Virus record (IMG/VR): IMGVR_UViG_3300032243_000867 | Coordinates: 96,001 to 160,000 of that record | Length of the DNA: 64,000 bases | DNA from: a virus | Lineage: Duplodnaviria > Caudoviricetes | Strand: one strand, 5' to 3' | Part shown: positions 1 to 64,000 of the stretch, piece by piece | Layout of the letters: the number at the start of each line of letters is the position of its first letter | Position numbering within the stretch: the stretch's first letter is position 1 | Position numbers and translations under genes: made by a program | The notes under the pieces: model-generated | What the model was told of the DNA's origin: nothing | Seen by the model: only the letters and a program-made list of their open reading frames with translations | Database searches by the model: none

Positions 1-804
1 GCGTTGCAGAAGGAAGTCGATCTGGCCGACGCCGAGCTCGCAGCGGGGACCCACGACAAGTACCTGCGAATGGACGAGAGGGAAGCGGACGAAGACCCGA
101 AGGCGTCCCTCTTCCGTTCGCTGAATGACCGGGGTATCGGGGTCAACGACCCCCACGTACAGACGTTGCTCCATGAGAAGGCCAACCAAGCAGACGCGGC
201 GAAAGCTGTACGCAATCTCTCCACAGAACTATCCGACGAGGAACTCTCGGAACTGTCCAAGAAGTCTTCAACCCTCGGTCACGCCTATGAGAGTCTCAAG
301 GATTCCCCCTTCCTCGCCCAGATGCTCCGAGAGATGATCGTCGAGGAGATGGTGGGGGAGTTCCAGAAGGGGCGCGCGAAGGGTAAGTCCGACAAGGGTA
401 AGCCCCGGGACGCCGAGAAGGTGAAGGAGCTCGCGGAAGCGGCTAAGGACCTGCCCGAGAAGGACCGGGAGACCGTCAAGAAGGTCGTCCGTGAAAAAGC
501 CAAGGACCTCCCCGCCGCGGACCGCGAGACCGTCGAGGACATCGTCGATCTGGACATCCCAGACGCCTCCAGTACGTCTACGTCAGAAGGCGGGAAACAA
601 AAACAGACGTTGAGCCTGCCGGAGTACCGTCAGATGCTTCTCGACGGAGCCAAAGACGCCGACGCTCGCCGAAAGACCCAGGAGATGAGCTCCGAGGATC
701 TTAAAAAGCGTTGGGAGTCATACAAAGCCGGAAAGACCGCTGGTGCCCCCCTCCCGGAGTCGGTTGCCCGCCGTTTTCTCTCTTATTCGCGGCGGGGTAG
801 GTAG
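1..804 (+). CDS. Acidic head-associated protein (5' partial)
   Basis: Open frame probably continues upstream of the window. Charged helical sequence ending ESVARRFL, a motif that recurs in other head-module proteins. Confidence 0.6.
   Translation, partial: ALQKEVDLADAELAAGTHDKYLRMDEREADEDPKASLFRSLNDRGIGVNDPHVQTLLHEKANQADAAKAVRNLSTELSDEELSELSKKSSTLGHAYESLKDSPFLAQMLREMIVEEMVGEFQKGRAKGKSDKGKPRDAEKVKELAEAAKDLPEKDRETVKKVVREKAKDLPAADRETVEDIVDLDIPDASSTSTSEGGKQKQTLSLPEYRQMLLDGAKDADARRKTQEMSSEDLKKRWESYKAGKTAGAPLPESVARRFLSYSRRGR
783..804 (+). promoter_or_regulatory. Putative phage late-promoter motif (TAT-N14-GTAG)
   Basis: TTATTCgcggcgGGGTAGGTAG, near-identical in layout to 18224-18245. It precedes the leader of ORF 891. 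Confidence 0.45.
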
Positions 805-890
805 TGGGAGAATCCCGCCGGGGCCTCCCCCCGTTCCAGTTCAAGAGCGCCCACGGTGACCCCGGCGGGACCAGAAGGAGACTCAATCTC

Positions 891-1526
891 ATGACCACGA
901 AGAAGGCTTCCAAGACGGGTGCTCGTCGCGTCACGGCGACCCTCGATTCCCTCGCTTCTCTGTTCCAGAACCACCACGCCTCGCTCGGCATCCCGAGCAA
1001 GGTGGCGATGGACTTCGCGCTTCGTTGTGACCTTCTGTCGGACAGCATCGACCGCCGCAAGCAGGCGGGCTACTTCAACCCCGCCGAGATCGGTGAGGAG
1101 CAGCCCGGTCCGATGATGTTCGACGAGAACAACCCCTTCATGGAGGGTGAGTTCACGCAGGAGGAGAAGCGCGACCTCAGCGAGAAGCAGATGGCGGGCG
1201 AGCTCGCGGCGAACGCGGCGAAGCACGTCGCGGACCCGAAGCTCGCTTCGGACATCAAGAAGGCCGCGTACGACGCTGCCCTCGCCGCTCTCCGCAAGGC
1301 CAAGAAGGCCGACGAGAGCGAGAAGGACGCCGAGGACGAGAGCGAGAAGGACGCCGAGGACGAGAGCGAGAAGGACGAAGCGGCGCAGAAGACGGCCATG
1401 ATGGCCCAGCTCTACAACCGCATCCGCCGTCAGGCCAAGAAGTCCGAGGAAGCCCCCGCGAAGGAGGCCGACGACGAGGGTGAGGAACCCGCCAAGACGG
1501 CCAGCCTCTTCGGCCTGTTTCGCTGA
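891..1526 (+). CDS. Head protein (internal/scaffold-like), acidic
   Basis: SD aaggag before ATG 891. Contains RRQAKKSEE and KTAS motifs shared with the scaffold. Lies in the head module. Confidence 0.65.
   Translation: MTTKKASKTGARRVTATLDSLASLFQNHHASLGIPSKVAMDFALRCDLLSDSIDRRKQAGYFNPAEIGEEQPGPMMFDENNPFMEGEFTQEEKRDLSEKQMAGELAANAAKHVADPKLASDIKKAAYDAALAALRKAKKADESEKDAEDESEKDAEDESEKDEAAQKTAMMAQLYNRIRRQAKKSEEAPAKEADDEGEEPAKTASLFGLFR
1311..1376 (+). repeat. 24-nt coding tandem repeat (DESEKDAE x ~2.75)
   Basis: gacgagagcgagaaggacgccgag repeated in tandem. Confidence 0.9.
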
Positions 1527-1529
1527 ACG

Positions 1530-2090
1530 GTGACCCCCATGAAGCCGTCCCGTAGGGCCACTTACGTCAACTACCAAGCCCGTGCCAGCGCCTTCAAGGT
1601 GGGGGACCGGGTGTACCCGATCCTCAAGGGCAACCCGAGTAACGGCGGAACCGTCGTTGCGGTGTGGCCCGCTATCGGGATGGTGGACGTTCAGTACCCC
1701 CACGGGACGGCTCGTGCCCCGGTGGAAGACCTCCTCATCGACCGTGGAACCACCATCGAGTCCGAGGTAGACATCCAATCGGATACCGTTCCGGGGGGCA
1801 CCCACACGGTGCCCGTGTCGGGCGGTCCCGGCCCCGAGAGAACGGACTCCACTCACCGGGTCGCCTCCCGGCACCTCAAGAGAGCCGTGTATTGGGCAGC
1901 GCCCAACCGTCAGTACCGCCCCACGAAGCAAGAGCTCGTCACAAACAAGCTGTGCTGCCCCCGCTGCGACGAGAGCTATCTGAGGAGGTCCACCTACAAG
2001 ATGGAGGAGGGGACTCAGGTCAAGCTGTTCGTATGTCCCTCGTGCCTTTTCATCGTTCGTCGCGACGACGTTGCAGGATTCGGGGAGTGA
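1530..2090 (+). CDS. Hypothetical head protein, SH3/KOW-like N-terminus and C-terminal Zn ribbon
   Basis: FKVGDRVYP...GTVVAVW; RVASRHL motif; CPRC...CPSC. Confidence 0.6.
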   Translation: MTPMKPSRRATYVNYQARASAFKVGDRVYPILKGNPSNGGTVVAVWPAIGMVDVQYPHGTARAPVEDLLIDRGTTIESEVDIQSDTVPGGTHTVPVSGGPGPERTDSTHRVASRHLKRAVYWAAPNRQYRPTKQELVTNKLCCPRCDESYLRRSTYKMEEGTQVKLFVCPSCLFIVRRDDVAGFGE

Positions 2091-2097
2091 TCTGACC

Positions 2098-4827
2098 ATG
2101 CCTCTGATGAAGTACGCCAAAGCGATAAAGGCCCCTACCCTTTCCGCAAGCCTGTACGGCGGGGGTTGGGATAACGTCCGAGTTGCAGCTTCCCAAACCC
2201 GACTTGACCGCAACCTTTCCGATCAAGCCTCCAAGATTCTGAAGGAGACCTTCGATCCGTCGAAGTACCTCCTCAGCCATTGTACGATCGTAGCCTCGGT
2301 GGATACCGTAGAGGTACCCTCCTCCCGCCTCGGGTCTTCGATGGTGGATGGTAAGAAGGTCGTTCGTAAGACGACCGCCTACCGCATTACCCCTTCGACC
2401 GAGTGCTATGTGAACAACAACTTCGATAGCTGGGCGCGGCCCGTGCTGCTGAAGTCGTACAAGACGTTCACGGGGGCGTTCAACTTTTTGGAGCACGTCC
2501 AGATCGAGGACTTGTCCAAGGGTCGCATCCTGGACGCCGTTGCCCGGGACATCGGGGACAGCGTTTACGTTGACATCCTCATCGCCACGGATCGCAAGCA
2601 CACGGAGCTCATCAAGGACATCGAGAGCGGTGAGCTTTCTACCCTCTCGATGGGCTGTTTCCTCCCCGGCACGCAGGTGTCTCTCGCAGACGGCACCCGC
2701 GTTGCCATCGAGGACGTGCAAGTCGGGGACATGGTGCTCACCCACAAAGGCCGTTCCCGCGAGGTTCTGAACAAGCAGATCCGAGGCGGCAAGTGGGGCG
2801 TGAGGCGTATCGAAGCGGTAGGTGTACCGTCCGCCATCACGGCGACGGACATACACCCGTTCTTCGTCTTTCGTCTACCCGACGTGTGCGCGTGCGGATG
2901 TGGCGAGTCCCTACCGGCGTCCTACTCGTCGGGCAAGAGGACGGCACTACCCAATCGCCTCTCGCGGCGGTTCAAGGACGGCCACAACCTCCGCATACTC
3001 AATCCTAACGGGACGTACTCGCTGGAGGAGCGGGCCGCACGACAGGACCGTCTCGATGCCCTCTTCTCCCCCCGTATGGAAGAGGTGAAGGCGGCGGATC
3101 TCAAGGTCGGGGACTTCCTGTGTTTCCCGAGATCGCAGTTCGGCACAGGGGTGGACACCCCCCCTGGTCGAGCTCGCCTCTTGGGGTATTTCCTCGCGGA
3201 GGGAAACTTCCAGAAGCGGGACGGGAAGCACCACACCGTCGAGTTCAACTTCTCACTCCACGAGCGGGACACCTACGCCGCCGAGGTGATGAGGCTGCTG
3301 ACCGAAGAGTTCCCCGGATGCAACCCCCGGCTCTACACGGCGGGCGAGTCAGATGGGTGCGCGGCGACCGTGGTCGTCGCGGGCTCCGACATCGCGGCGT
3401 GGTTCCTTAAGCACGGCGGGGAGTACAGCCACGGGAAGCGCCTTCATCCCGACGTGATGGCGTGGAGCGTCGAGAACCAACTCCACCTTCTCGGTGCGTG
3501 GGTCAATGGTGACGGGAACCTCCAGAAGGGGGGTGCCACTTCTGTCACTACCGTGTCCTACGACCTCGTCTGCCAGATGCACGCGATCATGGCGCGCTGC
3601 GGCATCTACGCCCGAATGTACGGGTTGGTGCAGGGTAAGTCGGTCGATGTCGCGGAGGTGGTGAACGGGGGGCTCGTGCAGACCCTCTGTGACGACGGCT
3701 CTTACCGCCGTCCGTCGTTCCAACTAGACTTGGGGCAGACCCAATCACAAGCCCTTCGCGGACGGTGTGATAAGGTCAGGCTTGACCCCAAGTTCCAGAC
3801 GCAAGCCTGTCGCGTGCAGGATGACGTGGTGATGTTCCCGATCACCTCCATCGAGGCCCAGACCTACGAGGGCTGGGTTCACGACATGGAAGTCGAGGAA
3901 GACCACTCCTACGTCGTGGAGGGTGTGGCCGTACACAACTGCTCGATCGACGGCAGCACCTGCACCAAGTGCGGACATTGGGCCGCTGACGAGACTGAGT
4001 TTTGCGACCATGTCAAGTACATGAAGGGCAACACCTTCTACGACGAGAAGGGTGTGAAGCACCGCATCGCGGAACTGTGCGGCGACGTGACCCTAGATCC
4101 TACGGGCGGGGTGCAGTTCATCGAAGCTAGCTGGGTGAAGGTCCCGGCGTTCAAGGGCGCGGTTGCTCGTAACCTCATCACCCTGTCCAGCGACGACAAG
4201 GGCAAGACCGCCAAGCGCATCCAGAAAGTGGTGGGCACCCCGGCTCCGAAGGTTCCCGCCGACGGGTACTTGAAGGCGGCTCGTCGAATTCACGCTGACG
4301 AGTTTGGGCTGGACGACGCGGGCGAAGATGCCGCGAAGGAACCCGAGGCCCCCCCCGGGCCCGCCGACCCTTTGAAGGGCATCACGGACGAACTCAAGAA
4401 GTACGTCCTCGACAACCTAGCGAAGTCGCTGAAGGAAGACCTGTCGAAGTCGGACCTCACCAAGGCTCTCCTCCCCCCGGAACCGTCTACCGCACCCAAC
4501 GACACGGTGGTGAAGCAAGCTCGCGCGAAGCGGGCCGCGTACCTGTCACAGGTGCGTAGCATCGTCCGCACGGCCAGCACCGACCGGGATTTGGTACAGA
4601 AAATCGCCCGCCTGAATCGAGAACACGCGATTTTTGTTCCCGTAATTCTCTATCGCACAGCCCTAAAGGTCGGGGGTTCGCACCGTTACGCGAGCCTTTC
4701 CTCTTTCATCGGCGGGTGCCAGAAGTGTCTTGGCCGATACCCCACGGTTGGGGAAGCCCGTACGCTGATTCGTTTGGCCAAGCTGATCACAACCCGTTCT
4801 GTCGGCGTCACGCCGAAGAAGCCCTAA
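2098..4827 (+). CDS. Prohead (capsid maturation) protease precursor containing an intein
   Basis: ATG 2098 with upstream ggggag. NFLEH, LSMG|C...CTKCG...CDH and FIEASWVKVPAF match phage head-maturation protease motifs. Position is upstream of scaffold and MCP. Confidence 0.8.
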   Translation: MPLMKYAKAIKAPTLSASLYGGGWDNVRVAASQTRLDRNLSDQASKILKETFDPSKYLLSHCTIVASVDTVEVPSSRLGSSMVDGKKVVRKTTAYRITPSTECYVNNNFDSWARPVLLKSYKTFTGAFNFLEHVQIEDLSKGRILDAVARDIGDSVYVDILIATDRKHTELIKDIESGELSTLSMGCFLPGTQVSLADGTRVAIEDVQVGDMVLTHKGRSREVLNKQIRGGKWGVRRIEAVGVPSAITATDIHPFFVFRLPDVCACGCGESLPASYSSGKRTALPNRLSRRFKDGHNLRILNPNGTYSLEERAARQDRLDALFSPRMEEVKAADLKVGDFLCFPRSQFGTGVDTPPGRARLLGYFLAEGNFQKRDGKHHTVEFNFSLHERDTYAAEVMRLLTEEFPGCNPRLYTAGESDGCAATVVVAGSDIAAWFLKHGGEYSHGKRLHPDVMAWSVENQLHLLGAWVNGDGNLQKGGATSVTTVSYDLVCQMHAIMARCGIYARMYGLVQGKSVDVAEVVNGGLVQTLCDDGSYRRPSFQLDLGQTQSQALRGRCDKVRLDPKFQTQACRVQDDVVMFPITSIEAQTYEGWVHDMEVEEDHSYVVEGVAVHNCSIDGSTCTKCGHWAADETEFCDHVKYMKGNTFYDEKGVKHRIAELCGDVTLDPTGGVQFIEASWVKVPAFKGAVARNLITLSSDDKGKTAKRIQKVVGTPAPKVPADGYLKAARRIHADEFGLDDAGEDAAKEPEAPPGPADPLKGITDELKKYVLDNLAKSLKEDLSKSDLTKALLPPEPSTAPNDTVVKQARAKRAAYLSQVRSIVRTASTDRDLVQKIARLNREHAIFVPVILYRTALKVGGSHRYASLSSFIGGCQKCLGRYPTVGEARTLIRLAKLITTRSVGVTPKKP
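2656..3939 (+). mobile_element. Intein (428 aa) with LAGLIDADG homing endonuclease
   Basis: Starts CFLPGTQVSLADG, has block B ATDIHPF and LAGLIDADG motifs LLGYFLAEGN and LLGAWVNGDG, ends VHDMEVEEDHSYVVEGVAVHN followed by +1 Cys. Confidence 0.95.
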
Positions 4828-4839
4828 CAGGAGAAATCA

Positions 4840-6366
4840 ATGACTCGACGCCGACTGACGTGGAATGGCCGTATGGCCAGCGCGCCCCCCGCGATGCCGG
4901 GGTACCAGGAGCCCAGCGTTCACCCCGCCGCGTACCCCGATCCCGAGGCCGACGCCTACGAGAACGGTGACACGTCGTCGTGGGCCGAGGACCCGCACCC
5001 CGGCCCCTACCCGAACACGTTCCACCCGGCGCTTCCGGGCACCGAGGAGCCCATGGGGCACCCGGCGACGGACCCGAAGCACTACTTCCCGGCGGGCGTG
5101 ACGAAGCAGGCGAGCCGCCAGCTTCGCGCCGCGATGGAAGTCAAGGCCGCGAAGTGCATCCGCATCGCGCAGTCGATGCTGGGTCGCAAGGCGTCGGTCA
5201 GCGCCATCGAGGATCAGGCCCTCGACCTGATGAACCTCACCGAGCGTCAGATCGCCGCTGCGCTTTCGCGCATCGCGGATGACGGCATGGCGCAGGACGT
5301 TCCGACCGAGGCCAGCATGGACCTCCTCGCCGTCGAGAACATGACCCTCACCCCGGAGCGCACGAGCGACGAGGATCTTCTCGCGGAGATGCTTCAAGCG
5401 GGCGGTGACGAAGGCCCTATGTCCGATGAGCAGATCCTCGCGGGGATGATCGCGGAGCAGAAGGCCAAGATGTCGGGTATGCACATGGCGTCGCGCAAGC
5501 GCGCCTTCGGTGCGTACGACAAGATGCCCGGTGACCAGAACGACCCGGCTCACTACAACTTCCGCGCTGAGGGCGTTCTCGCTTCGGCCAAGAAGTCGGA
5601 AGACGCCGAGGCCGAGGAGATGCTCTCCGAAATGGTGAAGGAGGAGAAGAAGGCTTCCCTTCGCCGTCAGGCCAAGAAGTCCGAGGACGAGACCGCCGAA
5701 GAGGCCCCCGAAGCCGAGACGGCGGGCGAAGAGGAGCCCAAGGCCGAGAAGAAGGCCGCTCACTTCAAGCGCCTCGCGGCGTACTGGGAGCGCGTCGCCA
5801 AGAAGGCCGAAGAGGAGCCCAAGGCCGAAGAGGAGCCCAAGGCCGAAGAGGAGCCCAAGGCCGAAGAGGAGCCCAAGGCCGACAAGAAGGCCGCTGCCCG
5901 CAAGGCCGCGATTCGCCGTCTCGCTGGCCTGGAGCTCTCGGCGGAGGCCCAGCAGGCTATCGCCGCTCTTCTGAAGGCCGATGCCCAGGAGCCCGTGGCC
6001 GACGAGATCATGGGTGAGGACCTTCCCGTTGCGGGCGAAGATCCCACGGCGGACGACTTCATGATGGACGACATGGGCCTCGAAGACCCGATGCTCATGG
6101 ACGACATGGGCGTGGACGAGCTTTCGATGCTCTACGGCATGAGGCAAGCCAAGAAGTCCGAAGAGGATGAGGCCACCGAGGCCGAAGAGGAGCCCAAGGC
6201 CGAAGAGCCCAAGGCCGAGAAGAAGGCGGCGGTTCGCCCGCAGCCCCGCAAGGCGTCGAACGGCATCAAGTCGGTCGGAGCGGTCGCCAAGGTCGCTTCC
6301 GGCGACGTGAACGACCTGTCGAAGCTGTGGGAGTCGGCTCCCGACGTGAGCAAGATTTTCGGTTGA
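4840..6366 (+). CDS. Scaffold-like acidic head protein
   Basis: Very acidic, low complexity, located between protease and MCP. Repeated (R)QAKKSE(E/D) motifs. Confidence 0.65.
   Translation: MTRRRLTWNGRMASAPPAMPGYQEPSVHPAAYPDPEADAYENGDTSSWAEDPHPGPYPNTFHPALPGTEEPMGHPATDPKHYFPAGVTKQASRQLRAAMEVKAAKCIRIAQSMLGRKASVSAIEDQALDLMNLTERQIAAALSRIADDGMAQDVPTEASMDLLAVENMTLTPERTSDEDLLAEMLQAGGDEGPMSDEQILAGMIAEQKAKMSGMHMASRKRAFGAYDKMPGDQNDPAHYNFRAEGVLASAKKSEDAEAEEMLSEMVKEEKKASLRRQAKKSEDETAEEAPEAETAGEEEPKAEKKAAHFKRLAAYWERVAKKAEEEPKAEEEPKAEEEPKAEEEPKADKKAAARKAAIRRLAGLELSAEAQQAIAALLKADAQEPVADEIMGEDLPVAGEDPTADDFMMDDMGLEDPMLMDDMGVDELSMLYGMRQAKKSEEDEATEAEEEPKAEEPKAEKKAAVRPQPRKASNGIKSVGAVAKVASGDVNDLSKLWESAPDVSKIFG
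5803..5874 (+). repeat. 18-nt coding tandem repeat (KAEEEP x4)
   Basis: aaggccgaagaggagccc x4, with further degenerate copies near 5720 and 6181. Confidence 0.9.
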
Positions 6367-6391
6367 TCTGACCGAGACTCGCGCCTTCTAG

Positions 6392-6428
6392 AACCCCCGC
6401 AAGAGAAATCTTGCGGGGGTTTTCGTTT
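6392..6428 (+). terminator. Intrinsic terminator
   Basis: aacccccgcaaga-gaaa-tcttgcgggggtt followed by a T-rich tract, just after the scaffold stop. Confidence 0.85.
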
Positions 6429-6562
6429 GTTAGCCGATAGTTCCCCCCGTAGTACGGAAGCGCCTTGCTTCCATTTCACTTGAGGTTATCCCGGCAATGG
6501 TGTTGGGAGGGCCGCAAGAGTAGACCCCGCACCCCTGTAAACAGGGGTCAAAGGAGCACATC

Positions 6563-7243
6563 ATGCCTTTGACTGGACAGGCGAGCGGTGGCTGGACGGA
6601 GTCGTCGTCGGCTCTACGGATTCTCCACGTTGGTGTTCGTAACACCGTGGGCGTCCTGACTGACGATGCTTTCACCCAGACCAACCCTCCGATCATCAAG
6701 ACTGCTGGGACGGTTTCGACCTCCCCCGGCGCTCTCACCGAAGTTCTCGGCGTCCTCTCGGGCTCCGTGGCCTTCACCCGCCCGGACGCGGGAAGCAACT
6801 TCATCGGTGGACCGACCAAGACCGCGATGGCCCTCCCGGCCAGCGTGACTCAGGTCCTCCCGCTGGGCTGCTTCATCAACTCGGCGGCGGGCAACCCCTA
6901 CGAGAACCTCCCGGCGGTCGCGTCGGGCAAGGGTCCGTACGTGGCCGCGATGGGCACCTACGGTTCGCGCCTGTTCGAGACGCAGGTTCTCGTGACCACC
7001 AACGGCGGTACGGCGGCGGGCACGGCCCTCACCTACGTCGCTGGTATGCGCCTCGTGGCGAGCCAGAACGGCTACCTCATGCCCAGCGTCGTGTTCGCGG
7101 GCGGTGTTCTCGATCCGGTCGATGCGGGCGCGGCCTTCAACACGCTTGAGGGCGTGAACGGCGGCACGGCGACGACCATCGGCATCCTCAAGCTCGCTCC
7201 CGACTCGGTCCAGAACGAGATCGTGTTCGACCAGCGCATCTGA
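6563..7243 (+). CDS. Putative capsid decoration/cement protein
   Basis: SD aaggag. Gly/Ala/Thr-rich beta protein immediately upstream of MCP, with strongly biased codons. Confidence 0.6.
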   Translation: MPLTGQASGGWTESSSALRILHVGVRNTVGVLTDDAFTQTNPPIIKTAGTVSTSPGALTEVLGVLSGSVAFTRPDAGSNFIGGPTKTAMALPASVTQVLPLGCFINSAAGNPYENLPAVASGKGPYVAAMGTYGSRLFETQVLVTTNGGTAAGTALTYVAGMRLVASQNGYLMPSVVFAGGVLDPVDAGAAFNTLEGVNGGTATTIGILKLAPDSVQNEIVFDQRI

Positions 7244-7264
7244 TCGAAGGGAAGGAACACGAAC

Positions 7265-8146
7265 ATGACTACGCCGAACGTCAGCACCGAGATCAAGCAG
7301 AAGATCATCGGGGACTACATCAAGACCGCCGCTGGCCGCGCGAAGCTCGCCGCCAGCATGACGCAGCCGCTCCGTACCCGCCGCGACTACATGAGCGTCG
7401 GTCGCAAGACCTTCCTCGTGGAGCAGCTCCCGGACGGCGCGCTTCCGATCTACGACAAGGACCCGGACGTGACCGCGTACGTGGTGGGTGAGGAAGGCGA
7501 GAACATCCTCGCTATCACCAAGCCCCGCCGCGTGATCTTCCCCCTCTTCGAGATCGCCAGCAACCCCGAGATCCCGCTCACGCAGATCAAGGAGCGTCGC
7601 TTCGACCTCATCGAGCGTTCGCAGGACCTCGCCCGCGCGATGATTCAGGCGGCGGAAGACGAGCGCGTCTTCGCCGTTCTCGACGCCATCGCCGTCAACG
7701 GGTTCGACTCGATCCCCGGCGGCACCAACCCCGACATCCCCGTGGTCGCCCCGCTCAACGGCGCGGTCCTCGCGGATGCGTTCGCCCTCATCGAGCGCCA
7801 CGACCTCCGCGTCGCCCGCGTGTACATGAACGCCCGTGACTACGCGGACGTTCGCAAGTTCGGTCGCGACATCCTCGACATCGAGTCTCAGGCGACCCTG
7901 CTCAAGACCGGCCTCCAGGCGACCCTCTGGGGCGCTCAGGTCATCACGAGCCGTCTCGTCCCCGCTGGCACGGTGTACGTTTGCTGCGAACCGGAAATGT
8001 TCGGTCGGATTCCGGTCCGTACCGAGCTCACGGTCCTCAGCGCCGACGACCCCAAGGCCCGCACCATCGGCTTCTCGGTGTTCGAGAATTTGGGCATTGG
8101 CGCCTACAACCCCCGTGGTCTCGCCCGCCTGACGATCACCCGCTGA
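7265..8146 (+). CDS. Major capsid protein (HK97 fold, Bxz1/cluster-C-like)
   Basis: Motif pattern RAKLAASMTQPLR..DY...LPDGALPIYD...LFEIASNP...AEDER...VPAGTVY...E.LGIGAYNPRG resembles the Bxz1-type MCP. SD gaaggaa. Confidence 0.85.
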   Translation: MTTPNVSTEIKQKIIGDYIKTAAGRAKLAASMTQPLRTRRDYMSVGRKTFLVEQLPDGALPIYDKDPDVTAYVVGEEGENILAITKPRRVIFPLFEIASNPEIPLTQIKERRFDLIERSQDLARAMIQAAEDERVFAVLDAIAVNGFDSIPGGTNPDIPVVAPLNGAVLADAFALIERHDLRVARVYMNARDYADVRKFGRDILDIESQATLLKTGLQATLWGAQVITSRLVPAGTVYVCCEPEMFGRIPVRTELTVLSADDPKARTIGFSVFENLGIGAYNPRGLARLTITR

Positions 8147-8171
8147 AGCGAAATCCTGGGTAAAACTAGGT

Positions 8172-8222
8172 AAAAGCACTAGGCCCGGATCTCGAAAAGG
8201 GTCCGGGCCTAGTGCTTTTTTA
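8172..8222. terminator. Intrinsic terminator (potentially bidirectional)
   Basis: 18-bp stem aaaagcactaggcccgga / tccgggcctagtgctttt after the MCP. Confidence 0.9.
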
Positions 8223-8308
8223 CTCTCCCTCGTCGGGAATCTCTCCCATAGGTTAGATTCTCAAAGTTTCCGATACCGTTCGTTTCTGTGTTAGGTTATG
8301 CTTCAAGC

Positions 8309-10642
8309 ATGACTATGCGGACGTTCGTGTGTAAGGAGTGTGGGGTTTCGTTCCGCACAGATTTGCCGGGTAGGTTCACTACCTGCGATCCGTGCAAAGA
8401 ACGGAAGATTCGAGAGTCTCGTGCGAAGGTTTGTGTTTACCGTCACTGTGGTAAACCGTTCTCCGATGAGTCGTCTCAGAACTCTATGAAGTTCTGTACT
8501 CCCGAGTGCGCTCGACGGGAGAAGATGTTTCGGTCAGGAAAAGCCGGGGACGAGTCCTACTTCCGCATTCCAGGGGGGACCGGGAAACGAAATTGTACGG
8601 CGTGCGAAAAAGTCTTCGTGCCTTCTCCGGGCGAGGAGAAAACAGGCAGATGTGAGGCGTGCAGGGAGTCTCTTCGCAACAAAGAGTGCCTCATTTGCGG
8701 CACTCGATTTCGAGACGATTCTCTCAAGAACACTCGCCGTTACTGTGACGGGCATTCCATCGTAGGAGCCGCTCGCAACGTATACGTTGCTCCGAGCCGG
8801 TCGAAATCTGAGGGGGGGGATTTGAAGTCGCTTACTCCCTTCACCACCACATGGTGGGGGAGGGTGGGGGAGGTTCTTGTTCTTCATCTCCACCCGGAGT
8901 TTTTCGATGCCGTGAAGATGTACGGGAATCTCACGCCTTACGATCTGTACGACCGAGAGCGGGGGAAGATCGCCGTTAAGACGGCTGGTGCGTACTACAC
9001 ATCGCACGGTCGGAAGTGCTGGAAGTTCCAGTTCGGTTCCGACTCTCGTAGGTGCGACGCAGCGTTCATGTTGGGTTTTTCTGAGGATCGGCAACGGCTG
9101 GAACGGGCTTGGTTCCTACCGTTCTCAGAGTTACCGGATCGGTTGAAGGTGATGAGCCCGGATTCCAAGGAGTACATCCCAGACGGGGAGCTACCTCAGA
9201 CCGATGTGGCCGTGATGGATCGAAAGTTTCGGGTCATCCTCCGTGATCTCCCCTCACCCCTCGCATCCCCTACGAAGAGAGTTTCGGATCACACTGTGGT
9301 AGGGCGTCTTGGGGAGAGAGTCTACGCATCTCTTCATCCCCGGTCTGACCACGTTGCCTTGAGGGAGCCTACCTCTCGTTATGACTTCTTGGACGAGGGA
9401 GGGACCAAGGTAAACGTCCGCACTCGTCGCCCCGAGGAGGACGGTTCGTGGAAATTTGCCGTGCCGCATGAGGGGGGGTCCGACGTGTTCTATTTTCTGG
9501 CCTTGAACGCAGAGGGGTCAGAGGCAGAAGCCGCGTACCGAGTTCCCGTACGGGACGTGGAGTCTGGGATCGCCTCGGTTTGCTTGACTGATTCTTGGGT
9601 CGCGTACGCTCAGGGAGGATTCCCGGTGCCGGTTTCGTCTCTGGTGGAGATGTCTGAGTCGGAACAAGATCAGCTTTTTCTCAGTTCCCGAGAGATCGCC
9701 TCATACCCCAAGTCTGAGGTAGTTTCCCGCGCTCTTCGATACCACAGAGAACAAGGTTTTCCGTACCCTGAGATTCCATCTGACGTAGAGCTCGGAGACG
9801 CCCTATCTGCGATTCGTACCTACCAGACCGCAACGGATTTCCCCCCTACAACGGCGGGTTTGTCGGCCCTCTCGGGTTACTTCCCGCATCGGTTCGAGTC
9901 TCGCAATGAAAACTCCGATTTTTCCGCCGTGGGGGCATTCTGGGATGACGAGAGGTTCAAAAGAGCTCTCGCGTACACGGCAAACGGCCCTTCCCCGTCT
10001 TTCACAAGGGGATCGGTTCGCGGGGTCCTCACCGCCTTGAACCGCACGCCGGGTCAGTTCTCTCCCGGCGTAGCGAAGGAGTTGGTACGAAGGTTCTGTC
10101 CGTCTGGGGGGATTGTATTCGATCCGTGCGCTGGTTGGGGCGGGCGTCTGGTAGGGACGCTTGTGGCGGGTGCCCGGTACTACGGTTTGGATGTGAGCGC
10201 CCGTACCGCGAACGCTCTCGGAGTTCTCGGCACACGAGTTCGAGATTATCTCGGTCTCCCGCCCGAAACGGTATCCGTCGCGTGTGGTGATATCGAGAAG
10301 TTTGAAGCCCCCACTGAAGCGTTCGACTTCGCTGTTACCTCCCCGCCGTATTGGGGGAGAGAGCAGTACGATGTAGCAGAGGAACGAACCTACGAAGACT
10401 GGCGGAAATCGTTTCTCGGAAACCTCTTCGAGAAGGTCTACCGCTGTCTCAAGCCCGGTTCCTACTTCGCTTTGAACGTGAGCGATTACCAAGACGGGGG
10501 GAGCACCGTCCCGCTCGTACGGGATTCTAAGGAGGGGGCCTACCGTTCCGGTTTCGTTTTCGATACGGAGCTTCGCATGGAGAAGCACCCGTCATCGAGT
10601 TCTCGTTCTTATGAGCCTATTTTGGTGTTCAAGAAGGTTTGA
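8309..10642 (+). CDS. Fusion of Zn ribbons, two tandem PD-(D/E)XK-like nuclease repeats and an amino (N4/N6) DNA methyltransferase
   Basis: N-terminal CxxC clusters. Two repeats G(R)xGE...YD...K-I/V-x-V-K/R-T...WKF. C-terminal FDPCAGWGGR (motif I) and TSPPY (motif IV). Start could be GTG 8288 or ATG 8309; TATGCT lies 6 nt before the ATG. Confidence 0.75.
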   Translation: MTMRTFVCKECGVSFRTDLPGRFTTCDPCKERKIRESRAKVCVYRHCGKPFSDESSQNSMKFCTPECARREKMFRSGKAGDESYFRIPGGTGKRNCTACEKVFVPSPGEEKTGRCEACRESLRNKECLICGTRFRDDSLKNTRRYCDGHSIVGAARNVYVAPSRSKSEGGDLKSLTPFTTTWWGRVGEVLVLHLHPEFFDAVKMYGNLTPYDLYDRERGKIAVKTAGAYYTSHGRKCWKFQFGSDSRRCDAAFMLGFSEDRQRLERAWFLPFSELPDRLKVMSPDSKEYIPDGELPQTDVAVMDRKFRVILRDLPSPLASPTKRVSDHTVVGRLGERVYASLHPRSDHVALREPTSRYDFLDEGGTKVNVRTRRPEEDGSWKFAVPHEGGSDVFYFLALNAEGSEAEAAYRVPVRDVESGIASVCLTDSWVAYAQGGFPVPVSSLVEMSESEQDQLFLSSREIASYPKSEVVSRALRYHREQGFPYPEIPSDVELGDALSAIRTYQTATDFPPTTAGLSALSGYFPHRFESRNENSDFSAVGAFWDDERFKRALAYTANGPSPSFTRGSVRGVLTALNRTPGQFSPGVAKELVRRFCPSGGIVFDPCAGWGGRLVGTLVAGARYYGLDVSARTANALGVLGTRVRDYLGLPPETVSVACGDIEKFEAPTEAFDFAVTSPPYWGREQYDVAEERTYEDWRKSFLGNLFEKVYRCLKPGSYFALNVSDYQDGGSTVPLVRDSKEGAYRSGFVFDTELRMEKHPSSSSRSYEPILVFKKV

Positions 10643-10710
10643 TAGTCGAGGAAGATCCCGAAGGCATCCTCTGCAAGGCGCCTTAGTTTTTCTATACGTC
10701 CCCTAGGTGC

Positions 10711-10941
10711 ATGAACCGATCCCTCTTCATCCTTGCTCTGTGCTTCGTCGGATGCGGTGAATCTACCCCCTCGACCTTCGACGCCACTCTCGATCACGCG
10801 GACGCTAGCGACGCGGCGTCGGAGGTTTTCTCTGACGCGGACGCCCCGGCGGACGCCTCGATGGAAGCCCCCCGCGACGCCTCGATGGACGCTCTCACGG
10901 ACGCTTCTATTATGGACGCCCGCTCCGACTCGCGCGACTAA
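10711..10941 (+). CDS. Small lipoprotein with Asp-Ala repeats
   Basis: Signal peptide and lipobox FVGC, followed by DAS/DAA/DAP low-complexity repeats. Confidence 0.7.
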   Translation: MNRSLFILALCFVGCGESTPSTFDATLDHADASDAASEVFSDADAPADASMEAPRDASMDALTDASIMDARSDSRD

Positions 10942-10958
10942 AGGAACCTCCCGACGCC

Positions 10959-11795
10959 ATGAACCTCGAACACATGATCCGCACAGCGGCGGCGCTTCCC
11001 GAGGGCAGCGCCGACCGCCGCGCACTTCTCGCGGCGATCAAGGTCGCTATCGCCCCGGACACTGAGGACTTCGTGGAGTGGGTTCTCGCCACACAGAAGC
11101 CCATGAGCGAGTCTGAGATGGTCCGCTTCCTCGAAGCGAAGCTCGGTCGTACCCCGGACCCCGCCCCGGCGAAGGGTCAGTCGGGCCGTAAGAGCCCCAC
11201 CACCCCGCTCTCTGTGGGCGAGAAGGTGATGGTGGACAAGACCAAGAACGCGAACCCCCTCAACACGGATGCTTGCGAGCAGTATCACAACCGCGTGGCT
11301 CAGATCGCGGAAGTGACCAACGAGGGTCTGATCGTTCAGTTCTACCGCGGAAACATGGACTCGTGGGCCGACGAGCTCACGGGCGAGAAGCAGCTATTCA
11401 ACGGCTTCCAGTCGGGTCAGAAGTCGGGCCTGTATCGCTGGACCCCGAAGTCGGCCATCGTCGAGAACAGCACGGACAAGAAGATCTTGTTCGAGTGCGT
11501 ATACCTCCGTGGCGGTACGTCCGTGGATACCCGCCGTATGGAGCAGATCGAGCAGTACGTCGAGCAGGGCGTTCTCAAGGGAGAGTCCCGAAGCACCGTG
11601 TACTACACGGGTCTCGTCGGGCGCTTCGCGGAGAACCAGCAGGGCGAGGTCTACTTCGGCCTGGTCGCCCAGCAGCGCGATGTCCCCACCTTCATCAACC
11701 CGAAGAAGGGTCAGCTTCTCTACATCGGCGTCGCGGGCAAGCGCCCCGGCGGGTGGATGGAAGAGGCTGTGAAGCTCGGCCTTCGAGTTCCCTGA
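10959..11795 (+). CDS. Hypothetical virion-internal protein with N-terminal leader
   Basis: SD aaggaa. Leader MIRTAAALPEGSADRRALLAAIKVA. SH3-like LSVGEKVMV segment. Confidence 0.6.
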   Translation: MNLEHMIRTAAALPEGSADRRALLAAIKVAIAPDTEDFVEWVLATQKPMSESEMVRFLEAKLGRTPDPAPAKGQSGRKSPTTPLSVGEKVMVDKTKNANPLNTDACEQYHNRVAQIAEVTNEGLIVQFYRGNMDSWADELTGEKQLFNGFQSGQKSGLYRWTPKSAIVENSTDKKILFECVYLRGGTSVDTRRMEQIEQYVEQGVLKGESRSTVYYTGLVGRFAENQQGEVYFGLVAQQRDVPTFINPKKGQLLYIGVAGKRPGGWMEEAVKLGLRVP

Positions 11796-11805
11796 AAGGT
11801 GCCTC

Positions 11806-12321
11806 ATGCGAGTACATCGTAACGCCCACCTCTCTTCTATTCGGTCGGCTCGGGCTACGTTCAACCGCGTCCCTCCGGTGGTTGAGGAATCCGCCCCGGT
11901 GCCGGTGGTTGAGGAATCCGTCCCGGTAAAGGCGGCTTCAGTGCCCGTCAAGACTTTTCACCTCCCCCCTCTCAAGGTGAGGTTGAAGGCACCCGAGCCT
12001 GCCTCCGTGGCTGTTGAAACCGCCGCTCCCGTAGCGGAAGTTTCCGTAGCGGAAGTTTCCGTAGCGGAAGTTCCCGTAGCGGAAGTTCCCGTAGCGGAAG
12101 TTCCCGTAGCGGAAGTTCCCGTAGCGGAAGTTCCCGTAGCGGAAGTTCCCGTAGCGGAAGCTCCCGTAGCGGAAGCTCCCGTAGCGGAAGCTCCCGTAGC
12201 GGAAGCTCCCGCCCCGGCGAAGCGCGCCCGCAAGCGCAAGGCCGAAGCCGCCGAGGCTCCCGCCGTCGAGTCTCCCGCCGTCGAGTCTCCCGCCGTCGAG
12301 TCTCCCGCCGTCGAGTCTTGA
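11806..12321 (+). CDS. Low-complexity Ala/Glu/Val/Pro protein
   Basis: SD gaaagg. Sequence dominated by VAEVP and PAVES repeats. Confidence 0.55.
   Translation: MRVHRNAHLSSIRSARATFNRVPPVVEESAPVPVVEESVPVKAASVPVKTFHLPPLKVRLKAPEPASVAVETAAPVAEVSVAEVSVAEVPVAEVPVAEVPVAEVPVAEVPVAEVPVAEAPVAEAPVAEAPVAEAPAPAKRARKRKAEAAEAPAVESPAVESPAVESPAVES
12031..12210 (+). repeat. 15-nt tandem repeat x12 (VAEVS x2, VAEVP x6, VAEAP x4)
   Basis: gtagcggaag(t/c)t(t/c)cc, 12 contiguous copies. Confidence 0.95.
12259..12318 (+). repeat. 15-nt tandem repeat x4 (PAVES)
   Basis: cccgccgtcgagtct x4 ending at the stop codon. Confidence 0.95.
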
Positions 12322-12360
12322 AAGTTTCTTGGGCGGTAAGGTTCTGCCCAAGGAGTCCCC

Positions 12361-13605
12361 ATGGCCGATCTACTGTTCACCGCAGGTTCCTTTCGTTCGT
12401 TCCGCGCCGCCGTCCGCTTCCATCTCGGAAAGATCCAGCAAGACGTTCTGAAAGATGATGTCGTCGAGTTCGACGGCACCACCTTGAAGCTGAACGGGAC
12501 CACCCACGCCCTTCCCGAGCTTCGGAGTGCGATCAAGGCCGGTTGGCTCTCTCCGACGGGTTCGACGGTTAACGACTACGTTCCTCAGTCCGCGAACGTG
12601 AAGGTTCGCGCCGCGATGGACAAGGACAAGGGCAAGACGGTCTCCACCGAGGTCCAGCAGGACGAGACGTTCGTCGGAAGCGCCCGCAAGGCGAGCACGA
12701 CGGATGGTGTGCGAATCGAGTCCAAGGCTTTCAATGCGACTCTGGTTCGGGATACCGAGGGCGACGGTCGCACTGTCGGTGCCGCCACCAAGAAGTCCGT
12801 GCCCGCGGGGGGCGACGCCACGGAAGGTGAGCCCGTGGCGAAGATCAAGACCGCCGCGAGGCGGAGCTTCTCCGTGGACGGCAGCACCAGCATGAACGCG
12901 GACGCGGACGCGGGTTCCGACGTGACGGGCGTGGTCGAACACATCAAGGGGGTGACCCCGAGGGTGGCCCCCGGAGGCGAGGCAGAGGAGATCACCCGCG
13001 AAGGTCAGTCCAGCGACGGCGGAAAAGTCATCGCCAACGTGAAGACAGCCGCGAAGCGCAAGGTCGTCCTCACGGACGCCAACTCCGCGGACCAAGAGAT
13101 CAGCAAGCTGGACAACAGCACCCGCTCTGCCCTCGCCCCCCGGGGCAAGCGAGACATCGCGGCCCTCGCGGGTGATACGCTTGAGGAGATCGTCCCTGCG
13201 AACGAGCCCGAGAACCGCGGGCGTATGTTGGCCGAGCAAGCCAAGGCCAAGCGTCTCGCGGCCCTCAAGGCCAAGGAGGCCCTCCCCGTCGCGGAGATTG
13301 AAGCTGAGGCTCCCGAGGGGGGTGACATCCCCGAGAACCACTGGAAGACCCCCGAGAAGGCGGCGAACGCGACCCCCCCGGTGAAAGTCACGGCGAAGCA
13401 GCCGAAGTCGGTGGAGGATTTCGCCGTGAACGGCGACGAACTGGAGCTCGCCCCCGGTGTCCGCTGGAACAAGAAGCTCCACTGGAAGACCCGCGTGAAG
13501 CAAGCCCTCCAGTACCGGGACCGCCCCGAGATCCTCAACCTCATTCGCGGCTACGAGGTTCCCTCCGTCGTGAACTCCATCGACGAGGCCCTCTCGTCGC
13601 CCTAG
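12361..13605 (+). CDS. Hypothetical protein with internal repeated modules
   Basis: SD aaggag. Repeated G..V(A/I)..K(T)AA segments. Confidence 0.65.
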   Translation: MADLLFTAGSFRSFRAAVRFHLGKIQQDVLKDDVVEFDGTTLKLNGTTHALPELRSAIKAGWLSPTGSTVNDYVPQSANVKVRAAMDKDKGKTVSTEVQQDETFVGSARKASTTDGVRIESKAFNATLVRDTEGDGRTVGAATKKSVPAGGDATEGEPVAKIKTAARRSFSVDGSTSMNADADAGSDVTGVVEHIKGVTPRVAPGGEAEEITREGQSSDGGKVIANVKTAAKRKVVLTDANSADQEISKLDNSTRSALAPRGKRDIAALAGDTLEEIVPANEPENRGRMLAEQAKAKRLAALKAKEALPVAEIEAEAPEGGDIPENHWKTPEKAANATPPVKVTAKQPKSVEDFAVNGDELELAPGVRWNKKLHWKTRVKQALQYRDRPEILNLIRGYEVPSVVNSIDEALSSP

Positions 13606-13644
13606 TCGAGCGGCGTTTTCTAGCCTTTCGCGCGCACCTTTGCG

Positions 13645-14370
13645 ATGCGCGATCCCCGCAAAGCCTCCAGTCAAGTCTCGTGGTCCCTTCTAACCGAAGG
13701 GGTCACTCAGGCTCGCGTCGAAGCACACCGCCTCCGTCTGATGCTGGATCGTGCCTTGGCCCTAGTGAACACGTCCCCGGCGCGGGAGCATCTGTGGCAA
13801 GTCAGCGGGGACCTTATTCAAGGGTTTCCAGAGCGCCTCTCCGACCTCGAACGGTCCCTCGACCGCACCAGCTACGCTTTGGTGGTGATGGGGGAGGATT
13901 TTCTACGCGGGCGCATCCCCGCTGATGACCGCTACGTCGTGGACGAGGCCACGAAGGCCCACCCGTACGCGGGCGTGCGCCAGAAGGACTCGTTGGCGGA
14001 GCGGGTCGCCCATCGGCACCTACAGGCGAAGTTCAACGGTGCGGCCCCTAGTGCCGAGCACCACTTCTTCGACAACCCCAAGAAGCGGGAAACGCGCGAG
14101 TTCGCCCAGACCAAGGCTCTGTCCAACGAGGTTCCCACGGCGGTGAAGGCCATCAAGGAGATGGACAACCCGGACAAGACCGTGGCCAAGGCCCGAAGCG
14201 AGGCGAACAAAGCCCCGCCGACGCCAGCGGAGATCCGTAAGGAACCGGGGGGCAAGCAGTTCAGCACCTTGAACCGCCACGTCATCGTGACCGAGCAACC
14301 CAAGGTGAAAGGCGTCCCGGTCAGTCGCGAAGACCTACCGAAGAGCGAGAAGCCGAAAGGAAACCTGTAA
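13645..14370 (+). CDS. Hypothetical head-associated protein
   Basis: Helical N-terminal domain, then an ERVAHRHLQAK motif. Confidence 0.6.
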   Translation: MRDPRKASSQVSWSLLTEGVTQARVEAHRLRLMLDRALALVNTSPAREHLWQVSGDLIQGFPERLSDLERSLDRTSYALVVMGEDFLRGRIPADDRYVVDEATKAHPYAGVRQKDSLAERVAHRHLQAKFNGAAPSAEHHFFDNPKKRETREFAQTKALSNEVPTAVKAIKEMDNPDKTVAKARSEANKAPPTPAEIRKEPGGKQFSTLNRHVIVTEQPKVKGVPVSREDLPKSEKPKGNL

Positions 14371-14951
14371 TGCCGCGCCAGACGTTCTTCGCCAACCTCA
14401 ACCAGTACACGGTTCAGCGCCAGCTTTCGATTTTCCACAAGGGCGATTCCATGCCCATGAAGATCGACGCCACGATGGCGGCGCGCGGTTGGGTGGGGGG
14501 CACCTTCGTGCGTTGGATCGACGACGGTTCGGGCGAACCGTGCGTTACCATCGCGGACGGGCGCTACTGCGGGTTCACCCCGTGGGGCTCGAATGAGCCC
14601 GCCGATCAGTACACGTCCCTCACCCAGACGAACCCCACCTACAAATACATCACGATGTTCTTCGGGGGAAACTTCGCGGCGACTACGTCGTTCGAGAAGT
14701 ACACGTACATCTCCCGGAACGGCGGTGGCCCGTTGGTCCCGCTGGTGTACGCCCCGCAGGACTTCCTGTACGTCAGTGAGAACGGGCTGATCACCAACCA
14801 GGACGAGAGCAACGTGCTGGTGAACCCCGGCCACACGTTCCCCAACGGCGATCCCATTCTCGTTCCGTTTCTCTACTTCGGTCTGTGTTCGGTGCCCCCC
14901 AGCACCCTCACCGATGGCCGGATACTTTTTCAGTCCAACGTGGGCGTTTGA
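14370..14951 (+). CDS. Hypothetical virion structural protein
   Basis: Coupled by TAATG overlap. Beta-rich, Gly/aromatic composition. Confidence 0.6.
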   Translation: MPRQTFFANLNQYTVQRQLSIFHKGDSMPMKIDATMAARGWVGGTFVRWIDDGSGEPCVTIADGRYCGFTPWGSNEPADQYTSLTQTNPTYKYITMFFGGNFAATTSFEKYTYISRNGGGPLVPLVYAPQDFLYVSENGLITNQDESNVLVNPGHTFPNGDPILVPFLYFGLCSVPPSTLTDGRILFQSNVGV

Positions 14952-14953
14952 CC

Positions 14954-17017
14954 ATGCGCGGCTTGCGTGCAGACCTGTTTCCGATTCTGGGCAAGAACCC
15001 CGGCCCGTGCAAGGTGGTGGACCGCATCTACCAGCGGGTGCGTAGCCCCATCGAGCAGAAGGAGCTCGTCAATACGGTCGAGGGGAACCGCAACCTCACG
15101 AACGCACAGGCCGTCACCATCTACAACGGGTTCGACAAGAACCCTTCCGCGTCGAATTTTCGTCAGTTCGCTATCTCTCCGCACGCTCAGTACCGCATGG
15201 TCCTACGCGGGATCACCGTCGCGCAGGTGCAGAAGGCGCTTCTGAAGTTGGGCGGGGTATTCGGCAACCCCAAGCATCGTGCGATGCTTCAGAAGCTCAA
15301 CGAGGCGAATAACCTTCAGTTGAACTACGAAGCCTCTAGTGACGTGCTGAAGATCGACGACGAACCCGTCCGAGCGGGCTACGAACGCCGCGGCAAAACG
15401 ATCCGGGTTGACGATTCGGACATCTCGGTCACTTTCAGCCTCAGCGGCGACCTCGTGACGGTAGTCACCGCGTACCCAAAGAGCGGAAGCGATCCGAAAG
15501 CCCCTCCGGGCGGGTGCTCGAAGCCCGGGAAGACGGCGAAGGGATACCAGGCCCCCGCGGGTGAGCTTTCGGGATACCGCACCTACCCGAGCGAAAAGCC
15601 CAGCAAGGGCATTGACGAGCCCAGCGGGGATAGCATCCGCCACTCCCCCGGCGAGTCCCCTCGTTCGGACCGGGATCGCGCGGCCCCGATGCGTCCGGGG
15701 CAGAAGGACGAGCTTCTTCAGAAGACGCCCGCGAACGTGGTATTCAACGCCCCCGGGCCTTCCTCTAAGGAAGAAGGAACGAAGATCCACGTTCGCTCCC
15801 CCGGCACCCCCGGCGAGGAGTACGGGCACCCCTTCAAAGAGAACATCATGCCGCGCCGTACGGAAGCGGCGATCTACCCCTCGTACAACCAGAGACAGCG
15901 AAAGCAACGCGGGGAAGCCCGGTTGTATCAACGCCGATACTACCAGCGGCACCGCAGCAAAATTCGCTCGCGCGCGAAGATCGACTATCTCCACAAAAAG
16001 AACAGCCCGACCTTCAAAAAGCAGCGGACGTATCGCAACAGCCAGAAGTACGGATGGCGGTTCAACCGTCTTCCTTCGGGCGGGTATCGCCGTCCCGCTG
16101 ATCGCACTCGGGACCACCGCAACAAGAAGGCAGAGGTTTCCATCCCGTTCTACCACCCCAACTACGGGATGGGGTACGTTCTCGACGTGCGCGACCAAGA
16201 GGTTGTCATCGAGCAGACGAACTCCCTGGGCGGTGAATCCCTCGGCACGGGAACCGTCCCGTTTTTCACGTTTCTGCGCGGCGTCGAGTTCGACGACGAA
16301 ACGAGTATCGACGCCTTCTTCGACCTCGCGGACTCCGACTTCGACCTTGACGACGAAGCCCAACGGCTGGCGTCTTTCTACCGCGAGACGTTCCGGCCCG
16401 GTGACAACCTCGACCCGGGAGACGGCGTGCGGGACCTGGGCGAGCCCTCCCCCGTGAACCCTATCCTTCCGTATTTCGACACGGATCACAACAGCCGCAA
16501 ACCGGGCGAGGTGATGAACAACCTCGGCCCGACCGACAACAACCCGGGCTCTGCCAAAGTGATCCCCGAGGGGCACGACTTCGAGAACCGCAAGGCCAGC
16601 GCCGTGCGTGTCGCCGCGAAGATGGCCGAGATCATCCAAGGGATCGACCCCAGCATCCAATCACGCGCGCGGGGTATTTCACCCAAGGTGAAGCGCCGTG
16701 ACCCCGGCAACGTGGCCTACTCGTTCGCCGTGCCGGGGAGCAAGGGAGAGTCCTACACCGTGAAGGTGAAGGGGCTACCCAGCAAGAACATCCGCACCCT
16801 CGGCAAGATGGACCTGAAGCTGTCCTGCACCTGTGACTTCTGGCGCTACCAAGGCCCAGAACACTGGGCGAAGGCAAATGACTACCTGTTCGGCAAACCC
16901 GGTGGCACGGCGGACCGACCCGACGTGAAAGACCCGAAGGGCCACAACCGCGTGTGCAAGCACGCCTTGGCGGTTCTGAACATGATCAGCAAGTGGCCCG
17001 CAGCGGGGAAGCGGTAA
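14954..17017 (+). CDS. Multidomain polyprotein: DUF4258-like RNase fold, basic domain, acidic domain, SWIM Zn finger
   Basis: SPHAQYRMVLRGIT...VTVVTAYP (DUF4258-like) and SCTCDFW...VCKHALAV (SWIM CxC...CxH). KxA/RxA motifs lie between the domains. Confidence 0.65.
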   Translation: MRGLRADLFPILGKNPGPCKVVDRIYQRVRSPIEQKELVNTVEGNRNLTNAQAVTIYNGFDKNPSASNFRQFAISPHAQYRMVLRGITVAQVQKALLKLGGVFGNPKHRAMLQKLNEANNLQLNYEASSDVLKIDDEPVRAGYERRGKTIRVDDSDISVTFSLSGDLVTVVTAYPKSGSDPKAPPGGCSKPGKTAKGYQAPAGELSGYRTYPSEKPSKGIDEPSGDSIRHSPGESPRSDRDRAAPMRPGQKDELLQKTPANVVFNAPGPSSKEEGTKIHVRSPGTPGEEYGHPFKENIMPRRTEAAIYPSYNQRQRKQRGEARLYQRRYYQRHRSKIRSRAKIDYLHKKNSPTFKKQRTYRNSQKYGWRFNRLPSGGYRRPADRTRDHRNKKAEVSIPFYHPNYGMGYVLDVRDQEVVIEQTNSLGGESLGTGTVPFFTFLRGVEFDDETSIDAFFDLADSDFDLDDEAQRLASFYRETFRPGDNLDPGDGVRDLGEPSPVNPILPYFDTDHNSRKPGEVMNNLGPTDNNPGSAKVIPEGHDFENRKASAVRVAAKMAEIIQGIDPSIQSRARGISPKVKRRDPGNVAYSFAVPGSKGESYTVKVKGLPSKNIRTLGKMDLKLSCTCDFWRYQGPEHWAKANDYLFGKPGGTADRPDVKDPKGHNRVCKHALAVLNMISKWPAAGKR

Positions 17018-17026
17018 GGTTTTCCC

Positions 17027-17407
17027 ATGCCCACGTACACCTACGTTTGCACCGAGTGCCGAGCCTCCTTCGAGCGGTTCATGTCCATCACCCGATGCGA
17101 CGACCCTCAATACTGCGAAGAGTGCGGTTCTCTCGGCAAGAAGACCATCTCGATGCCCAACTTCATCTTGAAGGGGGATGGCTGGACGGGCAAGAACATC
17201 AAGATCGCGGGTCAGATGGCCGCGAAGAATCGCACCCTCGACAAGAAGCAAGACGAGCGCAAGCGGGACGCTCCCGGTGTGCGCCTCGCGCCCAACGTGG
17301 ACGGAGAGCGGGTGGACAACTGGGCCGACGCCCAGAAGCTCGCGGCGTCGAAGGGCAAGAACACCGAGAGCTACGACGCCAAGGTGCGTGAGGAGAAGGC
17401 CAAGTGA
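17027..17407 (+). CDS. FmdB-family zinc ribbon protein
   Basis: MPTYTYVCTEC...CEECG...FILKGDGW. Confidence 0.85.
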   Translation: MPTYTYVCTECRASFERFMSITRCDDPQYCEECGSLGKKTISMPNFILKGDGWTGKNIKIAGQMAAKNRTLDKKQDERKRDAPGVRLAPNVDGERVDNWADAQKLAASKGKNTESYDAKVREEKAK

Positions 17408-18153
17408 CCCGTCAGCGAGAAATCCCTTCGGTCCTGTACCGACAGCCCAACTACATCAACATGACGTTCCCGATCCTCCCCGGGGTGCCCAAGATCCGGG
17501 TGTCTGGGGCGGCGCGTCTGAACGACGCCTACGGCAACGTGGCGGGTGTCGGTGGCGGCGGGGTCCTCCCCATGTTTGAGGTGCTCTCGGGAGCCACCTT
17601 CGCTTCGCCCAGCGTGCGCGCCAAGAAGGTCCCGTTTGAGGACACGAACCGGGGCGTGACCCGGATGATCTTCGACCCGGATGACTTCGCCACCCCGGCA
17701 CAACCACCCGGCACGAGCTACCTCCCCACGGACGATCAGACGCTCTACCTGCGGATCGAGACGTGGAACCCGGTGACTTCGGCATGGAACCCACCGGGGC
17801 CGATCATCATCATCCCGCCCTACGACTTTTTCACGACGAAGGAGCCCGTGTTCACGGTGACGGGGTTGGCCCCCAACATGGCGCTGGGCGCTTGGCCAGC
17901 GGGGTTGCCTGACTTCATGCGGCCCGCCACCATGAACTTCCTCCTGCCCGCGTACTCCCAGACCATCTCGGTCGGGAACCTCGACTCGGGCAAGGTCCTG
18001 TTCGTTTCGTTTCACCCCGGTATGCCGCCCACGGTCATCATGCCCAAGACCGACCTCGGTCTCACGGGCTCAGGCGTCCCTGAATACTTCGTCGGGTGCC
18101 CGGACGGAAACATCTGGTTCACCCTCCGCATCGCCGTGGTGAACAGCGCCTAA
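17404..18153 (+). CDS. Hypothetical virion protein
   Basis: GTGA-coupled start. Pro/Gly-rich beta protein. Confidence 0.55.
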   Translation: MTRQREIPSVLYRQPNYINMTFPILPGVPKIRVSGAARLNDAYGNVAGVGGGGVLPMFEVLSGATFASPSVRAKKVPFEDTNRGVTRMIFDPDDFATPAQPPGTSYLPTDDQTLYLRIETWNPVTSAWNPPGPIIIIPPYDFFTTKEPVFTVTGLAPNMALGAWPAGLPDFMRPATMNFLLPAYSQTISVGNLDSGKVLFVSFHPGMPPTVIMPKTDLGLTGSGVPEYFVGCPDGNIWFTLRIAVVNSA

Positions 18154-18223
18154 CGGCCCTACGGTGAGACCGTATCACCTCACCATCATCTACGAGTAAG
18201 CCCTCCCCGCGCCGTTTTCCGTT

Positions 18224-18245
18224 CTATTCCTCGGCGGGTAGGTAG
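18224..18245 (+). promoter_or_regulatory. Putative phage late-promoter motif
   Basis: CTATTCctcggcGGGTAGGTAG, same spacing as 783-804, and intergenic. Confidence 0.5.
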
Positions 18246-18319
18246 GGCGGATTTCGTTCCCCCGGACCCCGTGGACTCTGCCACCGACACCCGGTGGAAA
18301 CGAAAACAGGAGCAAACCA

Positions 18320-19012
18320 ATGCCGTTCATCTGCCTCGCTCGTACCGACATCCCGAACTCGACCCTTCAGGTCACCGACCTCTGGCCCAACAAGAGCCAG
18401 ACCAACCCCGTGATCGACCCCCCGGCGGTCGGCCCGCTGTACATCAACGCGCCGACGACGGCCACCGTGACCCTCACCACGGTGGGCGCGGTCAAGACCT
18501 TCACCATCGCGGCGTCGGGCCTCGCGGCGTACCTCCTCGCCAACGTCCAAGCGGCGGGCGCGGGCGGCATCGCCCTCACCCCGGCTCAAGCCAACGCGGC
18601 GGCGGCGGCGATCATCGCGGCCATGCGGGCGGGCTCGGCCCTCTCCCTCGCGGCGATCAACGCCCTCCTCGTGGCGGCGGCGGGCGCGGGCACGGAGCTC
18701 ACCACGGCGGGCGGCTCGCTCTCGACGGGTGCCGTGTCGGACGTTCTCCGCATCCTCGGCGGCATCACCTACACCGTCCCGGCGGGCACGCAGATTCAGG
18801 GCGCGGGTCCGATCTTCACCGCGCAGGCGGGTGCGGCGGCGTGGAACGCGGCGAACTTCGCGGACCACAAGGACATCCTTCCGACGGACTCGTCGTTCTA
18901 CCAGAGCCTCGCCTACGGCAAGATCGCTGGCTTCAAGGCCGCGACCTTCTCGTACGTCGGCGTGACGGGTGCGGCGATCACCGTGTATGACGACGCGGGC
19001 GGGGTGTACTGA
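18320..19012 (+). CDS. Ala/Gly/Thr-rich virion protein
   Basis: SD aggag, with the strong codon bias seen in the structural genes. Confidence 0.65.
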   Translation: MPFICLARTDIPNSTLQVTDLWPNKSQTNPVIDPPAVGPLYINAPTTATVTLTTVGAVKTFTIAASGLAAYLLANVQAAGAGGIALTPAQANAAAAAIIAAMRAGSALSLAAINALLVAAAGAGTELTTAGGSLSTGAVSDVLRILGGITYTVPAGTQIQGAGPIFTAQAGAAAWNAANFADHKDILPTDSSFYQSLAYGKIAGFKAATFSYVGVTGAAITVYDDAGGVY

Positions 19013-19040
19013 GCCAACCCCCATAGAAGGGAACTAGACC

Positions 19041-19505
19041 ATGACCATCGTAGCAGCAATTGGCGCGACCGACGCCACAGCCCTCGGCAGCGCCGGGGCG
19101 GTGACGGGGCCTCGCTCGCTTCTCTTCTTCGGAACTGCGAACATCGCGGCGGGTGACAACGCCACCCCCGCGAGCTCGACCCCGGTGCAATCGGGCTTCT
19201 GCGGCGCGTCAACCATCGTCGTTGGCGTCCCCATGATCCGTCCCGGTTTCGTCACGGGGCTGGGCATCCGGCTCTCGGGCGCGGCAGCGGGCAGCGTGGC
19301 GATCTTCGGTGTCTATAAGAACGGCACCATCGTCGCCTCATTGAACATCGGCATCACGGGGGGCCAGAACTTCGCCACCTATCCAGAGGGTCGCTATGCC
19401 TTCGCGGCGAACGACGTGATCGACGTTCGCATCCGCACGGGCTCGGGCTGGTCGGCCACCACGGTGGATGCGGCCATCTCGGTCGAGATCCAAACCACCA
19501 CCTGA
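19041..19505 (+). CDS. Small beta-sandwich virion protein
   Basis: SD aaggga. Jelly-roll-like composition. Confidence 0.6.
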   Translation: MTIVAAIGATDATALGSAGAVTGPRSLLFFGTANIAAGDNATPASSTPVQSGFCGASTIVVGVPMIRPGFVTGLGIRLSGAAAGSVAIFGVYKNGTIVASLNIGITGGQNFATYPEGRYAFAANDVIDVRIRTGSGWSATTVDAAISVEIQTTT

Positions 19506-19549
19506 TCCCCCCCGCATCGCGGTAGGAAGGCTTTTACCCGCCTACCGCG

Positions 19550-19906
19550 ATGTCCACCGATGCCTACATCGGGAGCCCTTTCGTGTTCCAAGTCGGGTAC
19601 TTGGACGACACGGGTCAACCCATCACCGTTACGGGCGTGAACCTCACCCTGTTCGTGTTCGACGCGAACACAGGCGTTCGCACCACTCTGGTTTCGGCGG
19701 CACCTATGGCTCCTATCGTGCCGCCGATGCCCAGCCGCTACTACTACGCCTATACGATCCCGCCTACGTTGGAAGACGGCACCCCGCTCTACGCGGAGTA
19801 CCGAGCTACGAGCGTTCTCACGGGATTCGACGTGGTGGTTTCAGATACGCTGAACCTACACGCGAAGCCATCAGACCTCGGCCTACGCTCCCGGTTCGTG
19901 AGGTGA
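19550..19906 (+). CDS. Ig-like hypothetical protein
   Basis: Alternating beta pattern with RYYYAYTIP. The ATG lies inside a 12-bp inverted repeat. Confidence 0.55.
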   Translation: MSTDAYIGSPFVFQVGYLDDTGQPITVTGVNLTLFVFDANTGVRTTLVSAAPMAPIVPPMPSRYYYAYTIPPTLEDGTPLYAEYRATSVLTGFDVVVSDTLNLHAKPSDLGLRSRFVR

Positions 19907-20142
19907 ACCCCGTGATCTGGCTCAAAGACTTTCGTATGGCAGGGTTTCTCATTTCTCGCGGGTTCCCCATGTCCGACATGAGGCTGGACGCGCGTGGGGA
20001 CGTTGAGATTTCCTTCAACGACGAGGACCGCAAGGTTTCCGACTCCCTTCGCGAGTATCCGCAATCCGTGGAGTTCAAGTACGACACGTCTTGCAAGGTC
20101 GTCCACGACCTCATTCGTCTCAAACTCAGGAATGGGCGATGA
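19903..20142 (+). CDS. DUF5659-like small protein
   Basis: GTGA-coupled start. KDFRMAGFLISRG resembles the D(L/F)xLA(A)FL signature. Confidence 0.45.
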   Translation: MNPVIWLKDFRMAGFLISRGFPMSDMRLDARGDVEISFNDEDRKVSDSLREYPQSVEFKYDTSCKVVHDLIRLKLRNGR

Positions 20143-20672
20143 ACCGCAAACAGCGCCGCGCGGCGGAAAAGTCCGCTCGCCGGTATCCATTCAAAACGCA
20201 ACGCACAGGGGAAAGAAAAGTCATGTCTCTCGCTCGCATCGAAGCCGACATCCTCGCCGCTCAAGAAGAGGGCAAAGCCGCCATCGCCAAGTACAACGAC
20301 TACGCGAAGTCGGTGACCGAAGAAGTACACAACCTGCTTCGCCAAGCGGGCCTGTTCGATGCGATCAATGCCCTTGAGATGGATCGACTGGAAGTCCGCA
20401 AAGAACTTCAAGCCAAGATCGAAGGGGTCAACGCGAAGATCTCAGAGCTTCAGAAGGTACGTTCTTACCTCGCGGCCCCCGCTCCCGAAGCCCCCGCTCC
20501 CGAAGCCCCCGCCCACGAGGAAGTCTCCGAGGAAGCCCACGAGGACGCCCCGGAAGTCACCCTCGTCGAAGAGCCCGCCGCCGAGAAGAAGACCCGCAAG
20601 AAGAAGACGGCACCCGCTCCCGAGGCACCCGCCCCTGTCGTCGCCCGAAAGCTCGAACGCCCCCAGTTCTGA
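20139..20672 (+). CDS. Coiled-coil protein with low-complexity tail
   Basis: Heptad pattern and APAPE repeats. Alternative start ATG 20223. Confidence 0.55.
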   Translation: MNRKQRRAAEKSARRYPFKTQRTGERKVMSLARIEADILAAQEEGKAAIAKYNDYAKSVTEEVHNLLRQAGLFDAINALEMDRLEVRKELQAKIEGVNAKISELQKVRSYLAAPAPEAPAPEAPAHEEVSEEAHEDAPEVTLVEEPAAEKKTRKKKTAPAPEAPAPVVARKLERPQF

Positions 20673-20689
20673 TTCTTTCGGTTCCGCGC

Positions 20690-20712
20690 CTATACAAGCC
20701 CCCCTAGTGTAG
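20690..20712 (+). promoter_or_regulatory. Putative phage late-promoter motif
   Basis: CTAT-N13-GTGTAG, intergenic, upstream of the fibre gene leader. Confidence 0.45.
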
Positions 20713-20844
20713 ATCCGACCCCCCGCGCCTCTTCTCCTATCAGGCCGGGACCATCCTATCAGTATCCCCCATCGCCCGAATGCTTCGGGTGGGGCTGGTA
20801 ACTGATCCGACTACGACCCCTTCGCGGGTCTAGGATGGTCCATC

Positions 20845-23337
20845 ATGGCCTCGATTCAGTACAACAAGATCCTCGCAGTTCCCTCTTCGGGCCTCAAGAA
20901 CCCGGCGGCTCCCAAGGCCGTTGACAGCCTCGCCCTGTCTCTCGCTCAGACGAGCATTCAACTCGGCGCGAGCGGCTTTTTCAAGCTGCTCGACAGCGCG
21001 GGCGCGGACCTCCTCAACGCCCAGAACTCGGCCATCTCGTTCGCCCCGGACGCGAGCTTCTCGCAGGACCTCACGGTCAGCGGCGACACCATCCTCGCGG
21101 CCCTCTCGGCCACGAACGCCTCGTTCTCGGGCACGCTCGGCGTGACCGGGGCGTCCACCCTCGGCGTGCTCTCGGCGGGCGCGACGGACGTGGACAGCCT
21201 CTCGGTGGACGTGAACGCCTCGGTGGGCGGCGAGCTCACGGTCAGCGGCGACTCGAACCTCGCGGACCTGTACGCGGCGGCGGCTTCGTTCTCGGGTGAC
21301 GTGTCCGTCTCGGGCAACCTGACGGTCAACGGCAAGGTCACCACGATCAACTCGGACCAGATCATGGTCCACGATCCGATCATGGTGCTGGCCGACGGCA
21401 ACACGGCGGACACCTTCGACATCGGTTTCGTGGGCAAGCGCAAGGTCGGCGCGGCCTTCGAGAACGTGTCGTTCTTCTACGACCAGTCGGCGGGCGAGTT
21501 CGCCGTCGCCAACGTCGGCACGACCTACGGTCAGGACGGCAGCAACAACTACCAGTCCCTCACCGTGGCGTCCTACATGGACCTCCACATCGCGGACCTC
21601 GCTGCGGCCAGCGCGGACTTCTCGGCGAACGTGTCGATCTCGGGCACCCTCTCGGCGGGCAACACCACCGTTGCCGACCTGACGGCTGAGGACGGCACGT
21701 TCTCGGGCAACATCGCAGCGGTCAACGCGACCCTCTCGGGCAACATCTCCGCGGTGGACGGCACGTTCTCGGGCGACATCTCGGCGGACGACATCTCGGC
21801 GGCGACGGCGACCCTCTCGGGTGCCCTCTCGGCGGCTTCGGCCTCGATCTCTGGCGCGGCCACCATCGGCTCTACGCTCGACGTGACGGGTGCCCTCTCG
21901 GCGGCTTCGGCCAGCATCACGGGCGCGATGTCTTCGGGCTCCGTCTCGACGGGGAACCTCACCGCCTCGGGCTCGGCCACCGTTGCCGGTACGCTCTCGG
22001 CGGGCGCGACGGACGTGGACAGCCTCTCGGTGGACGGCAACGCCTCGGTGGGTGGGAACATCACCGCCGTGGACGCCACCCTCTCGGGCGACCTCGCTGC
22101 GGTTGACGCGACCCTCTCGGGCGACCTCGCCGCCGTAGGCGGCACGTTCTCGGGCAACATCGCCGCGGTTGACGCCACCCTGTCGGGTGACCTCGCGGCG
22201 GTTGACGCCACCCTGTCGGGCAACATCGCTGCGGTTGACGCCACCCTGTCGGGTGACCTCGCTGCGGTTGACGGCACGTTCTCGGGCAACATCGCGGCTG
22301 TGGACGCGACCCTCTCGGGTGACCTCTCGGCTATGGACGCGGCCCTCTCGGGCAACGCCACCATCGCGGGTACGCTCGGCGTGACGGGAGCCCTCTCGGG
22401 CTCTTCGGCCTCGTTCAGCGCCAACATCGCGGCGGTTGACGCGACCCTCTCGGGCGACCTCGCGGCGGTTGACGCGACCCTCTCGGGCGACCTCACGGTC
22501 GCGGGTGCGGCGGACCTCGACGCCCTCACCGCTTCGGGCGCGGTTCACTTCACGGCGACTGACGATGCCCTCTCCATCACCATCCCCGCGATGGCGGTCA
22601 CCGAGAACTACGCTCTCGAAGTCGAGGGCGGCGTCCACATGGACGGCCACCTCTACCTCGCCAAAACGGGCGGCTCGCTCGACCTGAGCAGTTCTCCCGT
22701 CACCCCCGACTTCATGGTCGATGGCAAGTCGGTCTTCGCCGCGCGTCTGCACTCGGGCTCGGCGTCGAACCCCGACTTCATGGTGGTTGGTCACGCCCGG
22801 TTCAACTCGGGCTTCGTGGTGGACAGCGGGGCCGCTGCCTCGATCACCGTCGCCAACGTGTCGGGCGACGCCATCTCGTTCTCGACGGGCACGGACGGCC
22901 ACATCCACCTCGACGCTGCCAAGATCCTCCGTCTCTCGGCGGCTCAGGGCATCGCGACGAACCACACCGCGAACGCCTCGGGCGCGGTGGCGGCGAACCT
23001 CGCCGTTTCCATCAACGCCACGGGGGACTTCGTCGCCGTGCGCGCCAACGAGAAGAACGCCCTCGTCCTCGGCGTGTCGCTCGCCAGCATCGCTGGTTCG
23101 ACCTCGGCCAAGGGCAAGGTTGCCGAGTTCGGCAAGGTGGACATCGCCGTCGAAGGCGGGGCCAGCATCGCCATTGGCGACCTTCTGTACCTGTCGGCCA
23201 GCGAGGCGGGCAAGGTCACGAACGTCGTCCCGGTTGACGCGGACAGCACCGCGTACCTCATGGGCAAGGCCCTCCAGGCCCCCGTCGCGGGCAAGGTCAG
23301 CATCGCGCTGCACCGCCAGTTCCTCTACAACAACTGA
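20845..23337 (+). CDS. Fibre-like virion protein with 11-aa repeats and C-terminal DUF2190/cement-like domain
   Basis: Ala/Ser/Gly/Asp-rich beta-repeat shaft. C-terminus LGVSL...VAEFG.V...IGDLLYLS..AGKVT...MGKAL. Confidence 0.65.
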   Translation: MASIQYNKILAVPSSGLKNPAAPKAVDSLALSLAQTSIQLGASGFFKLLDSAGADLLNAQNSAISFAPDASFSQDLTVSGDTILAALSATNASFSGTLGVTGASTLGVLSAGATDVDSLSVDVNASVGGELTVSGDSNLADLYAAAASFSGDVSVSGNLTVNGKVTTINSDQIMVHDPIMVLADGNTADTFDIGFVGKRKVGAAFENVSFFYDQSAGEFAVANVGTTYGQDGSNNYQSLTVASYMDLHIADLAAASADFSANVSISGTLSAGNTTVADLTAEDGTFSGNIAAVNATLSGNISAVDGTFSGDISADDISAATATLSGALSAASASISGAATIGSTLDVTGALSAASASITGAMSSGSVSTGNLTASGSATVAGTLSAGATDVDSLSVDGNASVGGNITAVDATLSGDLAAVDATLSGDLAAVGGTFSGNIAAVDATLSGDLAAVDATLSGNIAAVDATLSGDLAAVDGTFSGNIAAVDATLSGDLSAMDAALSGNATIAGTLGVTGALSGSSASFSANIAAVDATLSGDLAAVDATLSGDLTVAGAADLDALTASGAVHFTATDDALSITIPAMAVTENYALEVEGGVHMDGHLYLAKTGGSLDLSSSPVTPDFMVDGKSVFAARLHSGSASNPDFMVVGHARFNSGFVVDSGAAASITVANVSGDAISFSTGTDGHIHLDAAKILRLSAAQGIATNHTANASGAVAANLAVSINATGDFVAVRANEKNALVLGVSLASIAGSTSAKGKVAEFGKVDIAVEGGASIAIGDLLYLSASEAGKVTNVVPVDADSTAYLMGKALQAPVAGKVSIALHRQFLYNN
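22054..22350 (+). repeat. 33-nt coding repeat x9 (G[N/D][I/L]AAVDATLS)
   Basis: Regular 33-nt period, with additional copies near 21700 and 22420-22490. Confidence 0.9.
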
Positions 23338-23377
23338 GTGACCCGGTAGCCCTCGCGCTACCGACACTCCCCCGCCG

Positions 23378-23420
23378 GAAAACCCCCCAGAGGCGTCGCC
23401 CTCGGGGGGGTTTTCTTTCT
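23378..23420 (+). terminator. Intrinsic terminator
   Basis: gaaaacccccc...ggggggttttc followed by tttct, after the fibre gene. Confidence 0.8.
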
Positions 23421-23437
23421 ATAGGGCGGGGTGTTCG

Positions 23438-23848
23438 ATGTCCGACGAGAGCGCCCCGCAAGTCAACAAGTACCTTCACATGGGCCTCGGGGAAGCCGTG
23501 CGTAGGCTCCTCGACGTTGAGATCCAGTACCGGCACGGCCAGCGGGGGGAAGCCCTCGTGAAAGAACGCGACCTGATTCTATCGGCCCTGAACCGGGTCG
23601 AGCTTCAGCTAGGGTTCGATTGCAACTCCGATGGGGTGCCCGACACTGTGGAGATTTTCCAGCAAGCTGCGGAAACCTCCTGCTGCCGTATCACCTCGTT
23701 CGACCCTCCCGCCGCGCCCTCCCCCAAGGGGGAGTCCCTCATCGTTCTCGATTCCTCGCGGTCGCCCGACCCCCCCGCGACGGTCGAAACCGTCGCGGAG
23801 TCTGAAGGTCTATTCGCCCGACTGTTCGGAACAGGTAAGAAGAAATGA
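23438..23848 (+). CDS. Hypothetical protein with DCNxDGxPD Ca-binding-like motif
   Basis: FDCNSDGVPDT. Confidence 0.55.
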   Translation: MSDESAPQVNKYLHMGLGEAVRRLLDVEIQYRHGQRGEALVKERDLILSALNRVELQLGFDCNSDGVPDTVEIFQQAAETSCCRITSFDPPAAPSPKGESLIVLDSSRSPDPPATVETVAESEGLFARLFGTGKKK

Positions 23849-24129
23849 CCCCCTCGATCCCCTACCTCCTCGCAGCCTACGGGCTCACGTTCGGCCTGCA
23901 AAACAAGGCTCCGTTCCTTCGCGGGAAGTTTCGGTTCACCGATGCTCTGCTGAAGTGCAGCTATTGCACGGGGTTCCACGCAGGGTGGGTCACCTACCTC
24001 GCGTCCGTCCCGCTAGAACACTCGCACCTGACAAGGTGGTCCCTCGTCGCCGCCTTGGTGTGGGCGTTCGCCTCGTCGGCCTTCAGCTACTCCGTGGACA
24101 CCGCCGTGCGACGCTTGGAGACTAAGTAG
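23845..24129 (+). CDS. DUF1360-like membrane protein
   Basis: Hydrophobic helices with LLKCSYCTGFHAGW. Confidence 0.65.
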   Translation: MTPSIPYLLAAYGLTFGLQNKAPFLRGKFRFTDALLKCSYCTGFHAGWVTYLASVPLEHSHLTRWSLVAALVWAFASSAFSYSVDTAVRRLETK

Positions 24130-24133
24130 CCTC

Positions 24134-24604
24134 GTGCCCCTCGTCATCATCCCCCGTAACCCGTCTACGTCTACCTCGACGAACGTCGTCATCGACGGGG
24201 CCGTGTTCACGCCCCCCGGCGAACCCCCTATCTCGGGCGGCACGGGAACCCTTCGGTATCTGGGGATGGCCGTCGGTGCCCTCATGGACCTCGCAACGGG
24301 ACAACTCAACCTGTTCCCCGTGGGCTCCCGCACGGAAGACAACCCGCTGATGTTCTACGGGTTCCTCACGGGCATGGGCGGGTCGGGAATCATCGTCGCC
24401 ACGGGGCGGGGTTCCATCGTCACCCCGCTGTCCAAGGACGAAGGACCCCTTGAACCGGGGAAAGACGTGTTTCTGTCTCTCGTACCCGGCTACGTCACCC
24501 AAGGGTACGAGATGGAAACCGAAGGATCGGCGTACCTGCGGATCGGATACGCCCTCGACGGAACCCGCATCGTCATCGCCACCGACACCCGCATTCAGTT
24601 CTGA
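24134..24604 (+). CDS. Hypothetical virion protein (cement-like beta fold)
   Basis: Contains LEPGKDVFLSLVPGYVT, similar in pattern to the fibre C-terminus. Confidence 0.5.
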   Translation: MPLVIIPRNPSTSTSTNVVIDGAVFTPPGEPPISGGTGTLRYLGMAVGALMDLATGQLNLFPVGSRTEDNPLMFYGFLTGMGGSGIIVATGRGSIVTPLSKDEGPLEPGKDVFLSLVPGYVTQGYEMETEGSAYLRIGYALDGTRIVIATDTRIQF

Positions 24605-24613
24605 GAGACTGCC

Positions 24614-24931
24614 ATGACCCCCAGCCTGCCGATGGAAGGGCGAACGACGCCCGTCCCCTCAGCGCACGAAACGCGACTCCCCTACGACGTGCTGCAAGAC
24701 CGCCGCGAAGCCCTCTTGGTAGCGGCCCTCGCAGTCGTCGCGGTCGTCGCGGTCGTCGCCCTTGCGTTGCACTTCCGCCACCCCACGTCCACCCGCGCGC
24801 CCACCACGGAGCACCCCTGCCCTACCTGCCCCGCCGTGCCCCCGTGCCCTGCGGTGCCCCCGTGCCCCGCGTGCCCCGCGTGCCCCGCGTGCCCGACGTG
24901 CCCGCCCGAAAACACCGCAGAGCCCCTGTAG
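24614..24931 (+). CDS. Membrane protein with CPxC/CPA repeats
   Basis: One TM helix, then CPTCPAVPPCPAVPPCPACPACPACPTCP. Confidence 0.55.
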   Translation: MTPSLPMEGRTTPVPSAHETRLPYDVLQDRREALLVAALAVVAVVAVVALALHFRHPTSTRAPTTEHPCPTCPAVPPCPAVPPCPACPACPACPTCPPENTAEPL

Positions 24932-24940
24932 GAGGAACCC

Positions 24941-25711
24941 ATGTCAGTAGTCTTCAACCCCGGACAGACCATCGGGCAGGGTGATCTAGACATCTTCCTG
25001 ACCAACGCGGGCGGGTTTCCTGCCAATGCGGCGTCGATAACCTACGCCCTGTACTACGTCTCCCCCGGACCGCCTGAGACGGAGGTGCTCATCGGGTCCG
25101 CCACCCGCACGCCCGTCAACCCCACGGTGGGCGAGTACTACGCCTCCCTCACCGTGCCCGCGATGGCGACGCCCGGTGACTATCGCATCCGGTGGACGTT
25201 CCAGCAGTTCGCGGGTTCGCCCCCGCAACAAGTGGTGATGGAGTGGGGCGTCGTCTCGGCAGGGCTCATCGCCGTGGGTGCGTACAGCACCCTCACCCAA
25301 GGGATGATCGACAAGTTGCGGTTGCTCCTCCGAGACCAGAACCCGGACAAGTTCTACCACTTCCGGCCCCCGGAGGCCGAGGGGAACATCGGCGCGTACA
25401 ACCGCGTCTTCGGTTACGTCTGGCAGGACAACGAGCTCTTCGAGTACCTAGAGCGCGGGATGGACTGGTGGAACATGATGCCGCCCAACACGGGCGGCTT
25501 CACCCTCGACCAGATGGTCCAGCAGAAGCCCGAATGGCGCACGGCGGTCCTCTGGGACGCCATCACCCACGCTTGCTTCGCCCTCGCGTGCAATTGGGTC
25601 GTTGACGAGTTCTCGGTGAGTTCGGTTACACTACTTCACCTATCCCTGCCCGATGGTAGGAAGGTCGAGGTACCCATTGGCGAGCTCTACGACATCTGCA
25701 CCGACGAGTGA
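24941..25711 (+). CDS. N-half of fractured putative neck/head-tail protein (224-aa extein plus 32-aa IntN)
   Basis: SD ggagga. The extein ends NWVVDEF, followed by the intein block A-like SVSSVTLLHLSLPDGRKVEVPIGELY and a stop. Confidence 0.8.
   Translation: MSVVFNPGQTIGQGDLDIFLTNAGGFPANAASITYALYYVSPGPPETEVLIGSATRTPVNPTVGEYYASLTVPAMATPGDYRIRWTFQQFAGSPPQQVVMEWGVVSAGLIAVGAYSTLTQGMIDKLRLLLRDQNPDKFYHFRPPEAEGNIGAYNRVFGYVWQDNELFEYLERGMDWWNMMPPNTGGFTLDQMVQQKPEWRTAVLWDAITHACFALACNWVVDEFSVSSVTLLHLSLPDGRKVEVPIGELYDICTDE
25613..25708 (+). mobile_element. Split intein N-fragment (IntN, 32 aa, Ser1)
   Basis: S-V-x3-T...DG...PIGELY matches the intein N-terminal block A pattern. Confidence 0.8.
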
Positions 25712-26657
25712 CCTGTCTCCCCGTCAAGTGTCCGTTCGGTACGGGTTCAACTCCCGCGCCGTGATGGATCTTGTTTCCGATGGAACCCTCGTGTTGAGGG
25801 GCCGGAAGGTCACCGCCGCAAGCCTATCCGCCCTCGTCGAAGGGGTGCATTACGTTCGGTGTCGGGAGTGCGGGGCGTTCGCCGCGATGATCCACTCGGC
25901 ACATCTGAAGGCGTGTTCCGGCTTGGCCTCTCTGGGCGAGTACCTAGCGAAGCATCCCGGTGCGCCCGTGATGTCGGAGCGGAACAAGGCCCGGAAAGCC
26001 AAGACCCCCTCACAGCGGGAAGCTCAGTCGCAGAAGCTCAAGGCCCGCTTCCAGACCGCCGAAGGTGATGCAACCCGCCGACAAATCGCGGACTCCTCGC
26101 GACGGATGCAAGCGTCGGAGTCCGGGCAACGTTGCAAGGATCACCTCCGCAAGATGAACTCGGACCCCGCCGTGAAAGCACAACGTAGGGCCGACACCAA
26201 AGCCCGATGGGAGTCGGGTGCCCTTCGTGAAGCCGTCGAAGGGTGGCACCGGGAACACCGGGACGAGTCCCTGTCGTCCGCCCTTCAAGCTAGGCGCTAC
26301 ATTCAACGGAAACGCACGGGCCTCCACCTCAAGTTCAAGGCCCTCATGGAGAGCAACGGGCTCCACGGGTTCGTCACCGAGTACGAGGTCGGGTACCACG
26401 CCGTGGACGAAACCCGCCCCGACTTGAAGATCGCAGTCGAAATAGACGGCTGCTACTGGCACTCTTGCCCCCAGTGCGGGCTCACCGGACCCCGGAGCAC
26501 CCTCCGCACGGACAAGACCAAGACCGCCTACTTGACCAATCGTGGGTGGACGGTGCTCCGCCTCTGGGAGCACGACATCAACCGCGACCCTATGGGGTGC
26601 CTAGATCGTATTCGTCAACTCGTCGCGGACAAGGAACGTGAGAACCATGTTGGATGA
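25653..26657 (+). CDS. Free-standing Vsr/DUF559-like endonuclease between the split-intein halves
   Basis: C-terminal EYEVG...VDE...IAVEIDGCYWH...D..K..YL..RGWTVLRLWEHD. N-terminal Ros/MucR-like Zn finger (YVRCRECG...HLK). Start uncertain (25653 or 25764). Confidence 0.85.
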   Translation: MVGRSRYPLASSTTSAPTSDLSPRQVSVRYGFNSRAVMDLVSDGTLVLRGRKVTAASLSALVEGVHYVRCRECGAFAAMIHSAHLKACSGLASLGEYLAKHPGAPVMSERNKARKAKTPSQREAQSQKLKARFQTAEGDATRRQIADSSRRMQASESGQRCKDHLRKMNSDPAVKAQRRADTKARWESGALREAVEGWHREHRDESLSSALQARRYIQRKRTGLHLKFKALMESNGLHGFVTEYEVGYHAVDETRPDLKIAVEIDGCYWHSCPQCGLTGPRSTLRTDKTKTAYLTNRGWTVLRLWEHDINRDPMGCLDRIRQLVADKERENHVG

Positions 26658-27054
26658 AGCAACCCGAGCCGCAATCCGTGAAGCCTACCGGGCTGGAAAA
26701 CTCAAGGTCGAAGCCGTAGACCCGGCGACGGGGGCAGCTTCTCTTCAGACCGTCACCGCCGTCCTGCGGCACCGCACCCCCCACAAAGACATGGTCCGGG
26801 TGACGCTGACGGACGGTCGATGGGTGGAATGCACCGTGGACCACAGCCTCTTCACCATGGCCGGGGAAGGCGTCACGCCCGTTCCCGCCGGGGAGCTCCA
26901 CGCCGGGGCCTTCATCGCCACGGTCGAGGGCGGGGTAGCCAAGGGTGTCGAGGTGGCCTCCGTCGTGTCCCTACCCCCCGAGGAACACACCTACGACCTG
27001 TCCGTGCCGGGACCCGAGAACTTCGTCCTCGCCAACGGAATCCTCGCCCACAAC
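26647..27054 (+). mobile_element. Split intein C-fragment (IntC, 136 aa, +1 Ser)
   Basis: Canonical HN|S splice junction at 27054/27055. Confidence 0.9.
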
Positions 27055-27276
27055 TCGTACTCCATCGGTGGCGTCTCGTTGGACATCGAAAAGGCCAGCA
27101 AGTACGAGAGCCTCAAGCAAAACGCTGAGTCCCAGTTCGACAAGGCGGCGGAAGCCAAGGCCCGCACCGTCAAGTTCATCCGGGGCATTCAGCAGCCCAA
27201 GTACGGGGTGGGTATTCGCAGTTCCTTCGGACCAAATGTAGGTAGAGGTGTGCTAAGTCCCCGTAATTTCCTTTGA
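26647..27276 (+). CDS. C-half of fractured gene (136-aa IntC plus 73-aa C-extein)
   Basis: SD aaggaa and ATG 26647. Block B TVDHSLF, block F TYDLSVPGPENFV, block G ILAHN, then SYSIGGVSLD. Confidence 0.9.
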   Translation: MLDEATRAAIREAYRAGKLKVEAVDPATGAASLQTVTAVLRHRTPHKDMVRVTLTDGRWVECTVDHSLFTMAGEGVTPVPAGELHAGAFIATVEGGVAKGVEVASVVSLPPEEHTYDLSVPGPENFVLANGILAHNSYSIGGVSLDIEKASKYESLKQNAESQFDKAAEAKARTVKFIRGIQQPKYGVGIRSSFGPNVGRGVLSPRNFL

Positions 27277-27358
27277 ACCTCGTGTAGGCAGCGGGGTATT
27301 GACTCCTCGAACCGGAGTCCCACCGCCCCCGCCCTCAATAAAAAGTACGGTGCAGGGG

Positions 27359-27386
27359 TTGACTTCCCCAATACGGGGCTTACGAT
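27359..27386 (+). promoter_or_regulatory. Sigma70-like promoter, likely leaderless transcript
   Basis: TTGACT-16 nt-TACGAT with the ATG 7 nt downstream and no SD. Confidence 0.55.
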
Positions 27387-27393
27387 TCGGGTC

Positions 27394-28875
27394 ATGGAAT
27401 ACCGACCTGAAGCCCCGTGTCCCGCCTGTCAACAATCCGTCCCCCTCAAGGGTCTCGCGAAGCACGCCTCGGGGTGCCCAAAATGGGGCACGCTGGGTGT
27501 TCCCGCGTCCCTGTTCAACTGGGACGGGTACTTCAAGCGCGGCCCCTATGCGGACGGGTTGACGGAGGGCACCGACTACGTTCGGTGTCAGGAGTGCCCG
27601 GACGGGGCGCGGGGGGATCGCGGCCTCCGTCTGATGGATCACGTCAAGAAGGTTCACGGCTTGACGAAAGAGACGTACCTAGAGCGGCATCCGGGTGCCC
27701 TTCTCAACGTCCCCGCCACCTTAGAGCGCCGCAAGGCTACGGTGTCGGAGCGGTACGACGGGGCGACCAATGTGTTCCAAGTGCCCGACGTGAAGGATCG
27801 CATTCGGGACGTGATGGCCGAGAAGTACGGTGGGACCGGGGTTGGGTCTCCCGAGCTACGGGCGAAGATTGAGCAGACCAACGAGGCGCGGTACGGGAGT
27901 GCCAACCCGTTCGGGTCCGACGAGGTGCAGGAGAAGATTCGGGCGACGTGGCGGGAGAAGTACCAGTGCGACAACCCTAACCAGTCTCCTGAGATCATGG
28001 CGAAGCGTATTGCGACGAACCGCAAGACGCACGGTGCGGATCACTACGTCGAGACCGACGATTTCAAGGGGAAGTTCAAGGCGGCGAGCCAAGAGCGGTT
28101 CAAGGCGGACCATCCGATGCAATCGGAAGAGGGTAAGCAGCTTTGTTTTGATGGGGTACAAGCAAACCACGGGGTTGATACCGTATTCAGTTTGCCTGAA
28201 GTCCAGAAGCGGGCCTACGAGTCCAACCTTGCAAACCACGGCGGGAAGCACTCGCAGCAGTGCCCCGAGGTGCTGGAGAAGGCGCGGGAGACGTGGCGGG
28301 AGAAGTACAACACGGACAACCCGTCGAGGGTCGAGGCCGTCAAGCAGAAGATCAAGGACGTGTGGGAGGGGAAGTACGGGGTTCCGTTTCCGCCGCAGAG
28401 CTTGTGGCTGAACCAGACGCACTCGTCTCCCAACGGGCTGGAGCGGAAGGTTCAAGCGATGCTCCCCGTGTACGTCCTCTACACGGGGGACAAGACGTAC
28501 AACGTGAGGTTGCCCGGTACTTCACGGGACAAGTACCCCGACTTCGTGGTGCTGGCCCCGGATCAGTTGCTGGCCTACCAATCTGGGACGCCCTTGAAGT
28601 CCCTTCGGATCGAGGCTGTCTGCGAGGCGTTTGGTTCGTACTGGCACGGCCCGGAAATGACGGGGGTGTCCCGCGACGACCACTACAACGAGGTCATGGA
28701 CTACTATGCCCGGTGCGGACTTCGGTGCTTGATCTTGTGGGAGCACGACGTAGACGGGCAACCGGGCGAGGTGGCCGATCAGCTTCGGCGGTTCCTGTCC
28801 GACGTGGCGGGGGACGTAACACCTTCTGGCGGCGGGGGTGACCCGTCTGTTCTGGATTTTTTTCGAGGGGCTTGA
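27394..28875 (+). CDS. Free-standing endonuclease: Zn fingers, EKYG-type repeats, Vsr-like nuclease
   Basis: DYVRCQEC...HVKKVHG; repeated (K/R)I..T..E(K/R)YG..N; C-terminal YPDF...EAFGSYWHG...LILWEHD. Confidence 0.8.
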   Translation: MEYRPEAPCPACQQSVPLKGLAKHASGCPKWGTLGVPASLFNWDGYFKRGPYADGLTEGTDYVRCQECPDGARGDRGLRLMDHVKKVHGLTKETYLERHPGALLNVPATLERRKATVSERYDGATNVFQVPDVKDRIRDVMAEKYGGTGVGSPELRAKIEQTNEARYGSANPFGSDEVQEKIRATWREKYQCDNPNQSPEIMAKRIATNRKTHGADHYVETDDFKGKFKAASQERFKADHPMQSEEGKQLCFDGVQANHGVDTVFSLPEVQKRAYESNLANHGGKHSQQCPEVLEKARETWREKYNTDNPSRVEAVKQKIKDVWEGKYGVPFPPQSLWLNQTHSSPNGLERKVQAMLPVYVLYTGDKTYNVRLPGTSRDKYPDFVVLAPDQLLAYQSGTPLKSLRIEAVCEAFGSYWHGPEMTGVSRDDHYNEVMDYYARCGLRCLILWEHDVDGQPGEVADQLRRFLSDVAGDVTPSGGGGDPSVLDFFRGA

Positions 28876-28878
28876 GAC

Positions 28879-29451
28879 ATGAGTTCATTCATCCGTCCGT
28901 CACCGATTCGCGCGGTTCACTTCGCCAAGCAGAACGTCACGGAGACACTTCGGGAGGAGTGGGACGAGGGGGGGGTGATGTACCAAGGGCAGATCCCATC
29001 CGGCGTCAAGGTGGGCGACCCGTTGGTGGTGCGGCCCAGTGAAAGGGTGACTTGGTGGTTGGTGATCGAGGGCAGCGAGAGCGATCTTCGGGCTCGTCGG
29101 TGTCGCGCCCGGATCACCTTGATCCGTGACCGGGACGAGGTGGAGTACCTTCAAGGGGTGGTTGAGACGGCCCTGTTGCGGTTTGTTGCCCACGAGTTCC
29201 CGTCGTACCGGGTGACGGTCGAACGGGACCGGGCTCCGCAGCGCGGAGTCACCTTGTTCGCGGTAGGCCCGGAGAAGCCCCTGCACTACGGGTCTGGGGG
29301 GAAGCTATCAAAGGGGTGGACGAACCTCGTTCTCGGGGACATCCCGCACGAGAGGGACGCGAAGCACCCGTACGTCAGTTCGGTCAAGGTGGCCGACGCG
29401 GGCACGGAGGGCGAGCTTCTCAAGTACCGGATTCGTGCCGAGATCATCTAG
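28879..29451 (+). CDS. Hypothetical protein
   Basis: 190-aa ORF filling the space between genes. No motif recognised. Confidence 0.5.
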   Translation: MSSFIRPSPIRAVHFAKQNVTETLREEWDEGGVMYQGQIPSGVKVGDPLVVRPSERVTWWLVIEGSESDLRARRCRARITLIRDRDEVEYLQGVVETALLRFVAHEFPSYRVTVERDRAPQRGVTLFAVGPEKPLHYGSGGKLSKGWTNLVLGDIPHERDAKHPYVSSVKVADAGTEGELLKYRIRAEII

Positions 29452-29472
29452 TAGAGCGTGCCTCGTCCTGCG

Positions 29473-29536
29473 AGGTGAAGACCGACCCCGAGGGTGTGGG
29501 CGATGGTCCAACCCTGTACGCCCACGGGCGTAACGT
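29473..29536 (+). promoter_or_regulatory. Duplicated upstream element, copy 1 (22-nt box plus GGGCGTAACGT)
   Basis: aggtgaagaccgaccccgaggg-31 nt-gggcgtaacgt-6 nt-ATG. Confidence 0.7.
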
Positions 29537-29542
29537 CTACCG

Positions 29543-30070
29543 ATGCCCACAAGGTTCCCAACTGGTGTCACGGTGTCCGAGGCGTGGTGGGGCACCCTCC
29601 CCGACTCATCTCGAAAGAACTGGCGGAGGGTGTTTCGGGCGTATGCTCGGTACGGGGTCAAGGTCATTGCGGACCCCTCCCACCGTGTTAATTTTCAGGG
29701 TTACGTCTACTCAGAGGGTGAGGCATCGCTCTTCACCGATGTGAAGGGCAACGACCCCGCTATCGCCCTCCACGATTTAGCACACTGGCGGGTGGCCCCC
29801 GTTGAGCGTAGGAACCTCCCCAACTGGGGTCTGGGGGATTTCCCCGACTACGACGACAAAGCCCCCCGCACGGTGGACTATGAAGTCGCCTTAGAGGAGG
29901 AGTCTCTCGCATCCACATTGGGTGGTTTCATGGCGGGGGAGATCCTCGGTCTGGAATACCGGCGCTATGTGATGCGCGCCCTTGATGGGGGTGACACGGA
30001 GAGCATCCACATCTTGACTCAGCGGGGTCTGCTTGTGAAGCGGCCACGGAGTTACCGGGTGGTGTGGTAG
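29543..30070 (+). CDS. EpmC/YfcM-like HxxxH metalloprotein
   Basis: ALHDLAHWRVAPVERRNLPNWGLG resembles the EpmC signature ALHExxHW..A...RR.L.D(F/Y)G. Confidence 0.5.
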   Translation: MPTRFPTGVTVSEAWWGTLPDSSRKNWRRVFRAYARYGVKVIADPSHRVNFQGYVYSEGEASLFTDVKGNDPAIALHDLAHWRVAPVERRNLPNWGLGDFPDYDDKAPRTVDYEVALEEESLASTLGGFMAGEILGLEYRRYVMRALDGGDTESIHILTQRGLLVKRPRSYRVVW

Positions 30071-30111
30071 AGGGTCACGTCGGGTTGTGGGTCCCTCCGG
30101 GTGCGGGCTGT

Positions 30112-30176
30112 AGGTGAAGACCGACCCCGAGGGCGTGCGGTCTCGTCTCGCGGCGCACCTCGCTGGGGCGTAACGT
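30112..30176 (+). promoter_or_regulatory. Duplicated upstream element, copy 2
   Basis: aggtgaagaccgaccccgaggg-32 nt-gggcgtaacgt-6 nt-GTG. Confidence 0.7.
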
Positions 30177-30182
30177 GCCCCG

Positions 30183-30533
30183 GTGAACCTCCTTCACGTC
30201 GCCGCGCGCATCGCCACGGACCTTCGCGGGAAGCAGCGGCAGGGGTACTACCTCGCCGCCGTGGGGGTGCGTCGGGACGGTGCCCTCGTGCGCGCCACCA
30301 ACAAGGCCAAGCTGGCGAACGGGTACCTCCCGGTGCCGTCTACTCACGCGGAGGCGCGACTGTGCCGCAAGCTCGACGCGAGTGCGGAGGTGTACGTCGC
30401 GCGAGTTCTGTGGAACGGGCAGTGGGCGATGTCTCGCCCGTGTGAGCGATGCCGTCTGGCGCTGGGGGCTCGCCGGGTGCGGCGGGTCTACTACACCATC
30501 GGCCCCGGCGAGTACGGGGTGATGGACTTTTAG
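30183..30533 (+). CDS. Zn-dependent deaminase (cytidine deaminase superfamily)
   Basis: HAE and SRPCERC motifs. Confidence 0.85.
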   Translation: MNLLHVAARIATDLRGKQRQGYYLAAVGVRRDGALVRATNKAKLANGYLPVPSTHAEARLCRKLDASAEVYVARVLWNGQWAMSRPCERCRLALGARRVRRVYYTIGPGEYGVMDF

Positions 30534-30739
30534 ATTCGGTCACCGTTCCCGTTGACGTGGAACGTCTCGGTGATCGTGACGGTGAATCCGTTAGGTCGGC
30601 GGTGGATGCGGACGGCCTTACCGGGGCACCGGGCTTTCCACGTCTCGGACATCTTGTCGATGTCGCTCTGTATGTAGTGTTGGGGGGACAGAGATAGGTC
30701 GGGACGGAGGGCGTCCGCGGGGACGGTGGTGATCTTCAT
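30530..30739 (-). CDS. Small hypothetical protein
   Basis: MKITTVPADALRPDLSLSP..., preceded on the minus strand by GGGCGTAAC-7 nt-ATG. Confidence 0.5.
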   Translation of the reverse strand: MKITTVPADALRPDLSLSPQHYIQSDIDKMSETWKARCPGKAVRIHRRPNGFTVTITETFHVNGNGDRI

Positions 30740-30847
30740 GCGGGGTGTTACGCCCGCACTGTGGGGGAGAACCTCTAGCGGGGCGTAAGGTGGACCGCCC
30801 GATGTTGGTAGAGTGCCTTTACTGGTACTCTGCCGAAGGAGTCTCTC

Positions 30848-32044
30848 ATGAATCAGCCGCACCCCCTCGCGAAGCTCAACAACAAGAACGGTCTCGGATG
30901 GTGGGATTGGGTCCGCCCCGAGGACGGCGTTCGTCAGATCGTCCTCACGGGAGAGGGTTGTCTGTCCGACGCCCATACCGAATCCCTCGCCGGGGAGTTC
31001 CTTACGGACTCTCACTACGAGGTGCTTCTACGCCCCGAGGACGGAGACGTGGACGTGTACAAGCCCCGGGTTGTCGGGGCGTTGGATATGCTCATGGGCG
31101 AGGGGGAGAGCGCGGGAGAGCTTTCCGAGTCTCGTCTCCTCCTTTCTATCCGTCGCAAGAGGTTCCCGGCGGGTCTGTGCTCCGTTGCCCGTGATTCTCT
31201 TCGCGCCGCAGCCTTTCCGTCGCGCAACCGAGGTGCGGCAGCGGGGAAGGCAGACCCGGAGAAGATGAAGCGTGATTCGTCGTTGGTTCTCTCCCGGGGG
31301 AACACGGCGAAATACTACACCAAGGACGGATTGCTCTCGAACACCACCGAGAGCAACTGGGTGAATTCTGGGATCGTAGGGTACTTCAACGCCACGTCCC
31401 GGAACCCCTACTGCCGTCAGACCGCGTACACCCGCGACAACGCGGACAAGTTCGCGGCGGCGATGCCCTTCCTCGAAGAAGTCAACCGGGCGTTTCGAGA
31501 CGTGTCCCCGGCGCGGTGGGGGGCTCAGAACCGTTACGTCTCGGAGGAGACGGACCTCCGCGAGAAGGGCTGGCTTCTCGGGGACACGGTGTTCTCGACG
31601 GTCACCGTCAACAAGAACTACCGCACGGGTTGCCACCAAGACGCCGGGGACTACCACCCCGGGTTCGGCAACCTCACCGTTTTCGAGGGTTCCGCCCACC
31701 GCTACGCGGGCGGGTACACGGTGTTCCCGAAGTTCCGCTGCGCCGTGGATCTCCGCGAGGGGGACTTCATCGGGATGGACGTTCACGAGTGGCACGGGAA
31801 CACGGAGATGACGGCGGCGGTCCCGGGAGAGGATGACTGGGAGCGGGTTTCCCTCGTCTGCTACGTTCGGGTGGACATGACCCGGTGCGGCACCCGCTCT
31901 GAAGAAGAGCGGAAGCGAGAGGAGTGGACCAAGACCTGGAGGAACCCGGTCGAGCAGCACGCCTTCCGTCTCGAAGAGGATCGACATCAGCAAGAGGGTC
32001 TCGCCAACGCCATGGGCGTATTGTTCTCTTCGGAGGAAGAATGA
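30848..32044 (+). CDS. TET/JBP-family 2OG-Fe(II) dioxygenase
   Basis: SRNRGAAAG, SGIVGYF...PYCRQTAY, FSTVTVNKNYRTGCHQDAGD (HxD), HEWHGNT (distal H) and RVSLVCY (RxS). Confidence 0.9.
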   Translation: MNQPHPLAKLNNKNGLGWWDWVRPEDGVRQIVLTGEGCLSDAHTESLAGEFLTDSHYEVLLRPEDGDVDVYKPRVVGALDMLMGEGESAGELSESRLLLSIRRKRFPAGLCSVARDSLRAAAFPSRNRGAAAGKADPEKMKRDSSLVLSRGNTAKYYTKDGLLSNTTESNWVNSGIVGYFNATSRNPYCRQTAYTRDNADKFAAAMPFLEEVNRAFRDVSPARWGAQNRYVSEETDLREKGWLLGDTVFSTVTVNKNYRTGCHQDAGDYHPGFGNLTVFEGSAHRYAGGYTVFPKFRCAVDLREGDFIGMDVHEWHGNTEMTAAVPGEDDWERVSLVCYVRVDMTRCGTRSEEERKREEWTKTWRNPVEQHAFRLEEDRHQQEGLANAMGVLFSSEEE

Positions 32045-32625
32045 GTACAGAAGGTCCGAAGGTTCTCTGGGTGCTCGGTGAGCCTGGGGTGGGGAAGACA
32101 ACTCTGGTCCGTGAGCTCACGAAGGGAACTCTGTTTTCATTCGTCGAGAACCCGAAGTGGACCTTTGCCGGGGAAGGGTTCGCTCTCGCTGGTCACTACA
32201 AGGGCGGGACGTTCGACGGCGCGGACACGGTTCCCTACAACGGGGCTGACGCCGCACTGATCTACTGGGAGCAGAACCTTCGGGGCAAGTACCCGGTGAC
32301 GATTCTGGACGGTGACCGTTTCTCTCACGACGGTGCTCGGCGGTTTTTTTCGCCCCTCGCGTCTACGTTCGCGGTTCTACTGACGGCCCCTTCGGAAGTC
32401 GTCTCCGCCCGCAGACAGGAGCGCGGGTCGAATCAATCTGCTTCCTGGGTGGCGGGGCGGAAAACGAAGTCCGCCCGTTTCTTCGAGGGTTTCGATAACT
32501 CCCACGCCCTTCAAATCGACGCCTCGCTCCCGGTTGAACAGATTGTGGAACGGGTGAGGGACCTGTTGCAGAACGGCTCTGGGCGGGACAACTCCGACGG
32601 TCTTCTCTCTTGGTTGGGATCGTGA
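32041..32625 (+). CDS. P-loop kinase, 5-hydroxymethylpyrimidine DNA kinase-like
   Basis: Walker A GEPGVGKT, GHYKGGTFDGADT and ILDGDRF. ATGA-coupled to the TET stop. Confidence 0.75.
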   Translation: MSTEGPKVLWVLGEPGVGKTTLVRELTKGTLFSFVENPKWTFAGEGFALAGHYKGGTFDGADTVPYNGADAALIYWEQNLRGKYPVTILDGDRFSHDGARRFFSPLASTFAVLLTAPSEVVSARRQERGSNQSASWVAGRKTKSARFFEGFDNSHALQIDASLPVEQIVERVRDLLQNGSGRDNSDGLLSWLGS

Positions 32626-33572
32626 GCGATCTTCTCTCTTGGTTCGGTGAAGCCTCTGCGCCAGCCCCTTCCGAGACCGCCCCTTACTACGAACGCCCCT
32701 TGTTCGATTCGTTCGTGAAGTTCGCGAAGGCCCATATCGAGAGCGGCGACATCGACCCGGCTTACCCGGTCTTGAAGGAGGTCTACCGGATGCGGGGATA
32801 CTCCCGCGAGACTGCCCTCTGGCACACTCTTCTGTACGTCACTTGGTACAACGTCGGGTCCGCCGAGGAAGCGTTCGCCCGATACCCCAATGCCCCGTCA
32901 AGGCTCGAAGAGCCTCTGACCCTTCCGACGGGCACGGAGCGCCGTTCGTTTCGCGGTAACGATCTGGCCCGCACTCACCTCAACGCTCTTCTGGAGAGGG
33001 CTCGCCCCCACGGATCCCTTTCACGTTGGGCGGAAGCCGCAACGGAGAAGGGCGGGGAAGCGGGCTGGGACGGGATACGGACGGAGTTCCAGAGCGTGAA
33101 ATACGCGGGTCCTTGGAGCAGCTACAAGCTCGCTGACCTCCTCGCCCACGTTCACGACTTCCCCATCACAGCTTCGGACCTCGGTATCGGGGGGGCGAGT
33201 GAGACAGCGGGTCCGATTCCCGGTATGGTCAAGCTCACCGGGTACGACTGGAAGAAGTGCGCGACGGACCTCGGACTCCAGCGGGAGCTTTTGGCCCGCA
33301 GCCGCGACCGGGGCGTACCCTTCTCTGGCCTCGACCAACTAGAAACCTCCCTGTGCGACTTCAACTCTCTCTGCAAGGGTAGGTACTACGTCGGGCACGA
33401 CCTCGACCAGCAAATGGAGCACCTCCGTAGCGCGAGCGCCGCCGAGGACTTCTGGACCGCCCGCAGAAAGACGTTCCCGGTTCGTTATCTCGGAGAGGTG
33501 AACGGGTGGTTCGGCGTAAGAAAATCCCTCAAGGACAAGTTTCATTTCAACGGCGATCTGGTGCAGATCTAG
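32622..33572 (+). CDS. Amino acid:DNA transferase (AADT / aGPT-Pplase2 family)
   Basis: GDIDPAY, ERRSFR, GPWSSYKLADLL and ETSLCDF...GRYYVGHDLD. GTGA-coupled to the kinase stop. Confidence 0.8.
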   Translation: MSDLLSWFGEASAPAPSETAPYYERPLFDSFVKFAKAHIESGDIDPAYPVLKEVYRMRGYSRETALWHTLLYVTWYNVGSAEEAFARYPNAPSRLEEPLTLPTGTERRSFRGNDLARTHLNALLERARPHGSLSRWAEAATEKGGEAGWDGIRTEFQSVKYAGPWSSYKLADLLAHVHDFPITASDLGIGGASETAGPIPGMVKLTGYDWKKCATDLGLQRELLARSRDRGVPFSGLDQLETSLCDFNSLCKGRYYVGHDLDQQMEHLRSASAAEDFWTARRKTFPVRYLGEVNGWFGVRKSLKDKFHFNGDLVQI

Positions 33573-33584
33573 GGGCGAATGGAA

Positions 33585-33796
33585 ATGAGACGCGCCTCAA
33601 ATAGGTTGAGGACAGGGAAGATTCTCTGCTGTCACGTCACAGATGCCAATCTCAACTATTCCGGTAGCGCGACAACGGATCCGGCGCTTCTGGAAGCGGC
33701 GGGGCTCTCCGAGAGGTCGAGATCTGGAATGTGACCGACGGAGAGAGGTTCTCCGCCTACCTTCCCAATTCATCGAAGTCCCGCAAGGAAATCTGT
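33585..33796 (+). pseudogene. panD: Frameshifted, truncated aspartate 1-decarboxylase relic
   Basis: First frame reads GKILCCHVTDANLNYSGSATTDPALLEAAGL. After a shift at ~33713 it reads EVEIWNVTDGERFSAY...KEIC, then runs into the PLP gene start. Confidence 0.75.
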
Positions 33797-34610
33797 GAGT
33801 CTTCTCATCGAAGGAACACCCGTCGAACGGGTAACTGATCGCGTCTCCGTGAAGCGGGAGGATATGTGCTCCCCCTTCCCTGGACCCTCTTTCAGTAAGA
33901 TCCGGGGCGTGCTGAAGCACATCGAGAAGCGCCCGGAAACCGAAATCGGGGTTCTGGACACCTACCACTCCAAAGCGGGTTGGGCCGTGTCCTACGTCTC
34001 CCACCACCTGGGTAAGAAGGCTCTGGACTTTTACCCCCGATACAAAGGGGACGGACCCGAGGTGCGGGATCAGCAGAAGATGGCGCGGGAGTATGGCGCG
34101 GAGCTTTTCGAGCTTCCGGCGGGACGTAGCGCGATTCTCTATCACCAAGCGCGTAAGGAGTGCGTACGGCGCGAAGCGTACCTCATGCCCAACGCCCTGA
34201 AGCTGCCGGAAACCGTGGGGGAGTGTGCCGAGGAGGTTCTCCGTACCCCAGACCTTCACAAGTACGCGAATCTAGTGATCAGCGTCTCGTCGGGGACGAT
34301 AGCGTCAGGGGTGCTTCTTGGTTTCGCGAAAGCCAAGATTTACCCGACTGTCTGGCTCCACGCCGGGTACTCGCGTTCCGAATCCGAGCTCCGCCGATAC
34401 ATCACGGCGAAGGTTCCGAAGTTGTCTTTCTGGCCTTCAGAAGTGAACCTCATCGACGAGGGCTACGGATACAAGGACGCCGCGAAGATCGACGACCCGC
34501 CCCCCTTCCCCTGCAACCCCTACTACGACCTGAAGGCGTGGAAGTGGCTGAAGAGCGGGGCGGAAGATCGAATGACGGGCGAAATTTTGTTCTGGAACGT
34601 CGGGGCGTAA
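33795..34610 (+). CDS. PLP-dependent enzyme (fold type II), putative modified-base decarboxylase
   Basis: VKREDM...SKIRG (Schiff-base Lys), SVSSGTIASG and FPCNPYYDLKAW...FWNVG. Confidence 0.8.
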   Translation: MSLLIEGTPVERVTDRVSVKREDMCSPFPGPSFSKIRGVLKHIEKRPETEIGVLDTYHSKAGWAVSYVSHHLGKKALDFYPRYKGDGPEVRDQQKMAREYGAELFELPAGRSAILYHQARKECVRREAYLMPNALKLPETVGECAEEVLRTPDLHKYANLVISVSSGTIASGVLLGFAKAKIYPTVWLHAGYSRSESELRRYITAKVPKLSFWPSEVNLIDEGYGYKDAAKIDDPPPFPCNPYYDLKAWKWLKSGAEDRMTGEILFWNVGA

Positions 34611-34642
34611 GTCCCCAAAACTCTGAAACTGAAAGGCACGCG

Positions 34643-36106
34643 ATGGATCTCGACGCATGGCTCGAAGAAGACCTCACCTCGGAGGAGACGAAACAAGCCT
34701 ACCAGTATTTCATGAAGCCCGAGCCCCGCGACATCGCCGGGGACTTGGAGACGGACCCGGAGACGGGCATCCGTTCCCGGCTCATGCGTATCGGAATGCT
34801 TCGGGGCATGAAGGACGAGGACAAGAAGACCTATCGGGTGTATCTTGACCCGATTCCCCACATCCGCATCGACGAGGGCAAGCCTCTTCAGGCTTGGTAC
34901 AAATCGAAGCACGAAGAGCCCGGTGTCCGCAACCGCCCGTGCTTTACCGAAGCGATCCTCACCCAGCCGTACGGAGGGTTCTGCGCGGTGGGTTGTGCTT
35001 TCTGTTACATCAATAGCGGGTTCAAGGGCTACCGGGGATCGGGCCTTATCTCCGTTCCGATGGGGTACGGGAAGCAGGTCCGGGAGTCCCTGAAGAAGAT
35101 GAAGACCTCGGCAGCGGGGTACTTCAGCTCTTTCACCGACCCGTTCCTTCCCTTGGAGGACGTTTACCACAACACGCAGGAAGGCGCTCAGGCGTTCGTG
35201 GATGAGGGGCTCCCCATCTTCTTCCTCTCCCGCATCAAATACCCTTCCTGGGCGTTCGATCTTCTGCGGCAGAATCCGTATAGCTACGCTCAGAAGAGCA
35301 TCAACTGCGCGAACCAGGAAGACTGGAAGCGCCTGTCCCCCGGCGCGGCATCCCTCGCTACTCACATGGAGGACATCCGCGAGCTTCGCAAGGCGGGCAT
35401 CTACGTCAGCATCCAAGTCAATCCCATCATCCCCGGAGTCGTGAATCATGACGACGTAGAGCAGGTGTTCGAGATGCTTGCGGAAGCCGGGGCGAACCAC
35501 GTCATCGTGAAGTTCGTCGAGGCCAGCTACTCTTGGGCTCCCGCGATGGCGGAGAAGATCCGTTTCCGCTTCGGGAAAGAGCGCGGAAGTAAGTTCGAGA
35601 GCCTCTTCACCGAGAACATCGGGGGTCAGCGAACCATCGTGGAGGAATACCGGATGGAAGGTCACCGCCGATACCAGAAGGCGGCTACCCGTCTCGGGAT
35701 GACGTACGCGACCTGCTACGAGTACCGGATGGAGCGGGATGCCGCCGGAAGGGTCACGAACAAGACGGGCGTGTCCGTGGGAAAAGAATTCCTCACGGCG
35801 GATCAGTGCCACGGACACAAGGTGCCGATGTTCACCCGGTCCGATCAGAAGGAGCCCTTCCGCGAAGTTTCACACTGCCCGCCGACGGGATGCCTCTCCT
35901 GTTCGGACGACAACGGCGGGAAGGCCCGCTGCGGTTCCGAGTTGTACGGCGCGGCAGCGGCGCTTCGCCTACCGGACTTGAAGGTCGGGGTGTACGATGA
36001 CGTTCCCGCTTCGCGGAAGCGTTCGCTCCCCGTGATCAACACCCCGGCCCCCGCTCCCCTCCCCACGACCATGTCCGAAATCCTCGGGCTGAGCGGAGAA
36101 GAGTAG
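34643..36106 (+). CDS. Radical SAM enzyme
   Basis: CAVGCAFC (CxxxCxxC). SD gaaagg before ATG 34643. Confidence 0.9.
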   Translation: MDLDAWLEEDLTSEETKQAYQYFMKPEPRDIAGDLETDPETGIRSRLMRIGMLRGMKDEDKKTYRVYLDPIPHIRIDEGKPLQAWYKSKHEEPGVRNRPCFTEAILTQPYGGFCAVGCAFCYINSGFKGYRGSGLISVPMGYGKQVRESLKKMKTSAAGYFSSFTDPFLPLEDVYHNTQEGAQAFVDEGLPIFFLSRIKYPSWAFDLLRQNPYSYAQKSINCANQEDWKRLSPGAASLATHMEDIRELRKAGIYVSIQVNPIIPGVVNHDDVEQVFEMLAEAGANHVIVKFVEASYSWAPAMAEKIRFRFGKERGSKFESLFTENIGGQRTIVEEYRMEGHRRYQKAATRLGMTYATCYEYRMERDAAGRVTNKTGVSVGKEFLTADQCHGHKVPMFTRSDQKEPFREVSHCPPTGCLSCSDDNGGKARCGSELYGAAAALRLPDLKVGVYDDVPASRKRSLPVINTPAPAPLPTTMSEILGLSGEE

Positions 36107-36571
36107 TCACCCCACCCACCACTCCGGGCGATTCCTCCGCCAAGTCCCCAACCTCCCCCCTCGCTTCGTCTGGTAGTACCTCCGATACGCGCCCACCGAT
36201 TCGTGACCTCTCAGTTCCACGGGCATCGCTTGGGCGAACGGGGTCATCATTCGGTCGGGGAGGGAGGGGACGTTCTCTGCGAGGTGGAGCAGCACGGCCT
36301 CCGTGGCGTGCGTCTTCCCGTACCGGGCCGTGTACTCGCGGCACAGTTCCAGACCTAGCTCGCACAGCCACAGGTAGTTTGCTTGTGAGTCTCTCGCCCA
36401 CACGGCGCAAGGGTGGTTCGCGTGCGTCGGTCGGTACGGGGCGGTACTCCCCGTGAGGTGATGGGCGGTGCAGAGTAGCTGCGCCGTTTCCAGCACCATC
36501 TTCACGACGTGGGCATCGCAGTGCCACCGTGCGGCTTGGCGGGGATCGTAGTGGAGGGCGAAGACGTTCAC
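36107..36571 (-). CDS. denV: Pyrimidine-dimer DNA glycosylase / endonuclease V-like protein
   Basis: MNVF.L...HCDAHVVKMVLETAQLL...THANHPC..W...Y..RYGKTH...AYRRYY. Confidence 0.85.
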   Translation of the reverse strand: MNVFALHYDPRQAARWHCDAHVVKMVLETAQLLCTAHHLTGSTAPYRPTHANHPCAVWARDSQANYLWLCELGLELCREYTARYGKTHATEAVLLHLAENVPSLPDRMMTPFAQAMPVELRGHESVGAYRRYYQTKRGGRLGTWRRNRPEWWVG

Positions 36572-36609
36572 GCGGGCGGTTACGCCTCTATTATCCTAAC
36601 GGTCCGTAG

Positions 36610-37059
36610 ATGGAACCCGCCCGCCCGGTCCTGTACTTCGGGTACGGGTCGAACCTGAACGTGCCCGTGATGCTATCGCGGGTGCCCCACGCCAAGTTGC
36701 TGTTCGGTGCGTACCTCCCCTACCACAAGCTCACCTTCGCGGGCGATCACCCGATCAGCGGCGGTGGCGGTAAAGCGACGCTGGTGCCCGCGATGTCCCT
36801 CGTGCCCGGTGCCTTGTACTCGGTGACTCGCGATGACCTTCACCTACTGGACCACATGGAGGGCACCCCCACGGGCAACCACCGCCACAACGAGTACGTC
36901 TACGGCTGGGACGGCACCCGCTACGAAGCCTTCATGTACCGCCAGAACTCGGGCACCCCGTACCACCAGCCCTCGGAAGAGTACCTGCGGATGATCGTCG
37001 AGGGCCGTAAGATGTTCGGATACCCTTTCTCCGACGTGATCCAAGAGGCCATGCGATGA
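36610..37059 (+). CDS. Gamma-glutamylcyclotransferase (GGCT/AIG2-like)
   Basis: YFGYGSNL...LDHMEG...PSEEYL. Confidence 0.85.
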   Translation: MEPARPVLYFGYGSNLNVPVMLSRVPHAKLLFGAYLPYHKLTFAGDHPISGGGGKATLVPAMSLVPGALYSVTRDDLHLLDHMEGTPTGNHRHNEYVYGWDGTRYEAFMYRQNSGTPYHQPSEEYLRMIVEGRKMFGYPFSDVIQEAMR

Positions 37060-37655
37060 CCCCCGGCACGCACAAGCTCCCGCCCCTGCCCTACGCCTAC
37101 GATGCCCTTGAGCCGTGGATGGGCGCGGAGACGGCGCGGCTGCACCACGGCAAACACCACCAAGCCTACGTTGACGGGTTGAACGAAGCTGAAGTCGAGC
37201 TCGCCAAGGCGAGGGCTTCGGGCGACATCAAGCTCGTCCCGTACTGGCAGACCCGGCGAGCGTTCAATGAGGGCGGGCACGTTCTGCACTCGATCTTCTG
37301 GCATTGTATGTCGCCCGACGGCGGCGGGCTTCCCGCGGGCAACCTAGCCACCCTGATTGACCGGGACTTCGGCGGGTACAAGGCGTTCCGCCGTGAGTTC
37401 GTCGCCACGGCCAAGGGCGTCGAGGGGTCGGGCTGGGCGGTTCTCGTACTCAAGCGCGGGATGCGCGGTGGACGCCTAGAGGTGGCACCCGTTCACAATC
37501 ACGAGAACCGCGCCCTGTGGCAGTCACAGGTGCTGCTCCCGATGGACGTGTGGGAGCACGCCTACTACCTCGACCACCAGAACGACCGGGAGGGCTGGGC
37601 CAACACCTTCCTCGACCATCTGGTGGACTGGGACTACGTCGGAACGAGGCTCTAA
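37056..37655 (+). CDS. sod: Fe/Mn superoxide dismutase
   Basis: LPYAYDALEP, HHGKHHQAYV, GGHVLHSIFW, GSGW and DVWEHAYY. Confidence 0.97.
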   Translation: MTPGTHKLPPLPYAYDALEPWMGAETARLHHGKHHQAYVDGLNEAEVELAKARASGDIKLVPYWQTRRAFNEGGHVLHSIFWHCMSPDGGGLPAGNLATLIDRDFGGYKAFRREFVATAKGVEGSGWAVLVLKRGMRGGRLEVAPVHNHENRALWQSQVLLPMDVWEHAYYLDHQNDREGWANTFLDHLVDWDYVGTRL

Positions 37656-38023
37656 TGCCCCCTCGAAAGAAGAAGCCGTCCACCGCCGCGAGAGGCGACT
37701 GCTACGAAGCGGCTGGGAAGTATATGTTCGAGAACTGTCTGATGGACCCCCAGTGCGGGCTGCGGGTCGTTCACGGAGAGGTCGCTGGGCAGGGGCCGCT
37801 AAAAGGCGTCACCTTCGGGCACGCTTGGGTTCTGGACGGCGACACGGTGATTGACCGCTCGAACGGTCGGAGCTTGCGGATTCCCAAGGTCGTGTACTAC
37901 GCGCTGGGTTCCATCGAGCGCATCGGGAACCTGCACACCTACACCTGGGACGAGGCCAAGAAGAAGATGCTTCAGTTTGGGCACTACGGCCCGTGGGACC
38001 TCAAGACCCGGAGCGGGCTATGA
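37655..38023 (+). CDS. Transglutaminase/papain-like Cys-His-Asp protein
   Basis: GDCYEAA...GHAWV...VID. TAATG-coupled start. Confidence 0.55.
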   Translation: MPPRKKKPSTAARGDCYEAAGKYMFENCLMDPQCGLRVVHGEVAGQGPLKGVTFGHAWVLDGDTVIDRSNGRSLRIPKVVYYALGSIERIGNLHTYTWDEAKKKMLQFGHYGPWDLKTRSGL

Positions 38024-38148
38024 AGGAACTGTTCACCCTCCCTTCGGTGAAGCGCGAGCCCGTACCGGCGACGGTGCTGGACGTGCTCCGCGACGGCGGC
38101 GGGGAGCCTTCCGCCCGGAGGGTTGCCTCCCGATTTCTGGGGCGGTGA
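38020..38148 (+). CDS. 42-aa micro-ORF ending SARRVASRFLGR
   Basis: ATGA-coupled and below the ORF-track cutoff. Carries the RVAxRFL motif of the head proteins. Confidence 0.5.
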   Translation: MKELFTLPSVKREPVPATVLDVLRDGGGEPSARRVASRFLGR

Positions 38149-38182
38149 CCCCCTCCGGGCGTAATAGCCCCCGGAGGCCACA

Positions 38183-40648
38183 ATGGCAACGAAGTCAAAG
38201 ACCCAGACCAACATCACCAAGTTCGCTCTCCGTAACTTCAAGGGCACCCCCACCCGCTACTTCCGCTGCGAGGCGGAAGACCTCACCGCGAAGGCGACCG
38301 TCGAGGTTCGCAAGCCTTCGCACCACATCCTCGTGATCGACCGTTCGGGCTCGATGTACGGGGACATCGGGGACGTGAAGGGCACCGTCGAGAAGCTCCT
38401 CACCCTCTCCGAGTTCCGCGATCCGACGCTGAAGGTGTCCCTCATCTCCTACTCGTCGCGGGGCGACGTGAAGCTGCACTTCAGCAAGGTGACGGTGGAG
38501 GACGTGATGCGGGCGGGCTCCCCGTACCTCGGTGAGATCCGCAGCATTCACGCCACGGCCCTCACCTGCATCTCGCAGGGCCTCGCGATGGCAGAGACCA
38601 TCGTGGACGATGCCGATACGACGTGCGTGACGCTTCACACGGACGGTTTCGCCAACGACCGGAGCCCCACGGCGGAGGCCCGCGACATCAAGGCGGCGGT
38701 CGAGAAGCTCAAGAAGCATCCCAACCTGTTCGCCAACACCATCGGGTATCGCGACTGGTGCGATTACAACCTCCTCGCCAGCATCAGCAACGCCCTCTCG
38801 GGCGTGTGCGTGCAGGCCAAGGGCATCAAGGCCGTGTACGAAGCGGTCTACAACACCACCAAGCTGCTGGCGGGCACGATGTCGACCGCCGTCGAGGTGT
38901 CGCGCGGCAAAGCGGCGTACACGCTGTTCGTGTCGAAGGCGGGCCGCAAGGTGCTGGGTTCCCGCGACGACACGATGCTGGTGCGTGGCCTCGCTCCGAC
39001 CGACGACAAGACCTCCTACCGCCTGTTCGAGATCAACGGGCAGGACTACGCGGCGCTGGACGTTCCGGTGAACGGCGACGGCGCGGACGTGCAGCCCGTC
39101 CTCGCCTACGCCCGCGCGCTGGTTTCGGAAGGTGAGCTCAATGCGGCGAAGTACGCGATGGTGGCCACTCGGTGCGGGGAGCTTCTGGAAGGCCACGCCC
39201 GCGCGCTGGTGTCCTCGGACATCGCGGCGATGGCCGACGCCATCGAGGGCTACACCTTCGACCGCGCCTTCACCCCCGCCCCCGTCTACGGGTTGCCCTC
39301 CACGGGTCCGTCGGTGCTCACGGTGCTCACCTACCTCAACGGGCACACGGACACCCTCTCGGTGGACCTCCCGACTTTCGCCAAGAGCTACAAGCGGCGG
39401 GGCGTGAAGCGCATCCCCGGCACGCGCCTCGCGGACGGCACGGTGGAGGAGCCCAAGGTTAGCTCCAAGGTGCGCGAGGGCGGGGACGGATGGGTGCGGG
39501 TCAACAGCTTCGACCTCAACCGCAACACGGCCAGCATCAATATGCTGGTGAGCCAACCCATCGACCTGTTCCCGAAGGGGTCGTCCCAGCGGGTGGCGAG
39601 CGTGGCGGGGGTGTCCCTCGACGACCTCAAGAGCTACAACAACTACACCCTCGTCGGTGATGGAATGCTGAACGTGGCTTCCCTCAACCTCCGCACGTCG
39701 GATCAGAAGGTGATCGTCGGGCTCGCTTCCCTCGGGCTCCACCTCGCCAATGCCAAGGCGGGCCAGCCCTTCACGCTCGACCTGTCGGGCCTCCCGCTGG
39801 TGGACTACGACCTCAACGTGAGCGCGGTGGACAACACTACGGCTACGCGCCTCGCGCGGCTCACGGTTCTCTCCAAGATCCTCAACGGCATGGTGAAGGG
39901 CGACGCCAGCGGGTTCACTTCGGAACAGGTGAACGACCTCAAGGCCCACTACCTCACCCCGGCGATGTACTTCTCGCCGCCCACCACCACGGAGTACGCG
40001 GACCTCGCGGACGCCATCGCCACGGGCAAAGTGGACACGAAGCTGTCCTACAAGGTGAACGTCGGCACGCCTTCCATCACGGGGCTGGACAAGCTGAAGT
40101 CGGGCAACGAGTACCTCCAGCGGCGCTTCACCTTGAAGGCCAACGGGGCGGACATCGAGAAGCCCACGCTGGATTACATCCCGCTTCCCAGTTCCGAGTG
40201 GGCGGTCAAGAAGCTCTCGGCCCGCACCGCCCTCGACGCCGTGGACGACCTCTCTTACCCCATCTACGAGGGCATCCTCGGTCTGGGCGACGGCACGGTG
40301 CTGAAGGATCTTCTGAAGGGAGTGGGGTGCGTGGACCCGGCGCGGTTCATCGCGGACATCAAGGGGGCGAACGCCCGCGACGAGATCAAGACGGCGATTC
40401 GGTTCGTGGACGATGCCATCGAGGCCGTGTACGAGACGGTTCGACCGCTGGCCTTCTACATCGGTGCGACGGGCCTTGTGCCCGATACCCTCGGCGCGAA
40501 GGCCCTGACTGCCGACGAGTTCGCCACGGCGCACCCGGAGGCGAAGCTGTCGAAGGCCGAGAAGGAGGAGGGCACGTTCTTCACCCTCCCCGACAACACG
40601 GTGCTGACCGTGTACGTCAAGGGCGAGCACTTCTCGACGGGCAACTAG
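38183..40648 (+). CDS. VWA (von Willebrand A) domain protein
   Basis: MIDAS motifs VIDRSGSM, T and LHTDG. SD ggagg. Confidence 0.85.
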   Translation: MATKSKTQTNITKFALRNFKGTPTRYFRCEAEDLTAKATVEVRKPSHHILVIDRSGSMYGDIGDVKGTVEKLLTLSEFRDPTLKVSLISYSSRGDVKLHFSKVTVEDVMRAGSPYLGEIRSIHATALTCISQGLAMAETIVDDADTTCVTLHTDGFANDRSPTAEARDIKAAVEKLKKHPNLFANTIGYRDWCDYNLLASISNALSGVCVQAKGIKAVYEAVYNTTKLLAGTMSTAVEVSRGKAAYTLFVSKAGRKVLGSRDDTMLVRGLAPTDDKTSYRLFEINGQDYAALDVPVNGDGADVQPVLAYARALVSEGELNAAKYAMVATRCGELLEGHARALVSSDIAAMADAIEGYTFDRAFTPAPVYGLPSTGPSVLTVLTYLNGHTDTLSVDLPTFAKSYKRRGVKRIPGTRLADGTVEEPKVSSKVREGGDGWVRVNSFDLNRNTASINMLVSQPIDLFPKGSSQRVASVAGVSLDDLKSYNNYTLVGDGMLNVASLNLRTSDQKVIVGLASLGLHLANAKAGQPFTLDLSGLPLVDYDLNVSAVDNTTATRLARLTVLSKILNGMVKGDASGFTSEQVNDLKAHYLTPAMYFSPPTTTEYADLADAIATGKVDTKLSYKVNVGTPSITGLDKLKSGNEYLQRRFTLKANGADIEKPTLDYIPLPSSEWAVKKLSARTALDAVDDLSYPIYEGILGLGDGTVLKDLLKGVGCVDPARFIADIKGANARDEIKTAIRFVDDAIEAVYETVRPLAFYIGATGLVPDTLGAKALTADEFATAHPEAKLSKAEKEEGTFFTLPDNTVLTVYVKGEHFSTGN

Positions 40649-40681
40649 CCTTCGGTGATCCCCCTATCCCTAGCACGGGAT

Positions 40682-41146
40682 ATGGCCACCCTTCGTACCC
40701 GTCTCATCCGTCTGGCCCACCAGCAGCCCGCGCTGCGACCCCACCTTCTGCCCCTTCTCAAGTCGGCGCGGAGCTCGTTTGAGTTCCTCATGTCGATGGC
40801 GATGAACCATGACATGGCAGACGCCGTGCGGATGGATCGGGACGAAGAGCTCACCGAGAGCTACGTCGATCTCCTTCGATCTTCCCTCAACCGGGTCGAG
40901 AACTCGCTGGACGGCGAGCGCGTCCAAGGGTCCGTCCTCAAGGTCAAGCGTATCGAGGCCACGCGCGGGAAGCTCGTCGTGGTCCTTGAGGCTTCCCCCC
41001 CTCCTGTTACGGAGGAAGATGAAGAGGCAGTCCTCTACAGGGCAGAGCGTCTGCTGGAGAGGGAGATCACCGAGGAATTCAATCGACCCGGCGGTGAATG
41101 GTTGTACGAAGAGATGAAGCAAGAGCTTGAGATCGAGATTCTCTGA
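40682..41146 (+). CDS. Hypothetical virion-internal protein with N-terminal leader
   Basis: Leader MATLRTRLIRLAHQQPALRPHLLPLLKSA followed by an acidic domain. Confidence 0.6.
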   Translation: MATLRTRLIRLAHQQPALRPHLLPLLKSARSSFEFLMSMAMNHDMADAVRMDRDEELTESYVDLLRSSLNRVENSLDGERVQGSVLKVKRIEATRGKLVVVLEASPPPVTEEDEEAVLYRAERLLEREITEEFNRPGGEWLYEEMKQELEIEIL

Positions 41147-41165
41147 TCCTTCCTAGCGGTCTTCA

Positions 41166-41420
41166 GTGAAGTACAAGACCCACACCACCGATCCGCGCAT
41201 TCCAGAAGGTTTCGTCGTGCGAGAGCACGACGAAAACACCCTCGATCCGTCCATTCGCGCGTCGGGGTGCCGTTGGGTCACGCGCCACGAGAGCATCGAC
41301 CACCCGTGTGGGTGGTACTCGTGGCATCGGTCCTACCCTGCTGCCGTACTTGCCGCCCGGATTCACGCGGGCCAGCCCTGCATCGGGACGGAGGGGCGAC
41401 GGAAGCGCCGTGCGCGGTGA
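41166..41420 (+). CDS. Hypothetical protein
   Basis: 84-aa ORF filling an intergenic gap. Confidence 0.4.
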   Translation: MKYKTHTTDPRIPEGFVVREHDENTLDPSIRASGCRWVTRHESIDHPCGWYSWHRSYPAAVLAARIHAGQPCIGTEGRRKRRAR

Positions 41421-41447
41421 CGCGCCTATCACCCGTGGAAGGTGGAC

Positions 41448-41750
41448 ATGGCAACGAGCAAAGCCGTAGATTGGTTGGAGACAGGGTGGAAGGTGCTGGC
41501 CGTTCTGGTCATCCCGCTCCTTGGGTTGGGCGTGTCCATGTACACGGACGCTTCTGTAACCCGCGAGAGGGTCACTCAGATCCAGCGCCGTCTCGACGAG
41601 GACCGCACTCAGATCGAGTCCGTGAACGCACGGATCAACCAGATTTCCCTCACCGTTCAAGACACCAACGGTCAGATTCGGGAGCTGCGTACGGTGCTGG
41701 ACATCATCCGTACCCAAGTAACTCGTACTTCAGAGGTGGGTAGGCCATGA
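41448..41750 (+). CDS. Membrane-anchored coiled-coil protein (holin/spanin-like)
   Basis: One N-terminal TM helix plus coiled coil. SD aaggtgg. Confidence 0.55.
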   Translation: MATSKAVDWLETGWKVLAVLVIPLLGLGVSMYTDASVTRERVTQIQRRLDEDRTQIESVNARINQISLTVQDTNGQIRELRTVLDIIRTQVTRTSEVGRP

Positions 41751-42064
41751 GTTCTTCTCGCGCGCTGGAAGTGTTCTTCGGGGTCGTCACCCTGGTTTCC
41801 GTCGTTTCCGTGCCCGTTCCCCGAAGAAGCCCTCCCGCGGTTGTTATCCCCGCGAGGCCCCGGCTCGACCTTACCAGGTTGGAGTACCTTCACCGGGAAT
41901 CTCTGGCCCAGAAGGAAAGCGTCTCTAGCCTCTCCCGCGAGACGCGGGAGCTCTCGAACCTCCTACGCACTCAACCGATCCGGTCCGACGGCGGTACGGT
42001 AGCGTCACACGCGCCCCGTACAGGGATTCAACCGGAGAACGAAGAGTATGAGTGCAGCCAGTGA
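41747..42064 (+). CDS. Membrane-anchored coiled-coil protein
   Basis: N-terminal hydrophobic helix. ATGA-coupled. Confidence 0.45.
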   Translation: MSSSRALEVFFGVVTLVSVVSVPVPRRSPPAVVIPARPRLDLTRLEYLHRESLAQKESVSSLSRETRELSNLLRTQPIRSDGGTVASHAPRTGIQPENEEYECSQ

Positions 42065-42332
42065 CATCGCGAAGAAGCTGACCGACGACGAGTCCAAGGA
42101 GATTCAGGGCCTCCACCGTCAGGCTCAGGAGATCGTCCACGCCATCGGCCAGACGGAGGTTCGCAAGGCGAAGCTCCTCTCTCAGTTGTCGGACGTTGAG
42201 GAGCGGGCGCAGGGGACGATGAACTCGGTGGGTGCCCGTCTGGGTCTTCCGCAGGGCGTGCCGTGGCACATCACCCCGGACGGAAGCATCGTTCTCATCG
42301 ACCCGAAGACGGGCCAACCCCTCGCGCCGTAG
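42048..42332 (+). CDS. Small coiled-coil protein
   Basis: Heptad pattern and host-like codon bias. Confidence 0.55.
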   Translation: MSAASDIAKKLTDDESKEIQGLHRQAQEIVHAIGQTEVRKAKLLSQLSDVEERAQGTMNSVGARLGLPQGVPWHITPDGSIVLIDPKTGQPLAP

Positions 42333-42356
42333 CCCTTCTATCGCACCCTCTCGGGT

Positions 42357-42842
42357 GTGATCCCTTCCCGTACCGCCTACCAACGCCAACGCCGCCAGCG
42401 CGGTTTGGCGAAGGTCAAGTCCCACCGCTACTACATGAAGCACCGCGCGCAGAACAAGATGCGGGCGCGGAAGCGGTACAAACGTATGCGGAACAACCCG
42501 GCGTTCAAGCGCCGCCAGCGTCTCTACCGCATGAATCCTCAGAGGTTCATGCGGCGCACGGCGTCGTTTGCCGGGTTCGATCCGATTCCTTTCTGGTCGG
42601 CGTCTCTAGGGGACGGGCTGGTGGTGGGGGTGGACGACGATGAGGTGTTCTACACCCTGTTGTCTTCGCCCGAAGACCTACAGGTGATCTACCATCAGGA
42701 TTTCCTCGACACGGCGGCGTTCCTAGAGGACGCCGACATCGAGCGTTTCTTCTCTATCCTCGACGAAGCGATGGGGGTTCCCCTCGTCGTCTCCGCCGTG
42801 TCGGATGCATTGGTATCCGAGATGGAGGCGCATGAAGTTTGA
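42357..42842 (+). CDS. Basic plus acidic two-domain protein, paralog of the polyprotein middle
   Basis: YQRQRRQRG...RYY...RRTAS, then IPFW...FF domain. Preceded by CTAT-N13-GTG. Confidence 0.6.
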   Translation: MIPSRTAYQRQRRQRGLAKVKSHRYYMKHRAQNKMRARKRYKRMRNNPAFKRRQRLYRMNPQRFMRRTASFAGFDPIPFWSASLGDGLVVGVDDDEVFYTLLSSPEDLQVIYHQDFLDTAAFLEDADIERFFSILDEAMGVPLVVSAVSDALVSEMEAHEV

Positions 42843-43281
42843 CCGGAAGGCGCTGGACGCACTAGGCAAGAAGTGGCTGAAGTACCTGAAGGAAGAAATC
42901 GCGAAGGACGCGGCGAAGAGCACCTTCATCCCGCGCGACCCCGAGTTCCTCAAGAGCTTCAGCTACACCGTCGAACCCGGCGGAATCGTGTCCCTGTACT
43001 CGACGTGGCCGTGGCTAGAGGTCATCACCAACGGCACGCGCGGAAAGTACAAGATGGCGCGGCTCACCCAACAAGCCGGGGTGAACGTCGTTCCGTTGGT
43101 TCAGCGGGACGGTAGCGTTCACTTTAGAACCGCCCCGTTGACCTTCGGGGAGGCGTGGGTTCACCCAAAAATCGCGAAGCACACGTTCATCAACAGGGCC
43201 TACGAGAGAGCTTTTCAGGACCATGCCGATGAGGTGGTGGGCTCCGCGATACAGAAAGCTGTGGATAAGAAGAAACGATGA
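42832..43281 (+). CDS. Putative neck/tail-completion protein (HK97 gp10-like)
   Basis: HPKIAKHTFINRAYE resembles the HP....F..RA signature. Located before the tail genes. Confidence 0.5.
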   Translation: MKFDRKALDALGKKWLKYLKEEIAKDAAKSTFIPRDPEFLKSFSYTVEPGGIVSLYSTWPWLEVITNGTRGKYKMARLTQQAGVNVVPLVQRDGSVHFRTAPLTFGEAWVHPKIAKHTFINRAYERAFQDHADEVVGSAIQKAVDKKKR

Positions 43282-43853
43282 ACGAGGGCGAGGTCAAGAT
43301 CATCTGTTTGGTGGACTCGATCCATCTCACCGACCTCGGGTTGAGACTCACTCGGGGGGCTCAAGCCACTGTCGCGATGTCTGCTGCGATGAAGTCACGG
43401 GATCTCTCGAAGGCGAAGGTAGACGGCACGGTCAGCACCCAGACCCTTCGGTCATCGGTGATTCGGGTGCAGGAACACGTCTCCTCGGACACGGTTACGT
43501 CTCAGTCCCCCCGCGCCGCCCCGCTGGACATCGCCCCCGTCCTGACGGCTCTACAAAGGCTGACGGACGAGGTTCGGGGTCTGCGATCGGACCTATCTTC
43601 CCGGCCCGTATCCCCGCCTCCTTCCGTAGACTTCTCCCCGTTGCTTCGGGCTCTGTCGGCTACCCCCCAGGCGGGCGGGGTCCCCGCCCCCGTGGCGGTT
43701 TCCCCGCCCGCCTCTCCCGAAGCGGTGTTCATCCCGTCGAACCTCACGGGGGGCGATCTGTCCGCGAAGCTCAACGTGTCGTCGGAGAGCACGGACGACC
43801 CCGGACTCGCAGACGCAATGCAAGCTCTCAAAGCGGCACGAAAGAATCGGTAG
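43278..43853 (+). CDS. Hypothetical protein with coiled coil and Pro-rich linker
   Basis: Coupled gene immediately upstream of the actin-like ATPase. Confidence 0.55.
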   Translation: MNEGEVKIICLVDSIHLTDLGLRLTRGAQATVAMSAAMKSRDLSKAKVDGTVSTQTLRSSVIRVQEHVSSDTVTSQSPRAAPLDIAPVLTALQRLTDEVRGLRSDLSSRPVSPPPSVDFSPLLRALSATPQAGGVPAPVAVSPPASPEAVFIPSNLTGGDLSAKLNVSSESTDDPGLADAMQALKAARKNR

Positions 43854-43862
43854 GGTACAAGC

Positions 43863-44870
43863 ATGGCAAAGCAGACTGAAGTTGCGCTCGGGTGTGGTCT
43901 GGACGTGGGCACCATGAATGTGGTCGCCGCGAGGAAGTCCTCGTCGGGAGTTGAAACCCGTCGCGTGCGAGACGCCTTTCTGGAGCTGCCGATTGATTCT
44001 AAGAAGATGCTCAAGCTCTCGAACGTGAGCTTTGTGGAGCGCGCCGACGAACTTCTCATCCTCGGTGACGCCGCGATGGACACGGCCAACATCTTCGGGC
44101 GCGAAGCCCGCCGTCCGTTGTCGGCGGGCTTGGTGTCCTCCTCGGACATCGACGCGATGGAGATCCTCGGGCTGCTCATCAAGAACGTCCTCGGTGAGCC
44201 CAAGGTTCCCGGCGAGCACTGCTACTTCAGCGTTCCCGCCGCTCCCGTGGACAAGCCCGGGCAGGACGTGATCTACCACCGTGGGGTGCTGGAGAAGATT
44301 GTCCGTGAGTGCGGGTACACCCCCACGGCGGGCAACGAGGCGATGGCGATTGTCTACGCCGAGACCGCCAAGGAGGGCTTCTCGGGCATCGGCATCTCGT
44401 TCGGCAGCGGAATGACGAACATCGCCCTCGCGGTGAACACCATCGAGGGGCTGTCGTTCTCCGTGGGGCGCGGCGGTGACTGGATCGACCAGGGGTCCGC
44501 AAAGGCTCTGGGGTCTACCGCGTCTCGGATGTGCGCTATCAAAGAGAAGGGTATCGCCCTCGGTGCCCCGGTGGGGCGGGAACAAGAAGCCTTGGAATTT
44601 TACTGTCGCAACTTGATCGAGTACTCCATCGACCATATCGCCCTTCAGTTCATGTCGATTCAAGGCAAGTTCACTCTCCCGAAGCCCGTGCCCATCGTGG
44701 TGTCGGGGGGTACTTCCAAGGCGGGCGGGTTCCTCGATCTGTTCAAGGCGGTGTTCGAGAAGAAGCGCAAGAAGTTCCCCATCGAGGTGAGTGAGATCCG
44801 CGCCTCTACCGACCCGCTCAACGCGGTCGCGAACGGGTTGCTCATCCAAGCGATGCAGGAGAGCGAGTGA
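43863..44870 (+). CDS. Actin-like ATPase (MreB/ParM/FtsA superfamily)
   Basis: Phosphate-1 GLDVGT, connect-1 NEAMA, phosphate-2 ISFGSGMT, adenosine VVSGGTS and connect-2 PLNAVANG. Confidence 0.85.
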   Translation: MAKQTEVALGCGLDVGTMNVVAARKSSSGVETRRVRDAFLELPIDSKKMLKLSNVSFVERADELLILGDAAMDTANIFGREARRPLSAGLVSSSDIDAMEILGLLIKNVLGEPKVPGEHCYFSVPAAPVDKPGQDVIYHRGVLEKIVRECGYTPTAGNEAMAIVYAETAKEGFSGIGISFGSGMTNIALAVNTIEGLSFSVGRGGDWIDQGSAKALGSTASRMCAIKEKGIALGAPVGREQEALEFYCRNLIEYSIDHIALQFMSIQGKFTLPKPVPIVVSGGTSKAGGFLDLFKAVFEKKRKKFPIEVSEIRASTDPLNAVANGLLIQAMQESE

Positions 44871-45136
44871 TGGAGCCCGCCCCGTGCGACTACTCGGCCC
44901 TGTCCGACCGTGGCGACACCCCCCCATGCTGGGGTGAGGTCACCCTCATCGAAGAGATTGAGATGTCGGGCGGCGATCGTGTAGCCGTATACGCTTGTGG
45001 CGGGCACCGTGGAATCCCTGAGCACGGGGGCTACCTTGAGGAAGGAGCCCCCGTACCGCCCGAGGAGGGGGAGGTGCCCGAAGAGTTAGCCGCCCTGTGG
45101 GATGCCGTTCCCAACAGTTTCTTCACCGACCTCTGA
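44867..45136 (+). CDS. Small acidic Cys/His protein
   Basis: C...PCWG...YACGGH. ATGA-coupled. Confidence 0.5.
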   Translation: MMEPAPCDYSALSDRGDTPPCWGEVTLIEEIEMSGGDRVAVYACGGHRGIPEHGGYLEEGAPVPPEEGEVPEELAALWDAVPNSFFTDL

Positions 45137-45142
45137 GGGCTC

Positions 45143-46267
45143 ATGTACTACTTTTTGACGGCTGCGGTCCAACGGCGCTTCATCCAAGAGCTCCGTAACT
45201 ACTGGGGTACTCACCCTCGGTACCAAGACCTCATTGACAACGTGCAAGGGAAGTACTCGTTCGAGCAGCGCCCGCAGTACGGAATCATCGTCAAGACGGG
45301 CAGCGCGAACAAGGTTCAGCTATCCGCCGACAACTTCATGGGCACCGTGCAGAGCTACGTCGCCCTCGCCCGCATTCCCGGTTACACGGGCCACTCCTGC
45401 GAGTGGGTGCGAGAGGACTCCCTCGCCGTCCAGTCCAACGGTGGGCGGTTTCCAACGCCCGCTGGGATCTATTACTGCGAGATGACCGAGGACGATCAGT
45501 TCTACGTCGATCCGCTGCTGGAAGTCCGCAACGAACGCCTCACGATGACGGCCCCCAGTGAAGGTGTACTTCAACAGGTTCCGTACGAGGGCTCCCTACG
45601 TCTGGTAGAGCTTCCGGGCGGGAAGCTGTACGTCGAAGGGCGGGACTACACTTTGGGAGGGGAAGAGGGGACCACCGTCTACCTTCGTTCGCCCCTCCCA
45701 ACGGGAACGGCCCTCCGGGCGAACTACCGCTATGCGGGGGAGACTACGGGTCCGTGGGAGGCGAAGTCCCTGTACGGGTACAACAAGGCCATTCCCGGCT
45801 GTGTTCTGGTGTTCGGGCGGAGGGCAAAGAAGGGTGACCGATTCGCCGTGGTGGTCACCGACGCTCGCGAAGACGCCTATCTGGAGTACGGCGGTAGGTG
45901 GGACCTCACCTTGGACATCGACATCGTGGCCCGTGACGTGTACGCGCAGCGGGAGATCGCAGACCTCACGGCGATGTTCCTGTGGGCCATCCTGCGCCCT
46001 AGCCTCATCGACGAAGGCATTGATGTCACGGAAATCTCCATGGGCGGGGAGACGGAAGAAGTGTTCGACGAGAACGCCGACGACTACTTCTACAATTCAT
46101 CCATCTCCATGACCGTCCAGACGGACTGGTTCACCTTCGTTCCGATCATCCCTCGCGTCCTCTCCATCGCTCAGACGGTAACGGGGTTGACCCAGGGGTT
46201 GCAGATCGACGCGGTGCGGGACCCGTTCTTCGGGGCTCGGTTCGCATCCTACGAGACGGTTTCCTGA
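45143..46267 (+). CDS. Putative tail completion/terminator protein
   Basis: Located upstream of the sheath. Terminal domain LDIDIVARD...READ... with an inserted beta domain. Confidence 0.55.
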   Translation: MYYFLTAAVQRRFIQELRNYWGTHPRYQDLIDNVQGKYSFEQRPQYGIIVKTGSANKVQLSADNFMGTVQSYVALARIPGYTGHSCEWVREDSLAVQSNGGRFPTPAGIYYCEMTEDDQFYVDPLLEVRNERLTMTAPSEGVLQQVPYEGSLRLVELPGGKLYVEGRDYTLGGEEGTTVYLRSPLPTGTALRANYRYAGETTGPWEAKSLYGYNKAIPGCVLVFGRRAKKGDRFAVVVTDAREDAYLEYGGRWDLTLDIDIVARDVYAQREIADLTAMFLWAILRPSLIDEGIDVTEISMGGETEEVFDENADDYFYNSSISMTVQTDWFTFVPIIPRVLSIAQTVTGLTQGLQIDAVRDPFFGARFASYETVS

Positions 46268-46698
46268 TGCCAACCTACCGCTTCCAGTGCGAGTCCTGCG
46301 GCCTGAGTTTCACGGCTCGCGGCCCCGCGGACATGGCCAGCGCCCCTTGCTCCGAGTGCGGGTATATCGTCCATCGCGCCCTTCCCAAGACGCTCTACGC
46401 CGCGACCTCTGGCGGGGGGTCGGACTTGACGAAGGACACGGGATTCTCCGGTGTGGACTACAACTTCGACCGGGCGGTGGGCGAGTCTTCCAAGAAGAAC
46501 TGGCAAGGTATCGCCAACCGGCAACGGGACAAGATCGACGTAGTTCAGTCCCACGGCGTGACGGGCTGGGATCTTTCCCGCAATCCCGACGGGACGTACC
46601 GGGTGATGACCCCGGAGGAGCGCGCGTCCAGCGAACGGTCGCGCGAGTTTCACTTCAAGGTTTTGAAGCACGGCAAAGACAAGGGCCTACTGAAGTAG
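46267..46698 (+). CDS. FmdB-family zinc ribbon protein (second paralog)
   Basis: MPTYRFQCESC...CSECG. Confidence 0.8.
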   Translation: MPTYRFQCESCGLSFTARGPADMASAPCSECGYIVHRALPKTLYAATSGGGSDLTKDTGFSGVDYNFDRAVGESSKKNWQGIANRQRDKIDVVQSHGVTGWDLSRNPDGTYRVMTPEERASSERSREFHFKVLKHGKDKGLLK

Positions 46699-46716
46699 TT
46701 TCCGGCGGTTCCCTAC

Positions 46717-46739
46717 CTATAACGGGAGCCTTCGTGTAA
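46717..46739 (+). promoter_or_regulatory. Putative phage late-promoter motif
   Basis: CTAT-N13-GTGTAA upstream of the sheath leader. Confidence 0.45.
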
Positions 46740-46823
46740 CGCCTCCTAATCTTCCGTGAGCTTTCTCGCCGGGGTGTTCTCGGCGTGTTCTTCAGCTTCG
46801 GGGGGCGGTACGCGGAGACTTTC

Positions 46824-49800
46824 ATGCCTAGCGTTCTCACGGGCGGATACGCGCCCCCCGGCGTGTACACTCAGACCTTCTTCGGCACCCCTCCTCAGAT
46901 CCCGGTCGTTCCTCCGCTGGTCCCGCTGTTCATCGGGACGGGCTCGGAGATTCTCTCCCAGACGAACCTCGCCGTGGTGCGCGGTAGTTCGGCCTCGGTC
47001 GATCAACAGATCGTCAACGAGGACGAAGCGGGCCGCGCCGTGGTGTACGTTGCTCCCAGCGGCGCGATCACCCTCGGAGCCTTCGACGGAACCGTCAACA
47101 AGTTTCAGGTCAAGAACTACCCCGTGGTCAACGGGGACGGTTCGGGCACGACAACGACGGACACCTCTTCTCTCTCCGTGACCATCAACGGCGAGCCCAC
47201 GGTTGTGCTCGGCCTCAACGGCACGACGGGCGTGGTGGAGATTTCCGACTACCCCGCCCCCACGGACCTCGTTCTCTGCACCTACTACTTCAAGCGCACG
47301 GACACGCGGGTGACCGACGACGTGTCGGCGCAGGTGACATCTACCGCTGCGATTCTCAACGGGCGCGTCGGAGAGAGCTTCACCTTCGCCTCGGGCTCCA
47401 ACCAGTTCACCCTCTCCGTGGACGGCCTCGCTTCGGTGACGGTGCCCTTTCCCGTCGGCACGTTCGCCGCTGCGGTGGTTGCGGCGACGCTGAACGGGAC
47501 GGCGGGCCTCGGTTCGCTCGTGGCCTCAACCTTCGTGAACAACCTCGGGGCGGTGTGTGTCCGTCTCTCTGCCGACAAGTCCCTCACCATCGGCAGCGGC
47601 AACGCCAACGGCGTGATCGGTTTCGTTGCAGGCGACGCGACCACCCGCAACCGCACGTTCTACACGTTCAACGGCCCCATCGTGAACGGGAACAACGGCG
47701 GTATCACCACCACCAACCCGTCAGACGTGGTGGTGAAGGTGAACGGCGTGGTTGTGACCCCCTCGTCGGTCAACGGTCGCACCCGTGCGGTGACGCTTCC
47801 CTACGCCCCGGCAAAGGGAAGCACCGTCACCATTCAGTATTACTTCAACGCATGGCAGGATACGTTCGATTACCTCGCCAACACGGGCGTGACTGCCATC
47901 ACCCGTGCAGCCGTCACCCCCAACAGCAACGGCGCGGGCGTGTACGTTCAGGGCGCGGACTACGTCCTAAAGAACGACACCATCGTCTGGGGCACTGCGG
48001 TCCTCGTCAACTCGGGCCTCCACACGGAGGGCTTCGCTACCTTCGGTAGTTCGCAAATCTCCGCTATGCTGGTGGACAACCAGGCGTTCATGGCGGAGTG
48101 TAGCGCCGTGGTGAACACGACGGGGACCGTCTCCGTCGAGTCCCGTACGCAGTTCCAGCTTCCGTACCAGCCCACGACGGGCAACGGGCGCGGCAACCCG
48201 CTCGGGAGCACCCAATACCAGATCATCTCCAACGGTCGCATCGACCTCCCTACGGACCAGCCGGAACTCGTGACGGCGTACTGGGGGTTCGGCGTCGCGG
48301 ACGCGATGGAACGCGGCCCTGTCACGGTCATCAAGGTGGATAGCGACTCCAGCACGATCACTCTCGCGGGTGAGGTGCCGGAAGGCGCGACTGTCTACGC
48401 CAGCTTCTATTACAACACCCTCACCGACCAAGCCTTCATCGGATCGTCGCGCGGATTCACCCTCACCAACGTGTCCGCGGGCACGTCGGGCGTAGGCACC
48501 TACTCGATCACCGATGGCAACAACCTCCCCGTGTACGGGGTGACGTATCTCGGCAAGGGTACTTCCCTCAACTCCATCGAAGTGGTGTTTCCCTCGGGCT
48601 CGGAGTTCCTCTCCGATGCCCGTCTGGAGAACGGCACCCCGACGCTGGAGACGGTCACGGTCGAGTTCGCCTCGACGGACGAAACCCCCGCCCGGTTCAC
48701 CCTTTCCGGCGCGGGTTCGTACAACACCATCGCGGGGGAGTCCAGCAACCTCGCGCTGAAGATCGACGGCTCGCTCCTCGCGGGCAGCGCCCTCAACCTC
48801 ACCGTGCCCTCGGGCGGCACCCGTGGCGGAGCGTTCGCCAGCATCGTCAGCGACGAGATCCCCTACACGGCGGCGTCGGGCGGCACATCCTACGTCATCA
48901 CGGCAGGGGTCAACGACACCGTGTCCCTTCTCGTGGACGGCGTGAGCCTCACGGCCACGGCGGGCGCGGGCGGCACCCAAGACGCTGCCGACTTCGTGAA
49001 CGCCATCAACGCGGAGTCGGTCGCGGGCGGCAACGAGCCCTACTTCGACTCGGCGGGCGCGTTCCCCTCGGGCTTCACCGTCACGTTGGGCCTGTACGAC
49101 CGGATCGTGTTTCGTTACACGGGCGACGTGTCGGGCTCCTCGGGTAGCCTCACGGCGACCCTCACCCCCATCCCCGGAGCGTACACGGCGGCGACTCTCG
49201 CAACGGAAGTCGAGGCCCAGCTTGCGGCGCAGATCGGGACTCTCGGCGGGGCGTTCGCGGGACTCGCGGTGGCGGTGGACGCCACGGCGACGAGCGCCCT
49301 GCGCTTCACGCTCACCAAGGCCACGGGCGATGCCTCGGGCTACTTGGAGTTCGTGACGGGGGGCACCCCGGCGCGGGACTTCTGCATCGTCGCGGGCATC
49401 AGCACGGCGGCGGCAAGCGGCGACGGGACCAAGCTCTACCACGGTCCTATCGCCGTTCACTACACGGTGACGACTGCGGCGGGCCGCATCCCCTACGACC
49501 GGATTGCCCTCCGCAACCGCATCTTCCCCGGTGCGGGCTCCCTCGCTCCGTTCAACGCCCTGTCGCAGTGCGTCCTGCAATCGCAGGGCGGCAATGGCTC
49601 GGCGCTCGCGGGTCTGCCCTCGACCCTGTCTGGCTCGGCGGCGTACACGGGCTGCGCTCTCGGCCCGAACCTCTTGGGCAACACGGGTTGGTCGGGTCAG
49701 ATCGCGGCGGCGACTTTCGGCGACGCCCGTGACGGTCAGCCCTCGGTGACTTTCTACGACGGGACGGACCCTCTCTATCCCGCCAACAACGTGTTCAAGC

Positions 49801-51773
49801 TCACGGTGAACGGCACCCTCATCACGGTGGTGTTCGCGGCCTCCGCCACGGGCACGGTGACGGCGGTGGGTCCGAACATCGCGGGCTCGGTCCTCGACGC
49901 CCTCAACACGGCGCTCGGTTCTGCCCCCGGCTCGGTGAGCGCGACCCAAGAAGGCGCGAGCATCCGCATCTACGCCTCGGGCACGGCGAACCTCTCGCAG
50001 AGCGCGGCGCTCATCGTCGGTGACGGCAACGCGAACTCGGTCCTCGGATTCTCGTCGGGCACCATCGCCTCGGTGAACCCGATCACGGCGAAGCAGCTTG
50101 CGTCGGCACTCATGTCGAACGTCAACAACACGGACTTCGTGAACTGGCTGCACGACCCCACGGTTTCCTCGACGGGGTACTTCCAAGGGGAAGCCCTCGC
50201 CAGCACGGTGACGAGCGCCACGAATCAGTCGTACCTGTACGTTCAGAGCCGCGCCAACGCAGGTCTGGGCACGGCGTCCAGCATCCAGTTCCAAGATGCC
50301 GCCGCGAGCAACGCCCTTCGCACGGGCAGCGGCCTCGGCGTGGTCGCGGGCGACGGTTCGAGCGGCGAAGCGGCCATCAACGGCTTCTTCGTCACCTCCT
50401 CCGATCCCACCTCGGGCTCGGGTAGCGCGAACACCTCGGTGTTCAACTCGGGCGTCGGTCAGGACGGCATCATCGGCCAGACCTACGTCGATGACGCGAC
50501 GGGCCTCACCTTCACGGTGCTCCCGCGTGCGGGGGGGCTCCAGTACCCCACGGGAGGGTCGGCCACCCTCACGTTCCGTTCGAGCACGACCTTCGTGACG
50601 GACGCCAACATCCCGACGCTGGCCATCCCCGGCCTTGATCTCACCGTGAGCAACACGGCGGGCGTCGCGGTGGGCGACACGGCGCTGGTGGAGACGTTCA
50701 AACGCGGTGGGGCGGAACCCGGCATCGGGGAGCTCTACTACGTCAGCTACAACTACGCCAAGACGGACTTCAGCCCCAAGCTGTTCGCCCGTCTTCAGGA
50801 CGTAGTGAACGAGTACGGGGTCGTCTCCCCCGACAACCCCCTGTCCCTCGCGGCGTACATCGCCTTCCTCAACGGGTCGTCGGTCGTCGGGTGCATCCAG
50901 GTGCCGAAGACTCCGGGTTCCGCTACGGCGAGCGAAGCCGCGTACCAAGCGGCCATCGACGTGTCCTCGGGCGAGAGCCTTCCGGGCTTTGTCGCCCCGG
51001 CGGTGCTGGTGCTTCTCACCCCGGCAACGGCGAACCTCGTGCGGTACATGACGATCCACTGCGATACGCAGTCGTCCATCCGCTTCAAGGCGGAACGCAC
51101 GGCGATCTTCGGATTCGCAGCGGGCACCCGCATTGACCAGGCCCTCACCCTCGCTCAGTCGGCGGGCGATACCCGCGTGCGCTTCGTGTACCCAGACATC
51201 GCCAGCATCTCGCTGACCGACGCGCTGGGCACGACCCGGAGCTACCTCGTGGACGGGCGCTACCTCGCGGTTGCGGTCGCTGCTTCGACGACCTCCCCGA
51301 TCATCGACCCTGCGACCCCGTGGGAGTCCCGCTCCCTCACCGGGTTCACCTCCCTCAACCGTCGCCTCGACGCGGTTCGCATGAACCAACTCGCGGTGGG
51401 CGGCATCACGGTGCTGGAGAACCGCCCGCCGTTCATCCGCATCCGTCACGGACTCACGTCCGACGTGAGCAACGTGCTCACCAAGACCCCGACCGTCATC
51501 CAGATCGCGGACGAGATTCAGAAGCGCGTTCGCGCGGTCTGCAACCCCTTCATCGGCGCGAAGTTCCTGCCCCAGCTACTGGGGCAGATCGAAGGACGCC
51601 TCTCGGAGATGTTCAAGGTGGCGGTGAACGAGCAGATCATCACCAGCTTCACGAACGTCGCGGTGACGGCGGACCCCACCGACCCCACGGCGATCCTCGT
51701 TTCTGCCTACTACCAGCCCGTTTTCCCGCTTCTCTATGTGCAGATTACCCTGCGCGTCTCCGCTTCTAGCTGA
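46824..51773 (+). CDS. Contractile tail sheath protein (very large, ~1650 aa)
   Basis: N-terminal YAPPGVYT. C-terminal sheath domain ERTAIFG...RVRFVYP...NQLAVGGITVLE...IRHGLT...DPT.ILVSAYYQPVFPLLYVQITL. SD ggag before ATG 46824. Confidence 0.9.
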   Translation: MPSVLTGGYAPPGVYTQTFFGTPPQIPVVPPLVPLFIGTGSEILSQTNLAVVRGSSASVDQQIVNEDEAGRAVVYVAPSGAITLGAFDGTVNKFQVKNYPVVNGDGSGTTTTDTSSLSVTINGEPTVVLGLNGTTGVVEISDYPAPTDLVLCTYYFKRTDTRVTDDVSAQVTSTAAILNGRVGESFTFASGSNQFTLSVDGLASVTVPFPVGTFAAAVVAATLNGTAGLGSLVASTFVNNLGAVCVRLSADKSLTIGSGNANGVIGFVAGDATTRNRTFYTFNGPIVNGNNGGITTTNPSDVVVKVNGVVVTPSSVNGRTRAVTLPYAPAKGSTVTIQYYFNAWQDTFDYLANTGVTAITRAAVTPNSNGAGVYVQGADYVLKNDTIVWGTAVLVNSGLHTEGFATFGSSQISAMLVDNQAFMAECSAVVNTTGTVSVESRTQFQLPYQPTTGNGRGNPLGSTQYQIISNGRIDLPTDQPELVTAYWGFGVADAMERGPVTVIKVDSDSSTITLAGEVPEGATVYASFYYNTLTDQAFIGSSRGFTLTNVSAGTSGVGTYSITDGNNLPVYGVTYLGKGTSLNSIEVVFPSGSEFLSDARLENGTPTLETVTVEFASTDETPARFTLSGAGSYNTIAGESSNLALKIDGSLLAGSALNLTVPSGGTRGGAFASIVSDEIPYTAASGGTSYVITAGVNDTVSLLVDGVSLTATAGAGGTQDAADFVNAINAESVAGGNEPYFDSAGAFPSGFTVTLGLYDRIVFRYTGDVSGSSGSLTATLTPIPGAYTAATLATEVEAQLAAQIGTLGGAFAGLAVAVDATATSALRFTLTKATGDASGYLEFVTGGTPARDFCIVAGISTAAASGDGTKLYHGPIAVHYTVTTAAGRIPYDRIALRNRIFPGAGSLAPFNALSQCVLQSQGGNGSALAGLPSTLSGSAAYTGCALGPNLLGNTGWSGQIAAATFGDARDGQPSVTFYDGTDPLYPANNVFKLTVNGTLITVVFAASATGTVTAVGPNIAGSVLDALNTALGSAPGSVSATQEGASIRIYASGTANLSQSAALIVGDGNANSVLGFSSGTIASVNPITAKQLASALMSNVNNTDFVNWLHDPTVSSTGYFQGEALASTVTSATNQSYLYVQSRANAGLGTASSIQFQDAAASNALRTGSGLGVVAGDGSSGEAAINGFFVTSSDPTSGSGSANTSVFNSGVGQDGIIGQTYVDDATGLTFTVLPRAGGLQYPTGGSATLTFRSSTTFVTDANIPTLAIPGLDLTVSNTAGVAVGDTALVETFKRGGAEPGIGELYYVSYNYAKTDFSPKLFARLQDVVNEYGVVSPDNPLSLAAYIAFLNGSSVVGCIQVPKTPGSATASEAAYQAAIDVSSGESLPGFVAPAVLVLLTPATANLVRYMTIHCDTQSSIRFKAERTAIFGFAAGTRIDQALTLAQSAGDTRVRFVYPDIASISLTDALGTTRSYLVDGRYLAVAVAASTTSPIIDPATPWESRSLTGFTSLNRRLDAVRMNQLAVGGITVLENRPPFIRIRHGLTSDVSNVLTKTPTVIQIADEIQKRVRAVCNPFIGAKFLPQLLGQIEGRLSEMFKVAVNEQIITSFTNVAVTADPTDPTAILVSAYYQPVFPLLYVQITLRVSASS

Positions 51774-51808
51774 GATTTCGCGGGTTTAGACCACCTCTTC
51801 GATCACGG

Positions 51809-51837
51809 TTGACGGGAGGTGGGGTTCGTAGTAATGT
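51809..51837 (+). promoter_or_regulatory. Sigma70-like promoter
   Basis: TTGACG-17 nt-TAATGT upstream of the Zn-finger ORF. Confidence 0.55.
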
Positions 51838-51851
51838 GATACCACCGAACT

Positions 51852-52607
51852 ATGAACCCCACCTGCCCCGTTTGCACGCGCACCTTCACCACCCCCCAAG
51901 GTCTGTCCCACCACTTCCAGCACCGTCGGAAGGACGGCGACGCATCCCACATCGCCTACGAGACGGCTCGGGAGGACGCCCGTTGGTCCGACCTCACGGA
52001 AGGCGCGGACTACGTTCGCTGCTTAGAGTGCGGACATCGCACGGTGACCCTAGCTCGGCATCTCAAGGGCGAGCACGGCATCACCGCCGACCAGTACCGG
52101 GCGAAGTACGGGGAGGGGGTGCCTATCCGTTGCGAGGCCCTCAAGGCAAAGCGCGGCGCGGCAATCTCGGCGCGGCCCATTACCAAGGGCGAGCAGAAGT
52201 CCGTCGTCTGCCCGACGTGCGGCGGAACGTGGGAGGGGTCCAAGTACCTCGGGACGATCCACGACCTCCGGTGTGCCCCGTGCCGGGAGCGAGATTGGGA
52301 GGGGAAGTCCGAGCCCGCCGACTTCGTAACGTGCCGGGTGTGTGGCTACCGGGCCGAGAACCTCACATCCCACGTTCAGAACGAACACCCCACCCTCATC
52401 GGCACCTACCGTGACACCTACCCCGGCGCGGAGCTCGTGGCCCTTCGCAGCCCGGTGAGGGACAAGGCGGCGATCCGTGGCGTGGCCCGAACGCTAGACG
52501 CCTTCGCGCTCTCGGCGTCTTCGCGTGACCGCCCGCCGCGTTTCCCCACCTATACCCTCGGCTACCTTGACGGGGCGTTAGCCGCCCTATCGCCCCAAGA
52601 GAGGTAG
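51852..52607 (+). CDS. Multi-Zn-finger protein (two Ros/MucR-like modules), probable endonuclease remnant
   Basis: DYVRCLECG...LARHLKGEHGITADQY and DFVTCRVCG...LTSHVQNEH. No nuclease domain is visible. Confidence 0.65.
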   Translation: MNPTCPVCTRTFTTPQGLSHHFQHRRKDGDASHIAYETAREDARWSDLTEGADYVRCLECGHRTVTLARHLKGEHGITADQYRAKYGEGVPIRCEALKAKRGAAISARPITKGEQKSVVCPTCGGTWEGSKYLGTIHDLRCAPCRERDWEGKSEPADFVTCRVCGYRAENLTSHVQNEHPTLIGTYRDTYPGAELVALRSPVRDKAAIRGVARTLDAFALSASSRDRPPRFPTYTLGYLDGALAALSPQER

Positions 52608-52611
52608 ACCT

Positions 52612-53409
52612 ATGGCAACCAACCAAGACACAAACGTATCGAACGGCTCGCAGGGCAGTTCGTACCTGTACAACTACGGCACCTCTCCGAACACTCGTAC
52701 GGCGGTGTCCCAGAAGGTCCGCATTCTCGCGCCCGTCTTCGGGGCTCGGGAGCCCGCCCTCTACCAGATGGGCGTGGTGAGTTCGTTCAGCCCGTCGAAC
52801 AGCCGCACGGTGGAATCAATCCGTGGTATCGGCTACGGCGACAAGATCGCGGAGCTCGTGCCCAGCATCACCGCTGAGGTGACGGCGAGCCTGGAGCGCG
52901 CCCTGTTGTATCTGTCGAACATCTGCCAAGCCGTGGGCTACGCGGGGGGCGTGGACGGCCCGGTGCGCTCCCTCGCCCATCACCGCTGGCCGTTCGACAT
53001 CGAGATGCAGTTGGTGTTCTCGTCCCTCGCGGACCAAGACCTCGGCGTTGCGAACGCGGGCGTGGAACCTCCGGGCCTCCCCTCCACCGGGGGTCAAGGA
53101 ACCAAGCGCGTTCAGTACCCGAACCTCGGTTACAGCACGGGTCCGTATCCGAACCCTCCCGGTCACTCGGCCATCATCACGATGTACGAGGCGTGCTGGA
53201 TGACCTCGTGGGGCGTGTCGGGCTACTCCAAGGACTCGGGCCAGATCATGGAAACCGCTGAAGTCATGGTGTCCGACGTTCACGACTTCGCCTCGCAGTA
53301 CGGCGAGTTCCTGCCCACGGGCAATGACCCCACGGCGGGCCAGCTTGGTTCGATCCGGTACGGGAGTGCTCCCCGCGTCGCTGCCTCCACTGGCGGGGCC
53401 TTCGTCTGA
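52612..53409 (+). CDS. Tail tube protein
   Basis: Follows the sheath. SRTVESIRGIG...AELVPS...LERALLY...WPFDI...YEACWMTSW pattern. Confidence 0.8.
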   Translation: MATNQDTNVSNGSQGSSYLYNYGTSPNTRTAVSQKVRILAPVFGAREPALYQMGVVSSFSPSNSRTVESIRGIGYGDKIAELVPSITAEVTASLERALLYLSNICQAVGYAGGVDGPVRSLAHHRWPFDIEMQLVFSSLADQDLGVANAGVEPPGLPSTGGQGTKRVQYPNLGYSTGPYPNPPGHSAIITMYEACWMTSWGVSGYSKDSGQIMETAEVMVSDVHDFASQYGEFLPTGNDPTAGQLGSIRYGSAPRVAASTGGAFV

Positions 53410-53492
53410 TCCTGGATCGCCCCTTCTGACGGTAAGGTGAGGCGCGGTGCGGGAGGGTTCCCGCCCGCGCCTTTCCTATTGGAGACACCGCC

Positions 53493-54623
53493 GTGACCCT
53501 TTCGATCAAAGACCTTCAGAGCATCATGGCCCCGCTGACGGAACTCGGTCGCGGCGAGGCTACGTTCGAGGTGGGGGGTCTCTCGATCACCCTTCGTACC
53601 CTCACCCCCGAGGAGGAGATCGCGACTCAGCGGTACGCGCGCGGCGCTCTCACGGACGGGGATTCCAACGATCAGATCAACGCCCTGGACTACCTCGACC
53701 GTTTTCGGGCGTCGTGTCTCGGGTACTCAATCGTACAGATCGGGGACACGGACTTCCGGGGGGTGACCACCATCGAGACGGGTGAGAAGCTCCCGAACGG
53801 CGTGGCCGTCAAGGTGAAGAAGCACGAAGCTCTCATGAAGGTGACCGAGTCCTGGTCCCGCGTGATGGTTACCACTCTCTTCCAGCGGTTCACCTCCTTG
53901 ATGGAGAAGGTGGAGTCGGGGATCGAGAAGACCCTGAAGTACGACGACGATCACATCGACGCGGAGATTTCCCGGCTGGAGGAGAAGCTCAACGAGCTCA
54001 AGTCCGCGAAGTCGAAGCGTGACGTATCGAAGTCGGACCCCCGCGACAACGCCCTCAACGTCGCCTCCGAGAAGCCCCTCAAGGCTTCCCCGAAGCCCTC
54101 GGAGCCCGAAGCCCCGGCCCCGAAGGAGACGTGGGAGACGGCGCACGGGAACCGCGCCGCAACCGAGAGCCCGGAGGTTCTGGAGCCCCCGGCGGACATC
54201 CCCCGGTCCCTTGCTTCCGACGACGAAACCGCCCCGGCGAGAGCAGAAGCCCCTACCCCAGCGGCCCGAAAGCCTGTTTTCGGGGATCGCCCGAAGCCCC
54301 GCGAGGTTTCCCCGGCCACGGAGGAAACGGACCCCTTGGAGGGGGTTCAGTCTTCTCTGGTGGATACCAGCGACCCCGCCGTGATCGACGCGGAGAATCG
54401 CCGGTTGATGGCGGAGCGGGCGAAGCGCCTCGCCCCCGTACCGCCCCACATGGCCGCGCGCGAAGTCGCCAAGGCGGTGGAGCAAGCAGGGTCAATCGAC
54501 GGCGTGCCCGTGTTCAAGATGCCCGTTCAGGAGCTCAACCCTGACACGGCCCAGAGGCCCGCTCGCACGCCCCCGCCCGTAGCGAAGTCGAACATCAACC
54601 CCAACTTCCGTCCCGCGAAGTAG
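53493..54623 (+). CDS. Tail assembly chaperone
   Basis: Between tube and tape measure. ITLRTLTPEEE motif followed by a long disordered tail. Confidence 0.65.
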   Translation: MTLSIKDLQSIMAPLTELGRGEATFEVGGLSITLRTLTPEEEIATQRYARGALTDGDSNDQINALDYLDRFRASCLGYSIVQIGDTDFRGVTTIETGEKLPNGVAVKVKKHEALMKVTESWSRVMVTTLFQRFTSLMEKVESGIEKTLKYDDDHIDAEISRLEEKLNELKSAKSKRDVSKSDPRDNALNVASEKPLKASPKPSEPEAPAPKETWETAHGNRAATESPEVLEPPADIPRSLASDDETAPARAEAPTPAARKPVFGDRPKPREVSPATEETDPLEGVQSSLVDTSDPAVIDAENRRLMAERAKRLAPVPPHMAAREVAKAVEQAGSIDGVPVFKMPVQELNPDTAQRPARTPPPVAKSNINPNFRPAK

Positions 54624-54637
54624 GGGGATGATAAGCC

Positions 54638-55810
54638 GTGACCGAACGCACGGCGATGTACGACGACCTCGTGCGCCTCCTGGTGCCGGGGTTTCTCACC
54701 TGTTCAATTGAGCAGGACGGGCATCGTTTCACCCTCCGGTCCCTCTCCCAAGGCGACCTTCAGTACCTTCGGCAGTTCGTCCGCGACGACGATCACAGTT
54801 GGAGAGTACACCTCGCCGCCCACAGCCTGTGGATGGTGGACGGGTTGCCGTTTCTAGGCAATCCGTTCTCCCATCGCGTCGCCTATGACCTCATCCTTCG
54901 CAGCAACCGCCCTCTTCTATGGGCGATGCTCGGGGCGGCTTACGGGTTCTTCTCTCGGATGCGGGAGGCGAACCGATACCTCGAAGCCTACTTGTATGAG
55001 GACGATTCGCGCCGCCTTTGGAAGAATACGGGAAGCGGTTTGTATTCCCTGCAAAAGATGGCTTCGATACCGGGGGTCGAGTCTCTCGGGATGAACCAGT
55101 GGCAGACTTCGTGGGTGGCGTGGAACCGCCTAGAAGACGAGCGCGACCACCAAGAGTACCTCTGGTCGAACACGAAGGTGCTCGTGTCCCTTCAGTCCCA
55201 CAAGGGCTACGAGAGCCTCAACAACCGTGACCGCCAACGGCACCAGACGGAAGAAGAGCGCCGCGTGGCCGTGCAGGAGCGCGCCGCCCATAGGTTCCAA
55301 TACGGCGATCCCGAGGAGGACCCGACGAAGCCCCCGGCGGAGACGGTGCGGCGGGCGCGCACGAACGACGAGCTAGAAGACGAGATGCGCCGCTGGGTCG
55401 CGGGCGAGCTAGACTGGCACGACCAGATCGTGGAGAACTACAAGAACCGCATCCGAGAGCAGCAAGAGGAACGCGAGCGCCAGAAGGAGGCTATCATGGC
55501 CGAACTTCGGGCACAGCGCGAACAACAGGAGCGGGACCTAGGCGTTCCGAAGCCCGTCCTCCGCGGCATCACCCCAGAGGAGATGGCCCGCATACGGCAG
55601 GAATCTCCCACCACGGGGGCGAAGCACATCGTCGAGGCTGATCCGGTATCCCGTACTTTCAACCGCTATCTACGGCCCGACGTGCAACCCGGAAACCTCA
55701 GCGTAGACGCCGCTGGAAGAATCGTGGAGAAGCCCCCCGCCATTCCCGAACGGGAAGGGGGCTCTCTATCGGACCAAGTAGCATCCCGAAGGGTGGTTCT
55801 CGATGGCTAA
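54638..55810 (+). CDS. Second tail assembly chaperone-like protein
   Basis: FTLRSLSQGD motif. Directly precedes the tape measure. Confidence 0.55.
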   Translation: MTERTAMYDDLVRLLVPGFLTCSIEQDGHRFTLRSLSQGDLQYLRQFVRDDDHSWRVHLAAHSLWMVDGLPFLGNPFSHRVAYDLILRSNRPLLWAMLGAAYGFFSRMREANRYLEAYLYEDDSRRLWKNTGSGLYSLQKMASIPGVESLGMNQWQTSWVAWNRLEDERDHQEYLWSNTKVLVSLQSHKGYESLNNRDRQRHQTEEERRVAVQERAAHRFQYGDPEEDPTKPPAETVRRARTNDELEDEMRRWVAGELDWHDQIVENYKNRIREQQEERERQKEAIMAELRAQREQQERDLGVPKPVLRGITPEEMARIRQESPTTGAKHIVEADPVSRTFNRYLRPDVQPGNLSVDAAGRIVEKPPAIPEREGGSLSDQVASRRVVLDG

Positions 55811-58800
55811 CAAGACCATCTACACCGTAGACCTGAACTTCAAGAACGCCACGAAGGCGGCTGACGAGTTCGCGTCGAAGCTCGACAGCGCGATCTCCGA
55901 CGCGCTGAAGCAGAACCGTGGCTTCACGGGGCTGATTCAGGGCTTCAATAATATCAACGAGAAACAAGAGAAATTCCACAAGAAGCAGAAGCAGTACGCG
56001 CTCCAGGAGGCCATCCGTCAGAAGAGGGACGCCGGAGAGCTCACCTCTCACTACAAAGACCTTATCAAGAAGATCGGTGAGGTCGACGCGGGGCTATCCG
56101 GGGTCCGCGACACGAGCTCTCTGGCCTACAAGGAGCTCAAGAAGCAGAAGGACGAGCTCGAAGAGCAGAAGAATCTGTCCGAGCAGATCCGCGACAACTT
56201 CGAGGACTTCGAGGCTACTCACCAAAGGCTCGCCAAGGATCTCGTAAAGGACACCAAGAACTACGAGAAGATGGCGAGGAATATCGCCGTCTCTGCCGAG
56301 TCCGCGAAGGAAATCCGCGACGCTTTCAACAGTCTGAAAGACCCCTCGAAGCTCGCCGAGGGCATGGAGGGTGCTGCGGAACGCATGGGGGAGGCGTTCA
56401 AGGACGGCATCGACGTTCAGGCCCTTTCCCGCGATCTGGGAAAGGGGCTGGCGAAGGGGATCAGCACGGCCACGAAGGCCATGTCGGGTGGCAGCGGCGC
56501 GATCATGGCGGTGGGCGGTGCCATCGCGGGGGTCGTCGCGGGGTTGGGGATTCTTCTCGCGGCGTTCATCGCCGTGGACAAGAAGGTCAAGGAGTTCAAC
56601 AAGGGCATCATCAGGTCCCACGGCGCGCTATCCCTGATGCGCTTGGGCGGCGGTGACCTCAACAAGGGTCTCCAGGTTGTCAAGCACACGGTGATGGACC
56701 TCACGGGGACTCTCGGTCTCAGCGAGCAAGAAGCTACCGACCTTCTCGACACTCTCGACAAGGGGGGCCTCACCTTTAGCCGTCTTACGCAGGGGGCTCG
56801 AAACGCGACGCAACAGCAGGAGATGCTGACCCAGTCTTTGCGGGATATCAACGCAATCGCGGGCGCGTCGGGGGTGAGCCTCTCGGAATACACGGACAAC
56901 CTCACGAACTACGTCAACGACCTGGCAATGTCCACCCAGACGGTGAACGACAGCTTCGCGTCCATCGCCTCCATGGCTAGCGAAAGCGCCTTCGGTACCC
57001 GCCGTTTTTACTCCATGGTGGTGCAAGCTACGGCGGGTCAAGCCTCGCTGAACACCCGCCTAGAGGACACGGGAGACCTCCTCCTGCGGATGTCCAAGAT
57101 TCTAGGGGCGAAGAAGGCTACAGAAGTGGTCGCCGGGGCCAAGTTGTCGGACAAGTCCACGGCGGACCTCACCAAGATGGTCATTCAGTCCAAGGGCGGG
57201 ATGCGCCGCGTCATCGAACAAGAAGCCCGGACCTCGGCAGGGAACCTCTCCCGTCAAGCGTACGGCGGGGGTAGCGGAGCCGCCGCCGGGGGGGAGGGTT
57301 CCGCCGTCGCCCGGGCCTTGAAAGCGGCCCACTTGGGGACGGATATCGCCCGTGCGATGGAACAGGCCGGTATTTCCGGGGATAGCTCGCAATTGATCAA
57401 CCTCATCAAGGATATGAACCCTCAAGCCCAAGCGGACGCCATCACCGCGATGACCAGTAGCTCCGACCTGGGGGTTCAGCAAACGGGCCAACAGTTGCAG
57501 CAGTTGGTTAGGAATGTTCGCGGCATGACCGGAGGCATCGGGGCACAGACCGAGGCGATGGCTAACTTCGGTCCCCGCGGGTCCATCATGGCCGTCCTCG
57601 CGGCTACGAGGGGCACTATCGGGGACTTGATGAACCAGGACGGCGAGATCAGCGAAGCTAACCTAATAGCGTTGGAAAACGTATCCGGGTACAGCCGCGA
57701 GCAGGTTCAGTCGATGCGCGCGGTCCTAAGCGCGAACGAGGCAACCTGGCGCACGATGAAAAGTATTCAGGCTCAAGGCCGCGCGCAGACTGCCGAGGAG
57801 AAAATCGCGTCTGCCCGGGCCAACGGGGCCATCGTGGACAACGGCCATATCTTTCAAGCCAGCGTCGATTCCATGGGAAGATTGATCACCGGGGCAGAGC
57901 TCCGTAACGCCCAGGAGATGTTTTCCAATCAGAACACGGCCCTCGCCGCCGATGGCGAGGCCACGCGCACGGCGCAGGACATAGCGCAGGACACGATGAA
58001 CGCGACCGTGTCGGTCGCAGACATCCTGGAGAACAAGATCGCCCGCGTGATGCAGAGCCTGTACGAGTTGGTCGAGGGTCCGCTCATAGATGCTCTAACT
58101 TGGATTATGGACAAGATGGGCATCACCACAGGGACGAAGGGGCAAACCCTTCGCGAACGGAGGGACACCTCCCGCGCCATCGACGAGAGAATTCAAGAGA
58201 TCCAAGACGCGAAGAAGCGTACCGCATCTAATATCGCGAGACAGCGGGGAATTATCCAAAGTGAGACCGCTACGCCTGATCAGAAGGTCGCGGCGCGTCA
58301 AGAAATACAACGCTTGCAACAGGAAGCCGCCGGTCGTCAAGACGACGTTAGAATTCAAGCCTTGACCGAAGCTCGGGGTCGGGTTCGTTCTGGCACTAAC
58401 ACCTACGACACAAGGCGATTTGAGGTGCGTGGGGCTTTCTTCAATACCAGAGAAGAGGCTTTGGCCGAAGAGGCTAGGAGAAACCGTGCGGGAACCCTAG
58501 GTTCAGTAGGGGCTGCGGGTCATGCTGTAAGAGAGGTGCAAATGACCGCAGAACAAACGGTCGCTCGTATCCTTCAGCGCGCGGTCGGTACCGCTCCCGC
58601 AGCGGGTACCGCTCCCGCACGTACCGTTGGTCAAGGCGTTCTAGCACCGGGTGCCGCCCCCGGTGCAGGTGGCGCGGCCCCTGCCGCTACGGCCACCCCG
58701 GCACCCCCGACGCCCCAACACGCAGAGGCGGCGAACGCGCCCACTGTGGAAGCCGTGGTCGAGGCCCACGAGGACGCGCAAGCTAACAACCAACGTCAAC

Positions 58801-59327
58801 GCCGAGAAACGCGCCAGCGGCACCAAGAAAGTCAGGCGTTGCTGAAGGAGTTGACGGGCAGAAAACTCGGTGATCAGCTTGCGATAAGCGCCCTACCCAT
58901 GGCCATCGCTGAGGCTGACGCGAAGATGCGAGTTCTTGAGGGAATCTACAAGGCGGGCGGGCGTGTGGACAACACTGTGGTCGAGGCCCTTATGGCGGGT
59001 ACGGCTACCTCGGCTCAAACAACCCTAGCGGGGGAGGGGTCAAATGCGGCTAAGGCTTTGCGATACCTCAACCTCACGGCGGGCGCGGACGATTTCGTCT
59101 ATCGGAGCAGCGGGGGTCAGTCTTCCCTCACCCCGATCAACCGCGAGGACCAACTAGTCGGGATGAAGCCCGGTGGCCCCATCGCCAACGCGACGGGGCG
59201 CGGCACGGGCGGGAACGTGAACATCTCGATCAACGGTGGTGACGAGCGCCGGGTGTTCGAGGTGGTGCGCCGCGCGATTCAGCAAGCTGGCATCACCCCT
59301 AACCGCGTACCGTCTGGGGCTACCTGA
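55803..59327 (+). CDS. Tape measure protein
   Basis: 1174 aa, helical and Ala/Gly-rich, with a hydrophobic GxxxG segment. C-terminal DDFV...GGP..NINGGDE pattern. Confidence 0.85.
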   Translation: MANKTIYTVDLNFKNATKAADEFASKLDSAISDALKQNRGFTGLIQGFNNINEKQEKFHKKQKQYALQEAIRQKRDAGELTSHYKDLIKKIGEVDAGLSGVRDTSSLAYKELKKQKDELEEQKNLSEQIRDNFEDFEATHQRLAKDLVKDTKNYEKMARNIAVSAESAKEIRDAFNSLKDPSKLAEGMEGAAERMGEAFKDGIDVQALSRDLGKGLAKGISTATKAMSGGSGAIMAVGGAIAGVVAGLGILLAAFIAVDKKVKEFNKGIIRSHGALSLMRLGGGDLNKGLQVVKHTVMDLTGTLGLSEQEATDLLDTLDKGGLTFSRLTQGARNATQQQEMLTQSLRDINAIAGASGVSLSEYTDNLTNYVNDLAMSTQTVNDSFASIASMASESAFGTRRFYSMVVQATAGQASLNTRLEDTGDLLLRMSKILGAKKATEVVAGAKLSDKSTADLTKMVIQSKGGMRRVIEQEARTSAGNLSRQAYGGGSGAAAGGEGSAVARALKAAHLGTDIARAMEQAGISGDSSQLINLIKDMNPQAQADAITAMTSSSDLGVQQTGQQLQQLVRNVRGMTGGIGAQTEAMANFGPRGSIMAVLAATRGTIGDLMNQDGEISEANLIALENVSGYSREQVQSMRAVLSANEATWRTMKSIQAQGRAQTAEEKIASARANGAIVDNGHIFQASVDSMGRLITGAELRNAQEMFSNQNTALAADGEATRTAQDIAQDTMNATVSVADILENKIARVMQSLYELVEGPLIDALTWIMDKMGITTGTKGQTLRERRDTSRAIDERIQEIQDAKKRTASNIARQRGIIQSETATPDQKVAARQEIQRLQQEAAGRQDDVRIQALTEARGRVRSGTNTYDTRRFEVRGAFFNTREEALAEEARRNRAGTLGSVGAAGHAVREVQMTAEQTVARILQRAVGTAPAAGTAPARTVGQGVLAPGAAPGAGGAAPAATATPAPPTPQHAEAANAPTVEAVVEAHEDAQANNQRQRRETRQRHQESQALLKELTGRKLGDQLAISALPMAIAEADAKMRVLEGIYKAGGRVDNTVVEALMAGTATSAQTTLAGEGSNAAKALRYLNLTAGADDFVYRSSGGQSSLTPINREDQLVGMKPGGPIANATGRGTGGNVNISINGGDERRVFEVVRRAIQQAGITPNRVPSGAT

Positions 59328-60205
59328 TGCCCAGCCAGTACCAGATCAAGTCGGCGTTTCAGTCTCCCCTCGACGAGTTCGACGGCAGCGGGAAACGTCC
59401 CGTCGTGTTTGACATCATCGGCCCGGACCGAGTGACCTCTCTTCTCCCGCCCGATTTGAAAATGGTGCTGCACGTCAACCCCACCTCCATGGGGTTCACC
59501 TACGCGAAGACCATCTCGCGGCAACAGACCATGCGGGGCTTCGTTGAGTACCACTGGGGAAGCAACCCCACGGAGATCGCCTTCTCGATGGCCACGGGCG
59601 GGTTCGTCCGCTTGTACTCGGGGCTGTCGAACGTCACCGGGCCTACCCCGTCGAACGGCGATCTTCCCAAGAATATGCAGGCGGTGTCTACGGGCGGCAC
59701 GCGCCGAGAGACCATCGCGTACGACAAGTACCTAGATATGCTGGCCCTGTTTCACAACAACGGGGCCATCTACGACAGTAACGGCGTCATCGCCTTCCAG
59801 GGACAGATTCTCTGCACCTACGATGGGGGTTCATGGTGGGGCTGGTTCACGACCTTCTCGGTCGAGGAGTCCGCCGAGAAGCCCTATCAGTTCACCCTCA
59901 ATGCCAGCTTCACGGTCGAGCGAGAGCTCCATCGGGTGAAGTCCATGTACGTTCCGCCCGCCACCGCGCGCGGGCCGTCCAGCACCGGACCTACGGGGAA
60001 TGGTACGACTGCGGCGAACGGCGCGGCGGCGACGGCGGGCACCCCGGGGGCCAGTACGAACCCCGTTCGTGAACCCCCACCGTTCACAGCCGAGGACGCT
60101 TGGATTTCCTCCAAGCAGTCCGCACGGGACATCGAGTTCACGCTCGAAACAACGTCCGAAGGCCCCATCCGCGCCCCGGCACCGAGAAGCCCTAGGAGGA
60201 GGTAA
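59327..60205 (+). CDS. Baseplate tube-initiator-like protein 1
   Basis: LHVNPTSM...HWG...FTTFSVEESAEKPYQFTL.ASFTV, a tube-like fold located after the TMP. Confidence 0.65.
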   Translation: MPSQYQIKSAFQSPLDEFDGSGKRPVVFDIIGPDRVTSLLPPDLKMVLHVNPTSMGFTYAKTISRQQTMRGFVEYHWGSNPTEIAFSMATGGFVRLYSGLSNVTGPTPSNGDLPKNMQAVSTGGTRRETIAYDKYLDMLALFHNNGAIYDSNGVIAFQGQILCTYDGGSWWGWFTTFSVEESAEKPYQFTLNASFTVERELHRVKSMYVPPATARGPSSTGPTGNGTTAANGAAATAGTPGASTNPVREPPPFTAEDAWISSKQSARDIEFTLETTSEGPIRAPAPRSPRRR

Positions 60206-60207
60206 CG

Positions 60208-61461
60208 ATGCCGCCGAAGCCCGTACAAGCTCCCGCTTCGTTCGCGGGAATCCCGAACGTGTTGAGCGGCCCGGTCGGCCCGAACTTCGCCCGCGAGATC
60301 GAGATTCAAGAAGGGGTCGCTATCGACGGCTCCGACCGGACGCCCCGTACCTACTCGCCGTTTCTCATTCGGGTTCTTCTCCCAGACGCTATCGGGGGCG
60401 ACCAGAACACGACCATCTCGACGCAGAGAAATCCCGACCGGGCTCCTCCGAGTTCGACCGTTCGCTCGGACAACCGCGACGGGTATACCTACTCTCAAGG
60501 TCAGAACAGCGCCCGCGTGAACCCCTCGGGAGCCCCTGCGTATGCCCGTCTGGTGAATACCGGGGAAGCCGTGCCGGGGTTGACCGAGGCGTCATCCCGG
60601 TCCCTGGAGGACGCTTACAACCAGGCCACGTTTCAGCAGGTCTTCGGCGGAGAGGTTCAGAACGTCACCCGCGCCCCGGCTAACACCCGTACCAACAACG
60701 TCACCCCGGCGATCACCAACGACACGACGGCGCTATCCATGGCGTTGCAGTTGAAACAACTGTCGGAAGTGCCCCCGTTGCTCATGCTCATCAACCCGTC
60801 GTCGATGAAGATCGACTACACGAAGGTGGCGCAGTTTCAGAACCGCAACCGCTTCGGGTACGTCTACGAAGCGTGGGGCGAGGAGATGCCCAAGCTCTCG
60901 TTCACCTTCAAAATCGGCGCGTACACGGCGGGCCTTCAGAACGTCTCCCAACAGGGAACCGCGGTGTCCGGGGTGCAGCGGGCTTCGCGCAACGACAGTG
61001 CGGCGTACCAACAACTGATGACCCTTCTTACGATGTTCCAAGGAGCAACGTACATCCAGGACACCGTCACGAACACCCGTGCGTTCTGGATGGTCGGCAA
61101 CCTCGCTATCGAGTACGACCAGATGGTGTACGTCGGGCACATGGAGAACTTCAGCTTCACGGATGATGAGCAGCACCCGCACGGCGGTCTGGAAATCTCC
61201 ATCGACTTCGTGGCCAACCGCATCTACGACGCGGCGGATACCCCCGGAGAGATAACCGCGATGAGCGGGCCGGAAACCCGTACCCGTTCGCGCGGGACTC
61301 TTCTTCGGGGGGGCTCCGGTACGAGTGCTTCGTTCTTCACGCTTCCGGGCGTCGGCGGCACGAGCCCCGTATCAGGCACGGTGAACCGGGCTTGGGAGAG
61401 CGCGGCGGGAGCTACGGCGGGATCTAGTGTGGTCGCCGTGTCGGATACTCGGAGGCGCTGA
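60208..61461 (+). CDS. Baseplate tube-initiator-like protein 2 (paralog)
   Basis: LINPSSM...EAWGE...YVGHMENFSFTDDE..P..LEISIDF parallels the previous gene. Confidence 0.6.
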   Translation: MPPKPVQAPASFAGIPNVLSGPVGPNFAREIEIQEGVAIDGSDRTPRTYSPFLIRVLLPDAIGGDQNTTISTQRNPDRAPPSSTVRSDNRDGYTYSQGQNSARVNPSGAPAYARLVNTGEAVPGLTEASSRSLEDAYNQATFQQVFGGEVQNVTRAPANTRTNNVTPAITNDTTALSMALQLKQLSEVPPLLMLINPSSMKIDYTKVAQFQNRNRFGYVYEAWGEEMPKLSFTFKIGAYTAGLQNVSQQGTAVSGVQRASRNDSAAYQQLMTLLTMFQGATYIQDTVTNTRAFWMVGNLAIEYDQMVYVGHMENFSFTDDEQHPHGGLEISIDFVANRIYDAADTPGEITAMSGPETRTRSRGTLLRGGSGTSASFFTLPGVGGTSPVSGTVNRAWESAAGATAGSSVVAVSDTRRR

Positions 61462-64000
61462 TGTCGATCCTCAATCGCCCCTACGCAGGAACTTGGCAGG
61501 CCAACAAGCGGTCTGTGGTAGCCTGGACCCCCGATTTCTTGGTGTACGTCAACGGGGATACGTCTCTCCCCGGGTGTCAAACCTGTCGGAGACAAATCGA
61601 CCTCAACGAGTTTGTGAACAGCATCTCGGTGGACTTCGGCGTCGAGCCCGGTGCGTCGAACTGCTCTATTGGCATGGCGATCCCCCGGCACTACGGGGAT
61701 ACGCTGTTCCGGGACGGCAACACCCTTCTCCGTCCCGCGCTGGAGATCCACGTCTATTTTCGGGGCTACTTCCCCATGCGGGGGCTCACGTCCCCGAACT
61801 CCCAGCCCGTCGCGGGGATCAACCTCTCGGACATCCCCCAGCACCCGTACTACCCGGTGTTCCACGGGGTGGTGACGCAGGTGACGCACGAGTACTCGGG
61901 CGGCTTCTACACGGCGAACATGACGTGCGCGGGGATGCTGCATTTCTGGGAAACCCAGAAGCTCTCGGGCGCTTCGGGGGGCTCGTTCTTCGGGGCACGC
62001 CCGGTGAACTCGGGCGTGCGAACAACCCTCACGGGCCACCCCATGTCGGGCAAGTCCCCGTACTCGATCATCTACTCCCTGTATCGGGATACGGCGGGCG
62101 TGGCAGACGGGGTGGGCTTCGCGCTGTCCTCCCGAACGAACTACGGGGCGGTCAACGCGACCACGGGAGACTCCCTGTATGCGATGACGCTGCGATACTG
62201 GGAGCAGCGGTTCCGAGGGAAGATTTACGGGCTACGGATGCACGGTGCCTCCGGTCAGTTGTTCACCTCGTCGCAGCAAGCCTACCTGTCGATGTACGGG
62301 ACGGCGGCGTACGGGGGCGGTAGCGCCCACAGCACCGGGAACGTCAACAACAGCACGGCAAACCCCGGAGGCTGGGACGTTTTCGCCCAAGACCCCACGA
62401 CCCTTCTCGGGATGAGGGTTCGCGGGGCGGATGGGAAAGTCCTTCGCCAGCCCGATACGCGCCTTGCCGGGGCCGTAGACAACCGTGGGCGTCTGGGCCT
62501 GGATGTGATGAAACTCCAGGCATTCCCCACGGACATCGGGAGCTACGGGCAGGTAAACCTTTGGGAGAGCACCTACGAGTCTAAGATGGATGTCGCCACG
62601 GCGGTGACCAACGTCTGCGGCTACGAGTTCTACCAAGACGCCGACGGCGATCTGGTTTTCAAGCCGCCGCTGTACAACCTCGACACGAGCTCGTCTCGGG
62701 TCTACCGCATTGAGCCCGAGGACATCGTTTCGATCAACTTCACCGAGGCGGAACCCAACGCGACGTACTGCATCGTCAAGGGCGGCGCATTCCAAAATAT
62801 GCGTGGGGTGGTTGACGAGAGCGAGTGGGGGTGCCGGTCTACCTACGTCGATTACAAGCTCGTGGCTCAGTACGGCTGGAAAGAAGCCAGCATCGAGAGC
62901 ACCTACTACACCAATGCCAAGAGCGCGTTCTTCTTCGCGATCAACTATCTCGACCGTCAGAACGCCGGGACGAACGGCTGCACCGTTACCATCCCCCTGC
63001 GTCCAGAGATTCGCCCGGGATACCCCGTATACATCCCGCACATCGACTGTTTCTACTACGTCACGCAGGTATCGCACTCCTTCAACCTCGGCAGCGAGTG
63101 TACGACCTCTCTCACTCTCACGGCGCGGCGACGGAAGTTTCTTCCCCCCGGAGCTTCGGGAAATGCGAACGTCGCGTTCGATCAGAACCTCACGCAGATC
63201 GACCTCGCGGCTACCTCGAACCCCGTTCGCCCGTTGCAGACGCTCGACGGAAACCGGGTGCCCCGGATCACGGGTTTTCCGAACGTGGTCATGGCCATCG
63301 ACCCGACGCGGATCAGCCCCTTGTTCCAGGTTCTCGGATTCCAAGCGGTGGAGAGAGAGCCCACCACTCGGAACGCGAGAGAGGGGACGAGCCTCGAAGG
63401 TCGTCGGATCGCTTTCGTCTGGCAGTTCCTCCGAATGATGCTCACGCGAACCCCCCGTATGCTGAACCCCTATGGTCAGCCTACGAGCGCGAACGGGACG
63501 CTTCCGACGGACGACGACTTCTCCGCCGACGTGAACCGTCAGTACGAGGTGGTGGGGGTTCCGGGGCCGAACGGACGGCCCCTCACGGTCACCGTGGGGA
63601 AAATCGAACAGGCGCTGGAGACGTACATCTCTTCGCGTGCCACGCTCAAGCGGGCGCGGGCGTTGCTGGTGGACCAGATCGTCGAGCAACAAAACTCGAT
63701 CAACAACTCTCAGCGTCAGTACCAGCAAGCGCAGCGCCAAGCGGATGCACGGGAGAATCAAGGTCAACCCGCTACGACGGTTCCCCAGCCCCCGAGCACT
63801 TCCACCCAAACCGAACGAATCACCCAATTACAACAACAACTAAAACAGTTCGACGATAACTTCGACGCGGTCCCGCCGAACAACGATTTCGCCGAATACG
63901 CGGCCCAGTACGAAACCCTCACGAACATCACGAACAGCGTCGGGGACACCGTCGGCGGGAGAAACCCCCCGCACCTACCTCCGCAAGAAGCCGGGGCCAA
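61461..64000 (+). CDS. Baseplate hub protein (gp27/VgrG-like), 3' partial
   Basis: Not in the ORF track because the frame has no stop in the window (spot-checked, including the 3' end). Motifs PVFHGVVTQV, YEFYQDADGDLVFKPP and RPEIRPGYPV...YYVTQVSHSF. Confidence 0.8.
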   Translation, partial: MSILNRPYAGTWQANKRSVVAWTPDFLVYVNGDTSLPGCQTCRRQIDLNEFVNSISVDFGVEPGASNCSIGMAIPRHYGDTLFRDGNTLLRPALEIHVYFRGYFPMRGLTSPNSQPVAGINLSDIPQHPYYPVFHGVVTQVTHEYSGGFYTANMTCAGMLHFWETQKLSGASGGSFFGARPVNSGVRTTLTGHPMSGKSPYSIIYSLYRDTAGVADGVGFALSSRTNYGAVNATTGDSLYAMTLRYWEQRFRGKIYGLRMHGASGQLFTSSQQAYLSMYGTAAYGGGSAHSTGNVNNSTANPGGWDVFAQDPTTLLGMRVRGADGKVLRQPDTRLAGAVDNRGRLGLDVMKLQAFPTDIGSYGQVNLWESTYESKMDVATAVTNVCGYEFYQDADGDLVFKPPLYNLDTSSSRVYRIEPEDIVSINFTEAEPNATYCIVKGGAFQNMRGVVDESEWGCRSTYVDYKLVAQYGWKEASIESTYYTNAKSAFFFAINYLDRQNAGTNGCTVTIPLRPEIRPGYPVYIPHIDCFYYVTQVSHSFNLGSECTTSLTLTARRRKFLPPGASGNANVAFDQNLTQIDLAATSNPVRPLQTLDGNRVPRITGFPNVVMAIDPTRISPLFQVLGFQAVEREPTTRNAREGTSLEGRRIAFVWQFLRMMLTRTPRMLNPYGQPTSANGTLPTDDDFSADVNRQYEVVGVPGPNGRPLTVTVGKIEQALETYISSRATLKRARALLVDQIVEQQNSINNSQRQYQQAQRQADARENQGQPATTVPQPPSTSTQTERITQLQQQLKQFDDNFDAVPPNNDFAEYAAQYETLTNITNSVGDTVGGRNPPHLPPQEAGA

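Follow-up and report, generated by a model that had tools for sequence, protein, structure and literature searches.

A probable fractured gene of a huge freshwater phage: a putative head-to-tail adaptor with a Ser1/Ser+1 split mini-intein and a Vsr-like nuclease insert

Introduction

How can a phage obtain one protein from a gene that is spread over several overlapping reading frames? The question is raised by a locus in the window (the whole stretch of 64,000 nucleotides that was analysed), which comes from a huge (jumbo) freshwater phage whose genome record measures 266 kb and is about 59% complete. Fractured genes have been known since 2009 through the work of Dassa, London, Stoddard, Schueler-Furman and Pietrokovski (PMC2677866). 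In the window, an ORF and frame check finds three overlapping ORFs on one strand (+), in the order N-extein with IntN, nuclease, and IntC with C-extein. It is very probable that these ORFs form a fractured gene, in which a 297-aa virion protein, most likely an adaptor, is interrupted by a Ser1/Ser+1 split mini-intein with a Vsr-like nuclease gene inserted into it, and from which the protein would be restored by trans-splicing.

Results

Organisation of the locus

The features of the locus are listed in Table 1. An earlier note on this DNA had proposed that the first ORF ends with a 32-aa IntN and a stop codon, with which the ORF and frame check agrees, and that a 136-aa IntC with the C-extein is initiated separately in a third frame; the latter is borne out by the ATG at 26647, which overlaps the nuclease stop codon as ATGTTGGATGA and is kept as the start in relatives. 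If IntC started at GTG 26638 instead, its length would be 139 aa.

Table 1. Coordinates of the fractured gene, its parts and the neighbouring element in the window.
Feature	Position	Strand	Description
N-ORF	24941..25711	+	256 aa = 224-aa N-extein + 32-aa IntN, then TGA
N-extein	24941..25612	+	host-protein residues 1-224, C-terminal end NWVVDEF; 96-97% identity to P0001-P0003
N-extein domains			Ig-like beta sandwich 1-104, then first part of helical adaptor-like domain (AF2 model)
IntN	25613..25711	+	32 aa from Ser1, blocks A and N2 only, ending in PIGELYDICTDE; TGA stop 25709-25711
Nuclease gene	25677..26657	+	predicted free-standing homing endonuclease, 326 aa from TTG 25677
Nuclease frame	25653 (ATG) to 26657	+	second frame, open over this range; overlaps N-ORF
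IntC	26647..27054	+	136 aa from ATG 26647, third frame; PF14890 match
C-extein	27055..27276	+	73 aa from Ser+1 (SYSIGGVSL...); stop 27274-27276; colinear with residues 225-297 of intact alleles
C-extein structure			conserved beta hairpin and C-terminal tail of host protein
Neighbouring separate selfish element	27394..28875	+	493-aa free-standing endonuclease gene, DUF7487 repeats and Vsr-like C-terminus

The ATG with which the nuclease of the relative L005 begins is ACG in the window phage, so that the likely start is the TTG at 25677, which lies 35 nt inside IntN, has GAGG 6 nt upstream and is called as the start in L009 as well. The nuclease start is uncertain, and with its canonical ATG mutated to ACG the gene could be poorly expressed. 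Since the nuclease begins within IntN and the ATG of IntC overlaps the nuclease stop, the three ORFs are probably co-transcribed and translationally coupled. A scan of positions 24500–29500 for promoters and terminators gave counts equal to the shuffled expectation, with none inside the insert on the + strand, and the nuclease ORF, whose frame overlaps the N-ORF, is not preceded by a short non-coding spacer with control elements. A megablast search of the phage collection with 12 kb around the locus returned zero matches. A second copy of the host gene was not found in the 266-kb record, where the gene is single-copy. Among the sequencing runs in which the phage occurs, none is recorded as RNA. 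A supposed intein-free variant in run X2 (contig joint 25206>27058) was rejected, as one side of the joint comprises 35 letters and its ends lie off the intein borders.

The junction and intact alleles

Joining the two exteins (224 + 73 residues) gives 297 aa, which is the length of the uninterrupted allele P0003/L002; the two are colinear and agree in 282 of 297 residues. The comparison with uninterrupted homologs called for in the earlier note thus bears out the length and the junction of its proposed 297-aa product, joined at DEF-SYS, with one correction: the intact allele reads DEF/DYS where the window reads DEF, intein, SYS, and its +1 residue is Asp, not Ser. The predicted trans-spliced product, of about 33 kDa, would carry the junction VVDEF-SYSIGGVSLDIEK. 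Among 52 intein-free homologs F224 is invariant, Y226, S227, G230, S232 and L233 are nearly so, and Ser occupies residue 225 in nine; the intein insertion point lies within the most conserved motif of the host protein. Silent changes relative to intact alleles crowd into about 40 nt on the 3' side of the junction, which may be an indirect sign of the predicted site-specific cleavage of the intein-free allele.

Identity of the host protein

For the helical domain of the host protein (residues 117–280), the best structure matches are phage head-to-tail adaptors, with Z of 9.3–10.2. The matched adaptor chains are Pa223, A4, GP4, KHP30, SU10, T4 gp13/14, 812, DEV and PhiM1, with Z of 7.5–10.2, a range that is non-decisive for helical domains; adaptor or neck chains make up at least 14 of the 50 listed helical-domain matches and include all five best. 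PHROG 17327, "head-tail connector", matches weakly, at E 0.0048 for the N-ORF of the window; 9 of 52 homologs match it, the best of them at E 8.6e-6, and the homolog gp319 of the Tunturiibacter phage Tunturi_5 is annotated as a head-tail connector. Foldseek comparison of the host model with the PDB gave mainly matches to the N-terminal Ig-like domain, plus one adaptor at E 4e-3, and the matches in BFVD are mostly unnamed. Pfam holds no family matching the window pieces or the 52 homologs, and a profile of the host family found zero matches among PDB sequences. On this moderate evidence, the host protein is most likely a head-to-tail adaptor, a portal-binding protein of the neck, which upholds the structural neck protein suggested in the earlier note.

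The strongest competing explanation accepts that the fractured gene is real and trans-spliced and holds that the product is some other virion or non-virion protein sharing the helical hairpin fold. It is unlikely, though it retains some weight. A Z of about 10 can arise for helical domains, but the adaptor and neck chains among the listed matches come from different phage portal–tail structures, T4 gp13/gp14 included. The Foldseek result, dominated by Ig-like matches, and the empty Pfam and PDB sequence searches fit this explanation, and the annotation of gp319 in Tunturi_5 probably goes back to that PHROG as well; against this explanation stands the PHROG "head-tail connector" match itself, an independent sequence match over the same region. 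Finally, the genes next to the host gene have no known function or no relation to virion structure (Tet/JBP oxygenase), but a single-copy protein of about 300 aa that is strongly conserved across huge phages fits a core virion protein.

Anatomy and predicted chemistry of the intein

The Ser1 codon (25613–25615) directly follows that of F224, where the intact allele has D225. The third-frame ORF matches the Pfam family Intein_splicing (PF14890) with 51.7 bits against a cut-off of 35.8, and block B (N3) lies in IntC as T63-V-D-H66 (positions 26833–26844). Upstream of block B, IntC carries an NX-like motif, Arg41-His42, and its blocks F and G read YDLSVPGPENF and ILAHN, giving the junction ILAHN/SYSIGGVSL. 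In an alignment of the window intein with 11 contiguous and 3 split relatives, Ser1, the NX-like His, block F and AHN followed by Ser or Thr are present in all 15 sequences; the His of block B is likewise found in 15/15 and its Thr in 14/15 (Ser in P0127), while Arg or Lys precedes the NX-like His in 12/15. By these motifs, the intein is a class 1 mini-intein of the Ser1/Ser+1 type that is predicted to splice. Because the junction nucleophiles are Ser, it would be Cys-independent yet not Cys-free, and with one cysteine in IntN (..DIC..) and one in IntC (..VEC..) it does not count as "cysteine-less".

IntN aligns with the first 32–40 residues of the contiguous inteins found at this site and ends 7 residues past the GELYD helix motif; the break falls in the variable linker of the contiguous relatives. 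The S2 type is characterised by an IntN of 15–37 aa holding blocks A and N2 only (range from PMC13014065). The 32-aa IntN holds just these two blocks, and the split position, judged from the alignment, is N-proximal and of the S2 type, between the first helix and block B, in line with the N-proximal split claimed earlier.

The nearest solved inteins match IntC at E 1.7e-9 and weaker. A structure prediction of the IntN–IntC complex scored 0.74, against 0.02 for the best control, where the calibrated mark is reached by 51 of 78 solved complexes and by 2 of 108 mismatched pairs, and where the score may partly reflect the memory of the prediction model for solved inteins; the prediction supports binding of the two halves. 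IntC is under purifying selection (dN/dS 0.19), as is the nuclease (dN/dS 0.21–0.23); such low values show only constraint on the protein sequences. The synonymous divergence of IntN is very low (dS 0.04), which is consistent with its probable overlap with the nuclease start.

The nuclease genes

The C-terminus of the middle ORF matches DUF559 (PF04480) with 26.6 bits (cut-off 20.6), while the Vsr model PF03852 scores 13.7, below its cut-off of 27, and matches are also found to endonuclease and homing-endonuclease families of PHROG. The N-terminal part is helix-turn-helix-like and is followed by a C-x2-C...H-x3-C zinc finger, a helical repeat region and the C-terminal Vsr-like/DUF559 domain with the motifs GCYWHSCPQC and WEH, of which GCYWH and WEH are invariant in 6 nuclease orthologs. 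The top four fold matches in the PDB are 3r3p_A/B, the catalytic domain of I-Bth0305I, and the Vsr structures 1cw0 and 1vsr (prob 0.99–1.00, E 6e-3 to 5e-2, TM 0.54–0.72 by target, with the modelled part of the nuclease being of modest confidence). Since phmmer against the PDB gave just one weak match, to the DUF559 protein 3hrl at E 0.017, the Vsr-like call rests on Pfam and on the fold. Taken together, the middle ORF is a DUF559/Vsr-like endonuclease with predicted homing activity. The earlier description of a Vsr-like endonuclease in a second frame holds in these respects, but the ORF overlaps the N-ORF and does not simply follow it.

The 493-aa endonuclease, whose gene follows the fractured gene and precedes the next gene of the phage, matches PF24308 with 120.5 bits and has zinc-finger and nuclease motifs in common with the intein-borne nuclease. 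Its gene is present in L005, L007, L008 and L012 and absent from L006, L009, L003 and L004, and thus varies independently of the site-b intein.

Relatives and the history of the split

The host-protein family is large, with at least 800 members listed in the homolog search. The three-ORF layout is also found in L005, L006, L007, L008 and L009, with extein identities of 63–97%. Other relatives (P0122, P0125, P0133, P0135 and others) carry contiguous mini-inteins of 157–196 aa at the same site, which share with the split inteins the insertion after Phe224, Ser1, Ser or Thr at +1 and all blocks; in the split allele L007, IntN shows about 75% identity to the beginning of the contiguous intein of P0125. 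The contiguous inteins differ in being one polypeptide, whose variable linker gives way to a stop, a nuclease gene and a start in the split alleles. In other phages a second site of the host-gene family is fractured, there by a Cys1 split intein paired with another nuclease; at both sites the nuclease gene occupies the loop behind the first helix of the intein, away from the canonical position of the endonuclease domain. In L011, at the second site, the nuclease has decayed and the split intein is kept, and therefore the halves appear to be maintained for the sake of the host protein. Over the host-gene tree, the elements are scattered nearly at random, with 29 state changes against a shuffled mean of 33.7.

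Empty sites, contiguous mini-inteins, fractured alleles and a nuclease-decayed allele thus occur among natural relatives. It seems somewhat probable, with less confidence than for the fractured gene itself, that the adaptor-gene family preserves a complete life cycle, at the end of which a split gene is fixed in an essential virion protein, that the loop after the first helix is a second natural entry point for nucleases, leading to "atypically split" inteins, and that the family is a source of dozens of natural Ser1/Ser+1 inteins with N-fragments of about 30 aa.

The retention of the split intein in L011 also bears on the explanation that the halves are made and stay unspliced, either as a mere non-covalent dimerisation module or as a decaying pseudogene in a phage with another adaptor. 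As the genome record is only 59% complete, such an adaptor could be encoded outside it, and the loss of the usual nuclease ATG could be a first sign of decay; however, the catalytic Ser1, the NX-like His, Thr and His of block B, the block F Asp, the His-Asn pair and Ser+1 are all kept among split inteins that differ by up to 50–65%, whereas halves that merely bind each other would be expected to lose their hold on the nucleophiles. This explanation is quite improbable, and trans-splicing is the preferred reading. The idea that one continuous gene was broken by two spurious frameshifts, suggested by the origin of the window in a metagenome assembly, is refuted, because about 1 kb of conserved nuclease ORF separates the halves and the same three frames recur in six loci and in contigs from three other studies (about 90% nucleotide identity), with indels in mutually compensating pairs.

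Discussion

Proposed mechanism and significance

In the proposed mechanism, a Vsr-like nuclease gene would have entered the variable loop behind the first helix of the intein, and because of this insertion the intein and its host gene would now be divided between two ORFs. The 32-aa IntN and the 136-aa IntC would associate and fold into the HINT domain, and trans-splicing would release the 297-aa adaptor, in which residue 225 would be Ser in place of Asp. During co-infection, the nuclease would be expected to cut intein-free alleles near the DEF/DYS codons, by which the whole cassette would spread. If the product is the adaptor, a core part of the virion with 12 copies at the portal would have to be made by trans-splicing, and we infer that virion assembly would need this reaction.

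Selfish elements occupy the structural gene at two intein sites, and a third nuclease gene lies just downstream. For intein research, one site is available with matched inteins in both contiguous and split form, a natural experiment on the origin of splitting and its cost. According to recent papers, no natural cysteine-less atypically split intein other than PolB16 is known, and there is a want of natural candidates (PMC13014065); in the present family, diverged natural Ser1/Ser(Thr)+1 inteins with N-fragments of 29–41 aa, of a kind that protein engineers lack, are numerous.

Comparison with known systems

The fractured-gene arrangement is known; the host protein and the intein chemistry are new. 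The loci of Dassa et al. likewise consist of two host ORFs on the same strand, with IntN at the N-terminal part, a free-standing nuclease gene between and IntC with the C-terminal part, and the Vsr-like nuclease family was first described there; the elements are carried mainly by phages (PMC2677866). Their hosts are terminase and enzymes of DNA synthesis and repair, whereas the host in the window is a probable structural neck protein, and 27–51 nt of non-coding DNA with hairpins precede their nuclease genes (PMC2677866), whereas the nuclease ORF of the window overlaps both intein halves. Gp41-1, Gp41-8 and NrdJ-1, which were characterised from that set, are listed as cysteine-dependent (PMC13014065).

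With regard to the split, the AceL TerL and GOS TerL inteins (Thiel 2014; Bachmann & Mootz 2015; PMC13014065) are described as having the same natural S2 split after the first alpha helix, an IntN of about 25–37 aa, a long IntC, and phage or metagenome sources. By the same descriptions they depend on cysteine, either as Cys1 or as Cys+1 combined with Ser1, and reside in the large terminase, which sets the window intein apart with its Ser1/Ser+1, NX-like His and another host protein. With regard to chemistry, a close counterpart is PolB16 OarG (Pasch et al. 2023; PMC10189870), which is also naturally and atypically split, uses Ser1/Ser+1 oxyester chemistry and has a conserved [R/K]-His motif NX upstream of block B. 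It is split after beta strand 2 (S1, IntN of 15 aa) in a B-family DNA polymerase, whereas the window intein is split at S2 with 32 aa; wild-type PolB16 likewise has two non-conserved cysteines, which were mutated for a fully Cys-free variant (PMC10189870), while those of the window intein are divided between IntN and IntC. The predicted nuclease shares with I-Bth0305I (3r3p) and E. coli Vsr (1cw0) the nuclease-domain fold, the C-(F/Y)-W-H motif and the Zn-ligand-like Cys, but the similarity is below the reach of phmmer and the N-terminal DNA-binding parts differ; I-Bth0305I sits in a group I intron, whereas the nuclease of the window sits between the halves of an intein.

Architecture of the fractured gene

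The locus consists of three ORFs, all on the plus strand and each in a different frame (see the table). The layout proposed in the earlier note, in which an N-terminal ORF closes with a 32-aa IntN (the N-terminal intein half) and a stop, an endonuclease follows in a second frame, and a 136-aa IntC with its C-extein is initiated separately in a third, is borne out by the reading frames and by Pfam, where the third ORF scores 51.7 bits against Intein_splicing (cut-off 35.8). The window spans bases 96001-160000 of an IMG/VR virus record; the source is a huge phage, since this record measures 265,895 bp (G+C ~63%) yet is put at 59% complete by CheckV. The split of this gene, which probably encodes a virion neck protein, is confirmed as real and conserved; it is driven by selfish elements and very probably depends on protein trans-splicing.

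Coordinates of the features described (in the window unless another locus or genome is named)
Feature	Position	Strand	Description
First ORF	24941-25711	+	256 aa: 224 aa ending NWVVDEF, then 32 aa from Ser (SVSSVTLL...PIGELYDICTDE), then TGA
Second ORF	25653-26657 (open frame)	+	nuclease gene
Third ORF	26647 (ATG)-27276	+	136 aa ending ILAHN, then 73 aa SYSIGGVSL...
DUF7487 nuclease gene	27394-28875	+	free-standing, 493 aa; DUF7487 repeats, zinc finger, Vsr-like C-terminus
Small ORF	24614-24931	+	directly 5' of fractured gene; hydrophobic segment, Cys/Pro-rich tail
Tandem repeat	24814-24903		9-nt / 27-nt, ~8.6 copies; encodes tail of small ORF
Bactofilin-like protein	20845-23337	+	830 aa, beta-helix repeats; weak tail-fibre PHROG matches
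Intein-bearing ORF	2071-4827	+	918 aa; PHROG "head maturation protease" match at residues 118-198, E 2.3e-8
Likely DNA-modification/repair cluster	30848-32044, 8288-10642, 34160-36106		Tet/JBP dioxygenase, DNA methylase with CGNR zinc finger, PHROG "DNA repair photolyase" match (E 1e-206)
Intein_splicing matches outside the window	G000:C1:53098-54027 and 176401-176502		inside 1022- and 929-aa open frames
L010	2619-5380		host gene fractured at site a, TnsA-like nuclease
L012 (LR745208.1)	1627-4001		fractured at site a; public 485-kb huge-phage record, unannotated
L011	3258-5440		fractured at site a; nuclease a 47-aa remnant, both intein halves kept

The N-extein (224 aa) retrieved 800 homologs, the majority uninterrupted and 297-299 aa long. 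The closest uninterrupted homolog, P0003 (297 aa, 96% N-extein identity), reads NWVVDEF-DYSIGGVSL; the joined exteins would reach the same 297 aa, as predicted earlier, with 282 residues identical. The proposed DEF-SYS joint coincides with P0003 in position but not in its +1 residue, as Asp225 of P0003 is replaced by the nucleophile Ser, the sole change at the junction. Ser is tolerated there, since 9 of 52 intein-free homologs have it (Asp in 25); in the same homologs F224, Y226, S227, G230, S232 and L233 vary little or not at all, which places the intein within the host protein's most conserved motif. The DNA of the two alleles is nearly identical 5' of the junction, and mostly silent differences cluster within the ~40 nt 3' of it, a pattern that may reflect co-conversion by a homing element or immunity of its target site.

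The spot of the small ORF directly upstream is hypervariable, because contigs of relatives skip 286 nt or carry 1320 other letters there.

Recurrence and selection

The same three-ORF layout is read in five further loci, with N-extein identities to the window of 97% (L008), 90% (L009), 73% (L005), 70% (L006, IntC start corrected to 6728) and 63% (L007), and the more distant L005-L007 differ in gene neighbourhood. An 85.7-kb contig in the probable source run is identical to the window; in other studies, a 7.7-kb lake-water contig from 2018 spans all three ORFs at ~90% nucleotide identity and a 6-kb freshwater contig from 2017 spans them up to 27065. The possibility that a single continuous frame had been broken by sequencing errors, named in the earlier note as a refutation, is ruled out by the five loci and by the contigs of other studies, which keep the layout and whose small indels come as compensating pairs; the split is thus neither an artefact nor a one-off. 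At the window's site, 161 of 270 host-family proteins fetched are empty, 34 are N-halves ending in an IntN of 29-55 aa, 14 hold a contiguous intein and 9 are C-halves.

Between the window and L008 and L009, dN/dS is 0.21-0.23 for the nuclease, 0.19 for IntC and 0.06-0.17 for the exteins. The dS of IntN is unusually low (0.04 vs 0.23-0.84 in other segments) because IntN overlaps the nuclease reading frame.

The split intein

Contiguous mini-inteins of 157-196 aa occupy exactly the window's site in other family proteins (P0122, P0125, P0133, P0135, P0139, P0149, P0163, P0170 and others). When these were aligned with four split alleles (15 sequences), 15/15 kept Ser1, His of block B, Asp of block F, the (A/S)HN residues and Ser/Thr at +1, and 14/15 kept Thr of block B. 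Where the NX motif is expected, an Arg/Lys-preceded His is present (Arg41-His42 in the window's IntC); NX has been reported to be the hallmark of Ser1/Ser(Thr)+1 inteins (PMC10189870). Split alleles are broken in a linker of highly variable length directly after the first helix (...ELYDIC...), which corresponds to the atypical "S2" position of PMC13014065. The suspected N-proximal split is thus upheld, and the 32-aa IntN is within the 15-37 aa range of known natural inteins with an atypical split (PMC13014065). Among solved inteins, archaeal mini-inteins come closest, with E 1.7e-9 at best, so no characterised intein is a close match to the window's.

In ESMFold2-based prediction, IntC with six extein residues scored 0.74 in three runs against N-ORF residues 219-256, compared with 0.02 for the best control; the mark for this score is reached by 51/78 solved complexes and 2/108 mismatched pairs. 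The prediction supports binding of the two halves, with the caveat that solved structures include many inteins.

The nuclease between the halves

The C-terminus of the second ORF matches DUF559 at 26.6 bits (cut-off 20.6), and the Pfam Vsr model stays below its own cut-off. Six orthologs have in common a zinc finger (C-x2-C...H-x3-C), a helical middle region and a nuclease at the C-terminus (GCYWHSCPQC...DK...WEH). The four best PDB matches of its AlphaFold model (mean pLDDT 70.5) are the I-Bth0305I catalytic domain (3r3p, two chains) and E. coli Vsr (1cw0, 1vsr), with the DUF559 structure 3hrl soon after; as only one third of the model aligns, the matches have weak E-values, none better than 6e-3, and the ranking is nonetheless specific. 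DUF559 and these fold matches agree with the Vsr-like endonuclease first proposed.

The L005 nuclease begins at an ATG within IntN, a codon that is ACG in the window. The window's start is likely TTG 25677, with GAGG 6 nt upstream, whose equivalent is the start called in L009; the window's frame is open further upstream. The nuclease TGA overlaps the IntC start (ATGTTGGATGA), likewise in L005.

Identity of the host protein

The AlphaFold model of the host protein, built from 52 homologs (pLDDT 80.6), has an Ig-like sandwich (1-104) and a helical domain (117-260) with a beta hairpin (224-235), whose first residue is the intein site. In a structural search of all against representatives, the helical domain matched phage portal-tail adaptor/neck chains over 95-134 residues (Pa223, cyanophage A4, GP4, KHP30, SU10, T4 gp13/gp14, B2, Moo19, VP1, HRP29, 812, phiCD508, DEV and PhiM1); their Z values of 7.5-10.2 are non-decisive for helical domains, and the argument is the consistency of the matches. 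PHROG 17327 "head-tail connector protein" was hit by 9/52 homologs (best E 8.6e-6) and by the window's N-ORF (E 0.0048). A 29% identical homolog in Tunturi_5, a cultured Tunturiibacter phage (309 kb), is also annotated as head-tail connector, which may derive from PHROG 17327 too. The window also contains tail genes (tape measure, hub), located 28-37 kb downstream. The host protein is likely a head-to-tail adaptor; the structural neck role assigned in the earlier note is thus favoured by fold and PHROG and is to be read as probable, Pfam and PDB sequence searches having returned nothing.

A homolog of the bactofilin-like protein is encoded upstream of the adaptor gene in L003 and L008.

Other selfish elements

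The intein element has a very patchy distribution on the host-gene tree (29 state changes vs a shuffled mean of 33.7, minimum 30; FastTree, many weak branches), and both split alleles and an empty one are among the window's nearest relatives. A second insertion site (site a, LRDN|xPDRNY, ~residue 134) also lies in an invariant motif. Its inteins are Cys1 and contiguous in some phages (P0123, P0134); in its split alleles the break follows the first helix, IntN is 33 aa and a gene for a 300-347-aa TnsA-like nuclease lies between the halves. A split site a is combined with a contiguous intein at the window's site (after Phe224) in P0140 and P0147, and the reverse holds in P0136, P0146 and P0150. 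The DUF7487 nuclease gene directly downstream of the fractured gene occurs in some relatives and is missing from others, irrespective of the intein. With three different genes for selfish nucleases, the adaptor locus is a hot spot for such elements.

Elsewhere in the window, a contiguous intein that includes an endonuclease domain of the LAGLIDADG type (Pfam Hom_end_hint, LAGLIDADG_3, Intein_splicing) interrupts the 918-aa ORF from ~residue 196 to ~623, and this ORF is the phage's second intein-bearing morphogenesis gene; with two further Intein_splicing matches outside the window, its genome has at least four inteins. Genes near the locus form a likely DNA-modification and repair cluster, to which L003/L004 add ADDT-family and dCMP-deaminase-like genes, which suggests hypermodified DNA in this phage group.

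Comparison with known systems

The arrangement itself has been known since 2009, when Dassa et al. described fractured genes, half of whose loci carry the same Vsr-like nuclease family as the second ORF (PMC2677866). The hosts in that study are DNA enzymes or terminase, whereas the protein split in the window is probably structural; a non-exhaustive literature search yielded no report of a phage adaptor protein with an intein. The 2009 loci have non-coding spacers of 27-51 nt, in contrast to the overlapping ORFs here, and the combination of split position with Ser1/Ser+1 chemistry also differs. It has been reported that the AceL and GOS TerL inteins share the "S2" position, while VidaL and PolB16 are split at S1 (PMC13014065). 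According to PMC13014065, no natural atypically split intein other than PolB16 is known to be cysteine-less; the window's intein is Ser-dependent at both junctions yet has two non-catalytic cysteines, and it is of practical value for intein engineering.

Follow-up and report, generated by a model that had tools for sequence, protein, structure and literature searches.

A TET/JBP dioxygenase heads a predicted post-replicative thymidine hypermodification operon in a freshwater jumbo phage

Introduction

The locus described here raises the question of where a phage that encodes enzymes predicted to build an aminoalkylated thymidine on DNA obtains the hydroxymethyl group on which they would act. 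In Pseudomonas phage M6 the 5-NedU pathway comprises the amino acid:DNA transferase (AADT, formerly aGPT-Pplase2) gp51, the PLP decarboxylase gp52, the radical SAM glycinyl-thymine isomerase gp53 and the 5-hmdU DNA kinase gp54 (Lee et al. 2018, 2021, PMC8989533, which documents the functions of gp52 and gp53), and the 5-hmdU is supplied before replication by a ThyA-family dUMP hydroxymethylase, gp58, encoded nearby. In the phage studied here a TET/JBP-family dioxygenase heads the operon instead.

Results

A five-gene operon with coupled reading frames

In the window (the whole 64,000-nucleotide stretch analysed, part of a 265,895-bp contig), a freshwater jumbo phage carries five intact genes on the + strand at 30848-36106, in the order Tet_JBP dioxygenase, P-loop kinase, AADT, PLP enzyme and radical SAM enzyme, all of them where a sequence-only reading of this DNA had placed them. 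The overlapping stop and start codons described in that reading are also there, as an ATGA between dioxygenase and kinase and a GTGA between kinase and AADT. Catalytic motifs are intact in all five open reading frames, and each of the genes is under purifying selection (dN/dS 0.07-0.23). Because the genes also co-occur in three independent contigs (L004, L015 and L020), this selection and co-occurrence together rule out a chance arrangement. L015 and L004 have the same genes at 64-89% identity, and L020 has all of them in a different order.

The first gene (30848..32044, + strand) encodes 398 aa and is the sole Tet_JBP gene of the contig. Its product matches Pfam Tet_JBP PF12851 with 62.7 bits (cut-off 34.9; 3e-17) over profile positions 2-163 of 164, and has the HxD...H iron triad and 2-oxoglutarate-binding arginine (R333) expected of an Fe(II)/2-oxoglutarate dioxygenase; an alignment of 32 homologues shows no variation at H263, D265, H313, H316 or R333. 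The AF2 model (pLDDT 91.4) has a double-stranded beta-helix fold nearest to solved TET-type enzymes, the best PDB matches by Foldseek being CMD1, TET2, NgTET1 and CcTet (E 1e-9 to 1e-11). Profile, iron triad and modelled fold thus all assign the enzyme to the TET/JBP (5mYOX) family, and we predict that it hydroxylates the C5-methyl group of thymine on DNA. The model also has an additional beta-rich region of ~100 aa at the N terminus and a helical tail at the C terminus.

The second gene (32041..32625, + strand, 194 aa) encodes a P-loop kinase, a predicted 5-hmdU DNA kinase, with the Walker A motif GEPGVGKTT. Its top specific Pfam match, Ploopntkinase3, scores 23.5 bits, under the cut-off of 27, and BLAST against M6 gp54 matches at the P-loop only. 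The protein aligns at full length with M6 gp54 and with gp5 of Mycobacterium phage Phelemich, sharing G13, G16, G18, K19, D62 and R124, which suggests a divergent kinase that has kept the family motifs.

The kinase gene adjoins the AADT gene, which starts at a GTG (32622..33572, + strand, 316 aa). The AADT is recognised by Pfam ADDT PF18724 (47.1 bits, cut-off 26.2; 3e-12), and its motifs GDxDPxY, ERR and ETxLC, the last containing the active-site cysteine (Cys245), are invariant with M6 gp51. It, too, is a divergent protein with the family motifs kept. Its nearest cultured relatives, at 34-36% identity, are the AADTs of actinophage cassettes of ParB, TET_JBP, AADT, FAD oxidoreductase and Ploopntkinase3 (e.g. 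Phelemich gp1-gp5). Its identity to M6 gp51, a glycine transferase, is just 23%, so that glycine is only its likely amino-acid donor.

Downstream enzymes orthologous to those of M6

The last two genes point much more directly to M6. The PLP-dependent enzyme (33795..34610, + strand, 271 aa, PALP fold) is an orthologue of the decarboxylase gp52, with 55% identity over the full length (E 2e-101), and it also matches phrog_7093 (3e-84). Both proteins contain the segment SFSKIRGV, whose lysine probably forms the Schiff base. A tblastn search with the PLP enzyme gave matches in 70 phage records, including 53 Pseudomonas (M6-type) and 9 Bordetella phages. The radical SAM enzyme (34643..36106, + strand, 487 aa, SPL-like) is in turn an orthologue of the isomerase gp53 (62% identity over 460 aa; phrog_9252, 1e-206), with the CxxxCxxC cluster motif reading CAVGCAFC here and CTVGCAFC in M6. 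A longer open reading frame, listed from 34160, is an artefact caused by a GTG that lies upstream in the same frame; the gene really begins with an ATG at 34643, equipped with a ribosome-binding site.

The operon and the M6 cluster therefore contain the same four post-replicative enzyme classes, with the PLP and radical SAM genes adjacent and in the same order and with the catalytic ETxLC cysteine kept in the AADT. At the same time, the AADT and the kinase belong to other clades than those of M6, the order is kinase-AADT-PLP-radical SAM here and AADT-PLP-radical SAM-kinase in M6, and the host genomes differ greatly, a jumbo phage of ~450 kb here against the 59-kb siphovirus M6.

A decarboxylase relic and a larger ancestral cassette

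A 222-bp gap, which the sequence-only reading did not mention, separates the AADT gene from the PLP gene. It contains a non-functional relic of a PanD-like (pyruvoyl) aspartate decarboxylase gene (33579..33794, + strand), made up of ~60 N-terminal codons and a frameshift and cut off at the start of the PLP gene. The open reading frame at 33579-33731 matches Pfam Asp_decarbox (2e-7), and a second frame carries on with an EIWNVT..RFSAY segment. In relatives, the PanD-like decarboxylase gene and a neighbouring amidoligase-like gene are intact. By blastn, window 32675-33764 corresponds to 9808-10904 of L015 and window 33769-34606 to 12175-13012, a spacing from which we deduce that ~1.27 kb, holding the remainder of PanD and the amidoligase-like gene, has been deleted. 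The operon is thus best read, from these alignments, as the reduced form of a seven-gene ancestor that had both genes between AADT and PLP. In the nearest relative, a different tailoring cassette occupies the same slot.

A frameshifted and truncated fragment inside an operon might be taken as a sign of ongoing erosion, in which case the operon would be decaying or inactive and virion DNA would be canonical. We regard this as very improbable, given that the five remaining genes are intact, with conserved catalytic residues and dN/dS in the constrained range given above. Moreover, near-identical DNA with identical gene junctions is found in freshwater metagenomes from several studies, the five-gene form with its junction having been sampled in other studies and years, and the relic junction itself recurs without indels in contigs of two other freshwater studies. 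L004, too, is missing both PanD and the amidoligase-like gene, yet keeps the remaining genes.

The former presence of these two genes next to the AADT also bears on the product. A lineage that once paired its AADT with a PanD-like decarboxylase and an amidoligase-like protein, and whose AADT is closer to those of actinophages than to M6 gp51, may attach another amino acid in place of glycine, or its radical SAM and PLP enzymes may handle the adduct differently, so that the same type of pathway would yield an aminoalkyl-uracil other than 5-NedU; combinatorial diversity of products is stressed by Lee et al. 2021 (PMC8989533). We consider such an outcome unlikely. The window retains the exact M6 enzyme set, and its radical SAM and PLP enzymes match M6 proteins that act on glycinyl-thymidine. 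The actinophage relatives of the AADT, for their part, adjoin a PaMx11-type FAD oxidoreductase, an enzyme which in PaMx11 also acts on N-alpha-GlyT (PMC8989533).

Source of the hydroxymethyl group

We searched the whole 265,895-bp contig (~59% complete by CheckV) for other sources of hydroxymethyl or methyl groups. No ThyA-family (PF00303) dUMP hydroxymethylase was found in it, nor any tblastn match to the ThyA-like gp58 of M6, and there was no C5-methyltransferase (PF00145); what the sequence-only reading had reported for the window, and had proposed to look for in the rest of the genome, thus extends to all of the contig. Since neither PF00303 nor gp58 has a match in these 266 kb, the operon appears not to be M6-type at its first step, while its downstream part, judged by orthology, would work like that of M6.

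With a contig only ~59% complete, a hydroxymethylase, a C5-methyltransferase or ParB could sit in the missing part. In particular, a dUMP hydroxymethylase in the unsequenced ~41% of the genome could supply the handle before replication, as a ThyA-family hydroxymethylase near the cluster does in all cultured M6-type phages, and the TET/JBP enzyme could then have another role, for instance tagging a small number of sites or carrying oxidation further. This seems improbable to us. A ThyA-family gene is absent not only from the 266 kb but also from the 97.6-kb relative searched, and the contig encodes ThyX, which makes dTMP. The dioxygenase is also tied to the kinase, to which it is translationally coupled here and fused in three relatives (L005, L017 and P0011); overall, the kinase is fused to, adjacent to or in a cassette with the dioxygenase in 8 of the 9 loci of this subfamily.

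The absence of a C5-methyltransferase in the 266 kb weighs against a route through cytosine, in which the dioxygenase would convert 5mC to 5hmC and the kinase, AADT, radical SAM and PLP enzymes would turn this into an aminoethyl-type cytosine, a product that the sequence-only reading had entertained. Some phage TETs are active on 5mC, phage T-dioxygenases also oxidise 5mC in vitro (PMC13229309), and Burke et al. 2021 (PMC8256090) speculated that P-loop kinases phosphorylate TET-made 5hmC in contigs bearing a C5-methyltransferase. At the same time, a C5-methyltransferase accompanies only ~6% of 5mYOX pathways (PMC13229309), and the AADT, radical SAM and PLP enzymes here have orthologues that were characterised on uracil-derived substrates only, the downstream enzymes being close orthologues of ones studied on thymidine-derived substrates. 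We therefore disfavour the cytosine product and hold it to be highly unlikely. The accompanying statement, which gives 5mC as the substrate of the characterised phage TETs, is out of date: thymine dioxygenases of phages have been reconstituted both in cells and with purified components (O'Toole et al. 2026, PMC13229309), and TET89 was previously shown to oxidise T (Burke et al. 2021, PMC8256090).

These thymine dioxygenases fall into 5mYOX clades C1 (ParB-dependent) and C2 (ParB-independent) (PMC13229309; PMC8256090), and the operon's enzyme resembles them in its fold, nearest to TET2, and in being a Tet_JBP protein with no neighbouring C5-methyltransferase. As in clade C1, an AADT and a P-loop kinase are linked to it, but a ParB_N gene is lacking anywhere on the contig (no match at E <= 0.001, no tblastn match to Phelemich gp1), and no gene upstream of the operon has a Pfam or PHROG match to ParB; of the clade C1 enzymes without a ParB, some showed no activity when assayed in E. 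coli (PMC13229309). At 398 aa it is also ~100 aa longer than the tested ParB-independent T-dioxygenases (~290-300 aa). The actinophage cassettes are likewise dioxygenase-initiated, but they have a ParB partner and the FAD enzyme in place of radical SAM and PLP enzymes, and their dioxygenase has no detectable BLAST similarity to the one described here.

Discussion

Taken together, the gene content and orthologies suggest, with a probability of roughly two in three in our estimate, that the operon hypermodifies thymidine entirely after replication, starting with the dioxygenase and ending with 5-NedU. The phage would replicate with ordinary dTTP, helped by its own ThyX, and the TET/JBP enzyme would then hydroxylate the C5-methyl group of some of the thymines in the DNA, giving 5-hmdU. 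It is plausible, by analogy with the YTY and NTR target preferences of phage T-dioxygenases (PMC13229309), that this step is sequence-selective. The coupled kinase would phosphorylate 5-hmdU to 5-PmdU, and the AADT would exchange the phosphate for an amino acid, most likely glycine, to give N-alpha-glycinylthymidine. Isomerisation by the gp53-type radical SAM enzyme would yield C-alpha-glycinylthymidine, and decarboxylation by the gp52-type PLP enzyme would yield 5-(2-aminoethyl)-2'-deoxyuridine (5-NedU), which may protect the DNA from host nucleases.

The central proposal of the sequence-only reading, that a TET/JBP enzyme makes the handle on polymeric DNA and feeds an M6-type branch, is supported by the translational coupling, the TET-kinase fusions, the gp52 and gp53 orthology and the presence of ThyX with neither ThyA nor C5-methyltransferase, but the hybrid route that it describes is not new. 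Lee et al. 2021 (PMC8989533) already describe contigs (Figure 2, sequences 22-25) which have no dUMP hydroxymethylase and encode TET_JBP beside thymidine hypermodification genes, next to 5-HMUDK/AADT, and propose that 5-hmdU is made there in situ, an identical concept; their text is silent on any pairing of TET_JBP with M6-type radical SAM and PLP enzymes. The link of T-dioxygenases with P-loop kinases and AADTs is reported by O'Toole et al. 2026 (PMC13229309). Since the design has already been published, the operon is a well-documented further example and not a new kind of system. What is new here is the relic left by the PanD/amidoligase-like deletion and, in the nearest relative, the alternative tailoring cassette at the same slot.

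Operon layout and the dioxygenase

All five genes are present at exactly the positions that the sequence-only reading had claimed for them, on the forward strand. The dioxygenase (30848-32044) scores above the Pfam Tet_JBP gathering score; the ATG of the predicted kinase, a P-loop protein (32041-32625), overlaps the dioxygenase stop as ATGA, and the AADT, which scores above the Pfam ADDT (PF18724) cut-off, begins at a GTG (32622) that overlaps the kinase stop as GTGA. A 222-bp gap separates the AADT from the PLP enzyme (PALP fold; 33795-34610), and the radical SAM gene, 32 bp beyond the PLP gene, has its true start at the ATG of position 34643. Comparison with two related loci, L015 and L004, gave dN/dS values of 0.07-0.23 for all five genes, which are approximate, as synonymous sites are near saturation. 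Scanning for sigma-70 promoters and terminators returned no signal above shuffled expectation.

In an alignment of 32 sequences, residues H263, D265, H313, H316 and R333 of the dioxygenase are invariant. Its AlphaFold model is confident (pLDDT 91) and finds its best structural matches among DNA 5-methylpyrimidine dioxygenases (CMD1, TET2, NgTET1 and CcTet), while a sequence-profile comparison with the PDB gave only marginal TET2 matches (E 0.003). Phage T-dioxygenases tested so far converted 1-35% of T in E. coli DNA, with YTY or NTR preferences (PMC13229309). Compared with those enzymes (~290-300 aa), the window dioxygenase is ~100 residues longer, the extra length lying in a beta-rich region at the N-terminus and a helical tail at the C-terminus.

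The tailoring enzymes resemble those of phage M6

The PLP enzyme and M6 gp52 share 55% identity (E 2e-101), and the radical SAM enzyme and M6 gp53 share 62% over 460 residues, with the cluster motif CAVGCAFC in the window where M6 has CTVGCAFC; gp52 and gp53 are likewise adjacent in M6, in the same order. In the 5-NedU pathway, gp52 is the PLP-dependent decarboxylase and gp53 the glycinyl-thymine isomerase (PMC8989533). The kinase can be aligned along its whole length with M6 gp54 and with gp5 of mycobacteriophage Phelemich, sharing Walker A and other invariant positions, and scores slightly below the Pfam cut-off for Ploopntkinase3. The AADT shares just 23% identity with gp51, the glycine transferase of M6, and has the invariant motifs of the family, including the ETxLC cysteine; its closest cultured relatives (34-36% identity) belong to actinophages, in cassettes made up of ParB, Tet_JBP, AADT, FAD oxidoreductase and Ploopntkinase3.

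Related loci keep these genes together. L015, on a 261-kb contig, encodes TET, kinase, AADT, a PanD-like decarboxylase, a 323-aa protein, PLP and radical SAM enzymes, with 64-89% identity to the window proteins. L004 packs TET, kinase, AADT, PLP enzyme, a 249-aa ORF and radical SAM enzyme tightly, and L020 has the full gene set in a different order, with the dioxygenase last. In three further cases dioxygenase and kinase are fused into a single protein (723 aa at L005:7983-10154; 664 aa at L017:8001-9995; and protein P0011), a context that speaks strongly for consecutive action of the two enzymes. At 8 of 9 loci with a dioxygenase of this subfamily, the kinase gene is fused to it, lies next to it or belongs to the same cassette. 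The 97.6-kb record with L005 yielded no AADT.

The radical SAM orthologue of L004 (L004:4482-6887; IMGVR_UViG_3300013131_000273) is a single ORF of 801 aa, interrupted in frame by an insert of ~316 aa placed exactly at the third cysteine of CxxxCxxC (window residue C121). A weak match to Pfam Intein_splicing suggests that this insert is probably an intein within the iron-sulfur cluster motif. Elsewhere in the window (24941-27276), an intein splicing domain (26638-27276) adjoins a DUF559/Vsr-like endonuclease (25653-26657).

Source genome and the substrate of the dioxygenase

The window covers bases 96001-160000 of its source contig, an IMG/VR virus record that measures 265,895 bp at 64% G+C and is ~59% complete by CheckV, so the source is a jumbo phage of ~450 kb. 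Near-identical DNA was found in freshwater metagenomes from several independent studies (2017-2025); the cluster has no megablast match among cultured phages, in which relatives appear only at the protein level.

The window had been said to hold neither a dUMP hydroxymethylase nor a C5-MTase. This is correct and extends to the whole contig, with ~41% of the genome unseen: we detected no ThyA-family gene (PF00303), no tblastn match to the ThyA-like gp58 of M6 and no C5-cytosine methyltransferase (PF00145), nor any ParB_N or second Tet_JBP gene. Outside the window, the same contig encodes a 610-aa ThyX ORF (G000:C1:74086-75918; L002:280-2112), whose final 200 residues form the Thy1 domain, preceded by a LAGLIDADG domain; this is probably an intein-containing ThyX, and its presence suggests that the phage provides for dTMP. 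Directly upstream of the dioxygenase lies a 116-aa deaminase of the CDA fold (30183-30533) with intact HAE and PCxxC motifs, 82% conserved in a related locus, L013, which may be a small dCMP deaminase that supplies ThyX. This gene content, as far as the visible ~59% of the genome goes, favours thymine in DNA as the substrate of the dioxygenase. An aminoethyl-type cytosine, which the sequence-only reading had allowed as the product, is unlikely given a contig that lacks a C5-cytosine methyltransferase (~41% of the genome being unseen).

A deletion between AADT and PLP enzyme

The gap between the AADT and PLP genes holds a frameshifted and truncated relic of a PanD-like (pyruvoyl aspartate decarboxylase) gene (33579-33794). 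Its first ORF (33579-33731) scores above the cut-off for Pfam Asp_decarbox and keeps the NYSGS self-cleavage site, and the next PanD segment continues in a second frame. At the DNA level, window 32675-33764 matches L015 9808-10904 and window 33769-34606 matches L015 12175-13012, meaning that ~1.27 kb is gone from the window, comprising the remainder of the PanD-like gene and the entire gene for the 323-aa protein. In three relatives (L015, L020 and L022) an intact PanD-like gene is followed by the amidoligase-like gene. Weak phrog_2443 matches, and PF12224 in 2 of 51 homologues, point to a divergent amidoligase as the identity of the 323-aa protein, which is also found in other Tet_JBP/AADT/kinase clusters, partnered with PanD or GATase.

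The relic is spanned, with no indels, by contigs from two further freshwater studies, which indicates that the reduced form of the operon is established in nature. With both genes lost and no intact PanD elsewhere in the contig, the window keeps exactly the M6 enzyme set. Among the papers available to the search, none connects an aspartate decarboxylase with phage thymidine hypermodification.

Exchange of the tailoring cassette

The closest genome relative, L013 (on a 170-kb contig of NCBI GCA_013565555.1), has a dioxygenase 82% identical to that of the window and flanks 81-85% identical. It is collinear with the window up to the dioxygenase stop and resumes at a Pyr_excise-like gene; in between, at the same locus (L013:9191-13442), stands a different tailoring cassette of similar size, encoding a deoxyribonucleotidase-like protein, an unrelated AADT (phrog_3271), an inositol-1-phosphate-synthase-like protein (Inos-1-P_synth), a methyltransferase (Methyltransf_21) and, at the far end, the kinase. 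In the window, the cassette most resembles those of L015 and L004 but the dioxygenase most resembles that of L013, a mosaic that exemplifies the modular gene pool which the literature has proposed. The L013 contig also carries a second Tet_JBP paralogue (L018).

Downstream of the operon lie genes for the Pyr_excise-like protein (phrog_624; 36107-36571, reverse strand), a gamma-glutamyl cyclotransferase-like (AIG2/GGACT) protein (36610-37059, forward) and an Fe/Mn superoxide dismutase (37056-37655, forward). We rejected all three as parts of the system: they are shared with L013 despite its different cassette, and thus are not tied to the operon, and none of them occurs close to the cassettes of L015 and L004. 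It is worth recording that a superoxide dismutase gene neighbours those of an Fe(II) dioxygenase and a radical SAM enzyme.

A predicted route from thymine to 5-NedU

The best-supported reading, each step of which draws on homology and context, is a five-step chain from T to 5-NedU. The dioxygenase would convert T to 5-hmdU, the kinase would phosphorylate this to 5-PmdU, and the AADT would then form N-alpha-glycinylthymidine, which the radical SAM enzyme would isomerise to C-alpha-glycinylthymidine and the PLP enzyme would convert to 5-NedU. The chain is least secure in two places: the identity of the amino-acid donor, and how far and at which sites the first step proceeds.

A route initiated by a dioxygenase is an already-published idea. 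Lee et al. 2021 describe a group of contigs without dUMP hydroxymethylase in which TET_JBP adjoins thymidine hypermodification genes, and propose T to 5-hmU conversion in situ (PMC8989533); Burke et al. 2021 report P-loop kinase and aGPT-Pplase genes on TET contigs, and oxidation of T by TET89 (PMC8256090); and O'Toole et al. 2026 present reconstituted phage T-dioxygenases and an association of clade C1 with kinases, AADTs and GATases (PMC13229309). The portions of these three papers available to us make no mention of Tet_JBP together with the M6-type radical SAM/PLP pair. The proposal of a TET/JBP-initiated, post-replicative operon is partly supported: the orthology of the PLP and radical SAM enzymes to those of M6 and the dioxygenase-kinase linkage speak for it, the hybrid route that it drew has these precedents, and the known concept is unchanged.

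We consider it rather doubtful that the end base is an undescribed one (through an AADT amino acid other than glycine, or a 5mC handle leading to an aminoethyl-type cytosine) and that the slot flanked by the dioxygenase and Pyr_excise-like genes is an exchange site. If the slot were such a site, near-identical jumbo phages would carry different hypermodified thymines, as judged from the PLP/radical SAM cassette of the window and the inositol-phosphate-synthase-like/methyltransferase cassette of L013.

To the modular-pool picture, the comparative data add a dioxygenase and kinase that behave as a unit, fused in some relatives; a clean swap of the downstream tailoring cassette between close relatives; and a PanD-like decarboxylase and amidoligase-like pair that is an optional sub-module, here visible as the scar of a deletion. 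Enzymatic DNA labelling could make use of the conserved dioxygenase-kinase-AADT front end. If the predicted chain from T to 5-NedU is correct, 5-NedU would be made wholly after replication, without a switch of the nucleotide pool, and this phage would offer a natural test case for the completeness and sequence selectivity of hypermodification started by a dioxygenase.

Follow-up and report, generated by a model that had tools for sequence, protein, structure and literature searches.

A known thymidine hypermodification pathway is that of phage M6, in which a kinase, an amino acid:DNA transferase (AADT), a radical SAM (rSAM) isomerase and a PLP-dependent decarboxylase convert 5-hmdU in DNA to 5-(2-aminoethyl)uridine (PMC8989533). 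In other phages, TET/JBP-like enzymes encoded next to kinases and AADTs are thymine dioxygenases that produce 5-hmU post-replication (PMC13229309). The stretch of DNA analyzed here (hereinafter the window; 64,000 nucleotides, bases 96001-160000 of the 265,895-bp IMG/VR virus record IMGVR_UViG_3300032243_000867) comes from a very large phage, given that a record of this size is only 59% complete (CheckV), and encompasses homologs of all four components of the M6 5-NedU pathway (gp51, AADT; gp52, PLP-dependent enzyme; gp53, rSAM; gp54, kinase).

The operon is located on the plus strand and begins with a TET/JBP-type dioxygenase gene (30848-32044; PF12851, E 3e-17), the product of which is likely a thymine dioxygenase making 5-hmU in DNA; M6, in contrast, starts with a dUMP hydroxymethylase. 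This gene is followed by that of a P-loop kinase (31924-32625, start uncertain), likely a 5-hmdU DNA kinase, which shows weak matches to Pfam P-loop kinases and 69% identity to the syntenic gene of the related locus L005, and then by the AADT gene (aGPT-Pplase2; 32610-33572; PF18724, E 3e-12). The next gene encodes a PLP-dependent enzyme homologous to the M6 gp52 decarboxylase (33795-34610; PHROG 7093, E 3e-84; Pfam PALP) and is 53-56% identical to the PLP genes of M6-like phages, and the last one encodes an rSAM enzyme homologous to the M6 gp53 isomerase (34643-36106; PHROG 9252, E 1e-206). The longest rSAM open reading frame (ORF; 34160-36106) shares 450 nt with the PLP gene; the true start is placed near 34643 because homology to PHROG 9252 begins at residue 162. 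Thus, the kinase, AADT, PLP and rSAM genes are adjacent and co-oriented as in an M6-type cluster, according to the Pfam and PHROG matches and to synteny with phages SN1 and MP1412, in whose records PLP homologs are annotated beside the rSAM gene; the AADT-PLP-rSAM order is identical to that in M6 (Lee et al. 2021, PMC8989533). Judging by this gene complement, the operon is expected to follow the M6 pathway, except that the thymine dioxygenase would feed it, with 5-(2-aminoethyl)uridine derived from glycine as the predicted product.

Immediately downstream of the operon, there is a minus-strand ORF (36107-36571) with a weak match to pyrimidine dimer DNA glycosylase (Pyr_excise, E 6e-4), followed on the plus strand by a GGACT/AIG2-like gene (36610-37059; Pfam) and a gene for an Fe/Mn superoxide dismutase (37056-37655; both Pfam domains, E about 1e-28). 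The latter is located two genes 3' of the rSAM gene and overlaps the end of the GGACT/AIG2-like gene.

A decayed panD in the AADT-PLP gap

Between the AADT stop codon (TAG, 33570-33572) and the GTG codon of the PLP gene lie 222 bases of the plus strand (33573-33794). A preliminary description of this locus reported, from the sequence of the gap, PanD-like (aspartate decarboxylase) segments in two frames, and both profile and BLAST searches bear this out: the region 33579-33796 matches positions 5-41 of the PanD profile (PF02261) in one frame and, exactly colinear with these, positions 42-70 after a shift to the -1 frame. The first piece (33579-33713, plus strand; E 2e-7, 31.3 bits with a family cut-off of 25) starts with an ATG 6 nt past the AADT stop, includes the N-terminal strand and the motif NYSGS and extends as far as LLEAAGLSE; the Met-started translation of this frame 1 (33579-33731) reads GKI..HVTDANLNYSGS..D.ALLEAAG and is terminated by a TGA (33732-33734). 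The second piece (33713-33796, plus strand, frame 3, that is, the frame of 33581; E 2e-3, 18.5 bits) reads EVEIWNVTDGERFSAY...KEIC, and the PanD homology stops at its end, beyond which the frame stays open without PanD similarity until a stop at 33838. In a tblastn search of PanD against the gap, the check proposed in the preliminary description, the bacterial PanD P0001 yielded two colinear alignments (residues 8-38 with 33615-33707, 68% identity; residues 42-70 with 33710-33796, 45% identity; summed E 2.4e-11).

The two pieces comprise only about 37 and 29 residues, so that a chance likeness to PanD in non-coding DNA had to be considered. Its probability is negligible: the first piece by itself has a genome-wide E of 2.2e-7 in a six-frame PF02261 scan of the entire 265,895-bp record, where the only two matches are those of the relic, the second piece adjoins the first one and continues it in the profile, and no other tblastn match to PanD within the 64-kb window has an E below 0.1. 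Chance similarity is thus already refuted by the match statistics, and the feature in the gap is a genuine decayed panD, which belongs to the PF02261 family by the score of its first piece and by the colinearity of the second.

The frame change, suggested earlier to lie near 33713, maps to 33707-33716 (plus strand, -1), where PanD residues 39-41 are reduced to 2 nt, a net loss of 7 nt compared to canonical PanD in the one assembled sequence; the first tblastn alignment ends at 33707 and the -1 frame resumes at 33710, with three missing columns. A complete PF02261 domain of about 115 positions (a double-psi beta-barrel) is not present in any single frame: only positions 5-70 are represented, split in two, and neither the six-frame PF02261 search nor tblastn detected positions 71-115 in the window or in the whole 266-kb record. 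Past position 70, where Asn72 and the NGAAA segment belong, there is unrelated sequence that runs into the PLP gene.

In the alignments, the relic retains Lys9, Tyr22, Gly24-Ser25, Arg54 and Tyr58, whereas His11 is replaced by Leu, Arg12 by Cys, Ile26 by Ala and Thr57 by Ala; Gly62 is also lost, and the YIIxGE segment is scrambled. The self-cleavage site Gly24-Ser25, the source of the pyruvoyl group, is present as described previously, with NYSGS aligned to NY[VI]GS of PanD. Two other motif readings hold in part. The tyrosine of FSAY is indeed retained and corresponds to Tyr58, the catalytic proton donor, but the residue next to it is the Ala that replaces Thr57; and the KxH motif is eroded with respect to the histidine (now Leu), whereas the lysine is still there. 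According to published work on E. coli PanD, Thr57 is needed for activation through pyruvoyl formation. Being frameshifted, devoid of the C-terminal 40% and altered at Thr57, the relic, as judged from these lesions, cannot encode a working enzyme and is predicted to lack aspartate decarboxylase activity; the Thr57 replacement and the missing C-terminal part would render it inactive whether or not the frameshift is real.

Indel errors occur in metagenome assemblies, and it could be proposed that the frameshift is an assembly or sequencing error and that a working panD exists. We regard such an artefact as a very remote prospect: the gap amounts to 7 nt rather than 1, key residues are lost, and, with the frame restored, positions 71-115 would still be missing, with a complete, conserved PLP gene in their place. 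Furthermore, both flanks are syntenic with those in relatives, which makes a chimeric join unlikely. Two forms of recoding were rejected as well. Programmed -1 frameshifting is not compatible with the absence of an X XXY YYZ slippery heptamer at 33700-33720, and the C-terminal 40% is gone regardless; readthrough of the TGA at 33732 is excluded because the PanD homology goes on in another frame. The two PanD frames are still enriched in third-position GC (GC3 of 0.64 and 0.75, compared to 0.71-0.87 in the neighboring genes; a small sample), a hint that panD was a resident of this site for a while and that its inactivation is fairly recent.

As stated in the preliminary description, the relic is cut where the PLP gene begins: the last codon aligned to PanD (TGT, 33794-33796) shares two bases with the PLP start (GTG, 33795-33797). 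A Shine-Dalgarno-like AAGGA (33785-33789, plus strand) lies within the final codons of the relic, 5 nt upstream of this GTG, which is the sole canonical start in the open PLP frame. The resulting N-terminus, MSLLIEGTP, conforms to the pattern found in homologs from ten other loci (Met, 4-6 residues, [G/N]TP), and because the GTG start yields this family pattern, the PLP gene is whole, with a complete N-terminus. The position of the cut is explained by the fact that a longer deletion would have destroyed the PLP gene.

The AADT-PLP junction in related phages

About 70 loci with AADT and/or PLP homologs, which fall into three AADT clades, were gathered from IMG/VR and JGI metagenomes; no PanD match was detected in the flanks of any of these, and PF02261 is absent from 51 of the whole AADT- or PLP-bearing virus records behind these loci, 13 of which are at least 90% complete. 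In the nearest cluster found, L005/L051, the TET, kinase, AADT, PLP and rSAM proteins are 64-85% identical to those of the window (74% for AADT and 84% for PLP); here, the stop codon of AADT and a candidate PLP start overlap in the sequence ATGA, with a GTG located 18 nt downstream, and the junction contains no PanD sequence. In M6-like Yuavirus phages, a single base separates the AADT (AADT2) and PLP genes. The AADT-PLP-rSAM order recurs across many clades. Hence panD is not a regular component of the M6-type cluster, the only other AADT-linked case being the contig L010 discussed below.

Phage AADT homologs are found in roughly 17 GenBank records of the window clade and 350 of the L010/ViI clade, with about 69 M6-like records, the last tally being based on blastn matches to the PLP-rSAM genes. 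By organism tallies, none of the 15 GenBank records with a PanD match appears to come from an AADT phage, with a direct test confined to phages 2-1 and Jace. AADT relatives 72-80% identical to the window AADT (P0077, P0078, P0079 and P0080) were identified in Logan/ENA assemblies. No closer relatives of the cluster were found in viral, metagenome or genome contigs, with the metagenome contigs representing only the same three lineages, and these contigs yielded no closer relative in which panD is intact or less decayed. Searches with the relic itself gave a consistent picture. No close homolog was detected in viral contigs (with a relic piece as the query) or in genome contigs; in a set of 5.8 billion proteins searched with the two pieces joined by X, all matches were ordinary bacterial PanDs, with a best identity of 57%, a ceiling that holds for the word-sharing candidates of this set; and an exhaustive phmmer search of 1.84 billion representatives retrieved nothing close. 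That identity to the relic does not exceed 57% among these candidates, and that the exhaustive search gave nothing close either, argues that the relatives represented by P0077-P0080 are without a closely related intact panD. The approximately 65 residues of the relic are too few to resolve the source taxon.

Several M6-like loci contain inserts between the AADT and PLP genes (L018:4741-5007, L031:4292-4777, L035:4688-4981, L034:2365-3033 and L016:4052-4948). The inserts in relatives encode a GIY-YIG endonuclease, a DUF4326 protein, a P-loop NTPase and an uncharacterized product of about 270-300 aa, and a small Zn-ribbon/TM ORF is inserted at the junction in several contigs. The AADT-PLP junction is therefore a recurrent landing site for unrelated inserts.

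Two further variations on the cluster were noticed. In L007 (6001-8453) and L053, phage contigs of about 249 kb, the AADT gene is followed directly by the rSAM gene, without a PLP gene, which suggests that the pathway ends at the isomerized amino acid or employs another decarboxylase. The rSAM isomerase of L005 (4482-6887) is a single 801-codon ORF with an in-frame insert of approximately 316 aa after residue 121; the insert shows weak intein-splicing/HINT matches and, on this evidence, is likely an intein in a DNA-modification enzyme.

Origin and fate of the relic

Taken together, these observations make it highly probable that the relic is a dead, lineage-specific panD insert at the AADT-PLP junction of an M6-type operon. 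Under this scenario, panD would have entered this phage lineage late, between the AADT and PLP-decarboxylase genes of an operon of the M6 (5-NedU) type. Subsequently, the 3' approximately 40% of the gene would have been deleted, with the deletion endpoint at the PLP start, the net 7-nt loss would have shifted the frame, and conserved residues (His11, Ile26, Thr57 and Gly62) would have been lost. The remaining 5' approximately 60% could form neither the double-psi beta-barrel nor the pyruvoyl group and would have no enzymatic role; it would now be transcribed as an operon spacer, the final codons of which supply the ribosome-binding site and the GTG start of the PLP gene. Because the start codon and the N-terminus are retained, we lean towards the view that panD was once whole at this site; alternatively, only part of the gene may have been inserted to begin with. 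A late insertion, rather than an ancestral panD, is the most economical history since L005/L051, the M6-like phages and the 51 whole records all lack panD; a clean loss of panD in L005 is conceivable.

The preliminary description had proposed instead an ancestral operon in which panD either supplied beta-alanine as the AADT donor or acted as a pyruvoyl decarboxylase that the PLP enzyme later displaced; displacement by the PLP-rSAM pair is a variant of this idea. The precise end of the stump at the PLP start and the intact panD in another AADT operon (L010) can be quoted in favor of this proposal, but the comparative data run against it and we consider it quite improbable: AADT-PLP-rSAM adjacency without panD is common to the closest relative, the distant M6-like phages and other clades, the count of PF02261 in 51 whole AADT- or PLP-bearing records is zero, the PLP N-terminus is native and complete, and a pyruvoyl enzyme would not form a Schiff base with an amino acid linked through its alpha nitrogen. 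The variant in which an intact panD was split by insertion of the PLP-rSAM pair was rejected because no match to the PanD C-terminal part exists anywhere in the window or the record; the gap after the rSAM gene holds the minus-strand ORF with the weak Pyr_excise match and no 3' part of PanD. It is similarly improbable that the relic has been kept for a non-enzymatic role, with expression of the PLP gene tuned by a translated 51-codon leader ORF or by an mRNA element. The ATG with a G-rich stretch 6 nt past the AADT stop, the provision of the Shine-Dalgarno sequence and the start of the PLP gene, and the persisting GC3 phase would fit such a role, and yet the 51-codon ORF stops 60 nt short of the PLP start, a distance that precludes coupling of the two, and the PLP genes of relatives have no such leader. 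Neither does the RNA recommend itself as an element: its predicted fold is no more stable than those of shuffled sequences (z = -0.27), nothing relevant was found in Rfam, and the relic region contains no terminator-like site and no plus-strand promoter-like site, the sole promoter-like site being on the minus strand. An RNA element in the relic was accordingly dismissed, and the dead, late insert remains the preferred explanation.

panD and thymidine hypermodification

The co-occurrence of panD with an AADT cluster in another genome, anticipated in the preliminary description, was found once. The unrelated phage contig L010 (IMGVR_UViG_3300005095_000172; 140,623 bp, 79% complete) encodes an intact PanD (124 aa; PF02261, 160 bits) with all key residues, within an operon of the order dUTPase_2, NT5C, PanD, GATase_6, AADT, 5-hmdU DNA kinase 2 and Amidoligase_2 (panD and its neighbors from NT5C to Amidoligase_2 at L010:8639-13616); an additional 5-hmdU kinase gene is located upstream of the operon. 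The panD gene is tightly packed on the same strand, one gene (GATase_6) away from AADT. The L010 AADT is ViI-like and so belongs to a clade other than that of the window AADT, and its partners are a GATase and an amidoligase rather than PLP and rSAM enzymes. Both the L010 PanD and the relic are canonical in type, yet they share only about 35-59% identity, which, together with the different AADT clades, indicates independent acquisitions. Moreover, the AADT relatives of L010 itself (L074, L076-L083) lack panD and in L074 NT5C abuts GATase_6, so the L010 panD is an add-on as well; the L010 PanD used as a query retrieved itself only. Just downstream of this operon, a 690-codon ORF (L010:14835-16907) contains an intein splicing domain and an HNH endonuclease.

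AADT is encoded in about 1% of GenBank phage records, and by a rough estimate a random gene would be found within one or two genes of AADT in fewer than 1 in 1,000 phages, compared to one AADT-linked case, L010, among the seven other PanD-bearing phage records (relic excluded). The proximity of panD and AADT in L010 is thus suggestive of a functional link but, given the tendency of accessory genes to accumulate in islands of this kind, does not settle the matter. The combination of genes in L010, previously unreported, may specify a new thymidine hypermodification.

If panD was once functional in the window lineage, the chemically sensible role would be to supply free beta-alanine as the amine donor for AADT; in L010, if its PanD is functional, provision of beta-alanine for the amidoligase would likewise make chemical sense. 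The argument for a functional tie comes from one other locus, L010, and we regard it as possible, though somewhat less likely than not, that panD served the modification pathway, with provision of beta-alanine as the amine donor for AADT or an amidoligase as the most plausible role, rather than being an unrelated metabolic moron. An equal rival is such a plain metabolic moron, of the kind present in phages 2-1 and Jace, that makes beta-alanine for CoA synthesis. Lee et al. argued for the PLP step that a free primary amine is required (PMC8989533); since the pyruvoyl cofactor, like PLP, has this requirement, PanD is unlikely to decarboxylate an N-alpha-linked aspartate tethered to DNA. A bolder scenario, which we consider doubtful, is that panD is a recurrent functional add-on, such that phages of the L010 type would place beta-alanine on 5-hmU-derived DNA through AADT or the amidoligase, yielding a hitherto unknown thymidine that bears beta-alanine, and the ancestor of the window phage would have briefly done likewise before the M6-type product took over and panD decayed.

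By itself, the relic is unremarkable, a pseudogene of a well-known enzyme in a known type of phage operon, and leaves the present product of the phage unchanged. Together with L010, it shows at least two independent entries of aspartate decarboxylase into thymidine hypermodification clusters, a link of which we found no published mention in a literature search. Should this link be functional, beta-alanine would join the building blocks of hypermodified DNA as a new one; the panD-AADT association in L010 is a moderate lead, and the relic is a pointer to it. In addition, the AADT-PLP junction is documented here as a hot spot for the gain and loss of accessory and selfish genes.

With the phage clusters linked to T-dioxygenases (PNAS 2026, PMC13229309), the window operon shares the TET/JBP-like enzyme, the P-loop kinase and the AADT; GATases, kinases, AADTs and ParB are named for these clusters, and aspartate decarboxylase is absent from that list. 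Compared to the M6-like phages, which are without panD, a distinctive feature of the window operon is the panD stump between AADT and PLP. In relation to bacterial PanD (PF02261; E. coli and M. tuberculosis), the relic keeps the canonical N-terminal half at 45-68% identity but is split over two frames, has no residues past about 70 and thus neither Asn72 nor NGAAA, and carries Ala for Thr57 and Leu for His11.

A PanD query recovered five IMG/VR contigs (L010 and L011-L014), among which only L010 has an AADT. The PanD of Achromobacter phage 2-1 and of L011-L014 is a variant that has HWETY where the canonical type has RFSTY, and [H/N]GPP[A/S] where that type has NGAAA, so that Arg54 is replaced; variant-type genes are found at L011-L014:10001-10320 and L008:6983-7375, with no link to AADT, and the HWETY-type variant may have a different substrate. 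The PanD of the Rhodococcus/Gordonia phage Jace (gp87) is of an intermediate type (RWTTY, LNGGGAR). The free-standing panD genes of phages 2-1 and Jace and of L011-L014 are thus phage-borne as well but, unlike the relic embedded in its modification operon, they are intact and have no AADT nearby.
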